Assembly (NCBI GenBank): GCA_965116875.1 | Contig: OZ220733.1 | Coordinates: 2,272,001-2,336,000, forward strand | Reading direction: 5' to 3' | From: Candidatus Latescibacterota bacterium | GTDB lineage: Bacteria > Latescibacterota > UBA2968 > GCA-2709665 | Length of the DNA stretch: 64,000 bases | Shown: piece after piece, positions 1-64,000 of the stretch | How positions within the stretch are numbered: position 1 is the stretch's first letter | Layout: the number at the start of each line of letters is the position of its first letter | Notes under the pieces: generated by a model | Database searches by the model: none | Told to the model about the DNA's origin: nothing | Seen by the model: the letters and a program-made list of their open reading frames with translations, nothing else | Translations under genes and position numbers: made by a program

Positions 1-971
1 GCGGCAAGACCACGTTGTTGAGAACGGTCGCCGGTTTCTACAGGCCGGAACGCGGACGCGTGTTTTTTGACGATCGGGACGTTACCGGAGTCCCGCCGGA
101 AAAACGAAACACGGGAATGGTCTTTCAGAATTACGCTCTCTGGCCTCATATGACGGTCTGGCAGAACGTGGAGTACGGCCTTGCACTGCGCGACATTGCG
201 TCGCGAAAACGCGCTGACCGGATCCGGCAGGCGTTACAGATGGTGAGAATGGAAGGATACCGGGACCGGACCCCCAACCAGTTGTCAGGTGGGCAGCAGC
301 AGCGGGTGGCGCTGGCGCGGGCCCTGGTGATCGAACCCGACGTGGTGCTGCTGGACGAACCGCTCTCCAATCTCGACGCACGTCTGCGGCTGGAGATGAG
401 GGAACAGATCCAGGCGCTGCACCAGAGCCTCGGGATTACCATGATCTATGTCACCCACGACCAGAAGGAAGCGCTGGCAATGGCCAGCCGCGTCGCCGTG
501 ATGCAGGCGGGGCGGGTCGTACAGTCCGGTTCTCCCAGGACGTTGTATTCGAAGCCGGCCAACCGGTTTGTCGCGGACTTCATCGGTGAAATCAACCTGA
601 TTTCGGGCAAGGTTGTCCTGCTGGACGGGAACATTGGTGTGGAAACGGGGGTGGGCGTCCTGTACGGCAGGCCGGGCTACGACGGGATCCGGAAAGGCGA
701 CCGCGTACTGTGCGCCGTCCGCCCGGAAGCCATGGAGTTCCTCGCTGGCAGTCCGGACGAAGCGGACCACGTCGTCACCGGAACGGTCCGGAACGCGATA
801 TACCTGGGCGAAATGGAACAGTTCGTTGTGGACCTGCCGGATGGAACGCAGGTGAAGCTCGTTGAGAGCCATCCACTGGTTCAGAGAGCATTTCCGGGCG
901 ATCGTATGAGCATCCGGTTCGACCGGGACGCGGTAACAATTCTACGGGACGACGGTGAAAACCTGGCTTGA
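1..971 (+). CDS. ABC transporter ATP-binding subunit (Fe3+/polyamine/thiamine type, C-terminal TOBE); 5'-truncated by window edge
   Basis: In-frame Walker A tail GKTTLL at window start, signature LSGGQQQRV, Walker B VVLLDEP, H-loop YVTHD. Confidence 0.92.
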
Positions 972-2649
972 TCGATACGACCTGACCCGGTCCAGAATCC
1001 TCTTTCTGGCGGGACTGTCTGCCTTCTTTGTGTTTTTTCTGTTCTATCCGCTCTGGTACGCCGTTGTGCGAGCCCTGTGGGTAAACGGAGAATTCTCGCT
1101 CGTTTTCTTTGAGCTGATGGCAGGAAATCCGGTCTACACGGAGATGATTCTGAACAGTTTCCGTCTCGGAATGTTCACGACAATCGCAACGACACTGCTG
1201 AGTCTTCCCGTTGCATTCCTGCTGGTACGGTATGACTTCAGGGGCAAGAACGTCCTCAATGGTCTGATCCTGGTGCCCATGGTCCTCCCGCCGTTCGTGG
1301 GCGCGATCGGGATGAAACAGATGTTCGCCCGCTTCGGATCGATCAACCTTCTGCTGCTCGAGCTGGGAATCGTCGACCAGCCGATCGACTGGTTCGGGGG
1401 CGGGTTTACCGGCGTGGTCATTCTGCAGGTGTTGCACCTTTATCCCATTATGTTCCTGAACGTGGCTGCGGCGTTGGCGAATATCGACCCCAGCCTCGAA
1501 GAGGCCGCACGCAACATGGGGGCCCGCGGTTTCAGGCTGTTTCGAAGCGTCACCTTTCCGCTGATGTTGCCCGGCTATTTCGCGGGTGCGATCATTGTCT
1601 TCATCTGGGCGTTTACGGACCTTGGAACACCGCTGATCTTCAACTATCGCCAGGTGGTGATGGTCGAGATATTCAATGCTATATCAGATATCAACGAAAA
1701 CCCCATGGCGTATGCGCTCGTGGTTTTTCTTTTGCTGCTGACCGTGTTGTTTTTCTACCTGTCCAAGCTGTTGCTGGGCAAACGGAGGTACGAAATGGTT
1801 GCGCGGGGACACGTGGGTTCGGCAACCCGTCGTGCGACACCCGGGATGACCGCGTTCATCTACGGAGTCATGATCTCACTGACAGCCATCGCGCTGATCC
1901 CTCACCTGAGCGTTTTCCTGACCTCCATCTCCGAGCGCTGGTTCATGTCGATCTGGCCGCAGGAAATCACCGGCAGGTACTATCCGCTCGTATATCGGCA
2001 CCCGATCGCGGGCCCCAGTGTAACCATGAGCCTGATGCTGAGTACTTTCAGTACGATTTGCGACGTGGTACTCGGCATATCCATTGCCTATCTGCTTGCC
2101 CGTACCCGGGTCCCGTTCAGAGGCGCGCTGGACGCGGTCGCGATGCTACCGCTGGCCCTGCCGGGCCCGGTGCTGGCATTCGGGTATCTGGCCGGGTATT
2201 CCGGCACCTTTCTGGATGCGAGACACAATCCCGTGCCGCTGCTGGTTATCGCGTACGCGGTGAGACGACTGCCATATATGGTCAGATCTGCCTACGCAGG
2301 ATTCCAGCAAAGCAGTGTCGCTCTCGAAGAAGCGGCCAGGAATCTGGGCGCGTCTCCACTGCGCACGACTTTGCAGATTACCTTCCCGCTCATTCTCGCG
2401 AATCTGGTCGCCGGCGCCATTCTCTGTTTTTCCTTTGCCATGCTGGAAGTCAGCGACAGTCTGATACTTGCGTTGAAGACACAGTATTACCCCATCACCA
2501 AAGCCATCTACGCGTTGATGGGCAGGATTGCGGATGGGCCATACATTGCCAGCGCGATGGGCATGCTGGGCATGCTGCTTCTCATGCTCAGCCTCTTCCT
2601 GGCCGGACGGTTCCTGGGCCGGCGCATGGGGGAACTCTTCCGCGCGTAG
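955..2649 (+). CDS. ABC transporter permease with two BPD_transp_1 domains (FbpB/ThiP-like)
   Basis: Many TM helices; two EAA motifs (LEEAARNMGA, LEEAARNLGA); overlaps ATPase stop. Confidence 0.9.
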   Translation: MKTWLDRYDLTRSRILFLAGLSAFFVFFLFYPLWYAVVRALWVNGEFSLVFFELMAGNPVYTEMILNSFRLGMFTTIATTLLSLPVAFLLVRYDFRGKNVLNGLILVPMVLPPFVGAIGMKQMFARFGSINLLLLELGIVDQPIDWFGGGFTGVVILQVLHLYPIMFLNVAAALANIDPSLEEAARNMGARGFRLFRSVTFPLMLPGYFAGAIIVFIWAFTDLGTPLIFNYRQVVMVEIFNAISDINENPMAYALVVFLLLLTVLFFYLSKLLLGKRRYEMVARGHVGSATRRATPGMTAFIYGVMISLTAIALIPHLSVFLTSISERWFMSIWPQEITGRYYPLVYRHPIAGPSVTMSLMLSTFSTICDVVLGISIAYLLARTRVPFRGALDAVAMLPLALPGPVLAFGYLAGYSGTFLDARHNPVPLLVIAYAVRRLPYMVRSAYAGFQQSSVALEEAARNLGASPLRTTLQITFPLILANLVAGAILCFSFAMLEVSDSLILALKTQYYPITKAIYALMGRIADGPYIASAMGMLGMLLLMLSLFLAGRFLGRRMGELFRA

Positions 2650-2668
2650 GTTAAGGAGAACTCAGGAG

Positions 2669-3604
2669 ATGGTCTATATCGCTGTGGTTGTCCTGCTCAT
2701 GCTCGCGGTTATCTTCGCGCTCACGCGTGAACGGGAAACGCGAGGCAGAGGGGCTCCGACAGGAGACGATGCGCTGGCGGCGGACATGGCGGACCTGGTA
2801 ATCGAAGGCCGGAAGGAACACCTGCCGGCTGTCGGCCATCCGATATTGGGTGGGGCGCTTTGCGAATTGCTGGACCGCCTGGGGATAGAAGCAGAGCAGG
2901 TGCTGGTCGATCGTGGCTTTGCACGAGGCGACGGGGCGATACGCGCGGAAGACGAAAAGACCCGGAATCTGAAGGTTTTCGATCCCGCGGAAAACATGAT
3001 CCAGGTTGTAGAGCGGGCATTGCTCGTGGGGATTCAGTTGGCGCGCGCCGACGATGACTACGCCGGCGTGGGCGATGATCACCTGGATCTCGAGGCGCTG
3101 GCGCGCAAAGCCGAAGCTATCGAAATGGATCTGTTCGGCGACGGAAAGCGCGATCGTTACGTGTTCTACGGGAAGGCAGCGCTGGTGCTCCAGGATATGC
3201 TTCAGGATGAAAGAGAAGCGGCGCGACGGGAAGTCCTGCGAGGGCTGCTGGAGATGGTCGACGCAGAGATCGATGCCTTCCAGGAAGAGCTGGACCGGTC
3301 GATGGCGCACATCCCCGAGCCGGATACGTTGAGGTGGGGCGACCGGAGGGATCGACAGTTGTATTATTTCAAGATGGGCGTAACGAATTCACTGAGACGA
3401 AGCGGGCAGCTGGAGAGCCTGGGACACCTCTACCGGTACCGGGGGGTAAATTACGACGTCCTGGAAGCATATGACCTGGCGGCCCAGGACTGTCCGCAAC
3501 TCTTCGCGGCTGACGTAATTGGAATCGACGGATTGCTGCGACTGGCGTCCGGAGAGGTCCGGGCGCTGGCACGGCAGTCGCTTTCCGAGGGCGGAAGGCG
3601 CTAA
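2669..3604 (+). CDS. Hypothetical protein with N-terminal membrane anchor
   Basis: AAGGAG/AGGAG upstream of ATG 2669; MVYIAVVVLLMLAVIFALT hydrophobic start; acidic helical remainder. Confidence 0.7.
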   Translation: MVYIAVVVLLMLAVIFALTRERETRGRGAPTGDDALAADMADLVIEGRKEHLPAVGHPILGGALCELLDRLGIEAEQVLVDRGFARGDGAIRAEDEKTRNLKVFDPAENMIQVVERALLVGIQLARADDDYAGVGDDHLDLEALARKAEAIEMDLFGDGKRDRYVFYGKAALVLQDMLQDEREAARREVLRGLLEMVDAEIDAFQEELDRSMAHIPEPDTLRWGDRRDRQLYYFKMGVTNSLRRSGQLESLGHLYRYRGVNYDVLEAYDLAAQDCPQLFAADVIGIDGLLRLASGEVRALARQSLSEGGRR

Positions 3605-3844
3605 GAAATGTTGGAAAAGAAGTCAGATCTGCTGACGTGGTGCGTACATCGCGTTAGACACAGGACAGAACAAGAATCGGAAATGGAATTTGCGGACTTG
3701 CTTACAACCTTCTTCGATGGGCCCCAAGATCGGAGATCGACCACAAGAAAGCCATGTTCAGATTGACGAGTGCGAGCAAGACACAATTTACACCAGTTGA
3801 TTTGGCCAGGGTCTGGAAAAGTAGACATTCCTGACAGCGGCGAC

Positions 3845-4288
3845 CTAACGGTTCTTCCGTTTCATGAACCTGATTGGAGTCCCGTACGCTGGTCCGCTTA
3901 CGTCATTAACTTCACGATGAACTATATCCGCATTCGCGCCCATCTTGCTTGTCCAATGTCCATTCTCCAATTGTCTCGCCGCATGCGTCGGGATAAGGCG
4001 TCCATCATCGCTCAACTGAGCATACAGGGCGATTTTTTCGTAATTTTCCTCTAAGTCGCAGTCGTCACATTCCTGAAAATCCAATGATTCGAAAAATCCC
4101 AACAACGACTCGACAGATTCGTCCTTGTGTGTCTTTAGCGGCCAGAAAAAGGATGTCGGCCAGAGCCAGCAATCGTCAAAACCTGCAGCCCAGGCTACGC
4201 AGTTGTACACGCGAGTCGGCGGACTGTTAATCGAGTAATGAGCAGAATTCAGGTAAGGGAAATCGTCAGAATTCCATCTACTATCCAC
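3845..4288 (-). CDS. Conserved hypothetical with papain-like Cys/His motifs (DUF7689-like)
   Basis: YNCVAWA, HAARQLENGHWTSKMG, IVH...GPAYG motifs; GTG start overlaps upstream stop; family name from memory. Confidence 0.7.
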   Translation of the reverse strand: MDSRWNSDDFPYLNSAHYSINSPPTRVYNCVAWAAGFDDCWLWPTSFFWPLKTHKDESVESLLGFFESLDFQECDDCDLEENYEKIALYAQLSDDGRLIPTHAARQLENGHWTSKMGANADIVHREVNDVSGPAYGTPIRFMKRKNR

Positions 4289-4718
4289 TCTTGCCTCTCC
4301 ACCACGCGAGCCACGCTTTAGCCATTCGTACAGTCTTTCCGTAGTCTTCTTCCTGTATCGGAATCTCGCCTGTAATTTCGTGCAGGGCCATAAACCAAAG
4401 ATCGGGCTCTTCCTTGTGCTTTTCCAGGTCCTCCATTATGAATGGAAGCGCCCTTTCTCCCATTTCGACAATTTTCCGGTATGACTGACATTTGGCCATT
4501 GCAACTGGAGAAGACGTAAATCCTCGCTCTTCATGCCACTTCTGAACATGAATGGAAAATACGGCGCTATCAGGGAGGACGAACATCTCTGGATCGGAGG
4601 AATAGTAGACATCTCCATCAAACTCGTGGTGTTTAAAGTCAAACTCCGGAACACTATCTGTCCTTCCCTCCCCGTGTAGAACAGGGTGGGTCTGGGCACG
4701 AGCATAGCAGATTACCAT
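4281..4718 (-). CDS. Conserved hypothetical helical protein
   Basis: W...SS...YRKIVEMGERALPFIMEDL...WFMALHEITGE..AWLAWW pattern; translationally coupled to both neighbours. Confidence 0.65.
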   Translation of the reverse strand: MVICYARAQTHPVLHGEGRTDSVPEFDFKHHEFDGDVYYSSDPEMFVLPDSAVFSIHVQKWHEERGFTSSPVAMAKCQSYRKIVEMGERALPFIMEDLEKHKEEPDLWFMALHEITGEIPIQEEDYGKTVRMAKAWLAWWRGKSG

Positions 4719-4719
4719 A

Positions 4720-4962
4720 TCATTGCTCCTGCGTCAGGGGGCTGCTATGGACGTTTATTATATTGTTGCTCTTGACAACGTAGATTGGATTCCCAGACTG
4801 GTCAAACCGATTTTCGACGCGAACGACTTCCTGTGGAGTCGCTTTTATGTTTAGAATCGTCCCGTCATCAAGGCGTATTTGGCTAAACCTCTCGACGGAT
4901 TCAATTATTGTAACTTTCGTGCACTCGACCTCTTCGTTGTTCAAATTAATCTTCGGCGACAT
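4720..4962 (-). CDS. Small hypothetical beta-rich protein
   Basis: GGAG RBS before ATG 4962 (MSPKINLNNEEV...LDDGTILNIK...DQSGNPIYVV); stop 1 nt before next start. Confidence 0.65.
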   Translation of the reverse strand: MSPKINLNNEEVECTKVTIIESVERFSQIRLDDGTILNIKATPQEVVRVENRFDQSGNPIYVVKSNNIINVHSSPLTQEQ

Positions 4963-4998
4963 ACGTTTGCTCCACATCTGCCTGCGTGTTAAGCAGCT

Positions 4999-5280
4999 TT
5001 ACTGTGTTCTCCCACGGGCATTTTCGTAATAGGGACGCACGCGTTCGATGACTTCCGTGTCCAGTTTGCATTCAGAGACGATACGCGTGAATTCCTCTTC
5101 CGGCAAGCCGAGTTCCTCCAGGAACTTCTGGTCGGCCGGTCAGGGGTAGACGTAGTCTCCGATGTTGTTCCGCAGCATCGCCCGGGCCTTGTCCGTAATC
5201 CGCGGCAGCCAGGGGATACCGCCCATGGCGAGTGTTCTGCCTCGAGGGCGGAATTCGATGGAATCGTGCATGGTATCCAT
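4999..5280 (-). CDS. DUF5069-like protein, candidate selenoprotein (UGA at codon 47, 5142-5140), 93 aa
   Basis: AAGGAG RBS; MDTMHDSIEFRPRGRTLAMGGIPWLPRITDKARAMLRNNIGDYVYP-UGA-PADQKFLEELGLPEEEFTRIVSECKLDTEVIERVRPYYENARGRTQ-TAA in one frame; hairpin directly 3' of UGA. Confidence 0.72.
5100..5139 (-). promoter_or_regulatory. Putative bacterial SECIS element
   Basis: After UGA: CCGGCCGACCAGA-AGTTCC-TGGA-GGAACT-CGGCTTGCCGG; 6-bp upper stem, 4-nt loop with G at position 2, loop starts 19 nt after UGA; outer CCGGC/GCCGG pairing. Confidence 0.65.
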
Positions 5281-5377
5281 CTGTTCGGCTCCTTTCCGAA
5301 TAGGGGTTGGACAATAAAAGAATACCGGTATGAGCATACAAAAGCAAGCAGATATGGGGGTCCGGCGCTCACCCGGA

Positions 5378-5950
5378 TCAGCACACGGTGTTGTAGATGG
5401 ATAATGAAGTGCCGCCGTAGGTCTTCCTGACGCACAGCGAAAGGTGTTGTACAGTCACAGGCGTTTCAAGGTCTGCAGCATGTTGAATGAGGATATGGGT
5501 GGAACGCGCAACGAGGACCGATCCGCTCAGGCGGGAAAGCATGGCAAGTGCGTAAGGAACGCCGTTGATTCCAAGCTGGTAGGGCGGGTCAACGAAAATC
5601 ACATCGAAAGGCCGCTGTTCAGACTCCAGCAACGGCAGGAGTCTTTCCGCGTGAAGGTTCGTGACGCGGATCTGTTTTTCCGCCCTCCAGTCCTTCAGCA
5701 GCTTCGAAATAAAGCGGTGCCTTCCAGGTTCCGGTTCGTTCAGAAGCACCCGGGCCCCGCGGCTGTACGCCTCGAGGCCGATCTGGCCTGAACAGGAAAA
5801 CAGGTCGAGAAAATGAAGATGATCGAGCCTGGCGCCCAGGATGTTGAATGCGGCCTCTTTGATCCTTGCCGGCGTTACGCGGGCGTTACCGTGTTTCCTG
5901 ACGTCAAAGGGGATGGTCCGGCCTTTGAGTTTTCCGGTGATAATACGCAT
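5378..5950 (-). CDS. rsmD: 16S rRNA m2G966 methyltransferase RsmD family
   Basis: MRIITGKLKGR start, FLDLFSCSGQIGLEAYSRGA SAM motif, FVDPPY, KTYGGT. Confidence 0.85.
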   Translation of the reverse strand: MRIITGKLKGRTIPFDVRKHGNARVTPARIKEAAFNILGARLDHLHFLDLFSCSGQIGLEAYSRGARVLLNEPEPGRHRFISKLLKDWRAEKQIRVTNLHAERLLPLLESEQRPFDVIFVDPPYQLGINGVPYALAMLSRLSGSVLVARSTHILIQHAADLETPVTVQHLSLCVRKTYGGTSLSIYNTVC

Positions 5951-6031
5951 GAGAAAGACGCTTCCCGCCACCCTGGCAGTCCGTTGAGAAAGTCGCTCTG
6001 CAGGCGAGGCCTGGTGTTCCGCCCCGGAACA

Positions 6032-9028
6032 CTAGAATCCCTCCAGGCGGCTCAGGTCCGCAACGCCGTTGGCGAGAGAGGCGATGCGTTGAACCATGGC
6101 CAGGCGCGCCCGGCGTAGTACCGGATCTTCATCCATCACCAGGACGTCCTCGAAGAAGCGGTTGATCGGGCCGCGAAGATCAGCCAGCACCGTTCCAAGG
6201 GTACCGATCCCGTCATCCGAACGGTCCATTGAGCGTTGAGCCGCTTCCCATTTCAGATGCAGGGCCCGCGAGGAAGGATCCGGATCTGCCTCCGGATTCA
6301 GGGAATAGGATTCATCCAGGTCACGAACGATGCGCTTGCAGCGCGCGTATGCATGGAGCGTTTCCGACCAGTTTTCCGAGCGGACCATCTGATCGAGTCC
6401 TTCCACGGTGGTTCTGAGCCCGAACGGGTCGTCGCATCCGCCCCCAAGCGCAGCCTCGACAACGTCATGACGAAAACCTTCCTCTTTGAGCTGTACGCCC
6501 AGGCGTCGCAGGATGAACGTATACGCTTCGTCCAGCCGATTGGGTTCAACCCGGATTGGAAGCCCGGCCGCCGCGGCCTCAAGTCCCTTCTTCAGGGAAA
6601 AGTGACGGCGTCTCCCGACAAGCAGCGCCAGCAGGCCCAGCGCGTCCCGACGCAACCCGTAGGGGTCGGCGGTCGACCGGGGCTTGATTCCGGCGCAGAA
6701 CAGACCGGCCAGGCTGTCCAGCCGGTCGGCGATGGAAACCGCGAATCCGGACTCGCTTGACGGCAGTACATCGCCGGGAAACCGAGGAAGATAATGCTCC
6801 TGGATGGCCGACGCCACTGCGTTGGATTCCCTGGACAACAAGGCATAGTAGCGGCCCATCACGCCCTGAAGGGACGTCATCTCCACGACCATTCCGGTGG
6901 CCAGATCGGCTTTGCACAGGCGGGACGCCCGTTTGGCCGTAATCAGCTCTCCTTCGTTCAGGCCCAGATCTGACCCGACGACAGGGAGCAGTTGCTCGAT
7001 TCTCACGCTCTTGTCCCTGACGGAGCCCAGTTCGTCCTGGAAGGTGAGCGTATCCAGACGCGGCAGGTATTCCTCCAGGGCCTTTCGGCCGTCTTCCCGG
7101 TAGAAGAAAGCGGCGTCCGCATATCTGGCGCGAACGACACTCTCGTTCCCTCGGACGACCGGACCGGGATCGGCCGGCCGGCCGTTGGACACCGCCACGA
7201 ACCACGGCAGCAGCCGGCCTGTTTCAGGGTGTACCACGGGAAAGCAGCGCTGGTACTTCTTGAGTACGGTGACCAGGACCTCTTCGGGAAGTTCGAGATG
7301 CGACTCGTCGAAACCGCCGCGCAGCGCGAATGGCGCTTCGACCAGGTCGGTAACTTCATCGAGCAGATCGGGATCCTCCGGAACACTGCCGCCGACCTCG
7401 CGCGCCCGCTCGAGTACCTGATTCCATATGGCTTCCCTTCGCCGTTCGCGGCTGACGATCAGGCCCAGTTCCTCCATCTTCGGGCGATAGGCGTCTGCGG
7501 ACGCCAACGGAACGGGCGGATCGCCATCGGGCCTCAGGCCGCGGCTGGTACCTCCACTCCGGATCCGTGCGAATGGAAACGATATGATCCGGTTTCCGAA
7601 TAGGGCGACGATCCAGCGCAGAGGTCGGGGATAGGCGAAGCCGCCGGAATCCCAGCGCATCGTTTTCGGGAAGTTCAACCCGTCGATCAGGCCCGGAAGG
7701 TGTTCGGTCAGGACTTGCGGCGTTTCAAGTCCGGGCTCGTGGCGCCGGGCATAGACATATTCAACGCCTTTATCGTCCTTCCTGTGTTCCACCGAACCGG
7801 TCGAGATACCCTGTCCGCGGCAGAACCCTTCAAGTGCGCGCGTCGGCCTGCCTTCACCGTCGTACGCGGCCCTGACGGCCGGACCGCGGACCTCCCGCTC
7901 CCGGTCGGGCTGGCGTCCCTGGAGATTCCTGACGCTGGCTACAAGCCTTCTGGGCGTGCCCGTTATTTCGATTTCGTCATAACCAAGCCTCTGTTCTCGC
8001 AGAAGCTCGGGAAGGGACCGTTCGAGCTGCTCGATGCCGGAACGCACGTCATCTGGTGGCAATTCCTCGGATCCGATCTCCAGAAGCAGGTCGGCGCGCT
8101 CCTGTGAACCAACGTCCCCACCGGGTTTCGGAGCGTGCGCCTCCACGGTTTTCCTGATGAGGGGGTGGCCTGACGCTTCACGCTGTTCCACAAACCCTTC
8201 GGCGACCTGCCTCGCGAGGTCGCGTATCCGTGCGAAGTACCGCGCACGCTCGGTTACGCCTATGGCGCCCCGGGTGTCCAGCAGGTTGAAGGTGTGAGAG
8301 CAACGCAGGACGTAGTCGTGGGCGGGAATCACGAGTCCGCGGTCTATGGCGGCTTTCGCTTCGTCATGGAACAGATCGAACATGGACTGCAGGCGACCGA
8401 CGTCCGCGTGGTGGAACTCGTAATTGCAATATTCCACCTCCTGCTGCCGGAGAATGTCGCCGTAGGAAACCTGTTCGTTCCAGCGGAGTTGCCAGACTTC
8501 GCGAACGTCCTGCACGTACATGGCGATACGTTCCATGCCGTAGGTGATCTCCACGGGCACGGGGTCGAGCTGCTGGCCTCCGGCCTGCTGGAAATAGGTG
8601 AACTGGGTGATTTCCAGGCCGTCGAGCCAGACCTCCCAGCCCAGGCCCCACGCGCCGAGACCGGGCGATTCCCAATTGTCCTCCACGAAACGGATGTCGT
8701 GGTGCCTGCGGCTGAGACCCAACGCCTCCAGGCTGTCCAGGTAGAGTTCCTGGGGGTTGCCCGGCTCCGGCTTGAGAACAACCTGGTACTGCGTGTGCAT
8801 CTGCATTCTGTTCGGGTTTTCGCCGAATCGACCGTCGTCGGGTCGAAAGCTGGGTTCTACGTACGCCACGTTCCACGGCTCCGGCCCCAGCACCCGAAGC
8901 GCCGTACTCGGATTCCATGTGCCCGCGCCCACCTTTTCGCTGAGCGGCTGCCAGACGATACACCCATGATTCGCCCAGAATCGCTCAAGGCGAAGAATGA
9001 GTTCCTGGAAGGTCGTTTCGGCCTTCAC
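6032..9028 (-). CDS. glyQS: Glycine--tRNA ligase, fused alpha+beta subunits
   Basis: Alpha: [47 protein letters not shown]; beta: [41 protein letters not shown]; GTG 9028 after AGGAAAAGG. Confidence 0.95.
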
Positions 9029-9077
9029 GGGCCTTTTCCTTTCTGTGTTCCCGGCGGACGATTTCCGATCGAGCAAT

Positions 9078-10280
9078 CTAACCCGACCCGGAGATCCGCT
9101 CGATGGGCGTCTTGGAGACTCTGGCTTTAACGATTTTCTGGATCTGCCTGATCGAACGCTCGACGTTCCTGACTTTCTTCTTGCCGTTGTGTACGGCAAC
9201 CGTAAGGTCCATCCGGCGGGTATCGCCGGCATCGAGGCTGACGACCCGGCCCTGTTTGCGCTCGAAAGGCTTCGGGTTCGGGTAGTTGGTGGCCGGTTCC
9301 AGGCCCGCGACGTACCCGTCTTCGGCTGCCGCGGTATTCTTCCAGAGCGTAAAACAGGGCAACTGGTTGAGCGAGCAGTGCAGGCTGGAACCCAGGTCTC
9401 CTTTGGCGTTCCTGAGCAAGATCGCCGTCTGTCCGCTGCCACGCTTTCCCGCCAGTTCATAAAAGAAGACCTGTTCGACAAAACCGGACTCCGGCGCCCC
9501 GAATTTGCCATATGTGGAGGCCCCCTTCTGCGCCGTGGCGTCTCTGGGAGATACGGATTTCACGGGCGCTACAAGGGCGCTGCCCTCTTCCAGCAGCGGA
9601 GGGCCGTAATTGCAGTGGTACAACATCTGCATTTCGGCGGGTCTGTTGTTGAGATTGGTAATCCGATCTGAAATGGTAAAGCTGTTGGATCCGGGCTCCG
9701 TGGAAATGTGCGTGGTCAATCGCAGCGCGGGACCGAACATCATGGCTTCGTCCACAACGCCAACCACGGTGATTCGATGCGGCGGAGACAGGTCGATGAG
9801 AACCTCGACGCGGCGCGCGGGAATGTTCGCGATCTTCCCGTGCAGGGGAAGGAAAACGGTGGCATGGTTGCCATTGTTGTCGATGACCACGTCGTTCGTC
9901 GGCGCGCCGTTGCTTTCCATGCCGCAGCGAACGATCCACTCGTTGAAGCCCTTCAGCCAGCCGAGGCCACCCCGGTCGTTGGCATCGACGTGGGCCGGAT
10001 GGACCAGGTCGCGAACGGGGGATTCCCAGCCCAGTGGGATACCCCGGTAGACGCCCTTCCAGATGCCCATGCCGCGTGTCGGTACGATCGTGAACGAGAA
10101 AGCGCCGTTGTTCACTTCAACAAGGTCGATACCCGCCTGCAGGCCGCCGTGAAGGGTTTTCTTTTGTACGCTCCACGCATATCCGGTCCCCAGCGAGAGG
10201 GTTTCCTCATCCATGCATCCGGACTCGACCCATTGGCCGCGATCCACGTCGGTCAGCACGTGACGAAACACGCCGCCCAT
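9078..10280 (-). CDS. Aldose 1-epimerase family protein (DUF4432-like)
   Basis: GGAG RBS before ATG 10280; [36 protein letters not shown] motifs. Confidence 0.85.
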
Positions 10281-10341
10281 GTCGAACTCCTTGTATAATA
10301 GGAGGTTGTAATACGAGACACGCCTGAAGCCCAGAGTTCGA

Positions 10342-10370
10342 AATATACTGTACCCCTGACTGTGTGTCAA
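10342..10370 (-). promoter_or_regulatory. Putative sigma70 promoter for epimerase-glyQS-rsmD run
   Basis: TTGACA-17 nt-TATATT on minus strand. Confidence 0.55.
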
Positions 10371-10476
10371 TGAAAGAAGCCCTGCGGAATCCATCCTGAA
10401 ACGGCCATGCGGCTTCATCCATCCGGTCCGGCGGAGGATTTTCGAGGTTCGGATTCCCATCGATTTACCAGTACAC

Positions 10477-10505
10477 TTGACAATCCGTACGCCGGTCTTT
10501 AGCAT
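10477..10505 (+). promoter_or_regulatory. Putative sigma70 promoter for Mur ligase-ldcA-M48 operon
   Basis: TTGACA-17 nt-TAGCAT. Confidence 0.5.
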
Positions 10506-10711
10506 GGTGTCAATACGCGATTTGGTTGTAAGAAGCTGTTTTAAAATTCCTGGTGAGTCCCGAGCGCGAGCGAAAATGTGTCGGTCAAGGCGGGCAAATT
10601 CGCCCATATTTGGGTATACGGGTGGATTTGACCAACACAGACCGACGCTTTTGCAGCCGCGCGAAGACCGCTGGGGGTTTTAAGACAGCTTCTAAGGCGA
10701 AAGGAGAGGAC

Positions 10712-12076
10712 GTGGCGGCTCTCAAGACGGTTTTTTTCTGCGGCATCGGGGGCAGCGGCATGAGCGCGCTGGCGCAGGTGTTGCGCCATCAGGGGCTTGC
10801 GGTGAGGGGGTCGGACCGTCGCCGGGACCACGGCCAGAGTGCGGAGCTGTTCGAGAATCTCCGCGCTCAGGGGATTGCGTTGTTCCCACAGGATGGGTCG
10901 GGCGTTGATTCTTCCGTTGACGAACTGATCGTGTCAGCCGCGGTGGAGGAACATATCCCCGACGTGCGCGCCGCGCTGCGCCGGGCGATTCCGGTGCGCA
11001 AGCGCGCGGAGGTGCTGGCCGAACTATTCAACGCGGCGGAGGGCGTAGCCGTTGGCGGCACGAGTGGAAAGACGACTGTTGCCGGTATGATCGCCCACGT
11101 CCTGAAGCAGGCGGGCCGAAACCCTACAGCGATTCTCGGAGGTTCGCTGCTGAACGGCTCGTCACCGCCGTCGGGCAACGCCATCTGCGGCGATTCCGGT
11201 CTGCAGGTGATTGAGGCAGACGAGAGCGACGGCACGATTGTCCTGTACGAGCCTTCGATTTCGGTTCTGACCAATATTTCGCTGGACCACAAGCCACTGC
11301 CGGAACTGCGCGGGATGTTTCTGGAGTTTGTACAAAAGGCCCGTCGGACGGCCGTCATCAATATGGACTGCGAGCTTTCCGCGGCGCTCGACGTTGAGGG
11401 GATCGGTTTTGGGGTGGACAATTGCCGCGCGCATGTCTGCGCCGACAATGTCCAGCCAATGGCGGATGGCGTGGCGTTTGAGGTCAGCGGGACCGACTTT
11501 CGCCTGATGGTGCCCGGCAGGCACAATGTTTCGAACGCCGCCGCGGCCGTGGCCGCCTGCTTGGCATTGGATGTTCCCCTGGCGCAAACGGCCGACGCGC
11601 TGGCGACCTTTGCGGGCATCCGGCGCCGCCTGCAGGTACTGGGCACCGCGGGCGGCGTGACGGTGATCGACGATTTCGCACACAATCCCGACAAGATTGC
11701 GGCCACGCTCTCCGCGCTCAGAGAACAACCCGGAAGGCTGCTGGTGATGTTCCAGCCCACCGGATTCGCGCCAACGCGGTTTCTCAAGGACGGATTGATC
11801 TCGGCCTTTTCAGCGGGGATGGCGTGTGAAGACGTGCTTGCGATGCCGGAGATTTTCTACGCGGGCGGAACCGCGGTGCGCGATATTTCGTCCCGTGATC
11901 TGGTCGAAGCGATTTCAGGGCAGGGCGTGAACGCGGCGTTTTTCAATACGCGAAAGGAAGTCGCGCGCTGGCTTGCCGAAGAAGCGCGACCGGGGGACCG
12001 GGTCGTAATCATGGGCGCGCGCGACGACACGCTGACCGATTTCGCCAATGGGATATTGCAGTCATTGGCGTCCTGA
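10712..12076 (+). CDS. UDP-N-acetylmuramate--amino acid/peptide ligase (MurC/Mpl family)
   Basis: FFCGIGGSGMSALA, GTSGKTT P-loop, IEADESDG, TNISLDH, GRHNVSN, DDFAHNP; AAAGGAG before GTG 10712. Confidence 0.88.
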   Translation: MAALKTVFFCGIGGSGMSALAQVLRHQGLAVRGSDRRRDHGQSAELFENLRAQGIALFPQDGSGVDSSVDELIVSAAVEEHIPDVRAALRRAIPVRKRAEVLAELFNAAEGVAVGGTSGKTTVAGMIAHVLKQAGRNPTAILGGSLLNGSSPPSGNAICGDSGLQVIEADESDGTIVLYEPSISVLTNISLDHKPLPELRGMFLEFVQKARRTAVINMDCELSAALDVEGIGFGVDNCRAHVCADNVQPMADGVAFEVSGTDFRLMVPGRHNVSNAAAAVAACLALDVPLAQTADALATFAGIRRRLQVLGTAGGVTVIDDFAHNPDKIAATLSALREQPGRLLVMFQPTGFAPTRFLKDGLISAFSAGMACEDVLAMPEIFYAGGTAVRDISSRDLVEAISGQGVNAAFFNTRKEVARWLAEEARPGDRVVIMGARDDTLTDFANGILQSLAS

Positions 12077-12136
12077 AGCCCCTTGCAGGTTTTTCGCCCA
12101 TTTGACGTCGTTTGATCTGAATTCGGGAGCGTCCTT

Positions 12137-13042
12137 TTGATTGTTCCACCATATATACAACCGGGCGACCTGATCGGAATCGTGTCGCCATCCGGATCCT
12201 TCGAACGGGAGCGATTGCGACCCGGCCTAACGTACCTCCGGAAGAGGGGCTTCCGGGTGCGGGTTGGATCGGCGGCTTACGACCGGGATCGGTACCTCGC
12301 GGGAAAGGATCCCGAACGCGCGAAGGATCTGAACGCCATGTTCGCCGATCCCGAGGTCAGGGCAGTCTTTGCGGCCCGGGGCGGATTCGGTTCAGCGCGG
12401 ATCCTTGGGTCTCTGGACTATGGTGCAATCCGCAAATGTCCGAAGCCCCTGGTGGGGTTCAGCGACACGACCGCGCTGCAATTGGGGATTTACAGTCGCA
12501 CGGGGATGGTGAGTTACTCCGGCGTGACACTGTGCGCAGACGTTTCGGCCTCCGGAATGCCGGACGCAACGGAAACGTCTCTGTGGAACGCGCTCATGCA
12601 CGGGCGATTTGACGACGTGGCCGGCGTCGCGGCGATTCGGGGTCGAGCCGCGGAAGGAAAGCTGCTGGGCGGCTGTCTCTCGGTGATCGCCTCGCTCATG
12701 GGTACCGGATATATGCCGGATACGAGTGGCGCTCTTCTCTTTCTGGAAGACGTGAACGAAGCCCCCTACCGGGTGGACCGTATGCTGACGCAGTTACAAA
12801 TGGCGGGAGTATTCGACCGTGTGGCCGGCGTCGTATTCGGGCAGTTCGAAGGCTGCGATCCGGAACGGGAGGAGGTCGAAGGAACCGTGGACGGCGTTCT
12901 CCGTGATTTTTCAACTTCGGTCTCCGCCCCGGTCTTTTGGGGACTGCCTTATGGGCACGGCGAGGGACGGCGCGTGCTGCCGATCGGCCGCCGGGCGACC
13001 GTGGACGGAAGCCGGGGGACGTTGATAATCGAATCTCAATGA
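12137..13042 (+). CDS. ldcA: LD-carboxypeptidase (peptidase S66)
   Basis: ARGGFGS, GFSDTTAL nucleophile motif, LFLEDVNE, PYGHG. Confidence 0.88.
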   Translation: MIVPPYIQPGDLIGIVSPSGSFERERLRPGLTYLRKRGFRVRVGSAAYDRDRYLAGKDPERAKDLNAMFADPEVRAVFAARGGFGSARILGSLDYGAIRKCPKPLVGFSDTTALQLGIYSRTGMVSYSGVTLCADVSASGMPDATETSLWNALMHGRFDDVAGVAAIRGRAAEGKLLGGCLSVIASLMGTGYMPDTSGALLFLEDVNEAPYRVDRMLTQLQMAGVFDRVAGVVFGQFEGCDPEREEVEGTVDGVLRDFSTSVSAPVFWGLPYGHGEGRRVLPIGRRATVDGSRGTLIIESQ

Positions 13043-13057
13043 GAGGCCACTCTCGTG

Positions 13058-13903
13058 ATGTCACGGATGATTTGCTTGCGTCGGCTGATTACGGTCTTCC
13101 TGGTGGGATCGGTGGCGTCGTGCGCGACGATCGGCCGGTTCAACATATTGAGCACGGAACAGGAAGTCGAAATCGGCCGCGAAGCGGCACGGGAGATCGA
13201 GCGTGAGCTCAAGCTCTACAACGATCCCGTCGTGACGGCGTACATCAACAGCCTCGGCCAGAAGCTTGCGCGGTATTCGCGGCGTTCCGGCCTGACGTAC
13301 TATTTCAAGGTCGTGGATACGGACGAGGTGAACGCCTTCGCGCTTCCCGGAGGTTGGCTGTACGTGAACCGGGGTCTCATTACAACGGCGGAGAACGAAT
13401 CGGAACTCGCGGGAGTTATCGGTCACGAAATCGGCCATGTAGACAGGAAACACGGCGCCAGGGCCATCAGCAGGCAGCTTGGTGCGGCGATGTTTCTGGA
13501 CGTGACTCTGGGCGGAGCGGACGCATCCGCAAAACGCCGGGCAGGAAGGCAGGTCGCCGCTTTTTTCATCGGCGTGAAACAGTTGAGTTATGGCCGGGAT
13601 GCCGAGCGGGAATCAGACCGGTTCGCCGTGGAATCAACATACGCGGCGGGAATCGATCCGGAGGGTACGGCCACGTTTTTCGAAAAGCTCGTGGCGATGC
13701 AGAAGAAGGAACCGGGTCAGTTGGCGAAGATGTTCTCCACCCATCCTCCGAGCCGGGAGCGGGTTGAGAATGTGCGGGCACAGATCGGCGGACTGCCACC
13801 TAGGGCAGGCTTGACGGCGGATTCAAGACGGTTTCAGACAATTAAAAGGAGAATTCTCGAACGCGAGCGGTCGCGGCGGGGGAAGGAAAGGCGGCGGCGA
13901 TAA
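13058..13903 (+). CDS. M48 family Zn-metallopeptidase, probable lipoprotein
   Basis: Lipobox-like VASC; VNAFALPGG, HEIGH, E.ESD, STHP motifs. Confidence 0.88.
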   Translation: MSRMICLRRLITVFLVGSVASCATIGRFNILSTEQEVEIGREAAREIERELKLYNDPVVTAYINSLGQKLARYSRRSGLTYYFKVVDTDEVNAFALPGGWLYVNRGLITTAENESELAGVIGHEIGHVDRKHGARAISRQLGAAMFLDVTLGGADASAKRRAGRQVAAFFIGVKQLSYGRDAERESDRFAVESTYAAGIDPEGTATFFEKLVAMQKKEPGQLAKMFSTHPPSRERVENVRAQIGGLPPRAGLTADSRRFQTIKRRILERERSRRGKERRRR

Positions 13904-13929
13904 CAGCACGGACCGGCTGAAAACCGTAT

Positions 13930-15210
13930 CTATCTCCTCAGCTTGTCCAGGTATTGAAAGTACGACGGGAAGGACTTGTCGACGCAGGCCGGATTCCGTA
14001 TTGCGATCCCAGGCGTTTTCAGGCCGATCAATGCCATGCTCATGGCCATGCGGTGATCTTCGTACGTGTCGATTTCGGCCGGGCGGATGCGCGAGGAAGG
14101 ATAAACCGTCACGAAGTCCGGCCCGGCGACCGCGCGGACCCCCAGTCTGGTCAGTTCGGTCGCGATGGCAGCGATGCGGTCGGTCTCCTTGATGCGCAGG
14201 TTGGCGATGTTGCGCGCCGTGACCGGCCCGGCTGCAAAAGGAGCGAGCGCGCAGAGGGTCTGAACCACGTCAGGCATCGCGTTCATGTCCACGTCGATGC
14301 CGGAAAGCCGCTCAGGACCGCGGACCTCGATGCCGTCGGTCCGGTTGCTTACGGCGCAGCCCATTCTGCCCAGAACGTCCACGAATCCCAGGTCACCCTG
14401 TGCGGACTCCGGAGAAAGGTTGCGGACCTTGATCCGGCCTCCCGTGAGCGCCGCCGCGGCGAAGAAGTAGGAAGCGTTGGAAGCGTCCGGCTCAATGGAA
14501 TACTCGGAGGGTGTGTAACGCTGCCCGGCTTTCACGTGGAAGACACTTGCGTCGCGAGCGCCGACATGCACGCCGAAGTCGCGCATAATGCGTACGGTCA
14601 TGTCGATGTACGGCCGGGAGACCAGGTTGCCGGTAACGCGGATCTTGACGTCCTGTCGCGCATACGGCGCCACCATGAGAAGGGCGGAAAGATACTGGCT
14701 GCTCCGGTTTCCCGGCAACTCCGTGCGCCCTCCTTCGAGGCCGGCTCCGTGGACGACAATCGGAGGACACCCGTTTCCCGCCAGGCTCCGTGCGCGAACG
14801 CCAAGGGGACGGAGCGCGTCCATCAGGTCCTGGATCGGCCGTTCTCTCATGCGGGGGTCGCCGTCCAGCGTATACTCGCCACACCCAAGAGAGATATAAC
14901 CGGTAAGAAAACGGGCCGCAGTGCCCGAGTTGCCTACGAAGAGTCTGGCGTTCGGGACCGGTATCCGGCCGCCCGCGCCGTCGACAATGACGGCGCCTTC
15001 GCTTTCGATCCGAGACCGTACACCGAGCGCGGACAGCGCGTCCGCCATATACCGTGTGTCGTCGCTTTCCAGGGCGCCGGAAAGACGGCTCCGGCCGTTG
15101 GCAAGCGCCGCGATCAACAACGCCCGGTTGGTGTAGGACTTGGAGCCGGGCACCGACACATCGGCGTCAACGCGCCGCTGGATCGGTTGGATTTTAATCA
15201 TATCGGACAT
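13930..15210 (-). CDS. aroA: 3-phosphoshikimate 1-carboxyvinyltransferase
   Basis: PGSKSYTNR, GNSGTAARF, SSQYLS, LRIKETDR, DHRMAM, KSFP motifs. Confidence 0.96.
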   Translation of the reverse strand: MSDMIKIQPIQRRVDADVSVPGSKSYTNRALLIAALANGRSRLSGALESDDTRYMADALSALGVRSRIESEGAVIVDGAGGRIPVPNARLFVGNSGTAARFLTGYISLGCGEYTLDGDPRMRERPIQDLMDALRPLGVRARSLAGNGCPPIVVHGAGLEGGRTELPGNRSSQYLSALLMVAPYARQDVKIRVTGNLVSRPYIDMTVRIMRDFGVHVGARDASVFHVKAGQRYTPSEYSIEPDASNASYFFAAAALTGGRIKVRNLSPESAQGDLGFVDVLGRMGCAVSNRTDGIEVRGPERLSGIDVDMNAMPDVVQTLCALAPFAAGPVTARNIANLRIKETDRIAAIATELTRLGVRAVAGPDFVTVYPSSRIRPAEIDTYEDHRMAMSMALIGLKTPGIAIRNPACVDKSFPSYFQYLDKLRR

Positions 15211-15498
15211 CGTGAGGAATCCGGATTCAGGGACGGGTGCAGATACCACCTCGCGGTGGACTGAAATAAGGTAACGCAATGACGCGGGAAGTCCAATTGA
15301 AAAACGCTATTTTCGGGCGGAACTGCCCCGGACACCGTGCAAGACCGGACGCGCCATTGCGGTTGATTTCCTGAGGTTGTTTTTGAAGGTTCCAGGACGG
15401 CGACCGTCCGGATTGCACGCAGGGAAACAAGGGCTTGCCCGTCAGTCCGGCGGTTTTTTCAGGCAGTCCTCTGTGAATCAAACCTGTCAATCTCTCGC

Positions 15499-15527
15499 TT
15501 GACTTTTCATTGGCCCGGAAGTAAGAT
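15499..15527 (+). promoter_or_regulatory. Putative sigma70 promoter of dnaE
   Basis: TTGACT-17 nt-TAAGAT about 150 nt upstream of ATG. Confidence 0.5.
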
Positions 15528-15678
15528 TATTCCAACACCGGGATATCTGTGCGCGCCGCGGCGCGACGCGCGTGCGGGTTCCACGGTTTTCCCCTCCCCC
15601 GGCGCAGTTCCCCATTCCAGGCAGCCCTGTTCTCCCGAGACATTCCCGCCCGACCCGGTACATCCGGAGAAACTCTCG

Positions 15679-18600
15679 ATGGCCGAATTTGTGCATCTCC
15701 ATAGCCACAGTATGTACAGCCTGCTGGATGGCGCCTGCAAGATTGACAGTCTTGCCGCCAGGGCCGCCGAGTGGGGGATGCCCGCTGCCGCCATTACGGA
15801 CCACGGCAATCTCTTTGGCGCGGTGGACTTTTACCGTGCGATGAAAAAGGCGGGCGTCAAGCCCATTATAGGGTGCGAAGTATATTGCGCCATCGAAAGC
15901 CGATTCGACAAGAAACCCTCGCGTGGCGTGCCCAGCGGGTCGAACCATCTGGTATTGCTCGCGAAAAACACACGCGGGTATTACAACCTGGTAAAGCTGG
16001 TCTCGGCCGGATACATGGAAGGGTTCTACTACCATCCCAGAATCGACAAGGAGTTGCTGCGAGAACACGCCGAGGGCCTGGTCTGTCTGTCGGGATGCCT
16101 GAGCGGTGAGGTGCCGCATCTGATCGAGCGTGAGGGCGTGAAGGTTGCGATGTCCGCGGTGGAAGAGTACCTCGACATCTTCGGCGAAGACTATTACCTG
16201 GAAATCCAGCGGCACGGCATCGATAGAGAACCCAGAATCAACGACGGACTCATCCGGATTCACGGCGAAACGGGCGTACCGCTCGTGGCGACGAACGACT
16301 CCCATTTTCTGGGCGCGGACGATCACGAAGCTCACGCCGTACTCGTGGCGCTACAGACCGGAAAGACCCTGAACGACCCAGGCAGGATGTGTTATCCGGA
16401 AGACGTCTATTTCAAGTCCGTGAGCGAGATGCAGGCGCTCTTTTCGGATCTCCCCCAGGCTCTTGAGCAAACGCTGGAGATCGCTGAGAAGGTCAATATA
16501 GAACTCGCGTTCGGGGACTACCTTGCGCCGGAGTTTCCGTTACCGGCTGAATTTCAGTCGGCCGACGACTACCTCAAACACCTGGCCAGACGAGGTCTGC
16601 AAGACCGTTTCGATCTTATTTCGCAGAATCTGCGGGATCGCCTCGAGTTCGAACTGGACCTGATTGTAAGCAAGGGACTCGCGGGGTATTTCCTCATCGT
16701 CTGGGATTATGTCAACTATGCAAAGGGGCAGGGAATCTCGGTGGGGCCGGGGCGCGGCTCCTGCGCCGGGAGCCTGGCGGCATATTCGTTACGGATAACC
16801 GACCTGGATCCGATAAAGCACAATCTGTTGTTCGAGAGATTCCTGAACCCCGAGCGCGTGAGCCTGCCCGACATCGACATCGATTTCTCGGACAAGAAGC
16901 GCGACCAGGTGATCAGATACGTCTCGGAAAAGTACGGCGAGCGCAACGTGTGTCAGATCATCACGTTCGGTACCCTGAAGGCCAAGGCGGCAATCCGGGA
17001 CGTGGGTCGCGTACTCGACATGTCATTTGGCGAGGTCGACCGGATTGCCAAGCTGGTACCCAACGATTTGAAGATGACGCTGGACAAGGCGATCCAGCAG
17101 GTGCCGGAGTTGAAACAGATGGCGGACGGCGACGGTAATGAGGCGCAGCTGATCAGGCATGCGCGGGCGCTGGAAGGGCTGGCCCGGCATGCCTCCGTCC
17201 ACGCGGCGGCAGTGATTATCGCACCGGACAATCTGACGAATTTCGTGCCTCTTTACAAAGCCCCGAAAGACGGCAAGGTGACCACCCAGTTCGACGGGCC
17301 GACCTGCGAGGACATCGGCCTTCTGAAAATGGACTTCCTGGGCCTCAAGGAACTTTCGCTCGCCGACGAAACAGTCGATCTGATCAAGGCGAAGGAACCG
17401 GCGTTTGACCTGACGAAGATCCCTGAAGACGACGAGAAAACCCTGGATCTGTTCGGACGTGGCGAAACCGTGGGCGTGTTCCAGTTTGAAAGTCCCGGAA
17501 TGAGGGAATACCTGGTGCAGTTGAAACCCGATTGCATCGAGGATATCATCGCGATGAATGCCCTCTACCGCCCCGGACCGATGCAGTACATCCCGAATTT
17601 CGTCGCGCGCAAGCACGGAAAAGAAGGGGTGGTTTACGACCATCCGAAGATGGAGCCCATTCTGAAAGATACGTACGGGATCATGGTGTACCAGGAGCAG
17701 GTGATGCAGATCGTGCAGGTCCTCGCAGGGTTCAGCCTGGGCCAGGCCGACATCCTCCGGGACGCCATGGGCAAGAAAAAGCCCGAAGAAATGGCGCGGC
17801 AGAAGGACGCGTTTATCGACGGGTGCAAGACGCACGGTGTGAATACGAAGCTTGCCCGGAAGATTTTCGCCGATATAGAAGTATTCGCGGGGTATGCGTT
17901 TCCAAAGGCGCACGCGGCGGCGTATGCGGTTGTCGCGTACCGGAACGCCTACCTCAAGGCGAACTATCCACAGGAATACATGGCCGCCAGCCTGAACGGT
18001 GAAATCGGCAATATCGAGCGAATGGTGGTCGTGATTGAAGAGTGCCGAAAGATGAAACTGGAGGTCCTGCCCCCGGACGTGAATACCTCTTACGTGGACT
18101 TCGTGGCTTCAGAAACGGCAATTCTGATGGGAATGGCGGCGGTGAGAAACGTGGGTCGCGGTGCGGTTGAGGCCATTGTAAGCGCGAGGAAAACGGGTGG
18201 AGCATTCAGTTCCCTGTTCGAGTTCTGTGAGCGCGTGGATTTGCGAGCGGTGAACCGCAGGGCTATCGAGAGCCTGATTCGCGCTGGAGCCATGGACCAC
18301 CTGGACGGACATCGAGCGCAGCTTCTACAAGGCCTCGACCGGGCCCTCGACGCGGGTCAGTTCGCGCAGGCAGCCCGGCAGCGTCGTCAGACATCGCTGT
18401 TCGACATGGAAGCCCTTGCAGACCAGTCGGCGGTCATCAACAACCACGTCCTTCCCGAGGAGCCGGAATGGACCGAGCGTGAAAGGCTTGCACACGAGAA
18501 GGAGATGCTCGGATTTTATCTCTCCGGTCATCCTCTGGAAAGGTACCGGGTGGATCTGGCTGCCCTGGGTGTCCGTTCGTCGCAGGACTTGGACGCCCTG

Positions 18601-19113
18601 CCCGAGGGAGCGGAAGTGAAACTCGGCGGGCTGATCTCCGAAACCAGGTCGCATACCGACCGAAACGGACGGCCGATGGCGTTTGGCACCATCGAGGATC
18701 TGGACGGCGCCCTGGACCTGGTTGTGTTTCCCGATACGTTCGAAAAGGTCAGGACTTCGTTTGTGACGGACGCAATGGTGGTAATCCAGGGCAGGCTCTC
18801 CGGACGCAACGGTCGACAATCGCTGCAAGTGGAGAAGATCCTGTCCATGGAGAACGCGAGGGAGACGCTTGCGGACGCGCTGAATGTCAAGCTTCCATCC
18901 GAGATGCTGGAATTGGAGACACTTGAACACCTGAAAGAGCTGCTCGAAGGTCACCGCGGCGAATGTACGGTCTATCTTCACCTTGAACTGGGCGTTGGAA
19001 AAACGAAGGTCATTCGTTCCCGGAGGCTGACCGTAAACCCCTCTGAAGCGCTGATCTCGGAAATCGGCGCATTCCTGGGCGAACGGCGCGCCTGGGTGTC
19101 TCAGAAATCCTGA
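15679..19113 (+). CDS. dnaE: DNA polymerase III alpha subunit
   Basis: FVHLHSHSMYSLLDG PHP start, GPGRGS, PDIDIDF, KMDFLGL, YQEQVMQ, OB-fold and CTD; GGAG RBS. Confidence 0.97.
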   Translation: MAEFVHLHSHSMYSLLDGACKIDSLAARAAEWGMPAAAITDHGNLFGAVDFYRAMKKAGVKPIIGCEVYCAIESRFDKKPSRGVPSGSNHLVLLAKNTRGYYNLVKLVSAGYMEGFYYHPRIDKELLREHAEGLVCLSGCLSGEVPHLIEREGVKVAMSAVEEYLDIFGEDYYLEIQRHGIDREPRINDGLIRIHGETGVPLVATNDSHFLGADDHEAHAVLVALQTGKTLNDPGRMCYPEDVYFKSVSEMQALFSDLPQALEQTLEIAEKVNIELAFGDYLAPEFPLPAEFQSADDYLKHLARRGLQDRFDLISQNLRDRLEFELDLIVSKGLAGYFLIVWDYVNYAKGQGISVGPGRGSCAGSLAAYSLRITDLDPIKHNLLFERFLNPERVSLPDIDIDFSDKKRDQVIRYVSEKYGERNVCQIITFGTLKAKAAIRDVGRVLDMSFGEVDRIAKLVPNDLKMTLDKAIQQVPELKQMADGDGNEAQLIRHARALEGLARHASVHAAAVIIAPDNLTNFVPLYKAPKDGKVTTQFDGPTCEDIGLLKMDFLGLKELSLADETVDLIKAKEPAFDLTKIPEDDEKTLDLFGRGETVGVFQFESPGMREYLVQLKPDCIEDIIAMNALYRPGPMQYIPNFVARKHGKEGVVYDHPKMEPILKDTYGIMVYQEQVMQIVQVLAGFSLGQADILRDAMGKKKPEEMARQKDAFIDGCKTHGVNTKLARKIFADIEVFAGYAFPKAHAAAYAVVAYRNAYLKANYPQEYMAASLNGEIGNIERMVVVIEECRKMKLEVLPPDVNTSYVDFVASETAILMGMAAVRNVGRGAVEAIVSARKTGGAFSSLFEFCERVDLRAVNRRAIESLIRAGAMDHLDGHRAQLLQGLDRALDAGQFAQAARQRRQTSLFDMEALADQSAVINNHVLPEEPEWTERERLAHEKEMLGFYLSGHPLERYRVDLAALGVRSSQDLDALPEGAEVKLGGLISETRSHTDRNGRPMAFGTIEDLDGALDLVVFPDTFEKVRTSFVTDAMVVIQGRLSGRNGRQSLQVEKILSMENARETLADALNVKLPSEMLELETLEHLKELLEGHRGECTVYLHLELGVGKTKVIRSRRLTVNPSEALISEIGAFLGERRAWVSQKS

Positions 19114-19154
19114 ATCCGCCATCTCCGGCGTGCAGGGGCGCGTCCGGTAGAGAA

Positions 19155-19188
19155 ACGCAAAAGGCGACCTTACGGTCGCCTTTTGCGT
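19155..19188. terminator. Bidirectional intrinsic terminator between convergent dnaE and rodA
   Basis: Perfect 15-bp stem ACGCAAAAGGCGACC-TTAC-GGTCGCCTTTTGCGT containing A/T runs on both arms. Confidence 0.8.
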
Positions 19189-19213
19189 GAGGATTATGCC
19201 TGCAATGCGTATG

Positions 19214-20434
19214 CTAATAGTACTCGTGCCGGTAGGCATAAAAGTTCAGCAGCAGACCCGCAAGTATCAGATTGACCACGAGTTGTGATCCACCGTAGCT
19301 GAAATACGGCAGGGGGAGGCCGGTAACCGGTACCACGCCGACGGTCATCCCTATATTGACAAAAACGTGAAAGGTCAGCATGGCAGCCAGACCGATGGCC
19401 ACAAGACTTGAAAACCGGCTCTTCACAAGACCTGCAATATGTATGGCGCGCCAGATGATCAGAAAGAACAACGCGAGTACCAGAATTGCACCCACGAAGC
19501 CGAATTCCTCTCCGATTACGGAAAACACGAAATCGGTATGCTGTTCCGGAAGGAAGGAGAGTTTGGTCTGCGTGCCCTGCAAGTACCCTTTCCCGTTCAG
19601 ACCTCCCGAGCCAATTGCCACCTTGGATTGCATGACCTGGTAGCCCGCGCCGAGTTTGTCCATGTCCGGATTCAAGAACGTGAGAATCCGCCGGCGCTGG
19701 TAGTCGTGCAGCTTGTTTTCCCAAAGATACGGCGCGCCAACCGCGACCGCGAGATTGACCACGACAATCGCGGCAGTCATCAATCGCCCGGGTCGGACCA
19801 GAAAAATGACCGCGGCAATCATCAGCACCAGGACAACAAGCGCTACGTAGTGGAAGGCGCAGATCACACTCAAAAAGGGTGAAATCAGGAAAAACAGGAC
19901 AACGGGTCTCATCCCGGCCCAGTAAAACATCGGCAGAAGTACCGAGATGAAAACAAGCGCGGTGCCCAGATCGGGCTGTCTGAATACAAGAACCGCCGGA
20001 AGCAAGACCAGAAGGAACGGTGTGAACAGCGAGCGAGGCCGGTCCAGATCCAGGTTGCGCGTGGAGAGGTATCTCGCCAGCGCAAGTATGGTTGCGATTT
20101 TGGCCAGTTCCGACGGTTGCATATAAAAGGGGCCCAGATCGAACCAGCGACTCTCTCCGAACAGCAGAACCAGCACCAGTAGGCAGACTGAGACGCCGTA
20201 AAGGATATACGCGAATGCATAATAATATCTGGGTGGGACGAACAGGGTAAGCAGGACCGCAGCCGCGGCAAGCGCGCTCCAGATGATCTGCCTCTCGTAG
20301 ATGCTGCCCGCGGCGCCGTACTCCCAGTTGTAGGTAGCGCTGTAGATCGCACCAATTCCGAACAGCGTGGCAAGAATCACCGAAAGCAGCAGCGGAAAGT
20401 CGAATTCCTGCTTGAGCGTGCGTGACAAGATCAC
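19214..20434 (-). CDS. rodA: Rod shape-determining SEDS glycosyltransferase RodA
   Basis: QPSELAK, QPDLGTA, GYQVMQSKVAIGSGG, LPEQHTDF, LPYFSYGGS; follows mrdA. Confidence 0.95.
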   Translation of the reverse strand: MILSRTLKQEFDFPLLLSVILATLFGIGAIYSATYNWEYGAAGSIYERQIIWSALAAAAVLLTLFVPPRYYYAFAYILYGVSVCLLVLVLLFGESRWFDLGPFYMQPSELAKIATILALARYLSTRNLDLDRPRSLFTPFLLVLLPAVLVFRQPDLGTALVFISVLLPMFYWAGMRPVVLFFLISPFLSVICAFHYVALVVLVLMIAAVIFLVRPGRLMTAAIVVVNLAVAVGAPYLWENKLHDYQRRRILTFLNPDMDKLGAGYQVMQSKVAIGSGGLNGKGYLQGTQTKLSFLPEQHTDFVFSVIGEEFGFVGAILVLALFFLIIWRAIHIAGLVKSRFSSLVAIGLAAMLTFHVFVNIGMTVGVVPVTGLPLPYFSYGGSQLVVNLILAGLLLNFYAYRHEYY

Positions 20435-20502
20435 GTGAAGATTCCTGCGAGACGGATGTTGGGAAAGGGAGATCGGGGCCCGGATGTTCCGCCGGACCCT
20501 GT

Positions 20503-22395
20503 CTATCGCAAGACGACTGCCGGCGCTGAATTGCCCGATTGCGCGGACTCGGCGTCCTTCGCTTCCGCGGGGGGCTCGGCATCGACGTGCGAAGCCACAA
20601 TGACGTCCGCTTTCTCCTTCGGTTGCGCCAGGTCGAAATACGCTTCCAGGACCCGCCCCGCGATGGGCGCCGCAACCGCGCCGCCGTGGCCCGCGTTTTC
20701 GACCACGACCGCGACGACGATTTCAGGGTAATGTGCGGGCGCAAGTGCGGTGAACCAGGCATGATCTTCGCCGTGGGGATTCTGCGCCGTGCCTGTCTTG
20801 CCAGCCACACGCACGCCTTCCACCCTGGCGCGTTTTCCAGTGCCGTACGGGTCCTCGACGACGTCCAGCATGATGCTTCGTACGGTCTTCAGGGTCTGTG
20901 CGGAAATCTGGACCGGCGTGGACTCGGGCTTCGTTTCCATAAGGATATGGGGCCGGGGTAGTTTTCCAACGGCCAGTACACTGATGTAACGGGCGATCTG
21001 GACGGGCGTTACAGACGTCTCACCCTGTCCTATGGTCAGATTCAGCATATACCCCTCCGCCCAGTGTCCGTAGCGTTCCTTATAATACGAACGGTCGGTC
21101 ACCAGACCTGCCGCTTCGCCGTCGCCTCCGCCGGCGATGTCGATCCCGGTCGGTTGACCGAATCCGAGCATTCTGGTGTAGCGACTCCAGTTGGCAATGC
21201 CCACCTTGCGACCCAACTGGTAGAAGTAGACGTCGCAGGACCGGACGAGCGCTCCTCGCAGCGACAACCGACCGCACCCCGTGGCATTGTGGCAGCGGAA
21301 AACCCTGTCTCCGAACTTCATTCTGCCACGGCACGGGCGGAAACGCGCCGTTTCCGAGTCGATCAGGCCCATTTCGAGGCCGGCGATCGCCGGAATCATC
21401 TTGAATACCGACGCAGGCGGGTATTCACCCCTTATGCTCCGGTTCAGAAGCGGATTTGACGTGTCGGCCTGCAGGTTCCGCCATTGGCGCAAGTTCCGGA
21501 TGGACCGCGGATGAAACCCGGGTTTGCTGACCATGGCAAGGATCTCCCCGTTGTTCGGATCCATTGCCACCAGGCTGCCTCTCAGCGAATCGGCAAACGC
21601 CGACTCCGCTGCCTGCTGCAATCGCCAGTCGAGGGTCAGGTGGATGTCGTTGCCACGCACGGGCCGGGCCGTCTTGTCGGGAAAGCTGCCGACCTCTCTG
21701 CCGAAGGCGTCCACTTCGATGAATCTCATGCCCTCCCGGCCCCTCAATTCCGACTCGCACAGGCGCTCAACGCCCCGCTTGCCGATCTGATCGTCCAGCC
21801 GGTAACCCATCTCCCGTTTGCGCTCATAGGTCTCCGCATTCATCAGCCCTACGTACCCGATGATGTGGGGCGCCAGGGGAAGGCCGCCGTTGTAGCTCAG
21901 ATATCCTCTCCGTGATTCGAATTGTATTTCCACGCCCGGCAGATCGTGGCGTTCTTCTTCCACCACGGAAACGACGTTGAATCCGACGTCGCGCAAGATT
22001 CTAACCGGCTCGTGGAAACGACGGTTTCGGTCCGCGAGTCGACGGTTGATGTGCTGTACCGGAAGACCCGCAACCTGACTGAGTCGGTTGACCACGTGCC
22101 CGCGAATCGCCAGATCGGTATTTCGGCGCAGTCGCTGCGGAAGCACGGAGATGGTGTACGAGGGACGATTGTCTACGAGGACCACGCCGTTGCGGTCCCT
22201 GATGAGACCGCGGCCGGCTTCGATAGGCACGACCTGCATTGTGTTCTTCTTGGATTGGATGCGGTAGCGTTCGCTGTCTGTAATCTGCAACCGAAACACT
22301 CCGACGAACAGTATGGCGAACAGTCCGATCACCACCGACATCATCCATCGCGCCCGGGTTTTCCGAAAGCCGTTATCCATAAAGTCGTCGTGCAT
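20503..22395 (-). CDS. mrdA: Penicillin-binding protein 2
   Basis: RGLIRDRNG, SVFK (SxxK), SCD, KTGTAQ motifs; between mreD and rodA (alternative start 22380). Confidence 0.93.
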   Translation of the reverse strand: MHDDFMDNGFRKTRARWMMSVVIGLFAILFVGVFRLQITDSERYRIQSKKNTMQVVPIEAGRGLIRDRNGVVLVDNRPSYTISVLPQRLRRNTDLAIRGHVVNRLSQVAGLPVQHINRRLADRNRRFHEPVRILRDVGFNVVSVVEEERHDLPGVEIQFESRRGYLSYNGGLPLAPHIIGYVGLMNAETYERKREMGYRLDDQIGKRGVERLCESELRGREGMRFIEVDAFGREVGSFPDKTARPVRGNDIHLTLDWRLQQAAESAFADSLRGSLVAMDPNNGEILAMVSKPGFHPRSIRNLRQWRNLQADTSNPLLNRSIRGEYPPASVFKMIPAIAGLEMGLIDSETARFRPCRGRMKFGDRVFRCHNATGCGRLSLRGALVRSCDVYFYQLGRKVGIANWSRYTRMLGFGQPTGIDIAGGGDGEAAGLVTDRSYYKERYGHWAEGYMLNLTIGQGETSVTPVQIARYISVLAVGKLPRPHILMETKPESTPVQISAQTLKTVRSIMLDVVEDPYGTGKRARVEGVRVAGKTGTAQNPHGEDHAWFTALAPAHYPEIVVAVVVENAGHGGAVAAPIAGRVLEAYFDLAQPKEKADVIVASHVDAEPPAEAKDAESAQSGNSAPAVVLR

Positions 22396-22882
22396 CGAGG
22401 TAAATCCCCTTGTTGAAACGAATGGACAATACCAGCGAAATGGCGACTCCAACGACTGCGGTGTATAATGCCGTCCCGAATCCGAACCTGAAAATCAACC
22501 ACGGTATCGCATCCGGATTCGAGAGAATATTGGCAAACAGAAAGTATATCAGGTCGTGCAGAACGACTGCTACGAACAGCAGCAGAGCCTGTACCCGGAG
22601 ATCTTCGAAACTGACGCCCGTCCGAAAGTGTCCGATGGAAAACCCGACCACGCTGTTGGCGAGCGCATTGACTCCCATCGTCTCGGGGCTGTAGACATCC
22701 AGCAGAAACCCGGATGCGAATCCGTAAAGGGTGCCTTCAATCCGTCCGCCGCGTAAGCCCAGGTAAACCAGTACGATGATCACAAGGTCCGGGCCGACGT
22801 CCAGAATTCGGACCGAATGCGCCCAGGAAGTCTGAATCAGCAGCGCCAGGGCGATGAGCAGAAGGTTTCGAACAACTCTCAC
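22373..22882 (-). CDS. mreD: Rod shape-determining protein MreD
   Basis: Hydrophobic 169 aa; PDL..., GFASGFLLD motif; immediately upstream of mrdA. Confidence 0.85.
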   Translation of the reverse strand: MRVVRNLLLIALALLIQTSWAHSVRILDVGPDLVIIVLVYLGLRGGRIEGTLYGFASGFLLDVYSPETMGVNALANSVVGFSIGHFRTGVSFEDLRVQALLLFVAVVLHDLIYFLFANILSNPDAIPWLIFRFGFGTALYTAVVGVAISLVLSIRFNKGIYLDARRLYG

Positions 22883-22924
22883 AGGCGACGGATGGGGCGT
22901 GGGCGTATCCTCCTCCTGGTTGAC

Positions 22925-24811
22925 TCAGTCCACCGTCCGGAACCCGGACGGGCGAATCAGAAGCCGGGCGCCCACCCTCAGGCTTGCGGGTTTCCGTATA
23001 CGGTTCCATTTCTTAAGGTCGTTGACGCGGATACGGAAACTGCGGGCAATGTCCCAGAGCGTATCCCCCCGCCGTACAATATAGAATTCGCCGTGACGCC
23101 CTGCAGGATCGGCCAGGGCGACGTGAGAAGCCTCAGGCCTCCAGATGATCAGCCGGTCTCCGGGCGTAATGTGTTTCCTGATGTGGTTCCACGACCGGAT
23201 CTGGTTTGGGGTGACCCCATACCTGCGTCCGATTTCCCACAGGGTGTCCCCCTTCCTGACACGGTGCGCGACTTTCCCGTGGGTGTCCGGATCGGGCGTC
23301 GCTTTCGCGCGCGCAAGTTTTCTCGTCGTACGACCGGATTCGCCAGTCGGAAAGATCGGGATCTTCAGCACGGTGCCCACGCGTATGCGCCTGGGATTTT
23401 TAATGTTGTTCGCATCGAGCACGACACTGACGGGAACTCTCATCTGCCGCGCGATGGCGGAAATCGTATCTCCGTAACGCATCCGGTACTCGACGATCTG
23501 CTTTTTCCGGCTGGCCGGCAGTCGGGCATAATTGGCTTTGAACCTCTCGGCTGTACCGGCCGGTATTTTGAGTTTGTAGGGCCCGCGCGACGACGGCGCC
23601 GTGTAACCCAGCCGAAGTTCCGGATTGAGGTTGCGCATGCGTGCGTACGTTGTCCCCGCGCATTCGGCGGCCACCCGGAGGCTGACCCATTCCGATACCG
23701 GTACCATGTCGAATTTCGTCGGCGCCTGATAGGCCACGTCGTGAAAACCGAACCACTCCGGATCCCTGGAGATGATCAGAGCCGCCATAAACCTCGGTAC
23801 GTGTCGTCGGGTTTCCCGCGGAAGGCCCTTCAACTTCCAGAAATCACTCGTACCCGAACGCTCGATGATGCGTTGAAGCCGACCCTGCCCGCAGTTATAC
23901 GCGGCTATGACGAGACGCCAGTCGCCAAACAACCCGTAAAGATGCTTGATATGCCTGATGGCCGCGCGCGTGGACTTTTCGGGGTCGCGGCGTTCATCGA
24001 TACCGCTGGTGTTCCTGAGACCATAAAGCCGCGCCGTGCCTCCCACGAACTGCCAGATTCCCACCGCCCTGGCCCGAGAATAGGCCCTCGGGTTGAAGCC
24101 GCTTTCAATCATTGCCTTGTAGACAAGGTCCTCGGGCAGACCCGCTTCACGCAGGGCATTGCGAATCATCGGGACATAAAGAGGCGATCGTGAAAGCCAG
24201 GCCTTGAATGCCTTCCGGGCGGTTGTCCGGAAATAACGGATCGTCTTGACCACCTCGGAGTTGTAGTCGACCGGAACGTCGGCGGAACCTGCCAGTTTTC
24301 GCACATAGAGATCTTTGTAGTTGACGTCATCACGCAAGTGCGGGACGAGGCTGTCGGGAATCGCGTCGAGCAGCCTCGCCAATACGGAATTCGGCGGCAC
24401 GAGCGCGGACGGAGGGAGCATTTCCCGATAGCGCTCGAACGTCGCGCTGAGCAATTCGAGATGGCGCGCCGGCGGAAGGGACCGGGTGACCGCGGAATCG
24501 GTGAGCAGAATGCTTATGCGTTCCACGGACATCGCAGAACTGTTCTGCCGGACCTCGTTGAGTGTCTCCAGGGCTCGCCGAATTCGTTCGTGTCTTTCCC
24601 GACGAGGCCGATCCGTCCCGACTGTCGAGGAATCCGCGACGGTCACCGGGGGCCGGACCGCTTTCGGCGGCGTTTCCGCATCGGGAAACGTCGCAACCTG
24701 CTTCGTGGTGGAACACCCCGAAAGCAGCAACGTCACAAGAAGGCTGCAATACGCGACGCCACGGTTCAGCGGACTGACACTCATCTGCAGATTCTGGAAA
24801 AGTCGATCCAT
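22925..24811 (-). CDS. Lytic transglycosylase (SLT domain + three LysM), MltD-like lipoprotein
   Basis: Lipobox LLSGC; MIESGF, AVGIWQF, DERRDP, AAYNCG; three LysM repeats (YGDTISAIA, KGDTLWEIG, RGDTLWDIA). Confidence 0.9.
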   Translation of the reverse strand: MDRLFQNLQMSVSPLNRGVAYCSLLVTLLLSGCSTTKQVATFPDAETPPKAVRPPVTVADSSTVGTDRPRRERHERIRRALETLNEVRQNSSAMSVERISILLTDSAVTRSLPPARHLELLSATFERYREMLPPSALVPPNSVLARLLDAIPDSLVPHLRDDVNYKDLYVRKLAGSADVPVDYNSEVVKTIRYFRTTARKAFKAWLSRSPLYVPMIRNALREAGLPEDLVYKAMIESGFNPRAYSRARAVGIWQFVGGTARLYGLRNTSGIDERRDPEKSTRAAIRHIKHLYGLFGDWRLVIAAYNCGQGRLQRIIERSGTSDFWKLKGLPRETRRHVPRFMAALIISRDPEWFGFHDVAYQAPTKFDMVPVSEWVSLRVAAECAGTTYARMRNLNPELRLGYTAPSSRGPYKLKIPAGTAERFKANYARLPASRKKQIVEYRMRYGDTISAIARQMRVPVSVVLDANNIKNPRRIRVGTVLKIPIFPTGESGRTTRKLARAKATPDPDTHGKVAHRVRKGDTLWEIGRRYGVTPNQIRSWNHIRKHITPGDRLIIWRPEASHVALADPAGRHGEFYIVRRGDTLWDIARSFRIRVNDLKKWNRIRKPASLRVGARLLIRPSGFRTVD

Positions 24812-24924
24812 AAACACGGCCACCGGAGACTCCGATGAACGGGTAACGGACCGGTCGCGCAAAGCAGGCCTGCATTTGCGGCGGCCACGGCAACATGACC
24901 GCTCGCGGTCATTCCCGTACGCGT

Positions 24925-25707
24925 TCAGTTGTCGGTTGTCTGAGCTGTGGATACTTCAATCTGTGTACGGACCACGAAGGGTGTCTCGTATCCGTACGTC
25001 TGCAGCCTTTCCATGAGCCTTTCCGCGGCTTCCCGCGTTCGGAAATTTCCAATCCGTACCTTGAAGTACGGGGGCTCCGATTCTATGTAGACGTCGTCCT
25101 GTCCCAGAGTGCCACGGACATTTTCCATCTCGCCTTCGGCGGCTGCCCTGTTCGATGCAGCGAATATTTGAACGCGGAATCCGGCTACCGGTTCCGGTCC
25201 GTAAACCGCGGCGCGAGGGATTTCGATTCTGGTACGTACGATGAATGCTTCCTGGTACCCCTGGCCCTTGGCAAGGTGACGCAGGGCTTCAACCTCCGTC
25301 GCGGTTCGTCCGTTTCCCGCGTGAATCTTGTGCAGGCCAGTGTCCGGGTCACGGTAGACGTAAACCGTGACGCCCAGTTTCGCCTCCGCTTCGTTCCTGA
25401 CGACCCGGGCCCGCTCAGCACTCGACACAACCGCGACCTGCACGCGGAATCCGTCCACGTGAACGTAGGAAGCCGCCGGCGCGCCGGTTTGATCGACGCG
25501 GGTTGTCTCCGCCCCGGCGGGCGGTTTCAGCAGGAAGTCATCGTCGTTCAGGCCCTGCGGATCGAAATCCTCTGTAATGACCGCTGCAGGGGGAGCGATT
25601 CTCCGGCCGGGCGCCGCGCATGCCGCATTCAACGCCAGCAGACCGCCCAGGAGAAGAACTCCGTATCGTCGTGTGATCGAACAGGACACGGCCAGCCGTC
25701 CCAACAT
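24925..25707 (-). CDS. SPOR-domain lipoprotein (two SPOR domains)
   Basis: LNAAC lipobox-like; GFRVQVAV...EAFIV and GFRVQIFA...YFKVRIGNF...PFVV. Confidence 0.85.
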   Translation of the reverse strand: MLGRLAVSCSITRRYGVLLLGGLLALNAACAAPGRRIAPPAAVITEDFDPQGLNDDDFLLKPPAGAETTRVDQTGAPAASYVHVDGFRVQVAVVSSAERARVVRNEAEAKLGVTVYVYRDPDTGLHKIHAGNGRTATEVEALRHLAKGQGYQEAFIVRTRIEIPRAAVYGPEPVAGFRVQIFAASNRAAAEGEMENVRGTLGQDDVYIESEPPYFKVRIGNFRTREAAERLMERLQTYGYETPFVVRTQIEVSTAQTTDN

Positions 25708-25737
25708 CTTGTGATCTTGAAAAGTGTACTACACCAT

Positions 25738-25766
25738 ATATTACGGCACAAAGTTGACTTTGTCAA
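25738..25766 (-). promoter_or_regulatory. Putative sigma70 promoter of SPOR-rodA operon with overlapping palindrome
   Basis: TTGACA-17 nt-TAATAT on minus strand; ACAAAGT-TG-ACTTTGT at 25748-25763. Confidence 0.55.
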
Positions 25767-25958
25767 TAGATTGAGGTTCGTTATTTACGGAAAATAAGGT
25801 ATTTAGACTACTTTTTCGCATTTGACTGAGGACATGGTCCCGCTATCTGCCCCGTGTACCGGAAATCGGCTTCTTTGAACGGCCCGACCCTTTCCCTGAA
25901 GGGCCGGATTACCGGACGGAGACTCCCGTGGAAAACCACGAATACGTACAGTTGTTAA

Positions 25959-26966
25959 TCACGCTGGCAGCGCCAGGATGAGGACCCACATGGATTGTTT
26001 CCCCACGGTATAAATCCTTAATGGACACAGCCGGCCGCTTTTTTCGTCAATCCGGTAAGACGCCAGTTTTCCGGAATCCTGGCCCCCGGCAAAGAGAAAA
26101 CGACCCGTGGGGTCGATCCCGAATGCCCTGGGTACGGGTTCCGTGGGCTGAATGCCAATTCCCGTGAGCCGGCCGGTACCGTCAACCGAAAAACACGCAA
26201 TGCTGTCATGGCCCCGGTTGGAAACATAGAGAAACCTGCCCGAGGGGTGCATGTGAATCTGGGCGCAGGTGTTTTCGCCCATGAAGCCTTCAGGCAGGGT
26301 GGACTGTGTCTGCACGGGTTCGAGTACGCCTGAGGAGGTGTCGAGTGAATATGCGGTTACGCTGCTGCCCTGTTCATTGGAACCGTAGACCGTATCCAGT
26401 TCAGGATGGAACGCCAGGTGCCGGGGGCCCATGTCGGGTTCGTGGGACGTCCGCGAGACCTCACGCAGCGTGCCCGTGTCCTCGTCGAAACGAAATCCTA
26501 TAATGGTGTTGGATTCTCCCACGTGCGGCAGGAATGCCAGACGATTCGACGGATCCGTAAGAATGAAGTGGGCTTTCTGCAACGTTTTGGATGTGTGGAC
26601 CGGCGAGTCGCTCAGCGTCCCGTCCTGCCTGATGGCGTGCACGTATGCCATCCCACCGCCGTAGGAAGCCGAGAGCAGAAAGCGTCCTTTTCGATCCGTA
26701 CTCAGATAACACGCGTCGGCTTCCACGGAAACCGAGCCCAGAAGGGCAACCCCACCCGTGCCGGCATCGATTGAATAGGCTGAGATCTCGCGAGCGCCGC
26801 GCCTGCTGAGATACAGGTACCCTCGACCCGGATCGACCGCAAGCGGCCCGGGCGCGCCTTCGGCTGGGATGCTGTATTCGAAATCGAGATCGCCGGTACC
26901 GGGATCCATCCGGTACTTCAAAATCCTGTCTTCGCTGGAAACGGTAATGTACGCGTGGTAGTTCAT
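25959..26966 (-). CDS. Lactonase family 7-bladed beta-propeller (6-phosphogluconolactonase-like)
   Basis: GPRHLAFHP, FLYVSNRGHDSIA, PRAFGIDPTGRFL motifs; GGAG RBS. Confidence 0.88.
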   Translation of the reverse strand: MNYHAYITVSSEDRILKYRMDPGTGDLDFEYSIPAEGAPGPLAVDPGRGYLYLSRRGAREISAYSIDAGTGGVALLGSVSVEADACYLSTDRKGRFLLSASYGGGMAYVHAIRQDGTLSDSPVHTSKTLQKAHFILTDPSNRLAFLPHVGESNTIIGFRFDEDTGTLREVSRTSHEPDMGPRHLAFHPELDTVYGSNEQGSSVTAYSLDTSSGVLEPVQTQSTLPEGFMGENTCAQIHMHPSGRFLYVSNRGHDSIACFSVDGTGRLTGIGIQPTEPVPRAFGIDPTGRFLFAGGQDSGKLASYRIDEKSGRLCPLRIYTVGKQSMWVLILALPA

Positions 26967-27568
26967 CGACTCTCCGTTCAACGACGGGCATCCAATGTGG
27001 TTCTGTTTTCCTTTGCAGAACACGAGACCGGCGGGATGACCATGGCTCCAGTCTGTCGCCAGCGAGGTGTATTAATCTGGTTTCGCAACATTATAATTTG
27101 CCTGCATCATGCGCGCAAGTGTTTTCTGTATCGGTATTTAGAGCGAATTCGGGGAGGTCTCGACCGTGTCAGGACATCGCGCACAGACATGTTTCAAGGC
27201 GGGTTCGCAGACCACCGCGGATCGGATTTTTACGATCGGAAGGACGTACGGGATTCCCACTTCAGGGCCGGATTTGTCTTGACCCTGCTTTCGCCACGAT
27301 GTATATTTCAACGTGTTCCCAACCGACCGGTTCGAATTCTCGAAACAACCGTGAGCGTATTTATAAGTCTTTGAAAATAAATAACATGAAATTGTCACTC
27401 CGTGCCTTCAGGGAAAGACCGAAGTGCCCTGGAGGCTGAACATACGGCGGCCTTTCGGAGGCCAGGCCCGGTTGACGGCTATCGCCCGTTGTCGAGGTTA
27501 TCTCGACAGCGGGCGTTTTGTTTGCCTGACGCAGCCGCGCACAAAACTCGAATGAAAGGAGAACGGCA

Positions 27569-27629
27569 ATGCCACACATCCTCGTTGATCGTCTGGTGAA
27601 AACCTTTCGCGTAGCTGAACGCAAACCTG
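27569..27629 (+). pseudogene. 20-codon N-terminal remnant of an ABC-2 type ATP-binding gene
   Basis: AAAGGAG RBS then MPHILVDRLVKTFRVAERKP, resembling an ATPase N-terminus, running out of frame into the permease. Confidence 0.6.
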
Positions 27630-27656
27630 TACGTCACGGTCTCCGTCCGCGGCCAG

Positions 27657-28403
27657 ATGCAGTACCGGGCTTCATTTGTCATGCTGGCCGCGGGATACTC
27701 TCTGATGACCGGGCTGGATTTCGTCGCCCTATGGGTGCTGTTCGATCATTTCGGAAGCATCCGGGGATGGACCCTTCCCGAAGTGGCGCTGCTCTACGGC
27801 ATGGTCAATATCGCATTCGCTCTGGCCGAGGGCATGGCCCGGGGATTTGACACTTTCGGGACGTGGGTGAAGAGCGGTAATTTCGACCGGCTTTTGCTGC
27901 GCCCGAGAAGTACCGTCCTGCAACTGGCCGGCCAGGAACTCCACCTCCTGCGCATTGGGCGGTTGCTCCAGGGGCTTGCCGTACTCCTGTGGGTGCAGTA
28001 CACGCTGGAGGTGCCCTGGACTGCCGCCACGGCAGCGCTGGCGGTTGGCGCGATTCTGGGTGGAGTCGGCCTTTTTACAGGCTTGTTCATCCTTCAGGCC
28101 ACGCTCGCCTTCTGGACGACGGAGGGCCTGGAAATCGCCAACGCCCTCACCAACGGCGGCACCGAGACCGCCCAGTATCCTCTGGTGATCTACCCCGGCT
28201 GGTTCCGCCGCCTCTTCACCTACGTGGTCCCGCTGGCCGGTATTACCTACTTTCCGGCCCTGGCGATACTTGGCAGGGACGACCCCCTTGGTTCAGCCAC
28301 GTGGATGCATTGGCTGTCGCCTCTCGGAGGCATGATATTCCTGCTCATGGCTCTGCGCGTGTGGCGCCTTGGGGTCCGCCACTATACGTCGACCGGAAGT
28401 TGA
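27657..28403 (+). CDS. ABC-2 family permease (DUF990-like), probably 5'-truncated
   Basis: QMQYRASF, GWT..EV, GNFDRLLLRPRS, YPL.IYP, YTSTGS C-terminus; frame extends upstream as LYVTVSVRG with no start codon. Confidence 0.8.
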   Translation: MQYRASFVMLAAGYSLMTGLDFVALWVLFDHFGSIRGWTLPEVALLYGMVNIAFALAEGMARGFDTFGTWVKSGNFDRLLLRPRSTVLQLAGQELHLLRIGRLLQGLAVLLWVQYTLEVPWTAATAALAVGAILGGVGLFTGLFILQATLAFWTTEGLEIANALTNGGTETAQYPLVIYPGWFRRLFTYVVPLAGITYFPALAILGRDDPLGSATWMHWLSPLGGMIFLLMALRVWRLGVRHYTSTGS

Positions 28404-28643
28404 TTCCCTGGCGACTTCCCGGGTTCGCGTGTGCCTGGCTGGCACACCCCCCGGTATGGCTGCTGGCGGAACGGGTTGAAATCAACTTGGGATTTGGCTA
28501 CTTTCCATACCTGAAGACCAGCGTGGAGCCGTCAGCTATCAGCCGTCAGCCAAAAAACGAAAGGCAAGATCAAAGGCAACCCCTTCAGCCGGCCCCACAG
28601 ACCTTTTACCACGACCCCGTACCGAGTTGTTTATACAAACGAA

Positions 28644-30767
28644 ATGATCGATCTTTCGCTATACGACACGATCTGGCTGGTTGGCGCAGCCATCGCCGCC
28701 GGGCTGCTCTGGGGTATTTTCGTATCCGCGATCAAGCGCAGGGGCACGCCGCCCCCACTGCTGCTGTTGATTCTGGCGGGCGCGCTGTGGTATACGGGCG
28801 ATGCGCTGCGGGTATTGATACAACAGGCGTCGCCCGGCGCTCTTGCGGCGACATATGCGGCCCAGATCGCGCGCTTCGGGATGTGCTTTCTACCTTCCGC
28901 GCTACTGGCGACGGTGCTGATTGCGGCCGACCAACGGGAATCCCGGATCGCCCGCGGGATACGCCGCAATCTGGTTGTACTCGCGGTCGTGCCGGGCTTG
29001 ATCGTATTCCTGATCGGTTTGTGGGAAATGCCACACAAGCGGGCGGGCTTCAGCCTGTACGCGATTCTGGCGCTGCTGTATTCGGCGTGGCTTTGCCGGG
29101 GGTTCGCCGGACAACTGACAACGGAGGTTCAACGGTCGTTCTACCGGCTGACGGCTCTCGCGCTGACGGGTATCGCGGTATTGGCCGGCGCGGCGTATCC
29201 GATGGGGGGAGTCGATCTTCCGCTCGCGGGACCGGCGCTCGACCTCGCGCTGTTCCTGTCGCCAATCGCGCCCGCCTACATTCTCGGCTACTACATTTAT
29301 CGGTACAGCTTTTTCCGGATCGTTGTGAATCCCGCGCTGCTCTATTCCGCGCTGACCGGTATCGTCCTCACGGTCTATCTCCTCGTCATCCGACGCGTCG
29401 CCGAGGAACTCGGACGCCTGGGCGGCGGGTTCCGGGTGGAAGTCGTTGAAGCGGTGCTGATCTCACTTCTGATCTTTCTCTTTCAGCCGGTCAAGAATCG
29501 GCTGCAGGGGGCCATCAACCGGCTGTTCTTCAAGGCGCGGTACGAATACCAGCACCTGCTGGGGACGCTGAGCCAGACGCTGAACGTGCCGGATGCCCTG
29601 GAAAGCCGCTTGAAGGCGGTTGTGGACGCCGTGGGCACTGTACTGAAGGTACACCTCGTTTCGCTGGTGCTGTTTGACAGCGAGGAAGGGCGCATCGATG
29701 CCGTGAGGGTGATTTCGGGAGGCGGGCTGGCCGGATTCGATCCGCCCACGGCGCCTTTCAGCCGAACCGGGGGGGGCCATGAGCAGGTTCGGCAGGTGGC
29801 GGACTGGATGTTGTCCCACCGGAGAGCGCTCGACGTGGGCGAATTGCATCGTCCGGCTCTTGCAGCGGTGCTCGCGGAACAGGGCGTCCGGCTTTGCATA
29901 CCGGTATACCACGAGGAAAAGCTCGCCGGATTTCTTTGCCTTGGAGAGAAAAAACGCAGCGTGCCCTTTTCGCCGGAGGAATGGGAGTTGCTGGGTACGC
30001 TGTGCAATCAGATTGCGCTGGCGGTGGAGAATACCCGCCTGGTCGAGCGCAGGCTTCAGTTGGAACGACGCATGTACGAGGCGGAGCGGCTTTCTGCGCT
30101 GGGACTGCTCTCGGCGAGCATCGCTCACGAAGTAAAGAATCCATTGAGTTCGATGAAGGCGATTACGACCGTGCTGCGGGAAGACCTGGAGGATGATCCT
30201 GAAAAAGCCGGCGATCTGTCAGTTGTGTTGAACGAAATCGAACGGTTGGGCCGCGTGGTGGACAGGCTGCTCAGGTTTGCGCAACCGAAACACGGGGATA
30301 CTTTCGAGCCCGTGGACATCAGGGGCGTACTCGAAGACGTCGTCCTGATCCTGTCGCACGAAGCCGAACGGCGGAGGGTGGAGATCCGGGCCGAGGTGGC
30401 CGGCGGCCTGGTCGTTACCGGAGATCCTGAAGATCTGAAAGAGGTGTTTTTCAATCTGATCCTGAACGGAATCCAGGCGATGGACGACTCGGACCGGCCG
30501 ACGGACCGGCGGCTGACGGTACGCGCGGGGCGGTCGGGCAGGGGCGTCTCGGTTTCGGTAGCTGACACCGGGCCGGGGATATCAGCGGAGGCGCTCTCTC
30601 GCGTCTTCGAACCGTTCTTTACCACAAAGGCTTCGGGGACGGGCCTGGGGCTTGCCATTGTCAAACGGGACGTGGAGCGCATGGGAGGATCGATTACGGT
30701 TTCGAACGGGGAGGAGGCCGGGGCGGTTTTCGAGGTTCAACTTGCTGGAGTGGACCATGCGGCATAA
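28644..30767 (+). CDS. Membrane sensor histidine kinase (multi-TM, GAF, HisKA, HATPase)
   Basis: About 8 TM segments; IAHEVKNPL H-box, NLILNG, DTGPGI, FFTTK, GTGLGL. Confidence 0.92.
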   Translation: MIDLSLYDTIWLVGAAIAAGLLWGIFVSAIKRRGTPPPLLLLILAGALWYTGDALRVLIQQASPGALAATYAAQIARFGMCFLPSALLATVLIAADQRESRIARGIRRNLVVLAVVPGLIVFLIGLWEMPHKRAGFSLYAILALLYSAWLCRGFAGQLTTEVQRSFYRLTALALTGIAVLAGAAYPMGGVDLPLAGPALDLALFLSPIAPAYILGYYIYRYSFFRIVVNPALLYSALTGIVLTVYLLVIRRVAEELGRLGGGFRVEVVEAVLISLLIFLFQPVKNRLQGAINRLFFKARYEYQHLLGTLSQTLNVPDALESRLKAVVDAVGTVLKVHLVSLVLFDSEEGRIDAVRVISGGGLAGFDPPTAPFSRTGGGHEQVRQVADWMLSHRRALDVGELHRPALAAVLAEQGVRLCIPVYHEEKLAGFLCLGEKKRSVPFSPEEWELLGTLCNQIALAVENTRLVERRLQLERRMYEAERLSALGLLSASIAHEVKNPLSSMKAITTVLREDLEDDPEKAGDLSVVLNEIERLGRVVDRLLRFAQPKHGDTFEPVDIRGVLEDVVLILSHEAERRRVEIRAEVAGGLVVTGDPEDLKEVFFNLILNGIQAMDDSDRPTDRRLTVRAGRSGRGVSVSVADTGPGISAEALSRVFEPFFTTKASGTGLGLAIVKRDVERMGGSITVSNGEEAGAVFEVQLAGVDHAA

Positions 30768-32154
30768 GATTCTGGTTGTGGACGATGAACCGGCGGCGCG
30801 CCTCGGTCTCAAGCGCGCGCTCGCGGCGCTGCCCTGCGAGGTTATCGAAGCCGGAGACGGAACGGCGGCGCTCGAGGAAATCGCGCGCGGCGGTCCCGAT
30901 CTGGTGATCTGCGATATCCAGATGCCCAGAATGGACGGTCTGACGCTCATGAAGCGGCTGGCCGAACAGGAAAACCGGCCTCCTGTCATCATGATGACCG
31001 CGTACGGATCGGAGCGGATCGCCGTGGATGCCATGAAGGCGGGCGCGTACGATTACGTCAGCAAGCCTTACGACGTGGACGAACTTCGCTGCCTCGCACA
31101 AAACGCGCTCGAGACCGTTCGGTTACGGAGGGAAAACGAAACGCTGCGCGACGAGATCCGGCGTCAGTCCGGGTTTGGATTGTTGATCGGCCGCAGCCGC
31201 GCCATGGATCGGGTCTGCGACATGATCGACAAGGTGGCCGGGACCGACGCCACAGTGCTGATAAACGGTGAAAGCGGGACGGGCAAGGAACTTGTGGCGC
31301 GGGCGATTCACGAACAGGGAGAACGAAAGGACCGCCCGTTTGTCGCGGTGAATGCCGCGGCGCTGCCCACCGAGTTGATCGAAAGCGAGCTGTTCGGTCA
31401 TGAGAAGGGCGCATTTACGGGGGCCGCTTCCAGGCGAAAGGGCAAATTCGAGGTCGCGGACGGCGGAACGCTTTTTCTGGATGAAATCGGGGACATGCAC
31501 CTCGAAACCCAGGCGAAGCTGTTGCGCGTGCTTCAGGAGCAGCGGTTCGAGCGGCTGGGCGGCTCGGAGACGGTGGCGGTGGACGTCCGGATGATCAGCG
31601 CCACCAACCGGGACCTTCCCGACGAGATCTCGCGGGGGCGGTTCCGGGAAGACCTCTACTATCGGCTGAAAGTCGTTGATATCTTCCTGCCCCCGCTGCG
31701 CGACCGCCGGGAGGATATTCCCATGCTTGTCCGGCATTTTCTCGAGCAATCCAATCGGAGACATGAAAAGGCGGTAACGGACGTGCCACCGGACGCGATG
31801 AGACTGCTGGCGGCGTATGCCTGGCCGGGGAACGTTCGCGAACTGATGCACGCCGTGGAGCGTGCGGTCATCTTCGCGGAGGATGCGGTCCTCGGCGAAG
31901 ATCTGTTACCCGCGGAAATCCGGGCGGGCGGGGCGGAACCCACGGGCGCCGGAGCGACAGGCTGGTCGGAAGGCGTCATGTTTCAAAACGCAAAACAGGA
32001 GGCCGTGCATTCCTTCGAAGCCGCGTTCATACGGTCGGCGCTGGAGCAGCACCAGGGCAATATGAGCCGCACGGCCCCGGCCATAGGCATGAAACGGCAG
32101 GCGCTTCAGCAGAAAGTCAGGGAACTGGGGATCGATCCGGAAAAATACAGATAA
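30757..32154 (+). CDS. Sigma54-dependent response regulator (NtrC family)
   Basis: ILVVDDE receiver, [30 protein letters not shown]-terminal HTH. Confidence 0.95.
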
Positions 32155-32302
32155 GGGAAGAAGTAAGAAGGTAGAAGGAAGAAGGAAAAGGGCCACACCG
32201 CACACCACCAGTCATCGATACGGCCTGGCGACCGGAGACACATCTCGTGTTTCCGGTTTTTTTTCATTCGTGCCAACGGCGCTTTGCATGCAAGAACCGG
32301 AT

Positions 32303-32332
32303 TGCAGGTGCAAGTTTCGGATGGCACCTGCA
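32303..32332. promoter_or_regulatory. Putative enhancer (UAS) inverted repeat
   Basis: TGCAGGTGC-N12-GCACCTGCA about 60-90 nt upstream of the sigma54 site. Confidence 0.5.
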
Positions 32333-32389
32333 CGTTTTTTTTGGGACGGATTGTCCTGGAATCGGCCTGTTTTCGCGCACAATCGGTTA

Positions 32390-32405
32390 TGGCACGGGGT
32401 TTGCA
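32390..32405 (+). promoter_or_regulatory. Sigma54 (-24/-12) promoter
   Basis: TGGCACGGGGTTTGCA matches TGGCACG-N4-TTGCW consensus. Confidence 0.8.
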
Positions 32406-32434
32406 CAAGGTGTGCTGCAGGAAAGGAGGACGTA

Positions 32435-33082
32435 ATGTCCACGCACACATTGACGTTTGCAGCCACCCTTCAGCGCCACACCGCCAACCTGATTACCGCC
32501 TTCCGCGTCGTCTGCCTGTTCATGGCGGCGGCTTTTGCGGTCACCGGAGATACCGTACTGGCCTGGCTTGCGGTTCCCCTGGCGTTCGCGGCGCTGTTGA
32601 TGGACTGGCTGGACGGGTTCGCCGCGCGCCGGCTGGGATGCGAAAGCAAGGTGGGCGGCCTGCTCGACATCGTGGGGGACCGGATCGCGGAGAACGTGTG
32701 GTGGGTGGTGTTCGCGTGGCTGCATCTGGTCCCCCTGTGGGTGCCGCTGGTGGTGCTCAGCAGGGGATTCGTGACGGACGCCATTCGGAGCTGCGCGCTT
32801 TCGCAGGGGCAGACCGCGTTCGGAGAGACGACGATGATGCGGTCGCGCATCGGATACGGTCTGGTCGCCTCCCGCGCAAGCAGGGCGACGTACGGGATTG
32901 CGAAAGTGATCGCGTTTGTCGCGCTGTTCATCCAGAACGCGGTTCAACACTCGACAAGCCTTGCTCCCGGATTGGACTCAGGCGTGGAGTCGGTCGCCCT
33001 CGCGGCGACCTACCTGACCGTCGCCCTCTGCGCGATACGGGGGATTCCCGTGATCACCGCCGCAAAAAGGGTTGTCATCTAA
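32435..33082 (+). CDS. CDP-alcohol phosphatidyltransferase family protein (PgsA-like)
   Basis: ANLITAFR; D.LDG..ARR....S..G..LD..GD signature; AAGGAGG RBS. Confidence 0.9.
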   Translation: MSTHTLTFAATLQRHTANLITAFRVVCLFMAAAFAVTGDTVLAWLAVPLAFAALLMDWLDGFAARRLGCESKVGGLLDIVGDRIAENVWWVVFAWLHLVPLWVPLVVLSRGFVTDAIRSCALSQGQTAFGETTMMRSRIGYGLVASRASRATYGIAKVIAFVALFIQNAVQHSTSLAPGLDSGVESVALAATYLTVALCAIRGIPVITAAKRVVI

Positions 33083-33169
33083 CAGCCCGTCGAAAAAGTC
33101 CATCCGGGCTCGCCTGCAGAGCGACTTTCTCAACGGACTGCTAACGGATCGGTTTTCGAGGAGAACGTG

Positions 33170-34201
33170 ATGAAACAGGAAGCATATATACTGCTCTGGT
33201 TGCTGGGCCTGGCATGCCTTGGCGTGCTGCTTTATCAGCTCGGTGAACCGGAGGTGTGGCGGCACGTGGTGGTGATGGGCTGGGGATACATCCCGATAAT
33301 TGGAATTACCCTGGCAGCCTATGTGAATAACGTCTGTGCATGGCGGGAGAGTTTTGACGGCGGGACCGAAAGGCCTCGAATGAGACCGTTGCTCTGGGTG
33401 AAACTGGTTGGCGAAGCCCTGGGCAACGTGATGCCGGCCTCGCAGATCAGCAAAGAGGTCGCGAAAGTGATGATGCTGAGGGAGCGGATGGGCGTGACCG
33501 CCGGGGTGTCGTCTCTCGTGCTCACCAAGACGGGCGAGATGGTCAGCGGCGTTCTCTTCGTCCTGGGCGGCGTTCTGGCGGGTCTTCACCGCTACGTGTT
33601 TCCTGAGGAAATCCGATGGGCGCTTTTTGCCGCGCTGACAATCGCCGTCGTCGGCACCGTGTTTACCGTGGTGAGACAGCGCCGCGACCCTTTTACCGGG
33701 CTTGTGAACCAGTTGGTGCGGATGCGGATCTCGTTTGTGGCGCGGTACCGCGACCGGGCGGGGGAAATCGATCGGAATCTGGCCGCGTTCTACCGGCTGA
33801 ATGGTTGGCGTCTGGCGGGCCTGCTGGGTATGCACGTGGTGACATGGGGCCTCGGAACGCTTGAGATCTATGTGATCCTTCATGTGCTGGGCGAGCCGAT
33901 GCCGCTGGTTTCGGTCTACCTGTTCCACTCGCTGATGATGGTGATCAATGTCATTTTCGGTTTCGTCCCCTATGGCATGGGGGTCTTCGAAGGCGGACAC
34001 GTGTTCCTCTTCCACCTGATGGGACTGGATCCGGGGACCGGACTGGCCGTGGGCATCGTGCGGAGAATCCGGAAGATCTTCTGGATGCTGTTCGGCCTGC
34101 TGCTGCTTCTGCTGGGTTCCCGCACAATCCGGTTCAGGACGCCGAAGGAGAAGGACGGTCTCGAACGAATGGAAGCCACGGCGTCATTGCACCGCGGGTA
34201 A
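33170..34201 (+). CDS. Lysylphosphatidylglycerol-synthase TM / flippase-like membrane protein
   Basis: Multi-TM; GEALGNVMP...KEVAK and PYGMGVFEGG...GL....VRRIR motifs typical of the LPG_synthase_TM family. Confidence 0.75.
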   Translation: MKQEAYILLWLLGLACLGVLLYQLGEPEVWRHVVVMGWGYIPIIGITLAAYVNNVCAWRESFDGGTERPRMRPLLWVKLVGEALGNVMPASQISKEVAKVMMLRERMGVTAGVSSLVLTKTGEMVSGVLFVLGGVLAGLHRYVFPEEIRWALFAALTIAVVGTVFTVVRQRRDPFTGLVNQLVRMRISFVARYRDRAGEIDRNLAAFYRLNGWRLAGLLGMHVVTWGLGTLEIYVILHVLGEPMPLVSVYLFHSLMMVINVIFGFVPYGMGVFEGGHVFLFHLMGLDPGTGLAVGIVRRIRKIFWMLFGLLLLLLGSRTIRFRTPKEKDGLERMEATASLHRG

Positions 34202-34264
34202 GCACCGTCTGGAATCTTTATTCGGTACAACGGTTTGGTCCACGAGAGACACTGGAGGAAGATC

Positions 34265-35404
34265 GTGAAAATTACGACACTCATCCTGACCGTGACAATC
34301 GTGTTCTGTGCGATACCCCCGTCCGCTGCACAGGCGGCCTCACAATTGCGGGTCCCGCGGCAGGCGGATCCGGCTGTTGAAGCGGCCATTCAGAGGCTCA
34401 GTGAGAAGACGGTTACGGTAATGCCCGGTAAGGACCTTGATCTGAATAAGCTCTCGTCCGGATTGTATACTTACGTGGTGTTCAATTTGAAAGAGACGGA
34501 AAGCGCGGCGATGGGCCGGATTGTCTCCTGCGACTCGAATCGAATCGTCGTCGCGGCGGGTGCAGGGAGTGGATGGGAGATCGCGCTTCACGATATCGTG
34601 GTCCTCGCCGTGGCCGACAACCCGGGCGGTATCGAGCTGTGGCGAATGGCGCGGCGTGAGATGTTGGAGGTCCGGGAGACGGTGATATCCGGCGAAAATC
34701 CCAATCTCGAAGATTTGAGAATCGGATGGCACGCACACGTTGACTATCGATCCTCCGATATCGAGCGCTCCGCCACGGGAGTGATAACGCGTATAGACGC
34801 AGATCATATCGAGATCAAACCAGGGAAAGAGCCGGAAGTCCGGCAGAGAATCCGGAAGGGTAATATCGAGCGCATCTTAATTTTCCGAGGTCGCAGCAAA
34901 TTGGATCGCTGGCGGAAAGCGAGGGAGGCAATGCGCCAACTGCAGGGTCCCAGGGTCCGGTTGAGGGCGCCCTCGATATCGCCGGAATGGATGATCGGTA
35001 GGTTCGCAGGTTCCGTCCGTGACACACTTGTGGTCCTGTCCGAACGCGGTACCGAACGGGTCCACCGTACTCTCGTCAAGGATCTGGAAGTAAGCATGGG
35101 TCGCCGCCGAAACACGATCAAGGGTATGGCCATAGGGGCTCTTGCCGGACTCGGCACGGCATTTCTGTTATATCCTTATAATGTATCTGACGACGATAGA
35201 AGAGGGGAGATTGCAGAAAGGGACCGCGCGGACCGATTCTTCTACGCCGTTCTGGTGGTGCCACTCGCGACAGTCTGTGGCACCCTCGCCGGCGCCAGGA
35301 CGATTGCCGAAAAATGGGTCGAAGTCCCCCCTTCGCGGATCAATCTGAGCATCGCGCCGACAAGGGAAAGAGGACTTCGAGCCGCGGTATCGTTCAACTT
35401 TTAG
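34265..35404 (+). CDS. Exported hypothetical protein, family A (2 repeats + C-terminal module)
   Basis: GGAGG RBS, signal peptide, two ~85-aa repeats, C-terminus LSIAPTRERGLRAAVSFNF. Confidence 0.8.
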   Translation: MKITTLILTVTIVFCAIPPSAAQAASQLRVPRQADPAVEAAIQRLSEKTVTVMPGKDLDLNKLSSGLYTYVVFNLKETESAAMGRIVSCDSNRIVVAAGAGSGWEIALHDIVVLAVADNPGGIELWRMARREMLEVRETVISGENPNLEDLRIGWHAHVDYRSSDIERSATGVITRIDADHIEIKPGKEPEVRQRIRKGNIERILIFRGRSKLDRWRKAREAMRQLQGPRVRLRAPSISPEWMIGRFAGSVRDTLVVLSERGTERVHRTLVKDLEVSMGRRRNTIKGMAIGALAGLGTAFLLYPYNVSDDDRRGEIAERDRADRFFYAVLVVPLATVCGTLAGARTIAEKWVEVPPSRINLSIAPTRERGLRAAVSFNF

Positions 35405-35633
35405 GTGTCTGCCAGGGCGCAGGGGTGCCGCGATTACTGTGTCAATAGACCGTCTACCCAGGTGGCAAGACTGTAACGGAGGGAAGAAGGAAGAAGGAAA
35501 AAGGAAGAAGGAAGAAAAACCGCAAAGGCGGGGTGACGTGGGACGCAGGATGCGAGGGAAATCCGAAACGAAAGGAGCGAGGGAGACCTCTCGCGTCCTG
35601 CGCCTCGAACAAACCGCGTTTTCCTCTTCCTTC
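35405..35633. repeat. Duplicated ~230-bp intergenic element, copy 1 (copy 2 at 39288-39523)
   Basis: Alignable end to end with copy 2; contains GAAGGAA tract and shared GAAAGGAGCGAGGGAGACCTCTCGCGTCCTGCGCC. Confidence 0.85.
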
Positions 35634-35698
35634 GACTCTCGTTCTTCGTGCCTTCGTAGAGCCGGACAATACAGGACAATTGTCAGCGAGGCGGATTC

Positions 35699-37060
35699 AT
35701 GAAGACAAACGCGATGTTGTTGTTCGCAGCGATCTTGACCACGATTGCCGCGCCCTCCGCTTCCTTCGCCGCACAAGGTTCCGAGAGCGGGGGCGTCATT
35801 GTGATGTCGCGCGGAGAGGTGAACCCCACGACGCTCGAGACGGGTATGTACGCATACGCGGCCTACAAGGCGAAGGGAATCGAAGGGTCAGCGTGGGGTC
35901 GAATTGTGCGAATCGAGCCGGACGGTATCGTGATCGAATCCGAGGCCGAGCCATTGGAAACACGGAAAATATCGTTTGGTGACGTTGATATTCTGGCCGT
36001 CGCGAAAGATCGGCTTTCCTTCGAATCGTGGCTGGATCTGAGACTGGCCGCGGAGAAGATCACCGTCATGACCCGCAATGACCTCGACCTGACGAAGCTC
36101 GCGACCGGATCGTACGCGCACGTGGTCTATACGTGGCGGGGTCTCAAGAGGGCGTCATTCGGAAAGGTCCTGGAGGTAGCGCCGCATGGCATTCTGGTCC
36201 TATCCGGGACTGAGCAGACTGAGACGGCGAAGATTGCGGCCGCCGAGATCGACACACTCGCGTTTGCCAATTCCCTGCAGGCCGTGGAGCGTTGGCAGAA
36301 GTGGTCCGAGCGCGGCATCGTCCAAATGTCGCGCTGGGATTTGAATCCTTCGATGCTCGAGGAAGGGCTACACGTTCACGTTGTCTACAATTCCCATGGC
36401 AGAAAACGAAAAGCAGTCGGAAGAATCATAGGCACGTACGGCGATAGAGTTGTGATTCAGTACCGGGTGGGAGGCAAGGCCACGTGGGCGCACCCGGAAA
36501 ATCTGGAAATCGCATATCGCGACGTCGAGACCGTCATTGCGGCCAGGGATCGACAAGACCTCCAGACTTTGGGACGGACGAGGACCTACTTCGGTTACTC
36601 CAATGGGCACAAGGTTGAGGGCCGGGCCCGCGTTGCCATGAAGCTGATTTTCGGGTCGGCACTCGGCGCTGTTACGGCTGCGCCAGCGGCCCTGAGTCAC
36701 TTCCCCGAGCATTATCGTGATGATCCCGGTCCTCCATTGGAAGTTGTTCCTGTAGCCATTCTACATGTCGCCGCAACAGCCTGGGTCATCAACAAAGTGG
36801 ATCCGCTCGCACGATATGGACCGACATTTACAGGCAGTCTGTTAGGGTGCGCTGCTGTTTCCTCCGCGGTTCTGCTGAGTGATCTGGATGGCTACCAGGG
36901 TCCCGCGGTTGCGTGGCTCGGGTATATTGCGGTAACGACACTTGCTGCAACAATTGCCTCCGAGATTTCACGGGAACTGCCTGACGGACCCGGTTTCTCA
37001 GTCGGCCTGGCTCCGCGGAGAAACGGTAGCCTGTCCGCTGTCGCAGCGTATCGATTCTAG
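35699..37060 (+). CDS. Exported hypothetical protein, family A (3 repeats)
   Basis: Signal peptide; three repeats (MSRGEVNP..GMYAYAAY, MTRNDLD..GSYAHVVY, MSRWDLNP..GLHVHVVY); ends SVGLAPRRNGSLSAVAAYRF. Confidence 0.8.
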   Translation: MKTNAMLLFAAILTTIAAPSASFAAQGSESGGVIVMSRGEVNPTTLETGMYAYAAYKAKGIEGSAWGRIVRIEPDGIVIESEAEPLETRKISFGDVDILAVAKDRLSFESWLDLRLAAEKITVMTRNDLDLTKLATGSYAHVVYTWRGLKRASFGKVLEVAPHGILVLSGTEQTETAKIAAAEIDTLAFANSLQAVERWQKWSERGIVQMSRWDLNPSMLEEGLHVHVVYNSHGRKRKAVGRIIGTYGDRVVIQYRVGGKATWAHPENLEIAYRDVETVIAARDRQDLQTLGRTRTYFGYSNGHKVEGRARVAMKLIFGSALGAVTAAPAALSHFPEHYRDDPGPPLEVVPVAILHVAATAWVINKVDPLARYGPTFTGSLLGCAAVSSAVLLSDLDGYQGPAVAWLGYIAVTTLAATIASEISRELPDGPGFSVGLAPRRNGSLSAVAAYRF

Positions 37061-37063
37061 CAA

Positions 37064-37586
37064 ACGAACCGGTCTCGCTTCGCGTCCGCGTGGTCTACAA
37101 ACGTCCCGAAAAGACGGACGCGGTCCCGAACGGATACGCGGCGGACCATGCATGGATGGAGTTCCAAGAGTTTAGGGAGACGTTTTCGGGGCACGGGATG
37201 GAGGGGAAGAGAATGAAGGAAGAAGGAAGAAGGAAGAAGGAAGGAAAGTAAAAGACGGGAGAACAAACCACAGCGGAGATGGCGATCCTGGTTGCACCGG
37301 GATACTCTAGGCGCTGTGAACACGCACCTCCCGATCGAGTTTGCCGGAGAGGGTGTCGCGGGCGTTTTCAAGGTCGTACCGGGTTTGCAGGTTCATCCAG
37401 AACTGAGCTTCCATTGAAAAAAAGCGTCCCAATCTCAAGGCTGTATCCGCAGTAATGCGCCGTTTCCCGTGGATGATTTCATTGATGCGCCGCGGCGGCA
37501 CATTGATTGACTTCGCCAGGTGATACTGACTCATCTGCATCGGCTTGAGGAAATCTTCCAGCAGGATCTCGCCCGGATGAATCGGC
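37064..37586. repeat. Segmental duplication copy 1 (3' end of 39550 gene + purine tract + higA); copy 2 at 40301-40876
   Basis: ACGAACCGGTCTCGCTTC...GGACCATGCATGGATGGAGTT and the higA body align between copies. Confidence 0.88.
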
Positions 37587-37606
37587 GGAAAGTCGCGGGT
37601 CTTCAC
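37307..37606 (-). CDS. higA: HigA family antitoxin (HTH)
   Basis: PIHPGEILLEDFL, RINEIIHGKRRITADTALRL, FWMNLQ. Confidence 0.93.
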   Translation of the reverse strand: MKTRDFPPIHPGEILLEDFLKPMQMSQYHLAKSINVPPRRINEIIHGKRRITADTALRLGRFFSMEAQFWMNLQTRYDLENARDTLSGKLDREVRVHSA

Positions 37607-37615
37607 AATATCTCC

Positions 37616-37897
37616 TTAATGATAATCGACGATCTCGACGTCGTATGCGTCATCGTCTCGCCATACGAAACACACACGCCACTGGTCGTTAATGCGAATG
37701 CTATGCTGCCCTTTACGATCATGGGATAACGCTTCGAGTCGGTTGCCGCGAGGTACGTGGAGCGTTTCAAGGATCGTCGCGGCGTTCAGTTGCTCGAGCT
37801 TGCGTGCGGCCGTTCTTTGAATATCCTGCGGCAATTTCAGGGAAAACCGGCCGCGAAATATCTTCTCGGCTTCCCTGTCCCTGAAGGATCGGATCAC
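37616..37897 (-). CDS. higB: HigB/RelE-family toxin
   Basis: MIRSFRD, GNRLEAL, QHSIRINDQWRVCF, VEIVDYH; upstream of antitoxin. Confidence 0.93.
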   Translation of the reverse strand: MIRSFRDREAEKIFRGRFSLKLPQDIQRTAARKLEQLNAATILETLHVPRGNRLEALSHDRKGQHSIRINDQWRVCFVWRDDDAYDVEIVDYH

Positions 37898-37903
37898 CCA
37901 CTA

Positions 37904-37940
37904 AGCATAACAACCTCTAGTAATAACGTCAAGCGTTATT
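37904..37940 (-). promoter_or_regulatory. higBA promoter with overlapping operator palindrome
   Basis: TTGACG-17 nt-TATGCT on minus strand; AATAACG-TCAAG-CGTTATT (37922-37940) covers the -35. Confidence 0.7.
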
Positions 37941-38051
37941 GTGTGAAAAAACATGGATGAACTCGCAATCGCGACAGGAGCGCTGACTTACTCGGGGATT
38001 TGAATAGACGTTAAATGGCGAATGATGATATCATCTGCCAAAGGGGGGTTT

Positions 38052-39287
38052 ATGAAACCGACCTCGTTCGCTTGGGTTGCAAGTTTTCTGTTGGAGATCC
38101 TTGCCCCATGTATCTCGCATGCCTCCGGACAACTGCAAGTCGAGGAGGCCGGCCGCGTTGCGAGATCGAACACTATCAGCGATAGCGGCAGAAAACAAAC
38201 GCCGGAGGACGACACTGCCGCACACGTCGTGCAACGGGTTTACAGAGGGTTCGACGACAATGATATCATCCCGCTGGCACGGGTGAATGTGGAGCCGAAG
38301 CGCCCAATCGAGGGGTTTGAAGAGGAAGCTGCAATCTACACATCACGGGATGAATTCGACCCGGAGAGGATTAAGAAGGGGTACTATGCCCATGTAGTTT
38401 ACTCAAGGAGAGGTGAGTGGAACACGGCAGCGGGTAAGATCGAGGATACATTCTCGGACAATTTCATAATCAGATCGGTCTCAGGATTTTGGATGAGTTG
38501 GAGGATTGCACATGACGAGATTGAAACGATGGTTACGTATCGAAACCGGCGGAACATCGAGTCGTGGCTACAGACGAGAACGGCCATAGTACGCTTTCAC
38601 GAGACTCTCCTGTATGTTATGACGCGGGACGACATCGACCAGGCAAGGCTGAAGAAGGGCGCCTATGCCACTGTATTTTATAGTACGGAACGCACGATGA
38701 AAACGGCATTTGGCAAGATTGCGGACAAAGACGAGGATCAGATAGAGATCCAATCCAATCCCTTGATGAGATGGAAAATCACAAAAGGCGACATCGACAT
38801 GCTGGTTCTTGGTGAATCAAGGAGCGACATGGATGGATGGTTTCGTGAAAAATATCCCGCAATCCGGGTAAAAACTGGTTCGATATCGAGAAGGCGAATC
38901 ACCGGACGTTTTTTCGCAGTAAAGGGGGACACCCTAATTGTGGTTTCCGATCGCGGTTTTGAACGGATCCATTTATCGTCAATTGACGATTTCGAAGTAA
39001 GCGTAGGACGGTACAGAAACACGGGCAAGGGCATGTTAATCGGCGCCGCATTGGGACTTGCAATCCTTGCGCCGACCGCACTCTCGCAAGATGACGACTA
39101 CGAATTACAGGGGTTGGTAAACTATGGCGTGACAGTGTCTTCCTTATGCGTTTTCATTGGATCTGCGATAGTTGGCTATGCGAAAAAATCCAACAAATGG
39201 GTTGACGTCTCACCAATCCGCCTCAATCTGGGTATCGCGCCCACGCAGAAAGGAGGTGTTCATACCGCGCTGTCTTTCGATTTTTAG
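38052..39287 (+). CDS. Exported hypothetical protein, family A (2 repeats + C-terminal module)
   Basis: Repeats SRDEFDPERIKKGYYAHVVY and MTRDDIDQARLKKGAYATVFY; GRYRNTGKGMLIG; ends LGIAPTQKGGVHTALSFDF. Confidence 0.8.
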   Translation: MKPTSFAWVASFLLEILAPCISHASGQLQVEEAGRVARSNTISDSGRKQTPEDDTAAHVVQRVYRGFDDNDIIPLARVNVEPKRPIEGFEEEAAIYTSRDEFDPERIKKGYYAHVVYSRRGEWNTAAGKIEDTFSDNFIIRSVSGFWMSWRIAHDEIETMVTYRNRRNIESWLQTRTAIVRFHETLLYVMTRDDIDQARLKKGAYATVFYSTERTMKTAFGKIADKDEDQIEIQSNPLMRWKITKGDIDMLVLGESRSDMDGWFREKYPAIRVKTGSISRRRITGRFFAVKGDTLIVVSDRGFERIHLSSIDDFEVSVGRYRNTGKGMLIGAALGLAILAPTALSQDDDYELQGLVNYGVTVSSLCVFIGSAIVGYAKKSNKWVDVSPIRLNLGIAPTQKGGVHTALSFDF

Positions 39288-39523
39288 GTGTCTGCCAAGG
39301 CGCGCGGATGTAGCGATTACTATGACGGCAGATCGTCAATCCATGTGGCAAGACGCTAAAGGCGGGGAGACGGAAGAAGGAAGAAGGAAGAAGGAAGAAC
39401 GAAGAAGGAAGAAAAACGGCAAAGGCGGTTTGACGTGGGACGCGAGGGAAATCCGGAACGAAAGGAGCGAGGGAGACCTCTCGCGTCCTGCGCCCCGAAC
39501 AAACCGCATTTTCCTCTTCCTTC
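39288..39523. repeat. Duplicated ~230-bp intergenic element, copy 2
   Basis: Matches 35405-35633; again starts right at a family A stop codon. Confidence 0.85.
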
Positions 39524-39549
39524 ATCCTTTCATCTATAGGGAGAACGAC

Positions 39550-40575
39550 GTGAGCGAACCGTGTTACTTCATATCCGCCGGAGAACTGCGTGCGATTGTG
39601 GGGGACGACACGGACCACGGCGGGGGACGGGACGAACACAGCGGGGTCTGGTTTCTGACGTCAACAAAGGACAGCCATACGGCGGTATCTCAGGGGAACG
39701 GGATCTTGCTCTTCGGCCACCACAGGGGCACGCGGCCTTCGGTGCGGCGGCTGGACGACACGTCGGTCGAGTTGTTCAAGGAGGCGGGCGATGCGAACAA
39801 CCACGTGGAAACGCGGGGGACTTATCGCCTGGTGGCGCCGCACTACATTGACTACGAGATGACGGCAACCGCCCGTTCCGGGCACCGGCCGCAGGACCGC
39901 ACGTCATTCAGCTGGTGCTGTTACGTAAACTCCCCGGCGGAAAAGGGCATTCACTTTATTGAAAACGGCCTGTGGACGTATTACTTCAATCCGGTACACG
40001 GGCAGGGCGCGATGGTCTTTCCAACCGATCTGGACGCGACCGAACGGGAACCATGGGGCCGCGAGCCGGCCACGGCGTTTCTGGACGGACAGCGGAACTT
40101 CAGTCATTCCGATTCGGGGCGTACCTTCGATTATCCATTCTATTTCGGGATGATCCGCGGGATGATGTTCCAGATTATGGCGGACGATTTTCCCGGCTTC
40201 CGGTTCTTCATCTCGCCGTCGGGCGCGGGGCAGTCGCTGCTGCGTGGGCAGAGCAGTCCGGCGTGGGATTTCGCGTGGGAGACGGATGGGCTCAGGGTGG
40301 ACGAACCGGTCTCGCTTCACGTCCGCGTGGTCTACAGACGTCCCGAAAAGACAGATGCGGTCCCGAACGGGTACGCGGCGGACCATGCATGGATGGAGTT
40401 TCAGAGGTTCAGGGAGACGTTTCCGGTGCGGGGGATGGAGGGGAAAAGGAAAAACGAAGAAGGAAGAACCGGAAAGGCCGGGAAAAGAATGAAGGAAGAA
40501 GGAAAAACGAAGAAGGAAGAACCGGAAAGGCCGGGTGACCTGAGACGGGAAAACAAACCGGAGCGGAGTTGGTGA
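39550..40575 (+). CDS. Hypothetical beta-rich cytoplasmic protein; K/E/G tail read through a purine tract
   Basis: GGGAG RBS before GTG 39550; coding-like composition; ends SPAWDF...VRVVYRR then low-complexity tail. Confidence 0.65.
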   Translation: MSEPCYFISAGELRAIVGDDTDHGGGRDEHSGVWFLTSTKDSHTAVSQGNGILLFGHHRGTRPSVRRLDDTSVELFKEAGDANNHVETRGTYRLVAPHYIDYEMTATARSGHRPQDRTSFSWCCYVNSPAEKGIHFIENGLWTYYFNPVHGQGAMVFPTDLDATEREPWGREPATAFLDGQRNFSHSDSGRTFDYPFYFGMIRGMMFQIMADDFPGFRFFISPSGAGQSLLRGQSSPAWDFAWETDGLRVDEPVSLHVRVVYRRPEKTDAVPNGYAADHAWMEFQRFRETFPVRGMEGKRKNEEGRTGKAGKRMKEEGKTKKEEPERPGDLRRENKPERSW

Positions 40576-40596
40576 TCCAGGCTCCACCGGGTTACT

Positions 40597-40876
40597 CTAG
40601 GCCGTGTGAACACGCACCTCTTGATCGAGCCTTCCAGATAGGGTGTCACGCGCGGCTTCAAGGTCGTACCGGGACTGCAGATTCATCCAGAACTGAGCTT
40701 CCATAGAAAAAAAGCGCCCCAGTCTCAAGGCCGTATCTGCAGTAACGCGCCGTTTTCCGTGTATGATCTCATTGATGCGGCGCGGCGGCACATTGATTGC
40801 CTTCGCCAGGTGATACTGACTCATCTGCTTCGGCTTGAGGAAATCTTCCAGCAGGATCTCGCCCGGATGGATCGGC
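40597..40876 (-). pseudogene. higA: 5'-truncated second copy of higA; higB partner absent
   Basis: Aligns to 37307-37586; homology stops at PIHPG; no start codon between it and an upstream in-frame TGA; internal ATG at 40824. Confidence 0.8.
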
Positions 40877-40942
40877 CTTAAACATGTGCTATGGCAGTGA
40901 CGTCAATACTCACATCGAAAAACTGCAAAAAGGGTATGCTCC

Positions 40943-41500
40943 ATGAAATCAACGTTCCTCATATTGACCGCGTGTCTTATGTCTCAGATCCTTTCGCCAT
41001 GTCACCCGTACGCCTCAGGTCGGCCGCAAGCCCGGAAGTCCGAACGGGTAGACAAAAGAATCGCCGCCTGGAGGCAGGCCATTCAAGGTGTATCGACAAA
41101 GGGCAAAAGAGTTCGTGTCAAAACACTTGCAGGGCCGATTGTTGGCTGGCTTGCGGAGGTGAATCAGGGAAGACTCGCAATTCTGACCAAACACGGTTTA
41201 AACCAGGTGCCGGTTTCTTCGATCAGAAAACTGGAAGTCAGCATTGAACGGCGCAGGAACACCATGGCCGGCATGCTGATCGGTGGGTTGCTGGCAATCG
41301 TGTTTCATCAAGGGCTGTACGTCCCCTGGGAATCGCAATACATCACCTATTTTTCTTTACCCATATTTGCCGCTTTCACTTGTTTCGGCGCTTCCAGAAT
41401 ATCGGACAAATGGGTGGAGATCCCCCCACGGCATCTCCACCTGGGGATAGCGCCAACGCGGCACAGCGGTCTGCGAGCGGCGCTCACGTTTGATTTCTAA
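40943..41500 (+). CDS. Exported hypothetical protein, family A C-terminal module only
   Basis: Signal peptide; IRKLEVSIERRRNTMAGMLIG and DKWVEIPPRHLHLGIAPTRHSGLRAALTFDF match 34265 and 38052 proteins. Confidence 0.78.
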   Translation: MKSTFLILTACLMSQILSPCHPYASGRPQARKSERVDKRIAAWRQAIQGVSTKGKRVRVKTLAGPIVGWLAEVNQGRLAILTKHGLNQVPVSSIRKLEVSIERRRNTMAGMLIGGLLAIVFHQGLYVPWESQYITYFSLPIFAAFTCFGASRISDKWVEIPPRHLHLGIAPTRHSGLRAALTFDF

Positions 41501-41653
41501 GTGCCCTCCGTCGCTTTCCCGGGCGTTGGTGAAAATTACGGTGTACGCAAATGTAGAAGCGTTCTGCAACCGGCCGTGAAAGCGTTCCATTGCTCCTGGG
41601 CAACACCAGATCAACACTTGCAATCGCAATCTTGGAGCGGAAGAAATCGCCGT

Positions 41654-42082
41654 ATGAAGCGCTCTGTCAATATCATTTTGATCTTCACGGTTCTTGCCCA
41701 GACAGTCGGATGTGGCACACAGCGCCATTTTTTTCGCGTGAGCCAGTACCCGGCCCATAGCGAGCAGGCTAGGATCAGACTGGAAATTCAGCGGAAGTTC
41801 AGAGAGTGGTCGGATGTTACAATAGTTGTCCGGGAGAGCGCCCGGAATCGCTTCAAGGAAAAGGTAATTGAATGTACAATCGAAAAAATCGGTACGGAGA
41901 TGCTGACCGTGATTCCCAGGAAGGAGTACTTCGGTGGTGAATCCAGGCGTCTGGCCGTACGTTATTCCGACATCGCAGGTATCGAATACCGCAGTACGGA
42001 CCCCTTGCTTGTCGCCGGGTGTGTCCTGACATCGTGGGTCATACTCCTGATTTACGGTGTCTCGCAAATTGAACTGGACTGA
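41654..42082 (+). CDS. Small lipoprotein, family B
   Basis: MKRSVNIILIFTVLAQTVGC; KVIECTIEKIG, YSDIAGIEYR; C-terminal TM helix. Confidence 0.75.
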   Translation: MKRSVNIILIFTVLAQTVGCGTQRHFFRVSQYPAHSEQARIRLEIQRKFREWSDVTIVVRESARNRFKEKVIECTIEKIGTEMLTVIPRKEYFGGESRRLAVRYSDIAGIEYRSTDPLLVAGCVLTSWVILLIYGVSQIELD

Positions 42083-42149
42083 CCGGATTAATACAGATAG
42101 TCGCCGGACCACGGAGTGCACGAATGAAACCAAAAGGCGGGAGGTATAC

Positions 42150-43409
42150 ATGAAACAGGTCGCATCAGTTCTGATCACAGTCGTTGTACTGGGTGCTTTC
42201 TGGGCCGGTCATTCGATTGCCGCACAACAGGATGCAGGGCTCGAGGTCGAAGGCAACGCATCAGCCGACACGCCCCGTACGGCAACCGCCGCTGAAGACG
42301 GTACAGACGAAGAGCAAACACCAAAGGAGACCGGTGCCGAGCAAGTATCCGAACAGTGGTCACGTGACATGGGCGTTTTGGTAATGTCGCGTGCGGACCT
42401 GGACGCCTCGAAGATTGTCAAGGGGTGGCACGCGCACGTCGTCTACGCATTGGAGGGCAGCCGCGAAACCGCGAACGGGCAGATTATCGGAAGAGACGCG
42501 GATGGCATCGTCGTCAGATCCGGACCGTGGGAATGGCCGAAAATCGCCTATGCGGTGATCGAGACACTCGCCGTCGCGCCGGACCGGCGGACCCTTGAGA
42601 GATGGCGAAAGGGCCGGGAAGCCGCAGATTACGTGACGGTCATGTATCGGAACGACCTCGATCCGTCGCAAATTGCGACAGGCTGGTATGCTCATGTGGT
42701 TTACACGGCGGATGGAAAGGAAAGCGCGGCGACCGGAGAGATTGCGGCGGTGGACTCCAATGGTGTCACAATCGAAACCGCGCCTCCCGTCAGGCGGCGG
42801 GGCTTCGCAAGACGAAGAAGCCTGCAGATTGCGTTCGAGGATATCATCGTGGTCGCCATTGCTGAAAAACGCGAAGCATTGGACGCGTGGCCGAAAACCG
42901 GCCTGGCCACCGGACTCGAAAACCGGAAGAGACCCTGGTGCGAAATCGGCGCGAACCTGCTTTCGGTCTTAATCCTGAAGGGCCAATCCGATGATACCGT
43001 GACGTTGGTCAACGGTGGGGGCGGAATGGCACGACTCATGCCGACCTTTTATATGTCCTCCTTCTTAACTGAGAGAATCTCCTTCGATTTTGGAATGTCC
43101 ATCACGTACCAGGCGACAACGGGCAGTCGCAATACAACCTTGCGGGTCGCACAGGGCGGTTTTGGTTTCTTCTCAAGGGGGTCGGCTTCGGAGTCACCGT
43201 ATTGCAGGATCCTGGCCACGACTCTTGACGGGGATTTTTTCGACTCCCGATTCGGGGGCGGGATCAGCCTGGGCACTCGCCACGTCTTCCGTAACGGCAT
43301 CGCTCTAAGGTACGAGGTGCAATACGTTCGATGGTTGGGGGAAGAATACGAACAGGCAAACCAGATCGGACTCCTCCTGAACGTTGGCGCGGTACTCGGC
43401 GGCAGATAG
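42150..43409 (+). CDS. Exported protein: two family A repeats fused to a putative outer-membrane beta-barrel
   Basis: GGAGG RBS; MSRADLDASKIVKGWHAHVVY and MYRNDLDPSQIATGWYAHVVY repeats; alternating beta-strand C-terminus. Confidence 0.78.
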   Translation: MKQVASVLITVVVLGAFWAGHSIAAQQDAGLEVEGNASADTPRTATAAEDGTDEEQTPKETGAEQVSEQWSRDMGVLVMSRADLDASKIVKGWHAHVVYALEGSRETANGQIIGRDADGIVVRSGPWEWPKIAYAVIETLAVAPDRRTLERWRKGREAADYVTVMYRNDLDPSQIATGWYAHVVYTADGKESAATGEIAAVDSNGVTIETAPPVRRRGFARRRSLQIAFEDIIVVAIAEKREALDAWPKTGLATGLENRKRPWCEIGANLLSVLILKGQSDDTVTLVNGGGGMARLMPTFYMSSFLTERISFDFGMSITYQATTGSRNTTLRVAQGGFGFFSRGSASESPYCRILATTLDGDFFDSRFGGGISLGTRHVFRNGIALRYEVQYVRWLGEEYEQANQIGLLLNVGAVLGGR

Positions 43410-43621
43410 CCGCCTCTGCGAGAGAGGGTCCCGGCGGACACAACATCTCGAATCGTTCCCGGGCTCCAGTGGCTTCGACCCATCGCTCACGAAAACGCAG
43501 CCGAAATCCGGAATCACGCACTGCAGCCCTGTTCCGGCGCTCACCATCAGTTCCTGTCCGGATGTGGCTCGAAAATTATACAGGTTCGACACCGCAATCG
43601 ATCCCATAGAGTGAGCAAAAA

Positions 43622-44656
43622 ATGAGACGCATTATTCTGGCAATACTCTGCGCGCTGTGCGCCTGTCCGCTGCCACGTCCAGGATACGCCCAGGAGACGC
43701 CAGACCCATTCACGGGATTCAACTTCATGTGGCAGCCTTTCAGCGCCCGCGACGAAGCGCTTGGCGCCACCGGGGTGGGTACCGTCGGAACCGCTATGGC
43801 CCTTATGTACAATCCGGCCGGGATCGCCTTCGTAGAGGGATTGGATGTGGGTTTCACGTTGGCGAACACAAACAGGAAACGCAACGACGTCTGGATCTCA
43901 GAGGAGCGAAGATCCGCGAACCTCGATTTTGATGAAAAGAACTACGTCGTCGGGTTTGCCGTGAATGCGGGGAAGAAATGGTCGCTCGGTCTTTCGGTGC
44001 AGACGTACGATCACGGTTTCGATGATGAAGACACAAGCCAGTATGCCGCATCCGGTGCCTGCGGCTGGAGGATTGCCGATCAGTTCGCGATTGGATCCGC
44101 CCTCAAGCTCATCCACGAGGCATTCACTGGCAGGAATGAAAACGTGTATGCGTTCGACCTGGGCGCGTATTACGTGTCGAAGTCCGGCAGTACAGTCATC
44201 GCGCTGGGCGCGCGGAATTTGACCGGCGGTTTCCTTGGCGAGCCGGCGGATTACCTCGTGCCAAAGCGTATCCGCGCCGGGGTACTCATCGACCTGGTTT
44301 CTGCCGTCGGTCTGGAGCCGTTTCCGCATTACCTGGATTTCGCGGCGGACCTATACAAACCGATCCGTTCGTTCGGACATACCGCGCTGCGCGTTGGAAT
44401 CGAATATACGTATCTGATGCGACGAGCGGAGGGCTATACACTCGGCATATCACTACGGGGAGGACACGCATCGCCGAATCCCATCGGATGGGGTTGCGGC
44501 CTGGAGTTCAGGTCTGCCGGCGGCCGGCGAATCGCCGTGGATTACGCCCGAAGAGGTCTGGGAGTTGGGGGCGATGAGGCCTTCATGCGCGCAATCATCA
44601 ATCAGGCGATCAAGGACGACGTCACGCAGTTGATAAGCATTTCGATTGATATGTAA
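43622..44656 (+). CDS. PorV/PorQ (FadL-like) outer-membrane beta-barrel protein
   Basis: Signal peptide; SARDEALG...ALMYNPAGIAF N-terminal motif; AFDLGAYY, LGARNL, LRVGIEY, VDYA strands. Confidence 0.7.
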   Translation: MRRIILAILCALCACPLPRPGYAQETPDPFTGFNFMWQPFSARDEALGATGVGTVGTAMALMYNPAGIAFVEGLDVGFTLANTNRKRNDVWISEERRSANLDFDEKNYVVGFAVNAGKKWSLGLSVQTYDHGFDDEDTSQYAASGACGWRIADQFAIGSALKLIHEAFTGRNENVYAFDLGAYYVSKSGSTVIALGARNLTGGFLGEPADYLVPKRIRAGVLIDLVSAVGLEPFPHYLDFAADLYKPIRSFGHTALRVGIEYTYLMRRAEGYTLGISLRGGHASPNPIGWGCGLEFRSAGGRRIAVDYARRGLGVGGDEAFMRAIINQAIKDDVTQLISISIDM

Positions 44657-44713
44657 AGGGATATGGCGCGATTTTGAGGCAGGTCATCCCGTTCAATTTG
44701 GACGGGCAAACCC

Positions 44714-44846
44714 GATGTCCGATTCGGAAATCGAGTTCTTCACAGCAGGCGGCAGAGGACTCGCTCTGGATTACGCCAACAGGCGTTTCAGCTGGTCCAT
44801 AGGAGACGAACGGATACACGTATTCAGCGTCGCATTGAATCTTTGA
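44714..44846 (+). pseudogene. Orphan C-terminal fragment of a PorV/PorQ-like paralog
   Basis: IEFFTAGGRGLALDYA...HVFSVALNL parallels LEFRSAGGRRIAVDYA...LISISIDM of the upstream gene. Confidence 0.6.
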
Positions 44847-44954
44847 GTGGACGGCTGGCAACCCCGTTGCATTGTGAGCCGCACAACACGCACAGAAGTC
44901 CGATTCGATGATCGATCGAGTTGTCATACTTCCACAGATTGGGGAGACTGAAGA

Positions 44955-45395
44955 GTGATACGCGGCATCAATATCGTCCTGATCGCAGCGATTCTGTCAC
45001 ATACGGTCGGTTGCAGTACTTGGAAACCTCTGGCTCGCACGAACGAGGCCTCCGAGGATGACAGACAGACCTATATGCGTGAGCAAGTGAAGGAGAGACT
45101 CAAGGAGGGTATGACTGTAAGAATAACAATCCGCGAGGGTACGCCTGCGCCAATCAGAGGGCAAGTAATCGAGTGCATAATCGAAGAGATAGGACAGGAG
45201 TCGCTGACCTTGATCCCCTTAACGGACCATATCCGCGGTACGGTCAAGAGAGAGTTCGCGTTGCGTTTTGCTGACATTGTGGACATCGAAAATCGTGAAT
45301 TCAATCATGGTCTAACTAACGCAACTATAGGCATGGCGGCTGGAGCTATGTTGGGCTTGGTGTTGTTTGCAATCGGACTCTCAGGGTTAGAGTAA
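44955..45395 (+). CDS. Small lipoprotein, family B
   Basis: SHTVGCSTWKPLA lipobox region; LKEGMTVRITIREGTPAPI.GQVIEC; C-terminal TM helix. Confidence 0.8.
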   Translation: MIRGINIVLIAAILSHTVGCSTWKPLARTNEASEDDRQTYMREQVKERLKEGMTVRITIREGTPAPIRGQVIECIIEEIGQESLTLIPLTDHIRGTVKREFALRFADIVDIENREFNHGLTNATIGMAAGAMLGLVLFAIGLSGLE

Positions 45396-45565
45396 TACTT
45401 ACGCGACGCCTACGCAGAAACTCCTCAAAAGCATGAATGGCGACACACCCCATTCGCGATCATCTTTCAGTCGTGCGTCCGTCATTTCCTGACAGTCGCG
45501 AAGAATTGCTTCCCCATGGCTTGGAACAGTGCCGTCACTCTGTCGAAATGTGAGGAGGCTTTAGG

Positions 45566-45988
45566 ATGATACGCGCCATCAGTATCGTCCTGACCGTAGC
45601 GATTGCGATGCAAACGGTCGGATGCAGTACATGGCAACCTCTGGCCCGCGTGAACGAAATCTCCGTGGAAAAGAGACAGTCTTCCATGCGAGAGCAAGTC
45701 CTGGAGAAACTCAAGGAAGGCATGCGTGTAAGGCTAAGAATTCGGCCCGGAACCCGTGCGCCGATCACGGGTCGAGTATTCGAGTGTGTGATTGAAAGGA
45801 TCGGGCACACGTCGCTGACCGTAATCCCTTACACGTCGTTTGGCTGGGGTGTTGAGATAACGCTGCGTTATGCTGACATTGTCAATATCGAATATCGTTC
45901 CGGTCGTGATTCAACTGGTCTTGTGGGCGGCGGCATAGTGGGTCTGTTGTTGAGTTATTTCCTTATTTTTCTGGTATATCGGGGCTGA
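45566..45988 (+). CDS. Small lipoprotein, family B
   Basis: QTVGCSTWQPLA; LKEGMRVRLRIRPG; YADIVNIEYR; C-terminal TM helix. Confidence 0.8.
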   Translation: MIRAISIVLTVAIAMQTVGCSTWQPLARVNEISVEKRQSSMREQVLEKLKEGMRVRLRIRPGTRAPITGRVFECVIERIGHTSLTVIPYTSFGWGVEITLRYADIVNIEYRSGRDSTGLVGGGIVGLLLSYFLIFLVYRG

Positions 45989-46019
45989 ATTCGACCAACT
46001 GTACTTCTGCCCTGTACAC

Positions 46020-46071
46020 CTGAAGTGTCGCACTTTTCGCGCCATGCGACCGCGACCGTCTCTCGAACTTC
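46020..46071. repeat. ~50-bp intergenic repeat, copy 1 (copy 2 at 47161-47212)
   Basis: CTGAAGT...CGCGC.ATGCGACCGCGACCG.C.CTCG.A.TTC downstream of two family B genes. Confidence 0.7.
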
Positions 46072-46163
46072 AACCCCGTGCCCAAAACTCGGCGCGAACG
46101 CGAACCGTTCTTTGGGATTGGGTCATTGTCGCCACTGAGTTGTAATGGTAAGGGGGCTTCGAA

Positions 46164-46613
46164 ATGATACGCGCCATCAGTATCATCCTGATCGTAGCGA
46201 TTGCGCTGCAGACGGTTGGCTGCAGTACCTGGAAACCCCTGGCTCGGGTGGACGCGGTCCCTGAGGATGACAGGCAATCTTCGATGCGAAAGCAGATTCT
46301 GGGGCGACTTACGGTGGGTATGCGTGCGAGGATAACGGTTCGCGAGGGTGCCCCTGCGCCGATCATTGGTCGAGTTATCGAATGCGTCATCGGAAAAGTC
46401 GGTCCAACGTCGCTGACGGTAGCCGCTTCGGCGCGATTCGTGTTTCCCGATAACTCGAGCCGGAGGGTAACGTTGCGTTATTCAGACATCGAGAGTGTCG
46501 AATACCAGGAATCGAATCGTGGATTTGGCGTTTTCGCGGCAGGCGTTGCAATCGGAACGTTAGCAGGCTTCTACCTCTTGATTCGTGCCATTGCCGGAAT
46601 TACGTTGGACTGA
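46164..46613 (+). CDS. Small lipoprotein, family B
   Basis: QTVGCSTWKPLA; GRVIECVI; YSDIESVEY; C-terminal TM helix. Confidence 0.8.
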   Translation: MIRAISIILIVAIALQTVGCSTWKPLARVDAVPEDDRQSSMRKQILGRLTVGMRARITVREGAPAPIIGRVIECVIGKVGPTSLTVAASARFVFPDNSSRRVTLRYSDIESVEYQESNRGFGVFAAGVAIGTLAGFYLLIRAIAGITLD

Positions 46614-46698
46614 CACGACAGCTGCGACGGAATTTTCGAAGCGCAGGTCCGACGGCGCCCAATGGCGTCTCTTTGTCTCGCTTTGAGGAGGCTGCAAA

Positions 46699-47139
46699 AT
46701 GATACGCTCGATCAATATCATCCTGATCGCGGCGATGGTGTTACAGACAGTCGGATGCAGCGCGTGGAAACCCCTGGCTCAGGTCAACCCGAACCCGGCC
46801 GACAACAGGCGAACTTCCATGCGAGAGGAAGTCTTGGGGAAACTCAAGGAAGGAATGGTTGTAAGGATAAGGATCCGCGAGGGCAGCCCTGCGCCGATTG
46901 AGGGTCAGGTTATCGAGTGTGTCATCGAAAAGGTCAGTCTGACATCGCTCACATTAACCCCCTTCGAGGGATATGCCCGCAGTAATGACGGAAATGAGTT
47001 TATGCTGCAATATACCGACATCGTCAGCATTGAATACCGCCAGGTTGGTGATGCAACCGTTCTTGTGGGAGGCGTTGTCGTCGGAGCGATTTTGGGTTTC
47101 TTCGGTATTGCGATTATTGCGTTCAACGAGCAGAAGTAG
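46699..47139 (+). CDS. Small lipoprotein, family B
   Basis: GAGGAGG RBS; QTVGCSAWKPLA; GQVIECVIEK; YTDIVSIEYR; C-terminal TM helix. Confidence 0.8.
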   Translation: MIRSINIILIAAMVLQTVGCSAWKPLAQVNPNPADNRRTSMREEVLGKLKEGMVVRIRIREGSPAPIEGQVIECVIEKVSLTSLTLTPFEGYARSNDGNEFMLQYTDIVSIEYRQVGDATVLVGGVVVGAILGFFGIAIIAFNEQK

Positions 47140-47540
47140 GAAGACTGCCGAACGCAATATCTGAAGTTCCGCCCTTTACGCGCAATGCGACCGCGACCGC
47201 CCCTCGGAATTCCTTCGCGGGTTGTCCTGTTGTCCATTTTCCGAACGATACCGAGGGCTTATCTCGGCGGGCCGCACCTGTCGACCGACACGATACCCCT
47301 TCCCTGACTCTCGCATTGATCCTTGGACGACCGGTGGAGGCCGTTTCGCTTTTGATTTGTCATCCGGCTGATTTCACCGTACCTTCACAGGCAATGATCG
47401 TAATCTAACCGACTTTTCACGAAACTGCCGGCGCACGTGTGATCGCGGAGACTCCCGTTTCCGGGATCAGGTGCGCAAAGTTACGTCCGGCTCGAACGCT
47501 GGAACCGGAGCGTCGTGGCGACAACAACCAGAAGGGGCTT

Positions 47541-48776
47541 ATGATGTATTGCAGATTTAATCTGTTTGCGGCGGCCATTGGCGTGCTCGCTTGCGCCGTT
47601 CCACGGCAGGTTGCGCAACCTCCGGCTCCCGAATCCAAACCGTCGATGATTCCCGACAAACAGTTGCGTGCGGTCTTGAGGGATAGCCTGAATAAGGCCG
47701 CTGGCGAGCCGATCACGGCCGCCGATCTGGCGGGACTGTCTCGTCTGACGGCACAGAATGACCGTATCGCGAGGGTCGACGGGCTTGAGCACGCAAAGAA
47801 CCTGGTATCGCTGAATCTTGACGGCAACGACATCACCGATCTTTCGCCCCTTTCGAGGCTGGCAAAGCTGAAAAGACTGCGACTGGATGGCAACCGCATC
47901 AGCGATATTACGCCACTATCCGGGATGAAAAACCTCGAAAGGCTGTATCTCGGCGACAACGGCATCGATGACGTGGCGCCGCTTGCCGGGCTGGCCAATC
48001 TGAAGCGGCTGCGTCTTGAAGGCAATGGCATCAGCGACGTCGCGCCGCTGACCGGGCTGAAGAATCTCAGAGAACTCGACCTTGACAACAACGGGATCAG
48101 CGAGTTGTCGCCCTTGTCCGGCCTCGTCAATCTGACCGGATTGCGCCTGGAGGGAAACGGAATCAGCGACCTCAAGCCGCTGGCCGGACTGAAGAACCTG
48201 AAGGAACTGGACCTTGACGGCAACGGGATCAGTAACGTCGCGCCATTGTCCGGACTGGCCAACCTGACGGGGCTCCGTCTCGACAGCAACGGAATCAGCG
48301 ACCTGAAGCCGCTGGCCGGGCTGAAGAATCTGAAAGACCTGGACCTCGACCGAAACGCCATCGTTAACCTGGCGCCGCTGTCCGGATTGACCGGTCTGAG
48401 GCGTCTGTATGCGGAAAGGAACGCAATCAGCAGTCTGACAGCGCTTTCCGGTCTGATTCATCTGGTGAGGCTGAATCTCGGGCACAACGGTATCACCGAC
48501 ATTTCGTCTCTCGCGGGCCTGGCCGAACTCGAACATCTGTACCTGGACAACAACGCCGTCAACGATATTCAGCCGTTAACGGGGAAGAATGCCCTGCAGA
48601 CCCTGGACCTCGCACACAACCGCGTAATGGACCTGTCGCACGTTGCCGGGCTCGTGAACCTGACCAGGCTGATTGTCCGAGGAAACCCTCTGTCAAAGCA
48701 ATCGATACAGAACCTGATCCCTGAATTCCGGAAAAGAGGGATGCGGGTGGCCTGGGAGAAGCCGAAAGCGGAATGA
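47541..48776 (+). CDS. Internalin-type leucine-rich repeat protein, probable lipoprotein
   Basis: VLAC lipobox-like; IPDKQLRAVL cap; about 15 tandem 22-aa LxxLxLxxNxIxDLxPLxGLxN repeats; GNPLS cap. Confidence 0.92.
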   Translation: MMYCRFNLFAAAIGVLACAVPRQVAQPPAPESKPSMIPDKQLRAVLRDSLNKAAGEPITAADLAGLSRLTAQNDRIARVDGLEHAKNLVSLNLDGNDITDLSPLSRLAKLKRLRLDGNRISDITPLSGMKNLERLYLGDNGIDDVAPLAGLANLKRLRLEGNGISDVAPLTGLKNLRELDLDNNGISELSPLSGLVNLTGLRLEGNGISDLKPLAGLKNLKELDLDGNGISNVAPLSGLANLTGLRLDSNGISDLKPLAGLKNLKDLDLDRNAIVNLAPLSGLTGLRRLYAERNAISSLTALSGLIHLVRLNLGHNGITDISSLAGLAELEHLYLDNNAVNDIQPLTGKNALQTLDLAHNRVMDLSHVAGLVNLTRLIVRGNPLSKQSIQNLIPEFRKRGMRVAWEKPKAE

Positions 48777-49009
48777 CCTGCCGGAAGGACCCGCGGCGCT
48801 ACCTGGGACGGGACCCATGTGTTCAGGCAACAACCCGGATTCGGTAATTCAACAATAAATAATGTCAAGCGGAATGCCTCGCCCGTGTGGAACAGAAGCT
48901 CTCGGGTCGGATTTCAGTTAGCGACCGGTAAGGAAAGGCGCTGCCGGCAGCGAAACTTGATAAGTTTATGCGCTGCGCAAGACCCGGATTGGAATGGAAA
49001 GCGATTGAT

Positions 49010-51145
49010 ATGGCAAATCGAGAGCAACAGGTATTGATCGTCGAAAGCGACGCGAAACGCGCTACCGATCTGTCGTCCTATTTATCGAAAAACGGATATT
49101 CGGTCTCCGCGGCAGTTTCCTGCGGGCGCGAGGCCGTTGGATCTGCCGAAAGCGCGCGCCCGGACGTGGCGCTGGTGGACATCAACCTTCGCGGAGACCC
49201 GGACGGACCGGACGTCGGCAACCAATTGGCCGGACGGTTCGACGTTCCGGTCCTGTACCTGACGGACGTTTCCAGCGGAGACCTGTTTGAACGTGCGCGG
49301 GCAACCGGACCGTTCGGTTATCTGCTGAGGCCGTTCGATTTACGGCAACTGCACCTGGACATTCAGGCCGCGCTCCACGCGCGCTGCAGGGAAAGCCGGC
49401 TAAGAGACTCTGCAAGGCGTCTGAAACGGATTATCGGCAAATACAGGAATCTGACCCGGCTCATGAAAACCGTGTTCAACAGCATGAGCGAGGGCGTTAT
49501 TGCCGTAGACGTCAACCGGAGGCCTCTCTTCAACAATTCGAGCGCGCAGCGAATCGGCGGCGACTATCCACTGGAGAAAGACCTCGACAAGTGGCCTGAA
49601 AAATACGGCATTTTCCAACCCGACCGGAAGACGCTGGTTCTGGCGGACGAGACCCCTCCGGCGCTTGCGGTGAAAGGCATATCCACGGACGGCGTCGAGA
49701 TGTTCATCCGCAACGAAAAAAAACCCGACGGCGTTCACGTCAGCGTCAGCGGTCGACCCCTCCTCGGAAAAGGGGGCGTCTTGAACGGCGGCGTGATCGT
49801 CGGCCGGGACGTCACCAGGCTTAAGCAGGCGGAAGCCGAATTGGAACGGACGATTGAGCGGCTGAAAGAGCAGGCCCAACTGATGGATACGGTGTTCAAC
49901 AGCATGGACGAGGGAGTCGTTGCCGTGGACGAGACCGGCCGAATCCTGGTCTCCAATTCAAGCGCACGTCGAATCGGGGGCGATCTTCCACTGGTGAAGG
50001 AAATCTGGAAATGGGCTGAAATCTACGGTGTTTTTCTTCCGGACGGCAAGACGCCGTTTCCATTCGAGAAGAGTCCAGTGGCTTCGGCGCTCCGGGGCAA
50101 AGCGACCGACGAGGTCGATGCGCTTATTCGCAACGAATTCAGGCCCGAAGGCGTACAAATTCGGATCCGAAGCAGACCCCTTCTGGGAGAAGGCGGTATC
50201 TCCCGGGGAGCGGTGCTCGTGTTCCGGGACATCACTGACAGCGTGGCTGCGGAGGAGGCGATCGAACGAGCATTCGACCAGGGCCGTTTGGAGATGGTCG
50301 ATACCATTCTGCACAACATCGGCAACGCCATGAACAGCGTCACCACGGGTATCGAAACCGTGCGCAGGAATCTCCTTACCAACCGTGCTGGAAGGCGACT
50401 ATCGGCGCTGTCCGAAGCAATCACGGCGCACCGAAACGACTGGGTCGCCTACATAGAAACCGATCCTCAAGGCCGGAGAGTACTGCCGTTCGTCATCGAA
50501 CTTGCAGAAGACTTCGACCGGCTCAACAATGATCTCATGAGAACCGTGGGACGCGTCAGGGACCAGGCAAGTCATATCGCAGACATCATCCGCACCCAGA
50601 AAGCGCTAGACCTTTCCGATATGGACCGCAAGGACATCGACCTTCACGAAGCACTATCGGGCGCCTTCCGGGTGTTGCGGGAATCCCTCAACAGAAGGGG
50701 GATCCGAACCGACGTGGACTGCGGGAACGCGCCGCATGAGATCCGTGTTCGGGAGAGCCAGTTCCACCAGATGCTGGTCAATCTGATAAAAAACGCGATC
50801 GAAGCCATCGATGAGCTCGACATCAAGGGGGCAAATCGTGGAACGCCCCGAATCCATATCGGCGCCGGGATTGAGCGGGGCGAGCTCGTTATCGAGGTTA
50901 TGGACACAGGCATCGGGATCGATGCCAAAGACGCCCGGAAACTCTTTATGCCGGGATTCACCACGAAGGAGTCCGGAACCGGGCTGGGCTTGCACTCGGC
51001 GGCCAATTTCGTCATTGCCTGCGGTGGACGAATTGAGCCGATAAGCGAAGGTCCCGGAAACGGTGCGACCATCCGCGTCACGCTGCCGCTTTCCACTGTT
51101 GCGCCCCACGTAACATCCGGTAGCACGACCACGTGGCGCCCGTGA
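49010..51145 (+). CDS. Cytoplasmic hybrid sensor kinase REC-PAS-PAS-HisKA-HATPase
   Basis: VLIVE..LVDINL receiver; two FNSMxEGV PAS domains; LHNIGNAM H-box, NLIKNA, DTGIGI, GTGLGL. Confidence 0.9.
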   Translation: MANREQQVLIVESDAKRATDLSSYLSKNGYSVSAAVSCGREAVGSAESARPDVALVDINLRGDPDGPDVGNQLAGRFDVPVLYLTDVSSGDLFERARATGPFGYLLRPFDLRQLHLDIQAALHARCRESRLRDSARRLKRIIGKYRNLTRLMKTVFNSMSEGVIAVDVNRRPLFNNSSAQRIGGDYPLEKDLDKWPEKYGIFQPDRKTLVLADETPPALAVKGISTDGVEMFIRNEKKPDGVHVSVSGRPLLGKGGVLNGGVIVGRDVTRLKQAEAELERTIERLKEQAQLMDTVFNSMDEGVVAVDETGRILVSNSSARRIGGDLPLVKEIWKWAEIYGVFLPDGKTPFPFEKSPVASALRGKATDEVDALIRNEFRPEGVQIRIRSRPLLGEGGISRGAVLVFRDITDSVAAEEAIERAFDQGRLEMVDTILHNIGNAMNSVTTGIETVRRNLLTNRAGRRLSALSEAITAHRNDWVAYIETDPQGRRVLPFVIELAEDFDRLNNDLMRTVGRVRDQASHIADIIRTQKALDLSDMDRKDIDLHEALSGAFRVLRESLNRRGIRTDVDCGNAPHEIRVRESQFHQMLVNLIKNAIEAIDELDIKGANRGTPRIHIGAGIERGELVIEVMDTGIGIDAKDARKLFMPGFTTKESGTGLGLHSAANFVIACGGRIEPISEGPGNGATIRVTLPLSTVAPHVTSGSTTTWRP

Positions 51146-51245
51146 TCGTTGCGCCCGTACGCAACACGACCGTTATGGACAGCATGAATGCCATATCGTC
51201 CGAGACGCGTCGTGCAATGATCCGGCTCTCACCGATGTATCGAAT

Positions 51246-51401
51246 TGTGTTGCAAAATGCGACATGATGTGCAATTTGCAACACACGTTTATTCTCCTCA
51301 GCGGCCTGAGATCCATAGAACTTTTATTTCCAATAATTTATCACAATTGAATCGCCGCTGGCTCTCCTGGTCCGTGGATGTGCGACGTTGCAAATTGCGT
51401 C
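51246..51401. promoter_or_regulatory. Enhancer cluster (TGCA-N3-TGCA sites) upstream of sigma54 promoter 1
   Basis: TGTGTTGCAAA...TTTGCAACACA inverted repeat 51246-51285; GTTGCAAATTGCG at 51387-51399. Confidence 0.7.
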
Positions 51402-51478
51402 CAATCACATTCCGCCGCAGATGCCAGGAGACCATCCAACTCGTTTATTTTCAGTAAATTGAAATTTTCATTATCTGT

Positions 51479-51494
51479 CGGCACGGGATGTGCA
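51479..51494 (+). promoter_or_regulatory. Sigma54 promoter 1
   Basis: CGGCACGGGATGTGCA, GG-N10-GC. Confidence 0.65.
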
Positions 51495-51582
51495 TGTCTC
51501 CAACGGTCAGGAGTGGGTCCTGAGTTGCCGTAAACAGGCAGTTAAAAATGACCTGTTGTCCGTTCATTCAGAAGGTTTCTCG

Positions 51583-53472
51583 ATGAAAGAGGGTAAATTC
51601 AAAAACACGCGCGTTCTGATCGTGGACGACCAGCCCGAGATACACGACGACTTTGCGGAGATGTTGACGCCGAGCGTGGCAAACCCGTCGGCCGATGATC
51701 TGGCGGCGGCCTTCCTGGACGAGACAGAGGTGAGCTTTCTGCCCGAGTTTGAATTGCTGCACGCCAGCAACGGGGAACAGGCATGCGAACTCATCCATAA
51801 AGGAAAGGAATCGAGCCGCCCCATCGCCCTGGCGTACATCGACATCAGAATGCCTCCCGGCATGGACGGTGTGGAGACGATACGCAGGATACGGCTGATC
51901 GATCGGGAAATCGAAGTCGTCGTCATGACCGCGTACACGGACAGGTCTCTGCCCGGAATCGTCGAAGAGTTGGATCTGATGCACAAAACACTATACGTCA
52001 GAAAGCCATTTACCCACGAGGAGATTCAACAGATCACGCTGTCCCTCGTCGCCAAGTGGAACATCGAGAGGGAGCTTGAGCGGAAACGACGTCAGTTGAC
52101 CGACAGCCACAGAAGGCTCGAGGCTGTGCTCAACGCCACCGGAGACGCGATCGCGATGTACAATGTCTCGGGACGCCTGGTTTACGTCAACGGGGCATAC
52201 GAGAGGTTGCTGGGTATGAAGGCAAGAGCCCTGATGGATCTGTCATCCGAAGATCTCGCAGCACGTTTCAAGAAGCGTTTTCGAGAGCTCGATCCGCGCC
52301 CGGAGAAGGACGGATCCCCACCCGACAACGTCAATCTCATAGAAACAACCGGGGTGGGCAATGAGCCGAATCGACGGTATTTCTTCAACTCGGCGGCGCA
52401 GGTGCGCAATGACGAAGGCGTGGTCATTGGAAGTCTCGTGGTCTGCCGGGACGTCTCCACCGAGCACCGGGGCCAACGGAAAGCGGCGAATGCCACAGAC
52501 CTTCGAAGGGCAGCGGAGACCACGACCTCCTTTGCGGGAATGGTGGGCGGCAGTCCCGAAATGCGTCGCGTCTACAAACTGATGAAGAGGGCAGCAGAAA
52601 GCGACATTACGGTGCTCATCCAGGGCGAGAGCGGCACAGGCAAAGAACTGGTTGCCCGCTCGTTTCACGTGACCAGTTCGCGAAACGAAGGACCGTTCGT
52701 TGCGCTCGACTGCGCTGCCATCCCCGCATCCCTGATTGAAAGCGAGTTATTCGGACACGAGAAGGGCGCATTCACCGGCGCGATAACCAGAAGGATCGGT
52801 GCTTTCGAGCGAGCCGACAAGGGCACGATTTTTTTCGATGAAATAGGCGATCTGCCTTTGGACGTGCAGGCGAAGCTGTTGAGGGTCTTACAGGAGCGTG
52901 AAATCCAGCGGATCGGCGGCGCATCGCCAATTCCGGTCGATATCCGTATCGTAACGGCAACCAACAAAAACCTCGAGAATGCGGTAAAGGCGGGTGATTT
53001 TCGCGAGGATCTGTTCTATCGCGTGGCGGCTTTCCCGATTATGATTCCTCCTCTGAGAAAGCGGCGTGAGGACATTCCGCTTCTGGCCGAACACTTTGTG
53101 AAGAGATGCGCAGAGAGCCTCCATAAGTCGATCGACGGTATATCAAAAACAGCACGGAGTCTGATATCCAGGTACGACTGGCCCGGCAACGTGCGCGAAC
53201 TGGAGAATGCCATCCAGCGCGCGGTACTGTTGGAGACGTCTCCGGTGCTCCAGGCTTCCAACCTTCCGCCAAAGCTCTCACCTGTTATCAAATCCGCGCA
53301 ACCTGACGGAAGGCCGGCTACCGTCCTTCCCTTGGCCGAGGTTGAGCGACAGGCGCTGCTCCGCGCGCTGGAGGCCGCGGACAACAGCCCGAAAGAAGCG
53401 GCCGACGCCCTGGGCATCCACCGGACAACCCTGCACCGAAAAATGAAGAAATATAACATCGATATCGACTGA
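51583..53472 (+). CDS. Sigma54 enhancer-binding protein REC-PAS-AAA+-HTH
   Basis: VLIVDD...DIRMPPG receiver; PAS; [28 protein letters not shown]; Fis-type HTH. Confidence 0.93.
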   Translation: MKEGKFKNTRVLIVDDQPEIHDDFAEMLTPSVANPSADDLAAAFLDETEVSFLPEFELLHASNGEQACELIHKGKESSRPIALAYIDIRMPPGMDGVETIRRIRLIDREIEVVVMTAYTDRSLPGIVEELDLMHKTLYVRKPFTHEEIQQITLSLVAKWNIERELERKRRQLTDSHRRLEAVLNATGDAIAMYNVSGRLVYVNGAYERLLGMKARALMDLSSEDLAARFKKRFRELDPRPEKDGSPPDNVNLIETTGVGNEPNRRYFFNSAAQVRNDEGVVIGSLVVCRDVSTEHRGQRKAANATDLRRAAETTTSFAGMVGGSPEMRRVYKLMKRAAESDITVLIQGESGTGKELVARSFHVTSSRNEGPFVALDCAAIPASLIESELFGHEKGAFTGAITRRIGAFERADKGTIFFDEIGDLPLDVQAKLLRVLQEREIQRIGGASPIPVDIRIVTATNKNLENAVKAGDFREDLFYRVAAFPIMIPPLRKRREDIPLLAEHFVKRCAESLHKSIDGISKTARSLISRYDWPGNVRELENAIQRAVLLETSPVLQASNLPPKLSPVIKSAQPDGRPATVLPLAEVERQALLRALEAADNSPKEAADALGIHRTTLHRKMKKYNIDID

Positions 53473-53826
53473 ACCGGCGCGGGCAATGGACACTGCGTTA
53501 CCAACCTGGGATCCCGTTTCGAGGGCGAATCTGCGAGCCCTCAGCAATTCGCTCCCGCCGGAGAACGAAGCACGCCTCGTCCTTGCCGCACCTTACCTTC
53601 CAAAAAGGCTTCAACAATCCCCTCCCAGCGTTCCCCCGGTCTCGAATTCCTGCCATGTTTGTCGCAAAACGCACCAGGCGTTGCAAATTACAGCCTGCAA
53701 CGCAAAATGCACCACGATTCCCTTCCTCCGGTCTGATTTCCTCCATAAGAGACGTACAAACATACATGAAATCGAAATACCGGTTTCGTATACACGGCGG
53801 CAGTCATGATTCGGACTATCGTGTTC

Positions 53827-53945
53827 GATATATACTATTTATAATATGATCCCGCGCTTTGATGCGTGCGAGTCACACCGGAACAGCCTGAATGTCGGTG
53901 TTACGTGTGTGTTGCGATTATGAGATATATACTATTTACAATATG
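53827..53945. repeat. 22-bp AT-rich direct repeat (53827-53848 and 53924-53945)
   Basis: GATATATACTATTTA(T/C)AATATG twice, one mismatch. Confidence 0.75.
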
Positions 53946-54100
53946 TCTATCCTGGTGCGCCAGAGATCCATACGGTGGTCCCCAGGCCCACGTCTTCAAC
54001 GACGCGTGGATCCATTACCGCAATGGAAACGCCTCGCAACCGGCGAATACGAAGAACCGTCTTCAGGCCCCCTCCCGGTCGAATTCCTCGATTGGAACAA

Positions 54101-54276
54101 TGTTGCAAAATGCGACATATGCAACAAACTGCAACACGACCTACCCGTCAACTCTGAAGAGTTCTCCACTGTTTTGTTTCTTGTCTCTCTAAAGTCCTTA
54201 TTAACAAATATATAAATCGTCATCCATTCTCTGTGGAAATGCCGTCTCAGGGGTTTCATGCGTGCATCTTGCAACA
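54101..54276. promoter_or_regulatory. Enhancer cluster upstream of sigma54 promoter 2
   Basis: TGTTGCAAAATGCGACAT identical to 51248-51265; GCGTGCATCTTGCAACA at 54260-54276. Confidence 0.72.
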
Positions 54277-54353
54277 ATTTACAATGTCCGAAGTCAGTCT
54301 GGAAACAGGTATAAGATTTTAATTAACAATAAATTACCAAATATATATGATTC

Positions 54354-54369
54354 TGGTACGAAATTTGCA
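54354..54369 (+). promoter_or_regulatory. Sigma54 promoter 2
   Basis: TGGTACGAAATTTGCA, GG-N10-GC, preceded by AT-rich tract. Confidence 0.78.
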
Positions 54370-54511
54370 TATCTGTGGGCAATGTCGGCTGAATCTAATA
54401 TGAATGTGATCAGAGTCGTACCGGTTCGAATAAGCGTTACCGGATTTTTTTTCATCGTCAGGCAGGGCCACGCAACCCGGCCGGTCGGTCGCCGCTCAAG
54501 AGGTCACCAGG

Positions 54512-56753
54512 ATGTCCAATGCAAGGATACTGATCGTCGAGGACGACGTCACCGGCGCCGCTCGGCTGGAGGAATGTCTGAAAAACCTCGGATACATGGT
54601 GTGTGCCGTGGTTTCCGGGGGGCTCGAGGCCATCGAGAAAGCCCGGCAGACCCGTCCCGACCTGGCCCTGGTCGACCTCGAGCTCGAAGGGGAGGTGAGC
54701 GGACCGGAAACGGCCGAGCGCATCGGCAGCCGGCTCCACGTTCCGGTAGTGTTCCTCACGGACAAGGCTGACTTGGAATTGTTGCAGCGGGCGCAGGCGA
54801 GCCGCCCGTACGGGTACGTACAGAGGCCGTTAGAAGCGCGTCAGCTGCACTTGAACATCCTGACCGCCGTCTCCATGGCCGAGAGGGAACGCGGTCACCG
54901 CGAGACGAAGACCCGGCTGAAACGGATCATCAGGAAATACAAGGACCTGATCCGGCTGATGAAAGCCGTGTTCAACAGCATGAGCGAGGGCGTGATCGCC
55001 ATCAATGAGAACAAGATACCCATTTTCAACAATTCGAGTGCGAGAAAGATGGGCGGAGAGAATCCGCTGGATAAGGACATCCACACATGGGCCGAAAAGT
55101 ACGGACTCTACAAACCCGATGGAGAGACGATTTACAACGTGGAAGAGAGTCCGGTGATTGCGGCCCTGAACGGCCAGGCCACCGACCCGGTCGAGATGTT
55201 CGTACGCAACGAGACGAAGCCGGAAGGCGTTCATGTCAGCCTAGACTGCAGCCCCCTTTGGGGTAGCGCAGGTGATTCGAAGGGAGCCCTGATTGTCCTC
55301 CGCGACATCACCTGGCTCAAGAAGGCGGAAGCCAGGCTGGAACGGACGGTAGGCCGGCTGCAAGACCAGACCCGGCTCATGGAAACCGTCTTCGACAGCA
55401 TGAGCGAGGCCGTCCTGGTCATCGATGAGAATGGCGAGCCGCTGATTTTCAACTCGAGTTCGCAAGAGATGTTGGGCGTATCTGTGCTGGAAGGAGAAAT
55501 GAAAGGGTGGGCTGCCAGATACGGTGTACATGAATCCGATGGAGAGAGGTTCATCCCCATTCTCCCCCGGGATGATGGCGTCGTGCAGCGCGCCCTTCGC
55601 GGCAAGGCCACGGAGGGCATCGAACTGCTGATTCGCAATGAGCAGAGACCGGACGGCATCTATGTCAGAACGAACGTCAAACCCCTCGAGGGAAAGAAAG
55701 GGAGGTAGACCGACAGGGGTCGTGTTCGTCTCCCGCGACGTCACCAAAGAGGTCGAGGCCGAGAAGATGAAGTCCGAGGTGCTTCGCCTGCGCGCCGAAT
55801 TGGAAAGGGCCTCCCCCTTCACCGAGATCGTCGGCGACAGCCCCGGAATGCGAGAGGTGTACTCGCTGATGGAGCAGGCCTCTGAAGGCGATATCACGGT
55901 GCTCATTCAGGGCGAGACCGGTACCGGCAAGGAATTGGTGGCCAGGTCGATTCACTCCCATAGCGCGCGCAGGCAGGGGCCGTTTCTGGCTGTCGACTGC
56001 GCCGCCGTTCCCGAAACGCTCATTGAAAGCGAGTTGTTCGGACATGAACGAGGGGCTTTCACGGGAGCGACAGAGCGGAGAATCGGGGCTTTCGAGCATG
56101 CTGACGGGGGCACGATCCTCCTCGACGAGATCGGCGACATGCCATACGCGCTGCAAGCCAAGCTGTTGCGCGTCTTGCAGGAGCGGGAAATCCGGCGGGT
56201 GGGCGGAACCACTCAAATACCCATCGATATCCGGGTGGTAGCGGCCACCAACAAGGATCTGGATCGCGCAGAGAGAAAAGGCGAATTCCGCCAGGACCTG
56301 CTCTATCGCGTCTCGGCCTTCCCCATCGAGATTCCGCCGCTGAGAGAACGCCGCGAAGATATTCCCCTGCTGGCCAGACATTTCATCGATGGACACGCCA
56401 GACGCGCCGGCAAATCCATCAGTGGGATTTCCACCCTCGCCTTGCGCGTGTTGCGCGAGTACGATTGGCCGGGCAACGTGCGCGAACTGGAGAACGCCAT
56501 CGAGCGCGCCGTGCTGTTGGAGAAGACAGGTGAGTTGCAAGCAGCCAACCTGCCGTTCCAGCTGTCGCCCATCGATTCCGTAAAGAGCCTCTCAAAGTCA
56601 GGGCCCCTGTCGCTGGTCGAGGTCGAGCGGCAGGCCCTGATCCTCGCGCTCGAATTCACCGGCAACAACATCCCCAGGGCTGCCGGAGCGCTGGGTATCG
56701 ATCCGACGACGCTGCGACGAAAACTGAAGAGGTACGCCATCGCTAAGGACTAG
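54512..56753 (+). pseudogene. REC-PAS-PAS-sigma54 AAA+-HTH activator split by a frameshift at ~55693-55700
   Basis: ORF 54512-55708 (REC, 2 PAS) stops inside the last PAS strand; the +1 frame continues GGRPTGVVFVSRD into GETGTGKE/GAFTGA/HTH; AAAG is tandemly duplicated at the junction. Confidence 0.85.
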
Positions 56754-56810
56754 CATTACTTCAAAAAAACGCCTCCGGGCCGCTTTCCCTCCGCTGCAAA
56801 AGCCCCGTGT

Positions 56811-57021
56811 GCTGCAAAATGCCCGCACCCCCCTCTTTGTTTTATAACCCCTTTATAAACAGATAGTAACGTAATTATCTCAGTGGGAAAATGCCGTCTG
56901 AGCCAATTACGGCGTGCATTTTGCAGCATTTCCGCGCATCGCGCCACTCCCGGCATATTGCCATAAACCGTTAATTTACAATATGTTATATATATACGAC
57001 AAGACTGGCACGAAAATTGAC
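56811..57021 (+). promoter_or_regulatory. Enhancer sites plus sigma54-like promoter 3 of the giant surface protein
   Basis: GCTGCAAAATGCC (56811), GCGTGCATTTTGCAGCA (56912-56928), TGGCACGAAAATTGAC (57006-57021; -12 is GA, not GC). Confidence 0.62.
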
Positions 57022-57181
57022 ATGTATTTAACAGGCTATCAGGCAAATACTGTCGCAGAATGCGTCTCTACGGCAACAGACCCACATGCCGCGCGGATGC
57101 ACAAGCCGTCACGTGTCCCTCAGTTCGGTCGGATTTTTAAAAATCCATGTCTGTTGTGGACCAATAAAGACCATCGCAGTC

Positions 57182-60100
57182 TTGAAAACACAAATCTTCA
57201 CTCGCCTTTCACCATCCTCTCCGCTCGTACGGTTCATCGCCAGCCTGGTGTTCCTGGCATCGGCCGTCGCGGTGGATTCGCCGGCAGTCACAGCCGCCGA
57301 GACCGTGTCGGCGTCACTGAACGTCACCGGCGCGACGGCCGCCGAGGGCGACGGGAGCCTATCGTTCACCGTAAGCCTGAGCCAGGCAGCCGGCGACGCC
57401 GTGACCGTGGCCTGGACCACCTCCGACGGGACGGCAGAGGCCGGGTCGGACTACACGGCCGCCAGTGGCACGCTGACGTTCCCCGCCGACGGTGAGACGC
57501 TGAGCCGGACGATCACCGTGGCGGTCACCGACGACGCCGTGGACGAAGCCGACGAGACGTTCACCGTCACGCTGAGCGAGCCCTCGAACGCGACCCTGGC
57601 GACCGCCGCGGCCACCGCCACGATCACCGACGACGACGACCGCGGCGTGACGGTCTCTCCGACGGCGCTGACGGTGGACGAGGGCGGCGACAGCTTTTAC
57701 TCGGTTGTGCTGGCATCGCGGCCGACCGCCGACGTGACGGTGAGCGTGAGTGCGCCCTCCGGCACGGACGTGTCGGCCGATCCCACGACCCTGTCGTTCT
57801 CCGCCAGCACCTGGAACACCCCTCAAACGGTAACCGTATCTGCGGCGGCCGACGACGACGCGACAGCCGACGAGGCCGTGACGCTGACGCACGCGGTCAG
57901 CGGCGGCGACTACGACGGCGAGACCGCCGCCGATGTAACGGTCACGATCACCGAGACCGATACGCCGGCGCTGTCCATCTCGGACGCGACGGCCGCCGAG
58001 GGCGACGGGAGCGTATCGTTCACGGTAAGCCTGAGCCAGATCGGCAGCGACGACGTGACCGTGGGGTGGGCTACCACCGACGGCACGGCCACCGGCGACG
58101 ACTACACTGCGGTCAGTGGCACGCTGACGTTCAGCCCGGGCGAGACGCTTAGCCAGACGATCACCGTGGCCATAGCCGACGATCAGATAGACGAGGACGA
58201 CGAGACGTTTACCGTCACGCTGAGCGATCCGGCGAACGCGACGCTGGCGACGGCGACGGCCACGGGCACGATCACTGACGACGACACCCGCGGCGTGGCG
58301 GTCAGTCCGCAGACGCTGACGATGGACGAAGGCAGCGACGACACCTACGAGGTGGTGCTGGCCTCCCAGCCGACTGCCGACGTGACCGTGAGCGTGAGTG
58401 TGCCCTCCGATACGGATGTGTCGGTGGATCAGACGACTTTGACGTTCACCGCCAGCGACTGGAACACCGCGCAGACGGTCACGGTGAGTGCGGCCGCCGA
58501 CGACGACGTGATAGCCGACGACGACGTGACGCTGACTCATTCGGTCAGCGGCGGCGACTACGACAGCGCAAGTGCCGACGATGTGGTGGTGACCATCACC
58601 GAGACCGACACGGTGGAACTGAGCATAGCGGGTGGGAGTGCGGCCGAGGACGCCGGTAGTATCTCGTTCACCGTAAGCCTGAGCCAGATCGGCAGCGACG
58701 ACGTAACCGTGGGGTGGGCAACCGCCAACGGCACGGCCACTGCTGGCGATGACTACACCGCGGCCGACGGCACGCTGACGTTCAGCCCGGGCGAGACGCT
58801 TAGCCAGACGATCACCGTGGCCATAGCCGACGATCAGATAGACGAGGACGACGAGACGTTTACCGTTACGCTGAGCGATCCGGCCAACGCGACGCTGGCC
58901 ACGGCGACGGCCACGGGCACGATCACTGACGACGACACCCGCGGCGTGACGGTCAGTCCACAGACGCTGACGATGGACGAAGGCAGCGACGACACCTACG
59001 AGGTGGTGCTGGCCTCCCAGCCGACCGCCGAGGTGACCGTGAGCGTGAGTGTGCCCTCCGACACGGATGTATCGGTAGATCAGACGAGCTTGACATTTAC
59101 GGCGGACACTTGGAACACGGCGCAGACGGTCACGGTGAGTGCGGTCGACGACGACGATGTGATAGCCGACGACGACGTGACACTGACGCATTCAGTCAGC
59201 GGCGGCGACTACGACGGCGCAAGTGCCGACGATGTGGTGGTCACGATTGTCGAAACGGACACGGCGGAACTGAGCGTAGAGGGTGAGAGTGCGGCCGAGG
59301 ACGCCGGTAGTATCTCGTTCACCGTAAGCCTGAACACAGAAAGCAGCGACGCCGTGACCGTGGCGTGGACCACCGACGACGGCACCGCTACCGCTGGCGA
59401 CGACTACACCGCGGCCGACGGCACGCTGACGTTCAGCCCGGGCGAGACGCTCAGCCAGACCATCACCGTGACCATAGCCGACGATCAGATAGACGAAGCC
59501 GACGAGACGTTTACCGTCACGCTGAGCGATCCGGCGAACGCGACGCTGGCTGCCGCTTCGGCCACCGCCACGATCACCGACGACGACGTTCGCGGCGTGA
59601 CGGTGCGTCCGACGGCGCTGACGGTGGATGAGGGCGGCGACGATTCCTACGAGATCGCGCTGACCTCGCAGCCGACCGCCGACGTGACGGTGAGCGTGAG
59701 TGCGCCCTCCGGTACGGACGTTTCGGCCGCCCCCACGACGCTGACGTTCACCGCCGGCGACTGGAACACGCCCCAAACGGTAACCGTCAGTGCGGCCGAC
59801 GATGACGACGCGATCGCCGACGATCAGGTGACGCTGACGCACACGGTCAGCGGCGGCGACTACGACGGCGAGACCGCCGCCGATGTAACGGTCACGATCA
59901 CCGAGACCACGTTGCCGGAGCTGAACATTGCCGACACCACGGCCGTCGAGGGGGACGGCAGCCTGGTGTTCCGGGTGAGCCTGAGCCAGGCCGGCGGCGA
60001 GGCCGTGACCGTGGCCTGGACCAGCGTCGACGGCACGGCAGAGGCCGGTTCGGATTACACGGCCGCCAATGGCACGCTGACGTTCAGCCCGGACGATGGG

Positions 60101-63100
60101 CTCAGCCAGACCATCACGGTAGCGATCGCAGACGACGACGTGGACGAGGCCGACGAGACGTTTACCGTCACCCTGAGCGAGCCGGCCAACGCGACGCTGG
60201 CTGCCGCTACGGCCACGGGCACGATCACCGACGACGACGTCCGCGGCGTGACGGTCTCTCCGACGGCGCTGACGGTGGATGAGGGCGGCGACGATTCCTA
60301 CGAGATCGCACTGACCTCGCAGCCGACCGCCGACGTGACGGTGAGCGTGGGTGCGCCCTCCGGCACGGACGTGTCGGCCGATCCTACGACCCTGTCGTTC
60401 ACCGCCGGCGACTGGAACACCCCTCAAACGGTAACCGTATCTGCGGCGGCCGACGACGACGCGACAGCCGACGAGGCCGTGACGCTGACGCACGCGGTCA
60501 GCGGCGGCGACTACGACGGCGAAAGCGCGGCCGATGTAACGGTCACGATCACCGAGACCGATACGCCGGCGCTGTCCATCTCGGACGCGACGGCCGCCGA
60601 GGGCGACGGGAGCGTGTCGTTCACGGTGAGCCTGAGCAAGGCCGGCAGCGAGGCCGTCACCGTGGCCTGGACCACCTCCGACGGCACCGCCAGCGCCGGC
60701 GAGGACTACACCGCCGCCAGTGGCACCCTGACGTTCAGCCCGGGCGAGGCGCTGATCCAGACGATCTCCGTGGCGCTCGCCGACGACGCCGTGGACGAGG
60801 CCGACGAGACGTTCACCGTCACGCTGGGCGAGCCGTCGAACGCGACCCTGGCGGCCTCCACGGCCACCGGTACCATTATAGATGACGACACCCGCGGGGT
60901 GACCGTCAGTCCGACGGCCCTGACCGTGGAGGAGGGCGGCAGCCAGACCTACACGGTGGCGCTGACCTCCCAGCCGACGGGGGACTTGACGGTGACGGTG
61001 GGCGGCGCCTCCGGGGACGTGACCGCGGACACGGATTCGGAGACGGCCGGCGACCAGGCCACGCTGACGTTCCCGGCCGGCGACTGGAACACCCCCCGGA
61101 CAGTCACCGTCAGCGCGGCCGAAGACGACGACCTGGCGGCCGACGATGCGGTGACGCTGACGCACGCGGTCAGCGGCGGCGACTACGACGGCGAGACCGC
61201 CGCCGATGTAACGGTCACGATCACCGAGACCGATACGCCGGCGCTGTCCATCTCGGACGCGACGGCCGCCGAGGGCGACGGGAGCGTGTCGTTCACGGTG
61301 AGCCTGAGCCAGGCCGGCGGCGACGCCGTGGCCGTGGCGTGGACCACCGGCGACGGGACGGCAGAGGCCGGTTCGGATTACACGGCCGCCAGTGGCACGC
61401 TGACGTTCCCCGCCGACGGTGAGACGCTGAGCCGGACGATCACGGTAGCGATCACCGACGACGACGTGGACGAAGCCGACGAGACGTTCACCGTCACGCT
61501 GAGCGAGCCCTCGAACGCGACCCTGGCGACCGCCGCGGCCACCGCCACGATCACCGACGACGACGACCGCGGCGTGACGGTCTCTCCGACGGCGCTGACG
61601 GTGGACGAGGGCGGCGACAGCTTTTACTCGGTTGTGCTGGCATCGCGGCCGACCGCCGACGTGACGGTGAGCGTGAGTGCGCCCTCCGGCACGGACGTGT
61701 CGGCCGATCCCACGACCCTGTCGTTCTCCGCCAGCACCTGGAACACCCCTCAAACGGTAACCGTATCTGCGGCGGCCGACGACGACGCGACAGCCGACGA
61801 GGCCGTGACGCTGACGCACGCGGTCAGCGGCGGCGACTACGACGGCGAGACCGCCGCCGATGTAACGGTCACGATCACCGAGACCGATACGCCGGCGCTG
61901 TCCATCTCGGACGCGACGGCCGCCGAGGGCGACGGGAGCGTGTCGTTCACGGTGAGCCTGAGCCAGGCCGGCAGCGAGGCCGTGACCGTGGCGTGGACCA
62001 CCGGCGACGGTACGGCCGACGGCGACGACTACACGGCCGCCAATGGCACGCTGACGTTCGCCGCCAACAGCGAGGCGCTGACCCAGACGATCGCGGTGGC
62101 GCTCGCCGACGACGACGTGGACGAGGCCGACGAGACGTTTACCGTCACCCTGAGCGAGCCGGCCAACGCGACGCTGGCTGCCGCTACGGCCACGGGCACG
62201 ATCACCGACGACGACGTCCGCGGCGTGACGGTCTCTCCGACGGCGCTGACGGTGGATGAGGGCGGCGACGATTCCTACGAGATCGCACTGACCTCGCAGC
62301 CGACCGCCGACGTGACGGTGAGCGTGGGTGCGCCCTCCGGCACGGACGTGTCGGCCGATCCCACGACCCTGTCGTTCACCGCCGGCGACTGGAACACCCC
62401 TCAAACGGTAACCGTATCTGCGGCGGCCGACGACGACGCGACAGCCGACGAGGCCGTGACGCTGACGCACGCGGTCAGCGGCGGCGACTACGACGGCGAA
62501 AGCGCGGCCGATGTAACGGTCACGATCACCGAGACCGATACGCCGGCGCTGTCCATCTCGGACGCGACGGCCGCCGAGGGCGACGGGAGCGTGTCGTTCA
62601 CGGTGAGCCTGAGCAAGGCCGGCAGCGAGGCCGTCACCGTGGCCTGGACCACCTCCGACGGCACCGCCAGCGCCGGGTCGGACTACACGGCCGCCAGTGG
62701 CGCCCTGACGTTTCCCGTCGACAGCGAGACGCTGAGCCGGACGATCACCGTGGCGCTCGCCGACGACGCCGTGGACGAGTCCGACGAGACGTTCACCGTC
62801 ACGCTGAGCGACCCGTCGAACGCGACCTTGGCGATCGCCACGGCCACCGCCACGATAACCGACGACGACGACCCGCCCGCGGTGAGCGTGGCCGACTCCA
62901 GCGCCGCGGAAGACGACGGCTTCATTGAGTTTGCCGTGAGCCTGAGCCAGGCCAGCGGCCGTTTTGTGACGGTGGAATGGACGACGGCAGCGGACGACGA
63001 AGGGGTCAGCCCGGCGACGGCGGGCGAGGATTACTTTGAGTCACTCGGTATGCTGCTATTCGAGCCGGGAAGCACGGAACAGACGATCCGCGTTCAGTTG

Positions 63101-64000
63101 CTGAACGACGAGGAGGCGGAAGAGACCGAGACCTTCCGGGTGGCGTTGAGCAACGCGGAGCACGCCACGCTGGAGGAAGCGGGCGCCGCGGCGGTGGGGA
63201 CGATTACCGACGCGGACGATCCCCTGGTGGTGCAAGGGCAGACCGCGGGGGTGTGCGGCCGCACCGATAAGGTGCGCGTCGCGATATTGGCAGCGGCGCC
63301 GGTGAGCGCCTGTGGTGACGTCACCTCAGACCATCTATCGGCAATCACCAGCCTGGACCTCACCAGTAATCAGATCTCGTCGCTGCAGGACGGCGACTTT
63401 GCCGGGCTGACCGGCCTGACGAGGCTTGAGCTGAACAACAACTCGCTGACCAGCCTGCCGGCTGGCATCTTCTCCGGGCTGACCAGCCTGACGTATCTCA
63501 GTCTGAACCACAATTCACTGTCCAGCCTGCCGGCCACTCTCTTTTCCGATCTGACCAACCTGACCACGCTGGTTTTCCCCAGCAACGACCTGCCTGAACG
63601 ACTGCCTGCCGGCATCTTCTCCGGGCTGACCAGCCTGCAAAACCTTCACCTGGACAACAATCAGCTACCCGTCTCTCTCAAACGGGTCGGCGAAGGTCAG
63701 TTCAAGGCCACAGTCGAAACCGGCGCGCCTTTTGCCATGACCATGACACTCACCGTCACCAACGGCACGCTCCCGACGGGCACGACCAGCATCTCGATTC
63801 CCCAGGGCAGTACGGAAAGCTCCACAACTCTCACGGTCACGCGCACGGACGGCGCCACCGGCGCCGTGACCGTGGATATCGACGTACTCCCGACGCCGGT
63901 CGGGGACACGGATACCGGTGCGGGCCACCATAACTACACGTTCGTCAAGTCCGCCGACCTGCCCATCGTGGTTCTGGACGAGCTCGGCGTGTGCGACCGC
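57182..64000 (+). CDS. Giant Calx-beta repeat / LRR surface protein, 3'-truncated by window edge (>=2273 aa)
   Basis: Start and end of the window read in the same frame, and the ORF track shows no terminated ORF in it; signal-like MKTQIFTRL...FIASLVFLASAVA (alternative ATG 57086); Calx-beta motifs GTA.AG.DY.A.SGTLTF, DD.VDE.DETFTVTLS; LRR module after 63240. Confidence 0.9.
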   Translation, partial: MKTQIFTRLSPSSPLVRFIASLVFLASAVAVDSPAVTAAETVSASLNVTGATAAEGDGSLSFTVSLSQAAGDAVTVAWTTSDGTAEAGSDYTAASGTLTFPADGETLSRTITVAVTDDAVDEADETFTVTLSEPSNATLATAAATATITDDDDRGVTVSPTALTVDEGGDSFYSVVLASRPTADVTVSVSAPSGTDVSADPTTLSFSASTWNTPQTVTVSAAADDDATADEAVTLTHAVSGGDYDGETAADVTVTITETDTPALSISDATAAEGDGSVSFTVSLSQIGSDDVTVGWATTDGTATGDDYTAVSGTLTFSPGETLSQTITVAIADDQIDEDDETFTVTLSDPANATLATATATGTITDDDTRGVAVSPQTLTMDEGSDDTYEVVLASQPTADVTVSVSVPSDTDVSVDQTTLTFTASDWNTAQTVTVSAAADDDVIADDDVTLTHSVSGGDYDSASADDVVVTITETDTVELSIAGGSAAEDAGSISFTVSLSQIGSDDVTVGWATANGTATAGDDYTAADGTLTFSPGETLSQTITVAIADDQIDEDDETFTVTLSDPANATLATATATGTITDDDTRGVTVSPQTLTMDEGSDDTYEVVLASQPTAEVTVSVSVPSDTDVSVDQTSLTFTADTWNTAQTVTVSAVDDDDVIADDDVTLTHSVSGGDYDGASADDVVVTIVETDTAELSVEGESAAEDAGSISFTVSLNTESSDAVTVAWTTDDGTATAGDDYTAADGTLTFSPGETLSQTITVTIADDQIDEADETFTVTLSDPANATLAAASATATITDDDVRGVTVRPTALTVDEGGDDSYEIALTSQPTADVTVSVSAPSGTDVSAAPTTLTFTAGDWNTPQTVTVSAADDDDAIADDQVTLTHTVSGGDYDGETAADVTVTITETTLPELNIADTTAVEGDGSLVFRVSLSQAGGEAVTVAWTSVDGTAEAGSDYTAANGTLTFSPDDGLSQTITVAIADDDVDEADETFTVTLSEPANATLAAATATGTITDDDVRGVTVSPTALTVDEGGDDSYEIALTSQPTADVTVSVGAPSGTDVSADPTTLSFTAGDWNTPQTVTVSAAADDDATADEAVTLTHAVSGGDYDGESAADVTVTITETDTPALSISDATAAEGDGSVSFTVSLSKAGSEAVTVAWTTSDGTASAGEDYTAASGTLTFSPGEALIQTISVALADDAVDEADETFTVTLGEPSNATLAASTATGTIIDDDTRGVTVSPTALTVEEGGSQTYTVALTSQPTGDLTVTVGGASGDVTADTDSETAGDQATLTFPAGDWNTPRTVTVSAAEDDDLAADDAVTLTHAVSGGDYDGETAADVTVTITETDTPALSISDATAAEGDGSVSFTVSLSQAGGDAVAVAWTTGDGTAEAGSDYTAASGTLTFPADGETLSRTITVAITDDDVDEADETFTVTLSEPSNATLATAAATATITDDDDRGVTVSPTALTVDEGGDSFYSVVLASRPTADVTVSVSAPSGTDVSADPTTLSFSASTWNTPQTVTVSAAADDDATADEAVTLTHAVSGGDYDGETAADVTVTITETDTPALSISDATAAEGDGSVSFTVSLSQAGSEAVTVAWTTGDGTADGDDYTAANGTLTFAANSEALTQTIAVALADDDVDEADETFTVTLSEPANATLAAATATGTITDDDVRGVTVSPTALTVDEGGDDSYEIALTSQPTADVTVSVGAPSGTDVSADPTTLSFTAGDWNTPQTVTVSAAADDDATADEAVTLTHAVSGGDYDGESAADVTVTITETDTPALSISDATAAEGDGSVSFTVSLSKAGSEAVTVAWTTSDGTASAGSDYTAASGALTFPVDSETLSRTITVALADDAVDESDETFTVTLSDPSNATLAIATATATITDDDDPPAVSVADSSAAEDDGFIEFAVSLSQASGRFVTVEWTTAADDEGVSPATAGEDYFESLGMLLFEPGSTEQTIRVQLLNDEEAEETETFRVALSNAEHATLEEAGAAAVGTITDADDPLVVQGQTAGVCGRTDKVRVAILAAAPVSACGDVTSDHLSAITSLDLTSNQISSLQDGDFAGLTGLTRLELNNNSLTSLPAGIFSGLTSLTYLSLNHNSLSSLPATLFSDLTNLTTLVFPSNDLPERLPAGIFSGLTSLQNLHLDNNQLPVSLKRVGEGQFKATVETGAPFAMTMTLTVTNGTLPTGTTSISIPQGSTESSTTLTVTRTDGATGAVTVDIDVLPTPVGDTDTGAGHHNYTFVKSADLPIVVLDELGVCDR
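57310..62870 (+). repeat. Coding tandem repeat: eight ~650-bp units (Calx-beta + second beta-sandwich) followed by another Calx-beta
   Basis: Marker GTCAGCGGCGGCGACTACGAC at 57896, 58544, 59195, 59846, 60497, 61169, 61823, 62474 (periods 648-672 bp). Confidence 0.9.

Follow-up and report, generated by a model that had tools for sequence, protein, structure and literature searches.

A probable selenoprotein gene of the DUF5069 family in a Latescibacterota genome and the hairpin that accompanies its in-frame UGA

Our analysis of a 64,000-nucleotide stretch from a Candidatus Latescibacterota bacterium (the window, here and below) indicates that the reverse-strand gene at 4999-5280 is, very probably, a real selenoprotein gene that uses the ordinary bacterial mechanism of selenocysteine (Sec) insertion. 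In the mechanism that we propose, the UGA at codon 47 would be decoded by Sec-tRNA(Sec), delivered by SelB after docking on a stem-loop that lies within the coding sequence, 13-30 nt past this codon. The same element, GUUCC-UGGA-GGAAC, would double as coding sequence for K/R-F-L-E-E, and the predicted product is a 93-residue short-form DUF5069 domain, a beta-hairpin plus four helices, in which Sec would stand in for the single nearly invariant Cys found in DUF5069 proteins.

The gene, its reading frame and its neighbourhood

As the earlier note had read from the letters, a strong ribosome binding site precedes an ATG (5280-5278, reverse strand), the frame contains one TGA at 5142-5140 and it continues unchanged to a TAA at 5001-4999 (Table 1). 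The truncation that the note had described in the ORF track is also there, the mechanical list closing the frame at the TGA and giving an ORF of 65 aa at 5140..5337. The DUF5069 homologues share the Met-Asp start with the window gene in the alignment. The 93-aa read-through product, translated with TGA as U, contains GDYVYP-U-PADQKFLEELG, that is, GDYVYP-U-PADQKFLEELGL.

Upstream of the gene and on the same strand lie an RsmD-like methyltransferase gene and, farther away, a fused glycyl-tRNA synthetase gene. The order glyQS - rsmD-like - DUF5069 is retained within the family and the order to which the window belongs, and the RsmD-like gene cluster (cluster 0) was found in the flanks of 36 of 81 DUF5069 loci. 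The fused glyQS ORF (6032-9511, reverse strand) has 1159 codons from its putative start and its alpha domain begins only at residue 168; the N-terminal stretch ahead of this domain had no Pfam match. On the other side, three small reverse-strand ORFs (4720-4977, 4281-4718 and 3845-4288) stand between the candidate gene and a conserved forward-strand gene at 2528-3604; among these ORFs of the 3600-4980 region one matches DUF7689 and two are without Pfam match. Elsewhere in the genus, the loci have the counterparts of the candidate gene and of 2528-3604 directly adjoining, and the small ORFs may thus be a local insertion, some 1.3 kb long. Elsewhere in the window, a 1282-codon open frame ending in TGA (59192-63040, reverse strand) matched no Pfam family at E <= 1e-10.

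Table 1. Positions of the candidate gene, its elements and its neighbours (numbering of the window unless another locus is named)
Feature	Position	Strand	Details
Full DUF5069 candidate selenoprotein CDS	4999..5280	(-)	93 codons + TAA; predicted Sec = codon 47; translation with TGA=U
Shine-Dalgarno-like AAGGAG	5289..5294	(-)	8-nt spacer to ATG; read directly from the sequence
Putative Sec codon UGA, codon 47	5140..5142	(-)	same codon TGA in relatives, otherwise TGC/TGT
Putative apical SECIS hairpin	5110..5127	(-)	6-bp stem 5126-5121 / 5116-5111, loop UGGA 5120-5117; outermost 5127/5110 unpaired (A-C)
Whole putative SECIS region	5100..5139	(-)	including lower stem CCGGC 5139-5135 / GCCGG 5104-5100
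RsmD-like methyltransferase (Cons_hypoth95)	5378..5971	(-)	Pfam E 4.3e-32; upstream neighbour of the DUF5069 gene, same strand
Fused glycyl-tRNA synthetase alpha+beta	6032..9511	(-)	Pfam tRNA-synt_2e + tRNA_synt_2f; farther upstream, same strand
Glutaredoxin + pyridine-nucleotide-disulfide-oxidoreductase fusion	L129:1747-2970; matching gene in L132	same strand as DUF5069	408 residues

A family with Cys at the site and the conservation of the UGA

The read-through protein matched Pfam DUF5069 (PF16798; E 1.9e-13, 51.2 bits against a cut-off of 27) over profile positions 4-74 of 133 only, and no NCBIfam family matched it at E <= 0.1. The assignment made in the earlier note from the letters alone was thus borne out, and so was its statement that DUF5069 proteins carry Cys at this site (Y.YPCP.D). 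In this regard, when 1.84 billion cluster representatives were searched, 370 matched at E <= 0.001, and realignment of the best 148 of these yielded 285 domain matches, 163 of them covering the site. Among these 163 domains the residue was C in 111, S in 22, T in 11 (all in one repeat protein), W in 1 and another residue in 11, and 7 domains, from truncated clusters, were cut off exactly at the site. Cys is also present in PDB 3omd, where Y-N-C-P-L-D aligns with Y-P-U-P-A-D. In the alignment of 114 single-domain members, C47 belongs to a small number of nearly invariant columns, and there is no further conserved Cys; the motif at the site is Y-x-Y/F-P-C/U-P-x-D. The genome of the window and most relatives also encode a protein of 430-480 residues with three DUF5069 repeats (G000:C1:3075480-3075677, reverse strand, and matching places); in a representative of this type, P0022, the site is Cys in a single repeat and Ser or Arg in the remaining two.

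Public annotation treats the two forms differently. Among the 17 database homologues, Y-P-C-P-A-D occupies the site in 13, all full length; three (P0013, P0014 and P0018) end exactly at Y-P and one has W; the W recorded at the site in P0004 and P0019 is probably the result of translation under a UGA=Trp code. In NCBI naming, the Cys forms are called 'DUF5069 domain-containing protein', whereas the Sec forms are truncated, unnamed or 'hypothetical protein'.

The UGA itself is widely conserved. An orthologue was found at E <= 1e-15 in 119 of the 168 genomes of the phylum, all of one class (families f1-f4), and 104 of these 119 have the in-frame TGA, the remaining 15 having none. The first genome search returned 40 loci, seven of which fell outside the peptide pattern and were left out (L042, L047, L052, L054 and L061-L063); the 33 parsed loci had TGA at the site in 30 cases and Cys in three. 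In the species-representative collection, which shares genomes with the first set, TGA was found in 61 of 80 loci and Cys in 19 (14 TGC, 5 TGT). These 80 loci are labelled mostly as Candidatus Latescibacterota metagenome-assembled genomes and otherwise as Gemmatimonadota, Poribacteria, Planctomycetota, Opitutales and Handelsmanbacteria. The position of the TGA codon was identical in every parsed locus, 24 codons past a P-W-L motif.

These counts bear directly on the idea that the TGA is a private nonsense mutation, the mark of a pseudogene or a sequencing error, for which nothing speaks beyond the bare stop codon. The same TGA recurs in 104 genomes of four families and in 61 of the 80 public loci, both flanks of the codon are under purifying selection (see below), and DNA assembled independently agrees with the window. 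Contigs from two public runs of different studies (X2 record 7 and X3 record 11; labelled as sponge and coral reef metagenomes) span the TGA. They show three and nine differences outside it, and none at 5140-5142 or in the hairpin. The earlier note had named a codon shared by no relatives, or reads with TGC or TGT, as grounds for dropping the candidate; relatives do share the codon and the bridging contigs keep TGA, and an explanation by private mutation or error, which had practically no probability left, is refuted. In a third run, X1, we observed very short contigs (31-42 nt) on the UGA and hairpin stretch (window 5113-5164) with three to four differences, at depths of 160-296, whereas the contig of the window itself has a depth of 16; they probably stem from abundant relatives in the same sample that share this most conserved piece. 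Additionally, one RNA-library contig is identical to the window over 4836-5024, the 3' end of the gene only, and does not bridge the UGA; as evidence of expression it is thin and proves little, as RNA libraries can hold DNA.

The frame downstream of the UGA appears to be protein coding. The median dN/dS over 400 sequence pairs was 0.135 across the 36 codons that precede the UGA and 0.255 across the 36 that follow it, and the latter value indicates that the downstream part is translated in the same frame. A true stop, leaving a 46-residue N-terminal fragment only and a downstream part conserved as a separate small gene or RNA element, is hard to reconcile with this value, even though gene callers yield exactly such truncated proteins (P0013, P0014, P0018 and the seven truncated clusters). 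The 46 codons after the UGA stay in phase, their product can be aligned to the second, C-terminal half of the Cys homologues, the Cys forms are single uninterrupted genes, and the predicted fold needs helices 48-92. We therefore give the true stop very little credence and retain translation through codon 47. Within the sequences compared, the Sec/Cys pair, the conserved UGA and the purifying selection downstream of it together make up a recoding signature.

Furthermore, the gene tree requires seven changes between the Sec and Cys labels, at least three of them forced by well-supported branches, and this number indicates that the two forms of the DUF5069 gene have been exchanged repeatedly.

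Sec machinery and the hairpin downstream of the UGA

The selA, selB, selC and selD genes, which the earlier note had proposed to look for, are all present in the genome of the window, which thus has a complete Sec machinery: selA, selB, tRNA-Sec and selD all scored above curated cut-offs. selA and selB lie side by side and the tRNA-Sec gene adjoins them (73.4 bits; tRNA-SeC(tca) according to ARAGORN). selD is itself a selenoprotein gene (G000:C1:1070717-1071640, forward strand, locus L001), with one in-frame TGA (TCG-U-AAKV) followed by CAGUCC-GGUC-GGACUG, a hairpin with its loop at a distance of 17 nt from that codon. This hairpin is comparable to that of the DUF5069 gene, the loops being GGUC in selD and UGGA in DUF5069.

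Across the phylum, selA was over the cut-off in 131 of 168 genomes and in 102 of the 104 genomes with the TGA form. The two TGA genomes without a selA match are 80% and 81% complete; a 73-bit tRNA-Sec is present in one of them and selB over the cut-off in the other. Among the 15 genomes with the Cys form, three had neither selA nor selB over the cut-off, and these three are the orthologue-bearing genomes in which both genes fall short of it.

This distribution has to be set against the possibility that the UGA is read through without Sec, either by a near-cognate tRNA inserting Trp, Cys or Arg or because UGA is a sense codon. The two database entries with W at the site (P0004 and P0019) could be taken in its favour, but they are probably UGA=Trp translations, and apart from them the relatives carry Cys, not Trp, at the site. 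TGA is the terminator of 13 of the 33 long ORFs of the window, including dnaE, the Mur ligase and the LD-carboxypeptidase (ldcA), the same three genes in which the earlier note had seen UGA as a normal stop; TGA is thus an ordinary stop and there is no genome-wide recoding. In addition, the TGA form tracks the Sec machinery, Cys forms occur where the machinery was not found, and the SelB-type hairpin is conserved only beside TGA. Read-through without Sec is therefore highly improbable in our view, and from the Cys relatives, the machinery and the hairpin we infer that selenium would actually be inserted at codon 47.

The stem-loop AGUUCC-UGGA-GGAACU occupies 5126-5111, with 13 nt between the UGA and the stem, a loop that starts 19 nt after the UGA and G at the second position of the loop; the earlier note had described it in the same terms, together with the outer CCGGC/GCCGG stem, which is present. 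The bSECIS model summarised in PMC13188914 comprises an apical loop of 3-9 nt, an upper stem of 4-16 bp, a G in the first two loop positions, a distance of 16-37 nt from the UGA to the loop and an MFE <= -7.5 kcal/mol. Our hairpin lies within all of these ranges as given there, with a loop of 4 nt, a stem of 6 bp, G at position 2, a spacing of 19 nt and an MFE of -18.3 kcal/mol (46 nt starting at the UGA). The claim that the hairpin fits the bacterial SECIS model accordingly stands for each value of the model as published in that text, and it does not carry further, as geometry alone does no better than chance and the lower stem CCGGC/GCCGG is confined to the genus of the window. Folded alone, 66 nt gave a z of -0.98, with 33 of 200 shuffles folding equally well, and a crude scan of the 5.45-Mb genome picked out 568 in-frame TGAs that have open frames to either side and a comparable hairpin at a distance of 15-23 nt. 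We therefore rejected the geometry as evidence on its own and take the conservation of the hairpin as the evidence; the crude scan was likewise rejected as a definition of the selenoproteome, being unspecific with its 568 hits. Rfam gave no match over window positions 4500-5800 at E <= 10, a result that depends on which bacterial SECIS models Rfam contains.

Conservation of the hairpin was evident at the level of single nucleotides. In 30 distinct Sec loci, codons +6 to +9 (F-L-E-E) were TTC CTG GAG GAA in 30 of 30 cases, whereas each of the other 27 degenerate codons for invariant residues used two to six codons. None of the 56 distinct Sec sequences has lost the hairpin (GUUCC-UGGA-GGAAC in the window), and wobble as well as compensatory changes occur within it: the six inner pairs were intact in 335 of 336 cells, the loop UGGA was invariant, and two C-to-U changes and one A-to-G change retained pairing by wobble. 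Pair 18-31 was G-C in 41 sequences, C-G in 15 and unpaired in none, and pair 17-32 was A-U in 37, G-U in 14 and G-C in 4. In the same 56 sequences a covariation score of 0.251 was reached by none of 500 shuffles, and pairing fell from 93% to 14-61% when the partner strand was slid. The sequences with the C-G form of pair 18-31 all fall on the same side of the deepest division in the gene tree; since they follow this split, the change from G-C to C-G probably represents one or two compensatory events and not fifteen.

The Cys sequences behaved differently. Among the 19 of them, pairing is retained in only 70.7% of the cells, 11 have a broken pair 18-31 and the loop varies. The apical hairpin was part of the MFE fold in 51 of the 56 Sec sequences and in 0 of the 19 Cys sequences, and the MFE was <= -7.5 kcal/mol in all 56 Sec rows. 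In this alignment, the putative SECIS is kept only where the UGA is kept. Two genomes, G022 and G034 (L081/L044 and L082/L045), have TGC within a genus that otherwise has TGA; both retain selA, and each shows one synonymous change (GAG to GAA in one, AAG to AAA in the other) that breaks one stem pair with respect to the TGA relatives. The TGC codons within a TGA genus, the broken pairs and the retained selA point to a recent Sec-to-Cys switch in these genomes, with early decay of the hairpin.

The prototype of selenoprotein genes with an intragenic SECIS is provided by the formate dehydrogenase genes of E. coli. The DUF5069 gene has in common with such bacterial genes a UGA at a Cys position, a stem-loop inside the coding sequence directly downstream, a small loop with G in its first two positions, a spacing of 19 nt and a genome that encodes selA, selB, selC and selD.

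Fold, possible function and place among selenoproteins

The AlphaFold2 model, built with 114 sequences (pLDDT 92.2, pTM 0.82), consists of a beta-hairpin (residues 18-23) and helices 25-36, 48-57, 61-70 and 74-92. In the model, Sec47 is the last loop residue before helix 48-57 and lies between P46 and P48. A helix N-cap position, as known in general from thiol oxidoreductases, would favour a reactive selenolate. From the modelled location of Sec47 at such an N-cap we infer that its selenolate would be of this reactive kind. Foldseek returned a single match at E <= 0.001, the PDB entry 3omd (E 3.1e-4; TMq 0.77; rmsd 1.6 A across 78 columns). This Leptospirillum rubarum protein is uncharacterised, and no function can therefore be read from the fold. 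Both proteins have the motif around the Cys/Sec in common; the window protein is shorter (93 aa compared with 145 aa) and would have Sec in place of Cys. Publications retrieved with '3OMD' were 3-O-methyldopa papers only, with nothing on the PDB entry. In contrast to the redox selenoproteins with a thioredoxin fold, the window protein is predicted as a beta-hairpin plus four helices and is without a conserved second Cys; its motif, U-P-A-D, contains no UxxC or CxxU, and neither the model nor Foldseek revealed a thioredoxin fold.

Gene neighbours and domain fusions were considered as guides to function and both were rejected. The neighbourhood hints at redox partners in places and is inconsistent between lineages. 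Two Poribacteria loci have a glutaredoxin/pyridine-nucleotide-disulfide-reductase fusion directly upstream of the Sec-form DUF5069 gene (Table 1), and in another clade an FNR-like NAD-binding oxidoreductase follows directly downstream, with a glycosyltransferase and a semialdehyde dehydrogenase also near. Among ten longer members tested for fusions, three contain Cupin_2 and one each an AI-2E transporter, a methyltransferase and a weak dienelactone hydrolase match, partners that point to no single function.

A tentative reading, to which we would give about one chance in three, is that the Sec may form a solitary redox-active or nucleophilic centre of the 1-Cys type, lacking a conserved partner Cys and recycled by an external reductant. 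A wider proposal, conceivable although doubtful, is that DUF5069 could represent a new catalytic or sensing scaffold with a non-thioredoxin fold and a single Cys/Sec at a helix N-cap between two prolines, whose role would be that of a 1-Cys redox centre, a redox switch or a carrier of sulfur or selenium. This scaffold would stand alone in sponge-associated Latescibacterota, Poribacteria and relatives and would occur elsewhere as a fused module (with cupins, a transporter or a methyltransferase), and its Sec form, in which the F-L-E-E codons belong to a hairpin whose nucleotides are fixed, would have been swapped for Cys repeatedly.

With regard to known selenoproteins, a literature search returned no mention of 'DUF5069' or 'PF16798'. 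PF16798 is absent from the 119 families in Table 1 of the May 2026 review PMC13188914, and DUF5069 is not named in the searched text of the deep-Sep (PMC12013277) and BSepDB (PMC13326102) papers. Within these sources, the remark in the earlier note that the family was not known to it as a described selenoprotein still holds: no paper naming it as such was found. According to the parts of the papers that we compared, the window protein resembles the hypothetical proteins DG, DW and DF of deep-Sep (PMC12013277) and GOS_A, GOS_B and GOS_C (PMC2398784), which are likewise small, with a Sec/Cys pair, a SECIS-like hairpin and no assigned biochemistry. DG, DW, DF, GOS_B and GOS_C have NCBIfam models according to Table 1 of PMC13188914, and none of these matches the window protein. 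GOS_A, described in PMC2398784 with 2 Sec and 155 Cys sequences and no domain, is absent from the 2026 table of PMC13188914; compared by this description only, the DUF5069 Sec family may be identical with it. As far as we have checked, in main texts and for GOS_A by description only, the Sec form of DUF5069 is a family not yet catalogued among the bacterial selenoproteins.

With the candidate gene, the bacterial selenoproteome would gain a family. In public annotation the Sec form of DUF5069 is cut to 45-75 residues or mistranslated, and the gene calls in more than 100 Latescibacterota-like genomes and in their relatives could now be corrected. The system also offers a clean natural experiment in the evolution of SECIS elements: where the UGA is kept, the hairpin fixes four codons together with the peptide F-L-E-E, and in the two congeneric genomes switched to TGC its erosion has begun. 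Lastly, the use of Sec, as read from the sequences, would mark the single conserved Cys of DUF5069 as the reactive residue and could provide a first handle on the function of the family.

Follow-up and report, generated by a model that had tools for sequence, protein, structure and literature searches.

We propose that five genes in a 64,000-nucleotide stretch of a Candidatus Latescibacterota genome (hereafter, the window) encode a lineage-restricted family of Sec-exported envelope proteins, which would be anchored in the outer membrane and hold chains of small barrels that hang into the periplasm. We give this explanation, taken as a whole, about an even chance of being right. The five proteins (A to E, Table 1) most likely lie beneath the outer membrane and not on the cell surface. 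The first-pass annotation had read them as an undescribed surface-display or pore-forming family of Sm/SH3-like barrels; the fold, the uncatalogued status of the family, its swappable anchors, and its F-x-F ending held up, and surface display did not.

Table 1. Features of the island and its neighbours, with positions in the window.
Feature	Position	Strand	Remarks
NtrC-type sigma-54-dependent response regulator	30757..32154	+	5' of island; NCBIfam AtoC/NtrC-like, E 1.8e-151, under equivalog cut-offs
Terminator-like hairpin, 12-bp stem and T run	32230..32258	+	Closes regulator gene
Exact sigma-54 promoter consensus TGGCACGGGGTTTGCA	32390..32405	+	Next gene 30 nt downstream
CDP-alcohol phosphatidyltransferase, PgsA-like	32435..33082	+	Pfam PF01066, E 1.9e-16, 61.3 bits (cut-off 22)
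Flippase-like membrane protein, LPG_synthase_TM/HpnL-like	33167..34201	+	Pfam PF03706, 83.7 bits (cut-off 33.4)
Protein A: signal peptide, two repeats, A-type anchor	34265..35404	+	GTG start, 379 aa
Repeat A1	34412..34666	+	
Repeat A2	34676..34930	+	
Third small barrel of A, model residues 230-282	34952..35110	+	AF2 strands; VIA match to Sm-like Rpp29 1tsf_A, Z 6.9
Two glycine-zipper helices of A (residues 284-302, 316-345), acidic loop between	35114..35299	+	
KW motif and terminal amphipathic hairpin of A, ending SFNF	35303..35401	+	pLDDT <50, monomer model
Protein B: signal peptide, three repeats, B-type anchor	35699..37060	+	453 aa
Repeat B1	35795..36049	+	
Repeat B2	36059..36313	+	
Repeat B3	36317..36571	+	
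B-type anchor: four hydrophobic segments, then hairpin FSVGLAPRRNGSLSAVAAYRF	36584..37057	+	
HigA-HigB toxin-antitoxin pair, inserted between B and C	37307..37897	-	Pfam HTH_3 and HigB-like_toxin
Protein C: signal peptide, two repeats, A-type anchor	38052..39287	+	411 aa
Repeat C1	38331..38585	+	
Repeat C2	38610..38864	+	
A-type module of C	38856..39284	+	
Protein D: signal peptide, A-type module, no repeat	40943..41500	+	185 aa
Small lipoprotein F, with TVGC lipobox, small barrel, and hydrophobic C-terminal segment	41654..42082	+	
Protein E: signal peptide, acidic linker, two repeats, E-type anchor	42150..43409	+	419 aa
Repeat E1	42375..42629	+	
Repeat E2	42633..42887	+	
Eight-stranded OmpA/OmpX-like barrel of E, model residues 264-416	42939..43397	+	AF2, Foldseek
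Divergent PorV/PorQ-like outer-membrane barrel	43622..44656	+	NF033709, 47.7 bits (cut-off 90)
Four tandem small lipoproteins G, H, I, J	44955-45395, 45566-45988, 46164-46613, 46699-47139	+	

All five open reading frames are real, and, as the first-pass annotation had described, the proteins have signal-peptide-like N-termini and share parts, with repeats and C-terminal modules that align. Their cleavage sites are of the A-x-A type; C and D read ..APC and ..SPC, which we judged not to be lipoboxes. F to J, the small proteins encoded nearby, do carry a TVGC lipobox, and G to J align with the A-type module described below (hhalign probability 78%, E 1.7e-5, 78 columns).

The 85-residue repeat occurs two, three, two, zero, and two times in A to E, in agreement with the earlier counts, and its core motif G.[YH]..[VA]..[YF] is spaced 86 to 93 residues apart. 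Pairwise identity among the nine copies is 21 to 41%. We built a profile of the repeat, as had been proposed; across the whole 5.45-Mb genome it found only these nine copies, and it gave no match (E≤10) in 1,000 shuffled versions of A to E. Independent copies were present in 34 of 40 related genomes (E down to 5e-34), all of which are metagenome-assembled and some of which are kin, so that they are not independent of one another. The number of matches differed strongly between genomes, ranging from 1 to 19, and arrays in the relatives' regions held from one to nine or more family genes. This spread in copy number suggests that the family is a fast-evolving envelope part of this uncultured lineage. 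Profile scans of A to E assigned the repeat to no Pfam or NCBIfam family at cut-off, and only 95 of 1.84 billion cluster representatives matched it (E≤1e-3), at least six of the weakest being unrelated Ig/SprB repeat proteins. Having been called unrecognised from the letters alone, the repeat is indeed uncatalogued.

AF2 modelled the repeats at a pLDDT of about 80 to 90 as small Sm/SH3-like barrels, the fold that had been suggested for them, each followed by a spacer helix. The closest folds are the RimP C-terminal domain, Hfq, and GerQ. VIA-align matched the repeat to GerQ (Z 7.3), to RimP structures 7afi_X (Z 7.0), 5gl6_B (Z 6.8, rmsd 1.9 over 67 residues), and 8bh7_A (Z 5.8), and to Hfq/LSm (Z about 6), all below 8 and therefore in the range that VIA itself calls middling; Foldseek returned tandem Tudor and KOW proteins. 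Of the true family members scanned (31), eight matched the RimP_C profile (PF17384) at E≤0.01, and three of these scored above its gathering cut-off of 26.3 bits (36.2, 29.7, and 26.6 bits). In the window, B scored 12.6 bits, under that cut-off, and the other four proteins gave no match. In our reading each repeat is a six-stranded barrel followed by a basic, Trp-containing spacer helix, and the barrels may serve as periplasmic spacer or binding modules.

Three types of C-terminal anchor recur across the relatives, which bears out the idea that the anchors are swappable. The C-terminal modules of A, C, and D align over 146 columns, with 37 to 44% identity. The earlier description of A to D as ending in Gly-rich helices and a short hairpin stands in outline but required refinement, because A, C, and D carry a third small barrel before the helices and B has four hydrophobic segments without that barrel. 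By sequence, this third barrel could not be related to the repeat (hhalign probability 7%). In the A-type alignment the helix columns G..IG...G are invariant or almost so, with GxxxGxxxG conserved, and the terminal hairpin of A to D follows the pattern [FL].[VLI][GS][IL]AP....G....A...F.F. The A-type anchor is predicted to begin with the small barrel and a basic R-x-R-N collar; next come a two-helix glycine zipper, whose fully hydrophobic GxxxGxxxG helices are linked by an acidic loop, then an invariant Trp, and last an amphipathic beta-hairpin finishing F-x-F. The B-type anchor would follow the same logic with four helices. AF2 modelled helices and hairpin at low confidence in the monomer (pLDDT 29 to 57).

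The tail of E, which had been described as barrel-like, is modelled with exactly eight antiparallel strands that close a barrel (pLDDT mostly 75 to 89) and matches solved OmpA/OmpX-like structures. Foldseek gave a probability of 1.00 against 1bxw, 1p4t, 1qj9, 3qra, and 2f1v, with the match to OmpA 1bxw at E 2.8e-4 and TMt 0.51, that to NspA 1p4t at TMt 0.64, and further matches to Ail, OmpX, and OmpW; the Pfam family OMP_b-brl reached only E 0.069. Eight-stranded barrels of the OmpA/OmpX type have both termini in the periplasm and no export pore. Because E carries the same repeats on such an even-stranded barrel, the repeats are expected to lie under the outer membrane, which makes the surface display suggested earlier unlikely. 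Across the family, this barrel is used interchangeably with the A- and B-type anchors.

The helical anchors could instead be ordinary inner-membrane helices, making A to D bitopic or polytopic proteins with periplasmic barrels. Their hydrophobic segments are 17 to 30 residues long and very hydrophobic, and AF2 models them as helices, as this alternative requires. The charges around them point the other way. Among 117 distinct A-type tails, the 111 with two hydrophobic segments have 304 K+R and 63 D+E in the N-flank and 200 K+R and 429 D+E in the inter-helix loop. Since the N-terminus is exported, helices crossing the inner membrane would leave the net acidic loop cytoplasmic and the basic collar periplasmic, and an acidic cytoplasmic loop runs against the positive-inside rule; by inspection the same applies to the B type. 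A pair of cysteines occurs in the loop in 33 of 100 wider relatives of the A-type module, although in only 5 of the 111 close tails, and such pairs fit an oxidising compartment. The sister architecture, E, is an outer-membrane barrel. Furthermore, the 100 wider relatives match outer-membrane glycine-zipper families at E≤0.01 (Gly-zipper_Omp in 33, YMGG in 23, and 2TM zipper in 10); close relatives scored only E 0.01 to 0.06, and the window proteins gave no hit and reached no Pfam glycine-zipper cut-off. We therefore consider an inner-membrane location very unlikely.

The Gly-rich helices most likely fall into the glycine-zipper class of the outer membrane and are not a passenger-export device. 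From the even-stranded barrel of E, the acidic inter-helix loops, the basic flanks, and the loop cysteine pairs, we infer outer-membrane anchoring with periplasmic repeats. By analogy with SlyB and YfgH, the zipper hairpins may enter the outer membrane from the periplasmic side and pack side by side into oligomers.

The terminal hairpin allows a different reading of the anchor. The C-terminal beta-signal of BAM substrates is given as GXX-aromatic-X-aromatic in PMC13067283. The A-type tails have its aromatic-x-aromatic portion, with F at -1 in 114 of 117 and at -3 in 98, and position -6 is mostly Ala (103 of 117). L or V occupies -5 in 106 tails, L occupies -9 in 99, and Gly occupies -10 in 111. 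A final Phe, in the form G-x-F, is also found on eight of the nine bona fide barrels of the PorV/PorQ family in this genome, in line with the earlier idea of a terminal beta-signal; E and the adjoining PorV-like barrel lack it. The first-pass annotation had proposed that BAM assembles the hairpins of several subunits into an oligomeric beta-barrel, two strands per subunit, for surface display or as a pore. This would account for the F-x-F ending with alternating hydrophobic positions (-1, -3, -5, and -9) in most tails, for its resemblance to the endings of the PorV-family barrels, for the amphipathic character of both hairpin strands, and for an order of N-terminal passenger and C-terminal anchor that recalls autotransporters. 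However, E bears the same repeats on a barrel with periplasmic termini and no export pore, fully hydrophobic glycine-zipper helices would be ill-placed in a hydrophilic pore, Pfam and NCBIfam returned no autotransporter or secretion family, and the monomer model contains no confident hairpin. An oligomeric barrel is therefore an unlikely explanation. In the outer-membrane zipper reading that we prefer, the hairpin, which resembles the last hairpin of the genome's own beta-barrel proteins, may aid targeting or lock subunits together.

PorV/PorQ/PorP-type barrels hold partner proteins in type IX secretion, and the hairpin might likewise dock by strand addition on the PorV/PorQ-like or E-type barrel of the island, in which case the family would be periplasmic accessories. 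The PorV/PorQ-like gene downstream of E matches NF033709 over profile positions 2 to 180 of 326, and nine other genes of the genome, PorV/PorQ paralogues, pass the cut-off of that profile; the genome also encodes one SprA. A PorV-like gene lies within 4 kb in 6 of 25 loci and closes the array in the window and in four relatives' loci (L042, L043, L044, and L046), and one further array (L052) contains both a PorV-like gene and an E-type tail. On the other side, many arrays have no PorV-like gene in the DNA examined, up to nine or more family genes would have to share a single barrel gene, and neither Pfam nor NCBIfam detected a type IX sorting domain (Por_Secre_tail or type B CTD) in A to E at E≤1. 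We regard docking as improbable and keep the zipper-anchored, periplasmic arrangement as our preferred reading.

The family genes are preceded by a conserved lipid gene pair, a CDP-alcohol phosphatidyltransferase and a flippase-like protein, behind the sigma-54 promoter. The phosphatidyltransferase scores 58.6 bits against NCBIfam pgsA, below its cut-off, and the flippase-like protein scores 45.2 bits against TIGR00374 (cut-off 43.2) and 136.7 bits against HpnL, below its cut-off. In at least 24 of 28 relatives a family gene lies within 4 kb of the flippase-like ortholog, and in 13 of 16 regions examined it is directly downstream. The promoter follows the terminator that closes the regulator gene; TGGCACGGGGTTTGCA is the only match with no mismatch among 30 window sites with two or fewer. 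The same response-regulator gene also adjoins the island in three relatives' loci (L010, L014, and L022). Given the promoter and the conserved lipid-synthase/flippase-like pair, we read the locus as a putative inducible envelope-remodelling island. Taken further, the A- and B-type tails would be an undescribed hybrid alpha/beta anchor, with an F-x-F hairpin recognised by BAM and a zippered ring that encloses a special lipid, synthesised and flipped by the products of the two co-transcribed genes; the small barrels would make up a skirt in the periplasm that grips the cell wall or controls spacing. Such a sigma-54-inducible, protein-fenced outer-membrane lipid domain is a speculative combination, and we think it fairly unlikely to hold in full.

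The role of SlyB, YfgH, and similar proteins in organising lipid and protein domains during envelope stress has been recognised only lately, and to our knowledge glycine-zipper outer-membrane proteins have barely been studied beyond enterobacteria. The family described here appears to be the same zipper in a new build, without a lipid anchor and with a beta-signal-like hairpin, fused to chains of an uncatalogued small barrel and freely swapped with an ordinary eight-stranded barrel. Gene order ties it to lipid-synthesis genes and a sigma-54 switch. It may therefore be a good system in which to ask how helical segments arrive in the outer membrane, and whether non-barrel proteins can borrow BAM signals.

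Individual parts of the family resemble several known systems. The repeats have the fold class and size of the RimP C-terminal domain and Hfq/LSm; however, RimP and Hfq act in the cytoplasm as RNA or ribosome factors, and the repeats are exported, arranged in tandem with a spacer helix, and not accompanied by the RimP N-terminal domain. The tail of E shares eight strands with OmpA, OmpX, NspA, and Ail (TMt 0.5 to 0.64), but, in contrast to OmpA, E has its periplasmic domains in front of the barrel, which is C-terminal, and it ends in LGGR, without a terminal aromatic residue. Like trimeric autotransporters and few-strand oligomeric barrels, the proteins are modular in their N-terminal part and finish with a short beta element whose last residue is Phe; unlike trimeric autotransporters, they match no such family, have two strands per subunit instead of four, have helices that are hydrophobic and not pore-lining, and show no sign of export of the N-terminal part. 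The closest known systems are SlyB/YfgH-type glycine-zipper outer-membrane proteins (Pfam PF05433, PF13488, and PF13441). bioRxiv 10.64898/2025.12.22.696046 and PMC13067283 describe SlyB, YfgH, OsmB, and YiaD as 2TM glycine-zipper outer-membrane lipoproteins for which rings are proposed or shown. Like ours, these are exported envelope proteins with two adjacent hydrophobic GxxxG helices beside a small beta domain and an envelope-stress-type context, and the wider A-type relatives match these Pfam families in the counts given above. The window proteins differ in reaching no glycine-zipper family cut-off, in having type I signal peptides instead of the defining lipobox, in their reversed domain order, with the barrel before the zipper, and in their additional C-terminal beta-signal-like hairpin and up to four additional N-terminal barrels.

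We read the five exported proteins A to E, as the best explanation, as periplasmic proteins tethered to the outer membrane that form a lineage-restricted family with an uncatalogued Sm/SH3-like repeat and three swappable anchors, encoded in a sigma-54-controlled island that opens with two lipid genes. The core repeat motif occurs 2, 3, 2, 0, and 2 times in A, B, C, D, and E, respectively, at a spacing of 86 to 93 residues, and pairwise identity among the nine 85-residue copies is 21 to 41% (alignment A1). A profile of the repeat gave 0 matches at E ≤ 10 in 1,000 shuffled versions of A to E, and across the whole 5.45-Mb single-contig genome it matches these nine copies only. Because motif counts, shuffle control, and genome-wide profile searches agree, the first-pass annotation described the five proteins and their repeat correctly, and the repeat is a real feature that clearly exceeds chance. 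The start of A is supported by a database protein of identical sequence that begins at the same GTG. Proteins A, C, and D have a C-terminal module in common (37 to 44% identity, alignment A2), which occurs only three times in the genome, and an additional small barrel situated between repeats and helices. Protein B is without this barrel and has four hydrophobic segments, not two, and the tail of E has exactly eight predicted strands.

The AF2 model of A (26-sequence alignment) had a mean pLDDT of 65.4, with about 80 in the repeats, and that of E (6-sequence alignment) a mean of 68.6, with 80 to 90 in the repeats. Each repeat is modeled with six strands, one of them short and five longer, plus a 15-residue helix. 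Foldseek matched the repeat model to tandem Tudor domains (SETDB1, E = 2.4e-4) and Spt5 KOW arrays. VIA-align, a structure search independent of Foldseek, gave Z scores below 8, middling by the tool's own scale, for GerQ (7.3), RimP (7.0 for 7afi_X; 6.8 for 5gl6_B, rmsd 1.9 over 67 residues), and Hfq, LSm, and MscS-type beta domains (about 6). All the VIA-align matches appear to point to one fold class, in agreement with the Pfam RimP C-terminal SH3 domain, which matches 8 of the 31 true family members at E ≤ 0.01 (3 of the 8 above cut-off). These structural and Pfam matches bear out the Sm/SH3-like fold that had been guessed for the repeat. Against PDB sequences, the repeat profile gave 0 matches at E ≤ 10, and the module profile gave chance-level matches only (E ≥ 0.096), to the SH3-like barrel R67 DHFR and an amyloid-beta GxxxG segment. 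Since the structure matches agree and the PDB has no sequence relative, the repeat is a small barrel of the Sm/SH3-like fold that belongs to a new sequence family.

None of the five proteins scores at or above the cut-off of a Pfam or NCBIfam model, and a literature search confined to Latescibacteria, sponges, and the outer membrane returned nothing on this family. We call the family undescribed because Pfam, NCBIfam, PDB, and source names ("hypothetical protein") give it no identity; the suggested novelty of the repeat stands, as these searches placed it in no well-characterised domain. When the repeat profile was run with HMMER against the full set of 1.84 billion cluster representatives, it matched 95 proteins at E ≤ 1e-3, of which 68 reach E ≤ 1e-10 and 30 reach E ≤ 1e-30; six of the weakest among the 95 are large Ig/SprB/CARDB repeat proteins, which are noise. 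Full-length A has 36 relatives in a 5.8-billion-cluster collection, all unnamed or a hypothetical protein of "Gemmatimonadota bacterium." The public genomes that encode the module (scan with alignment A2) are MAGs of "Candidatus Latescibacterota bacterium" or "Gemmatimonadota bacterium." In the same order, the repeat is present in 35 of 41 genomes, including the window's own; the matches, which number 1 to 19 per genome, are for the most part clustered. In the phylum, the module is present in 57 of 168 genomes: 19/21, 26/31, and 2/3 in three families (f1, f2, and f3), 9/76 in a fourth (f4), where matches are weak and mostly without the hairpin, and 0/36 in ten further families. In the ESM Atlas, the repeat region as query gave no usable match, and the D-like module resembles clusters with no name beyond "hypothetical protein" that are most frequent in Acidobacteriota (score 0.94; a lead only). 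Of the window's sequence words, a fraction of 0.99 is present in one sequencing run, 0.23 in one sponge-labelled metagenome, and small fractions in others; we assign no habitat on these figures.

Features of the island and its surroundings
Feature	Position (nt)	Strand	Remarks
Regulator gene	30757-32154		Upstream of the island
Strong terminator-like hairpin	32230-32258		After regulator gene
Exact sigma-54 consensus	32390-32405		Sole exact match within window
CDP-alcohol phosphatidyltransferase	32435-33082		3' of sigma-54 site
Flippase-like/HpnL-like membrane protein	33167-34201		3' of CDP-alcohol phosphatidyltransferase gene
Protein A	34265-35404	+	GTG start, signal-peptide-like N-terminus
GAAGGAA heptamer tract	35479-35546		After A
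Protein B	35699-37060	+	Signal-peptide-like N-terminus
GAAGGAA heptamer tract	37215-37282		After B
Protein C	38052-39287	+	Signal-peptide-like N-terminus
GAAGGAA heptamer tract	39362-39443		After C
ORF of about 338 residues	39559-40575	+	Flanked by GA-rich tracts
GAAGGAA heptamer tract	40481-40548		After 39559-40575 ORF
Protein D	40943-41500	+	Signal-peptide-like N-terminus
Five paralogous lipoproteins (F to J)	41654-42082 and 44955-47139	+	140-150 residues; TVGC lipobox, small barrel
Protein E	42150-43409	+	Signal-peptide-like N-terminus
Secreted internalin-like leucine-rich-repeat (LRR) protein	47439-48776	+	Pfam LRR_4, E 8e-60

At up to 2 mismatches, the window holds 30 sigma-54 sites compared to a shuffle mean of 24.3, a count that is not above chance (13 of 100 shuffles attain 30), and we used the exact match alone. 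A one-mismatch sigma-54-like site, TGGCAACCCCGTTGCA, lies at 44856-44871 (+), about 85 nt 5' of lipoprotein gene G, and may mark a second sigma-54 unit of the island. The gene for A starts 64 nt beyond the flippase-like gene, orthologues of which were found at ≥59% identity in 28 of 40 relatives searched; in at least 24 of the 28, a family gene lies no more than 4 kb away. Among 16 regions of 20 kb picked from the 28 for large contigs, a family gene is immediately downstream of the orthologue in 13; the other three have an LRR gene between, a family gene immediately upstream, and no family gene, respectively. Family arrays in relatives contain as few as one gene and as many as nine or more. 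In the window and in four related loci (L042, L043, L044, and L046), the array ends with an E-type gene and then a PorV-like gene, and in L052 both genes are inside the array. An Rfam search of the window found no family.

Lipoproteins F to J, which are 34 to 54% identical to one another, have a C-terminal Gly-rich hydrophobic segment and no Pfam family match, and similar small lipoproteins occur in L042, L044, and L045. These lipoproteins are distantly related to the barrel plus zipper of the A-type module (hhalign probability 78%). A lipid anchor at one terminus and a hydrophobic helix at the opposite one make an unusual combination. Internalin-like LRR genes occur in the islands of the window, L044, L051, and L052, and much larger LRR genes lie within related islands (L051, L052, L019, and L031). 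The 39559-40575 ORF has no Pfam or NCBIfam match, and its relatives form part of the L040 and L043 arrays. By ORF translation alone, the downstream DNA encodes several PAS/response-regulator proteins in 48968-56753 (+) and two more sigma-54-dependent activators (51490-53472 and 55638-56753, +). Nine PorV/PorQ-family barrels above cut-off are encoded in the genome, along with the divergent PorV-like protein of the window (43622-44656) and a single SprA-like translocon, so the genome has type IX secretion parts.

The window's island has been enlarged by segmental duplication and HigBA insertion. The DNA after B (37040-37620) is 86% identical to that after the 39559-40575 ORF (40280-40945); within this duplication, the higA region is present a second time but higB is not, and part of the ORF's 3' end survives as a remnant after B. 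The DNA after A (35307-35633) and after C (39190-39523) is 75 to 93% identical. The GAAGGAA tract is found at roughly 50 genome sites (94 pattern matches with 2 or fewer mismatches; as the pattern reads identically in reverse, the built-in control gives no information) and looks like a dispersed intergenic element.

We surveyed anchors in 179 distinct repeat-bearing sequences from searches and loci, fragments counted in. The complete A-type module is present in 98, which carry 1, 2, 3, or 4 repeats in 30, 60, 7, and 1 cases, respectively. A B-type tail was detected by phmmer in 9, 4 have an E-type tail, and 68 are truncated or other; by eye, about 16 of the unclassified rest end in a B-type motif. 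By these counts, the A-, B-, and E-type anchors are truly interchangeable. The 68 include a form of 304 residues (L005:1877-2791, L037:369-1283, and P0038) that has three repeats, lacks a membrane anchor, and ends ..IIFLHLAH; it is possibly a soluble periplasmic version.

In the A-type module (alignment A4, 16 members), a small barrel is followed by a basic R-x-R-N collar and then by a G..IG...G helix and a further Gly-rich helix, with a polar loop between the two; an invariant Trp comes next, before a hairpin in which one Pro is invariant and the last residue is Phe. In 117 A-type tails, the last hairpin strand has F at -1 in 114, F at -3 in 98, L/V at -5 in 106, L at -9 in 99, and G at -10 in 111. 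The beta-signal of BAM substrates, as defined in PMC13067283, ends aromatic-x-aromatic and has Gly in the motif; the A-type hairpin has a like end, but Ala at -6 where that motif has Gly. Because 8 of the genome's 9 PorV/PorQ-family barrels above cut-off end alike (..R-F-S-x-x-G-x-F), the A-type hairpin does resemble the final hairpin of this genome's own outer-membrane barrels. In the AF2 monomer model of A it is unconfident (pLDDT 29 to 34), and BAM targeting, an oligomeric barrel, and partner docking are candidate roles.

Exactly two hydrophobic segments are present in 111 of 117 distinct A-type tails. In these 111, the 11 residues preceding helix 1 total 304 K+R and 63 D+E, and the inter-helix loop totals 200 K+R and 429 D+E; by inspection, the four-helix tail of B has the same charge alternation. 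If the helices formed an inner-membrane hairpin, the acidic loop would be cytoplasmic and the basic collar outside, because the N-terminal part is exported, and this contradicts the positive-inside rule. Exactly two cysteines occur in the loop of 33 of 100 wider-family members and only 5 of the 111 close tails. The tail of E, in its AF2 model, matches OmpA (1bxw), NspA (1p4t, TMt 0.64), Ail, OmpX, and OmpW at Foldseek probability 1.00. OmpA/OmpX-like eight-stranded barrels have both ends in the periplasm, and because the tail matches such barrels, the E repeats would hang beneath the outer membrane. Charge asymmetry, loop cysteine pairs, and the E barrel together favor insertion of the A-type helices in the outer membrane from the periplasmic side.

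Glycine-zipper Pfam matches of the window proteins and close relatives are sub-threshold only. The wider A4 search gave 104 proteins, mostly of about 160 to 200 residues, and among the 100 new ones, 33 match Gly-zipper_Omp, 23 Gly-zipper_YMGG, 10 the 2TM glycine zipper, and 10 RimP_C at E ≤ 0.01. PMC13067283 and bioRxiv 10.64898/2025.12.22.696046 describe SlyB-type 2TM zipper lipoproteins as inserting from the periplasmic side and forming ring-shaped transmembrane oligomers. Those proteins have a lipobox, whereas A to E have none, and we do not count A to E as SlyB/YfgH members because the lipid anchor is absent and HMM cut-offs are unmet in the window. The function and oligomeric state of the A to E family, and the role of its terminal hairpin, are what we infer; by analogy, these proteins would work like SlyB/YfgH-type glycine-zipper proteins while standing outside that group.
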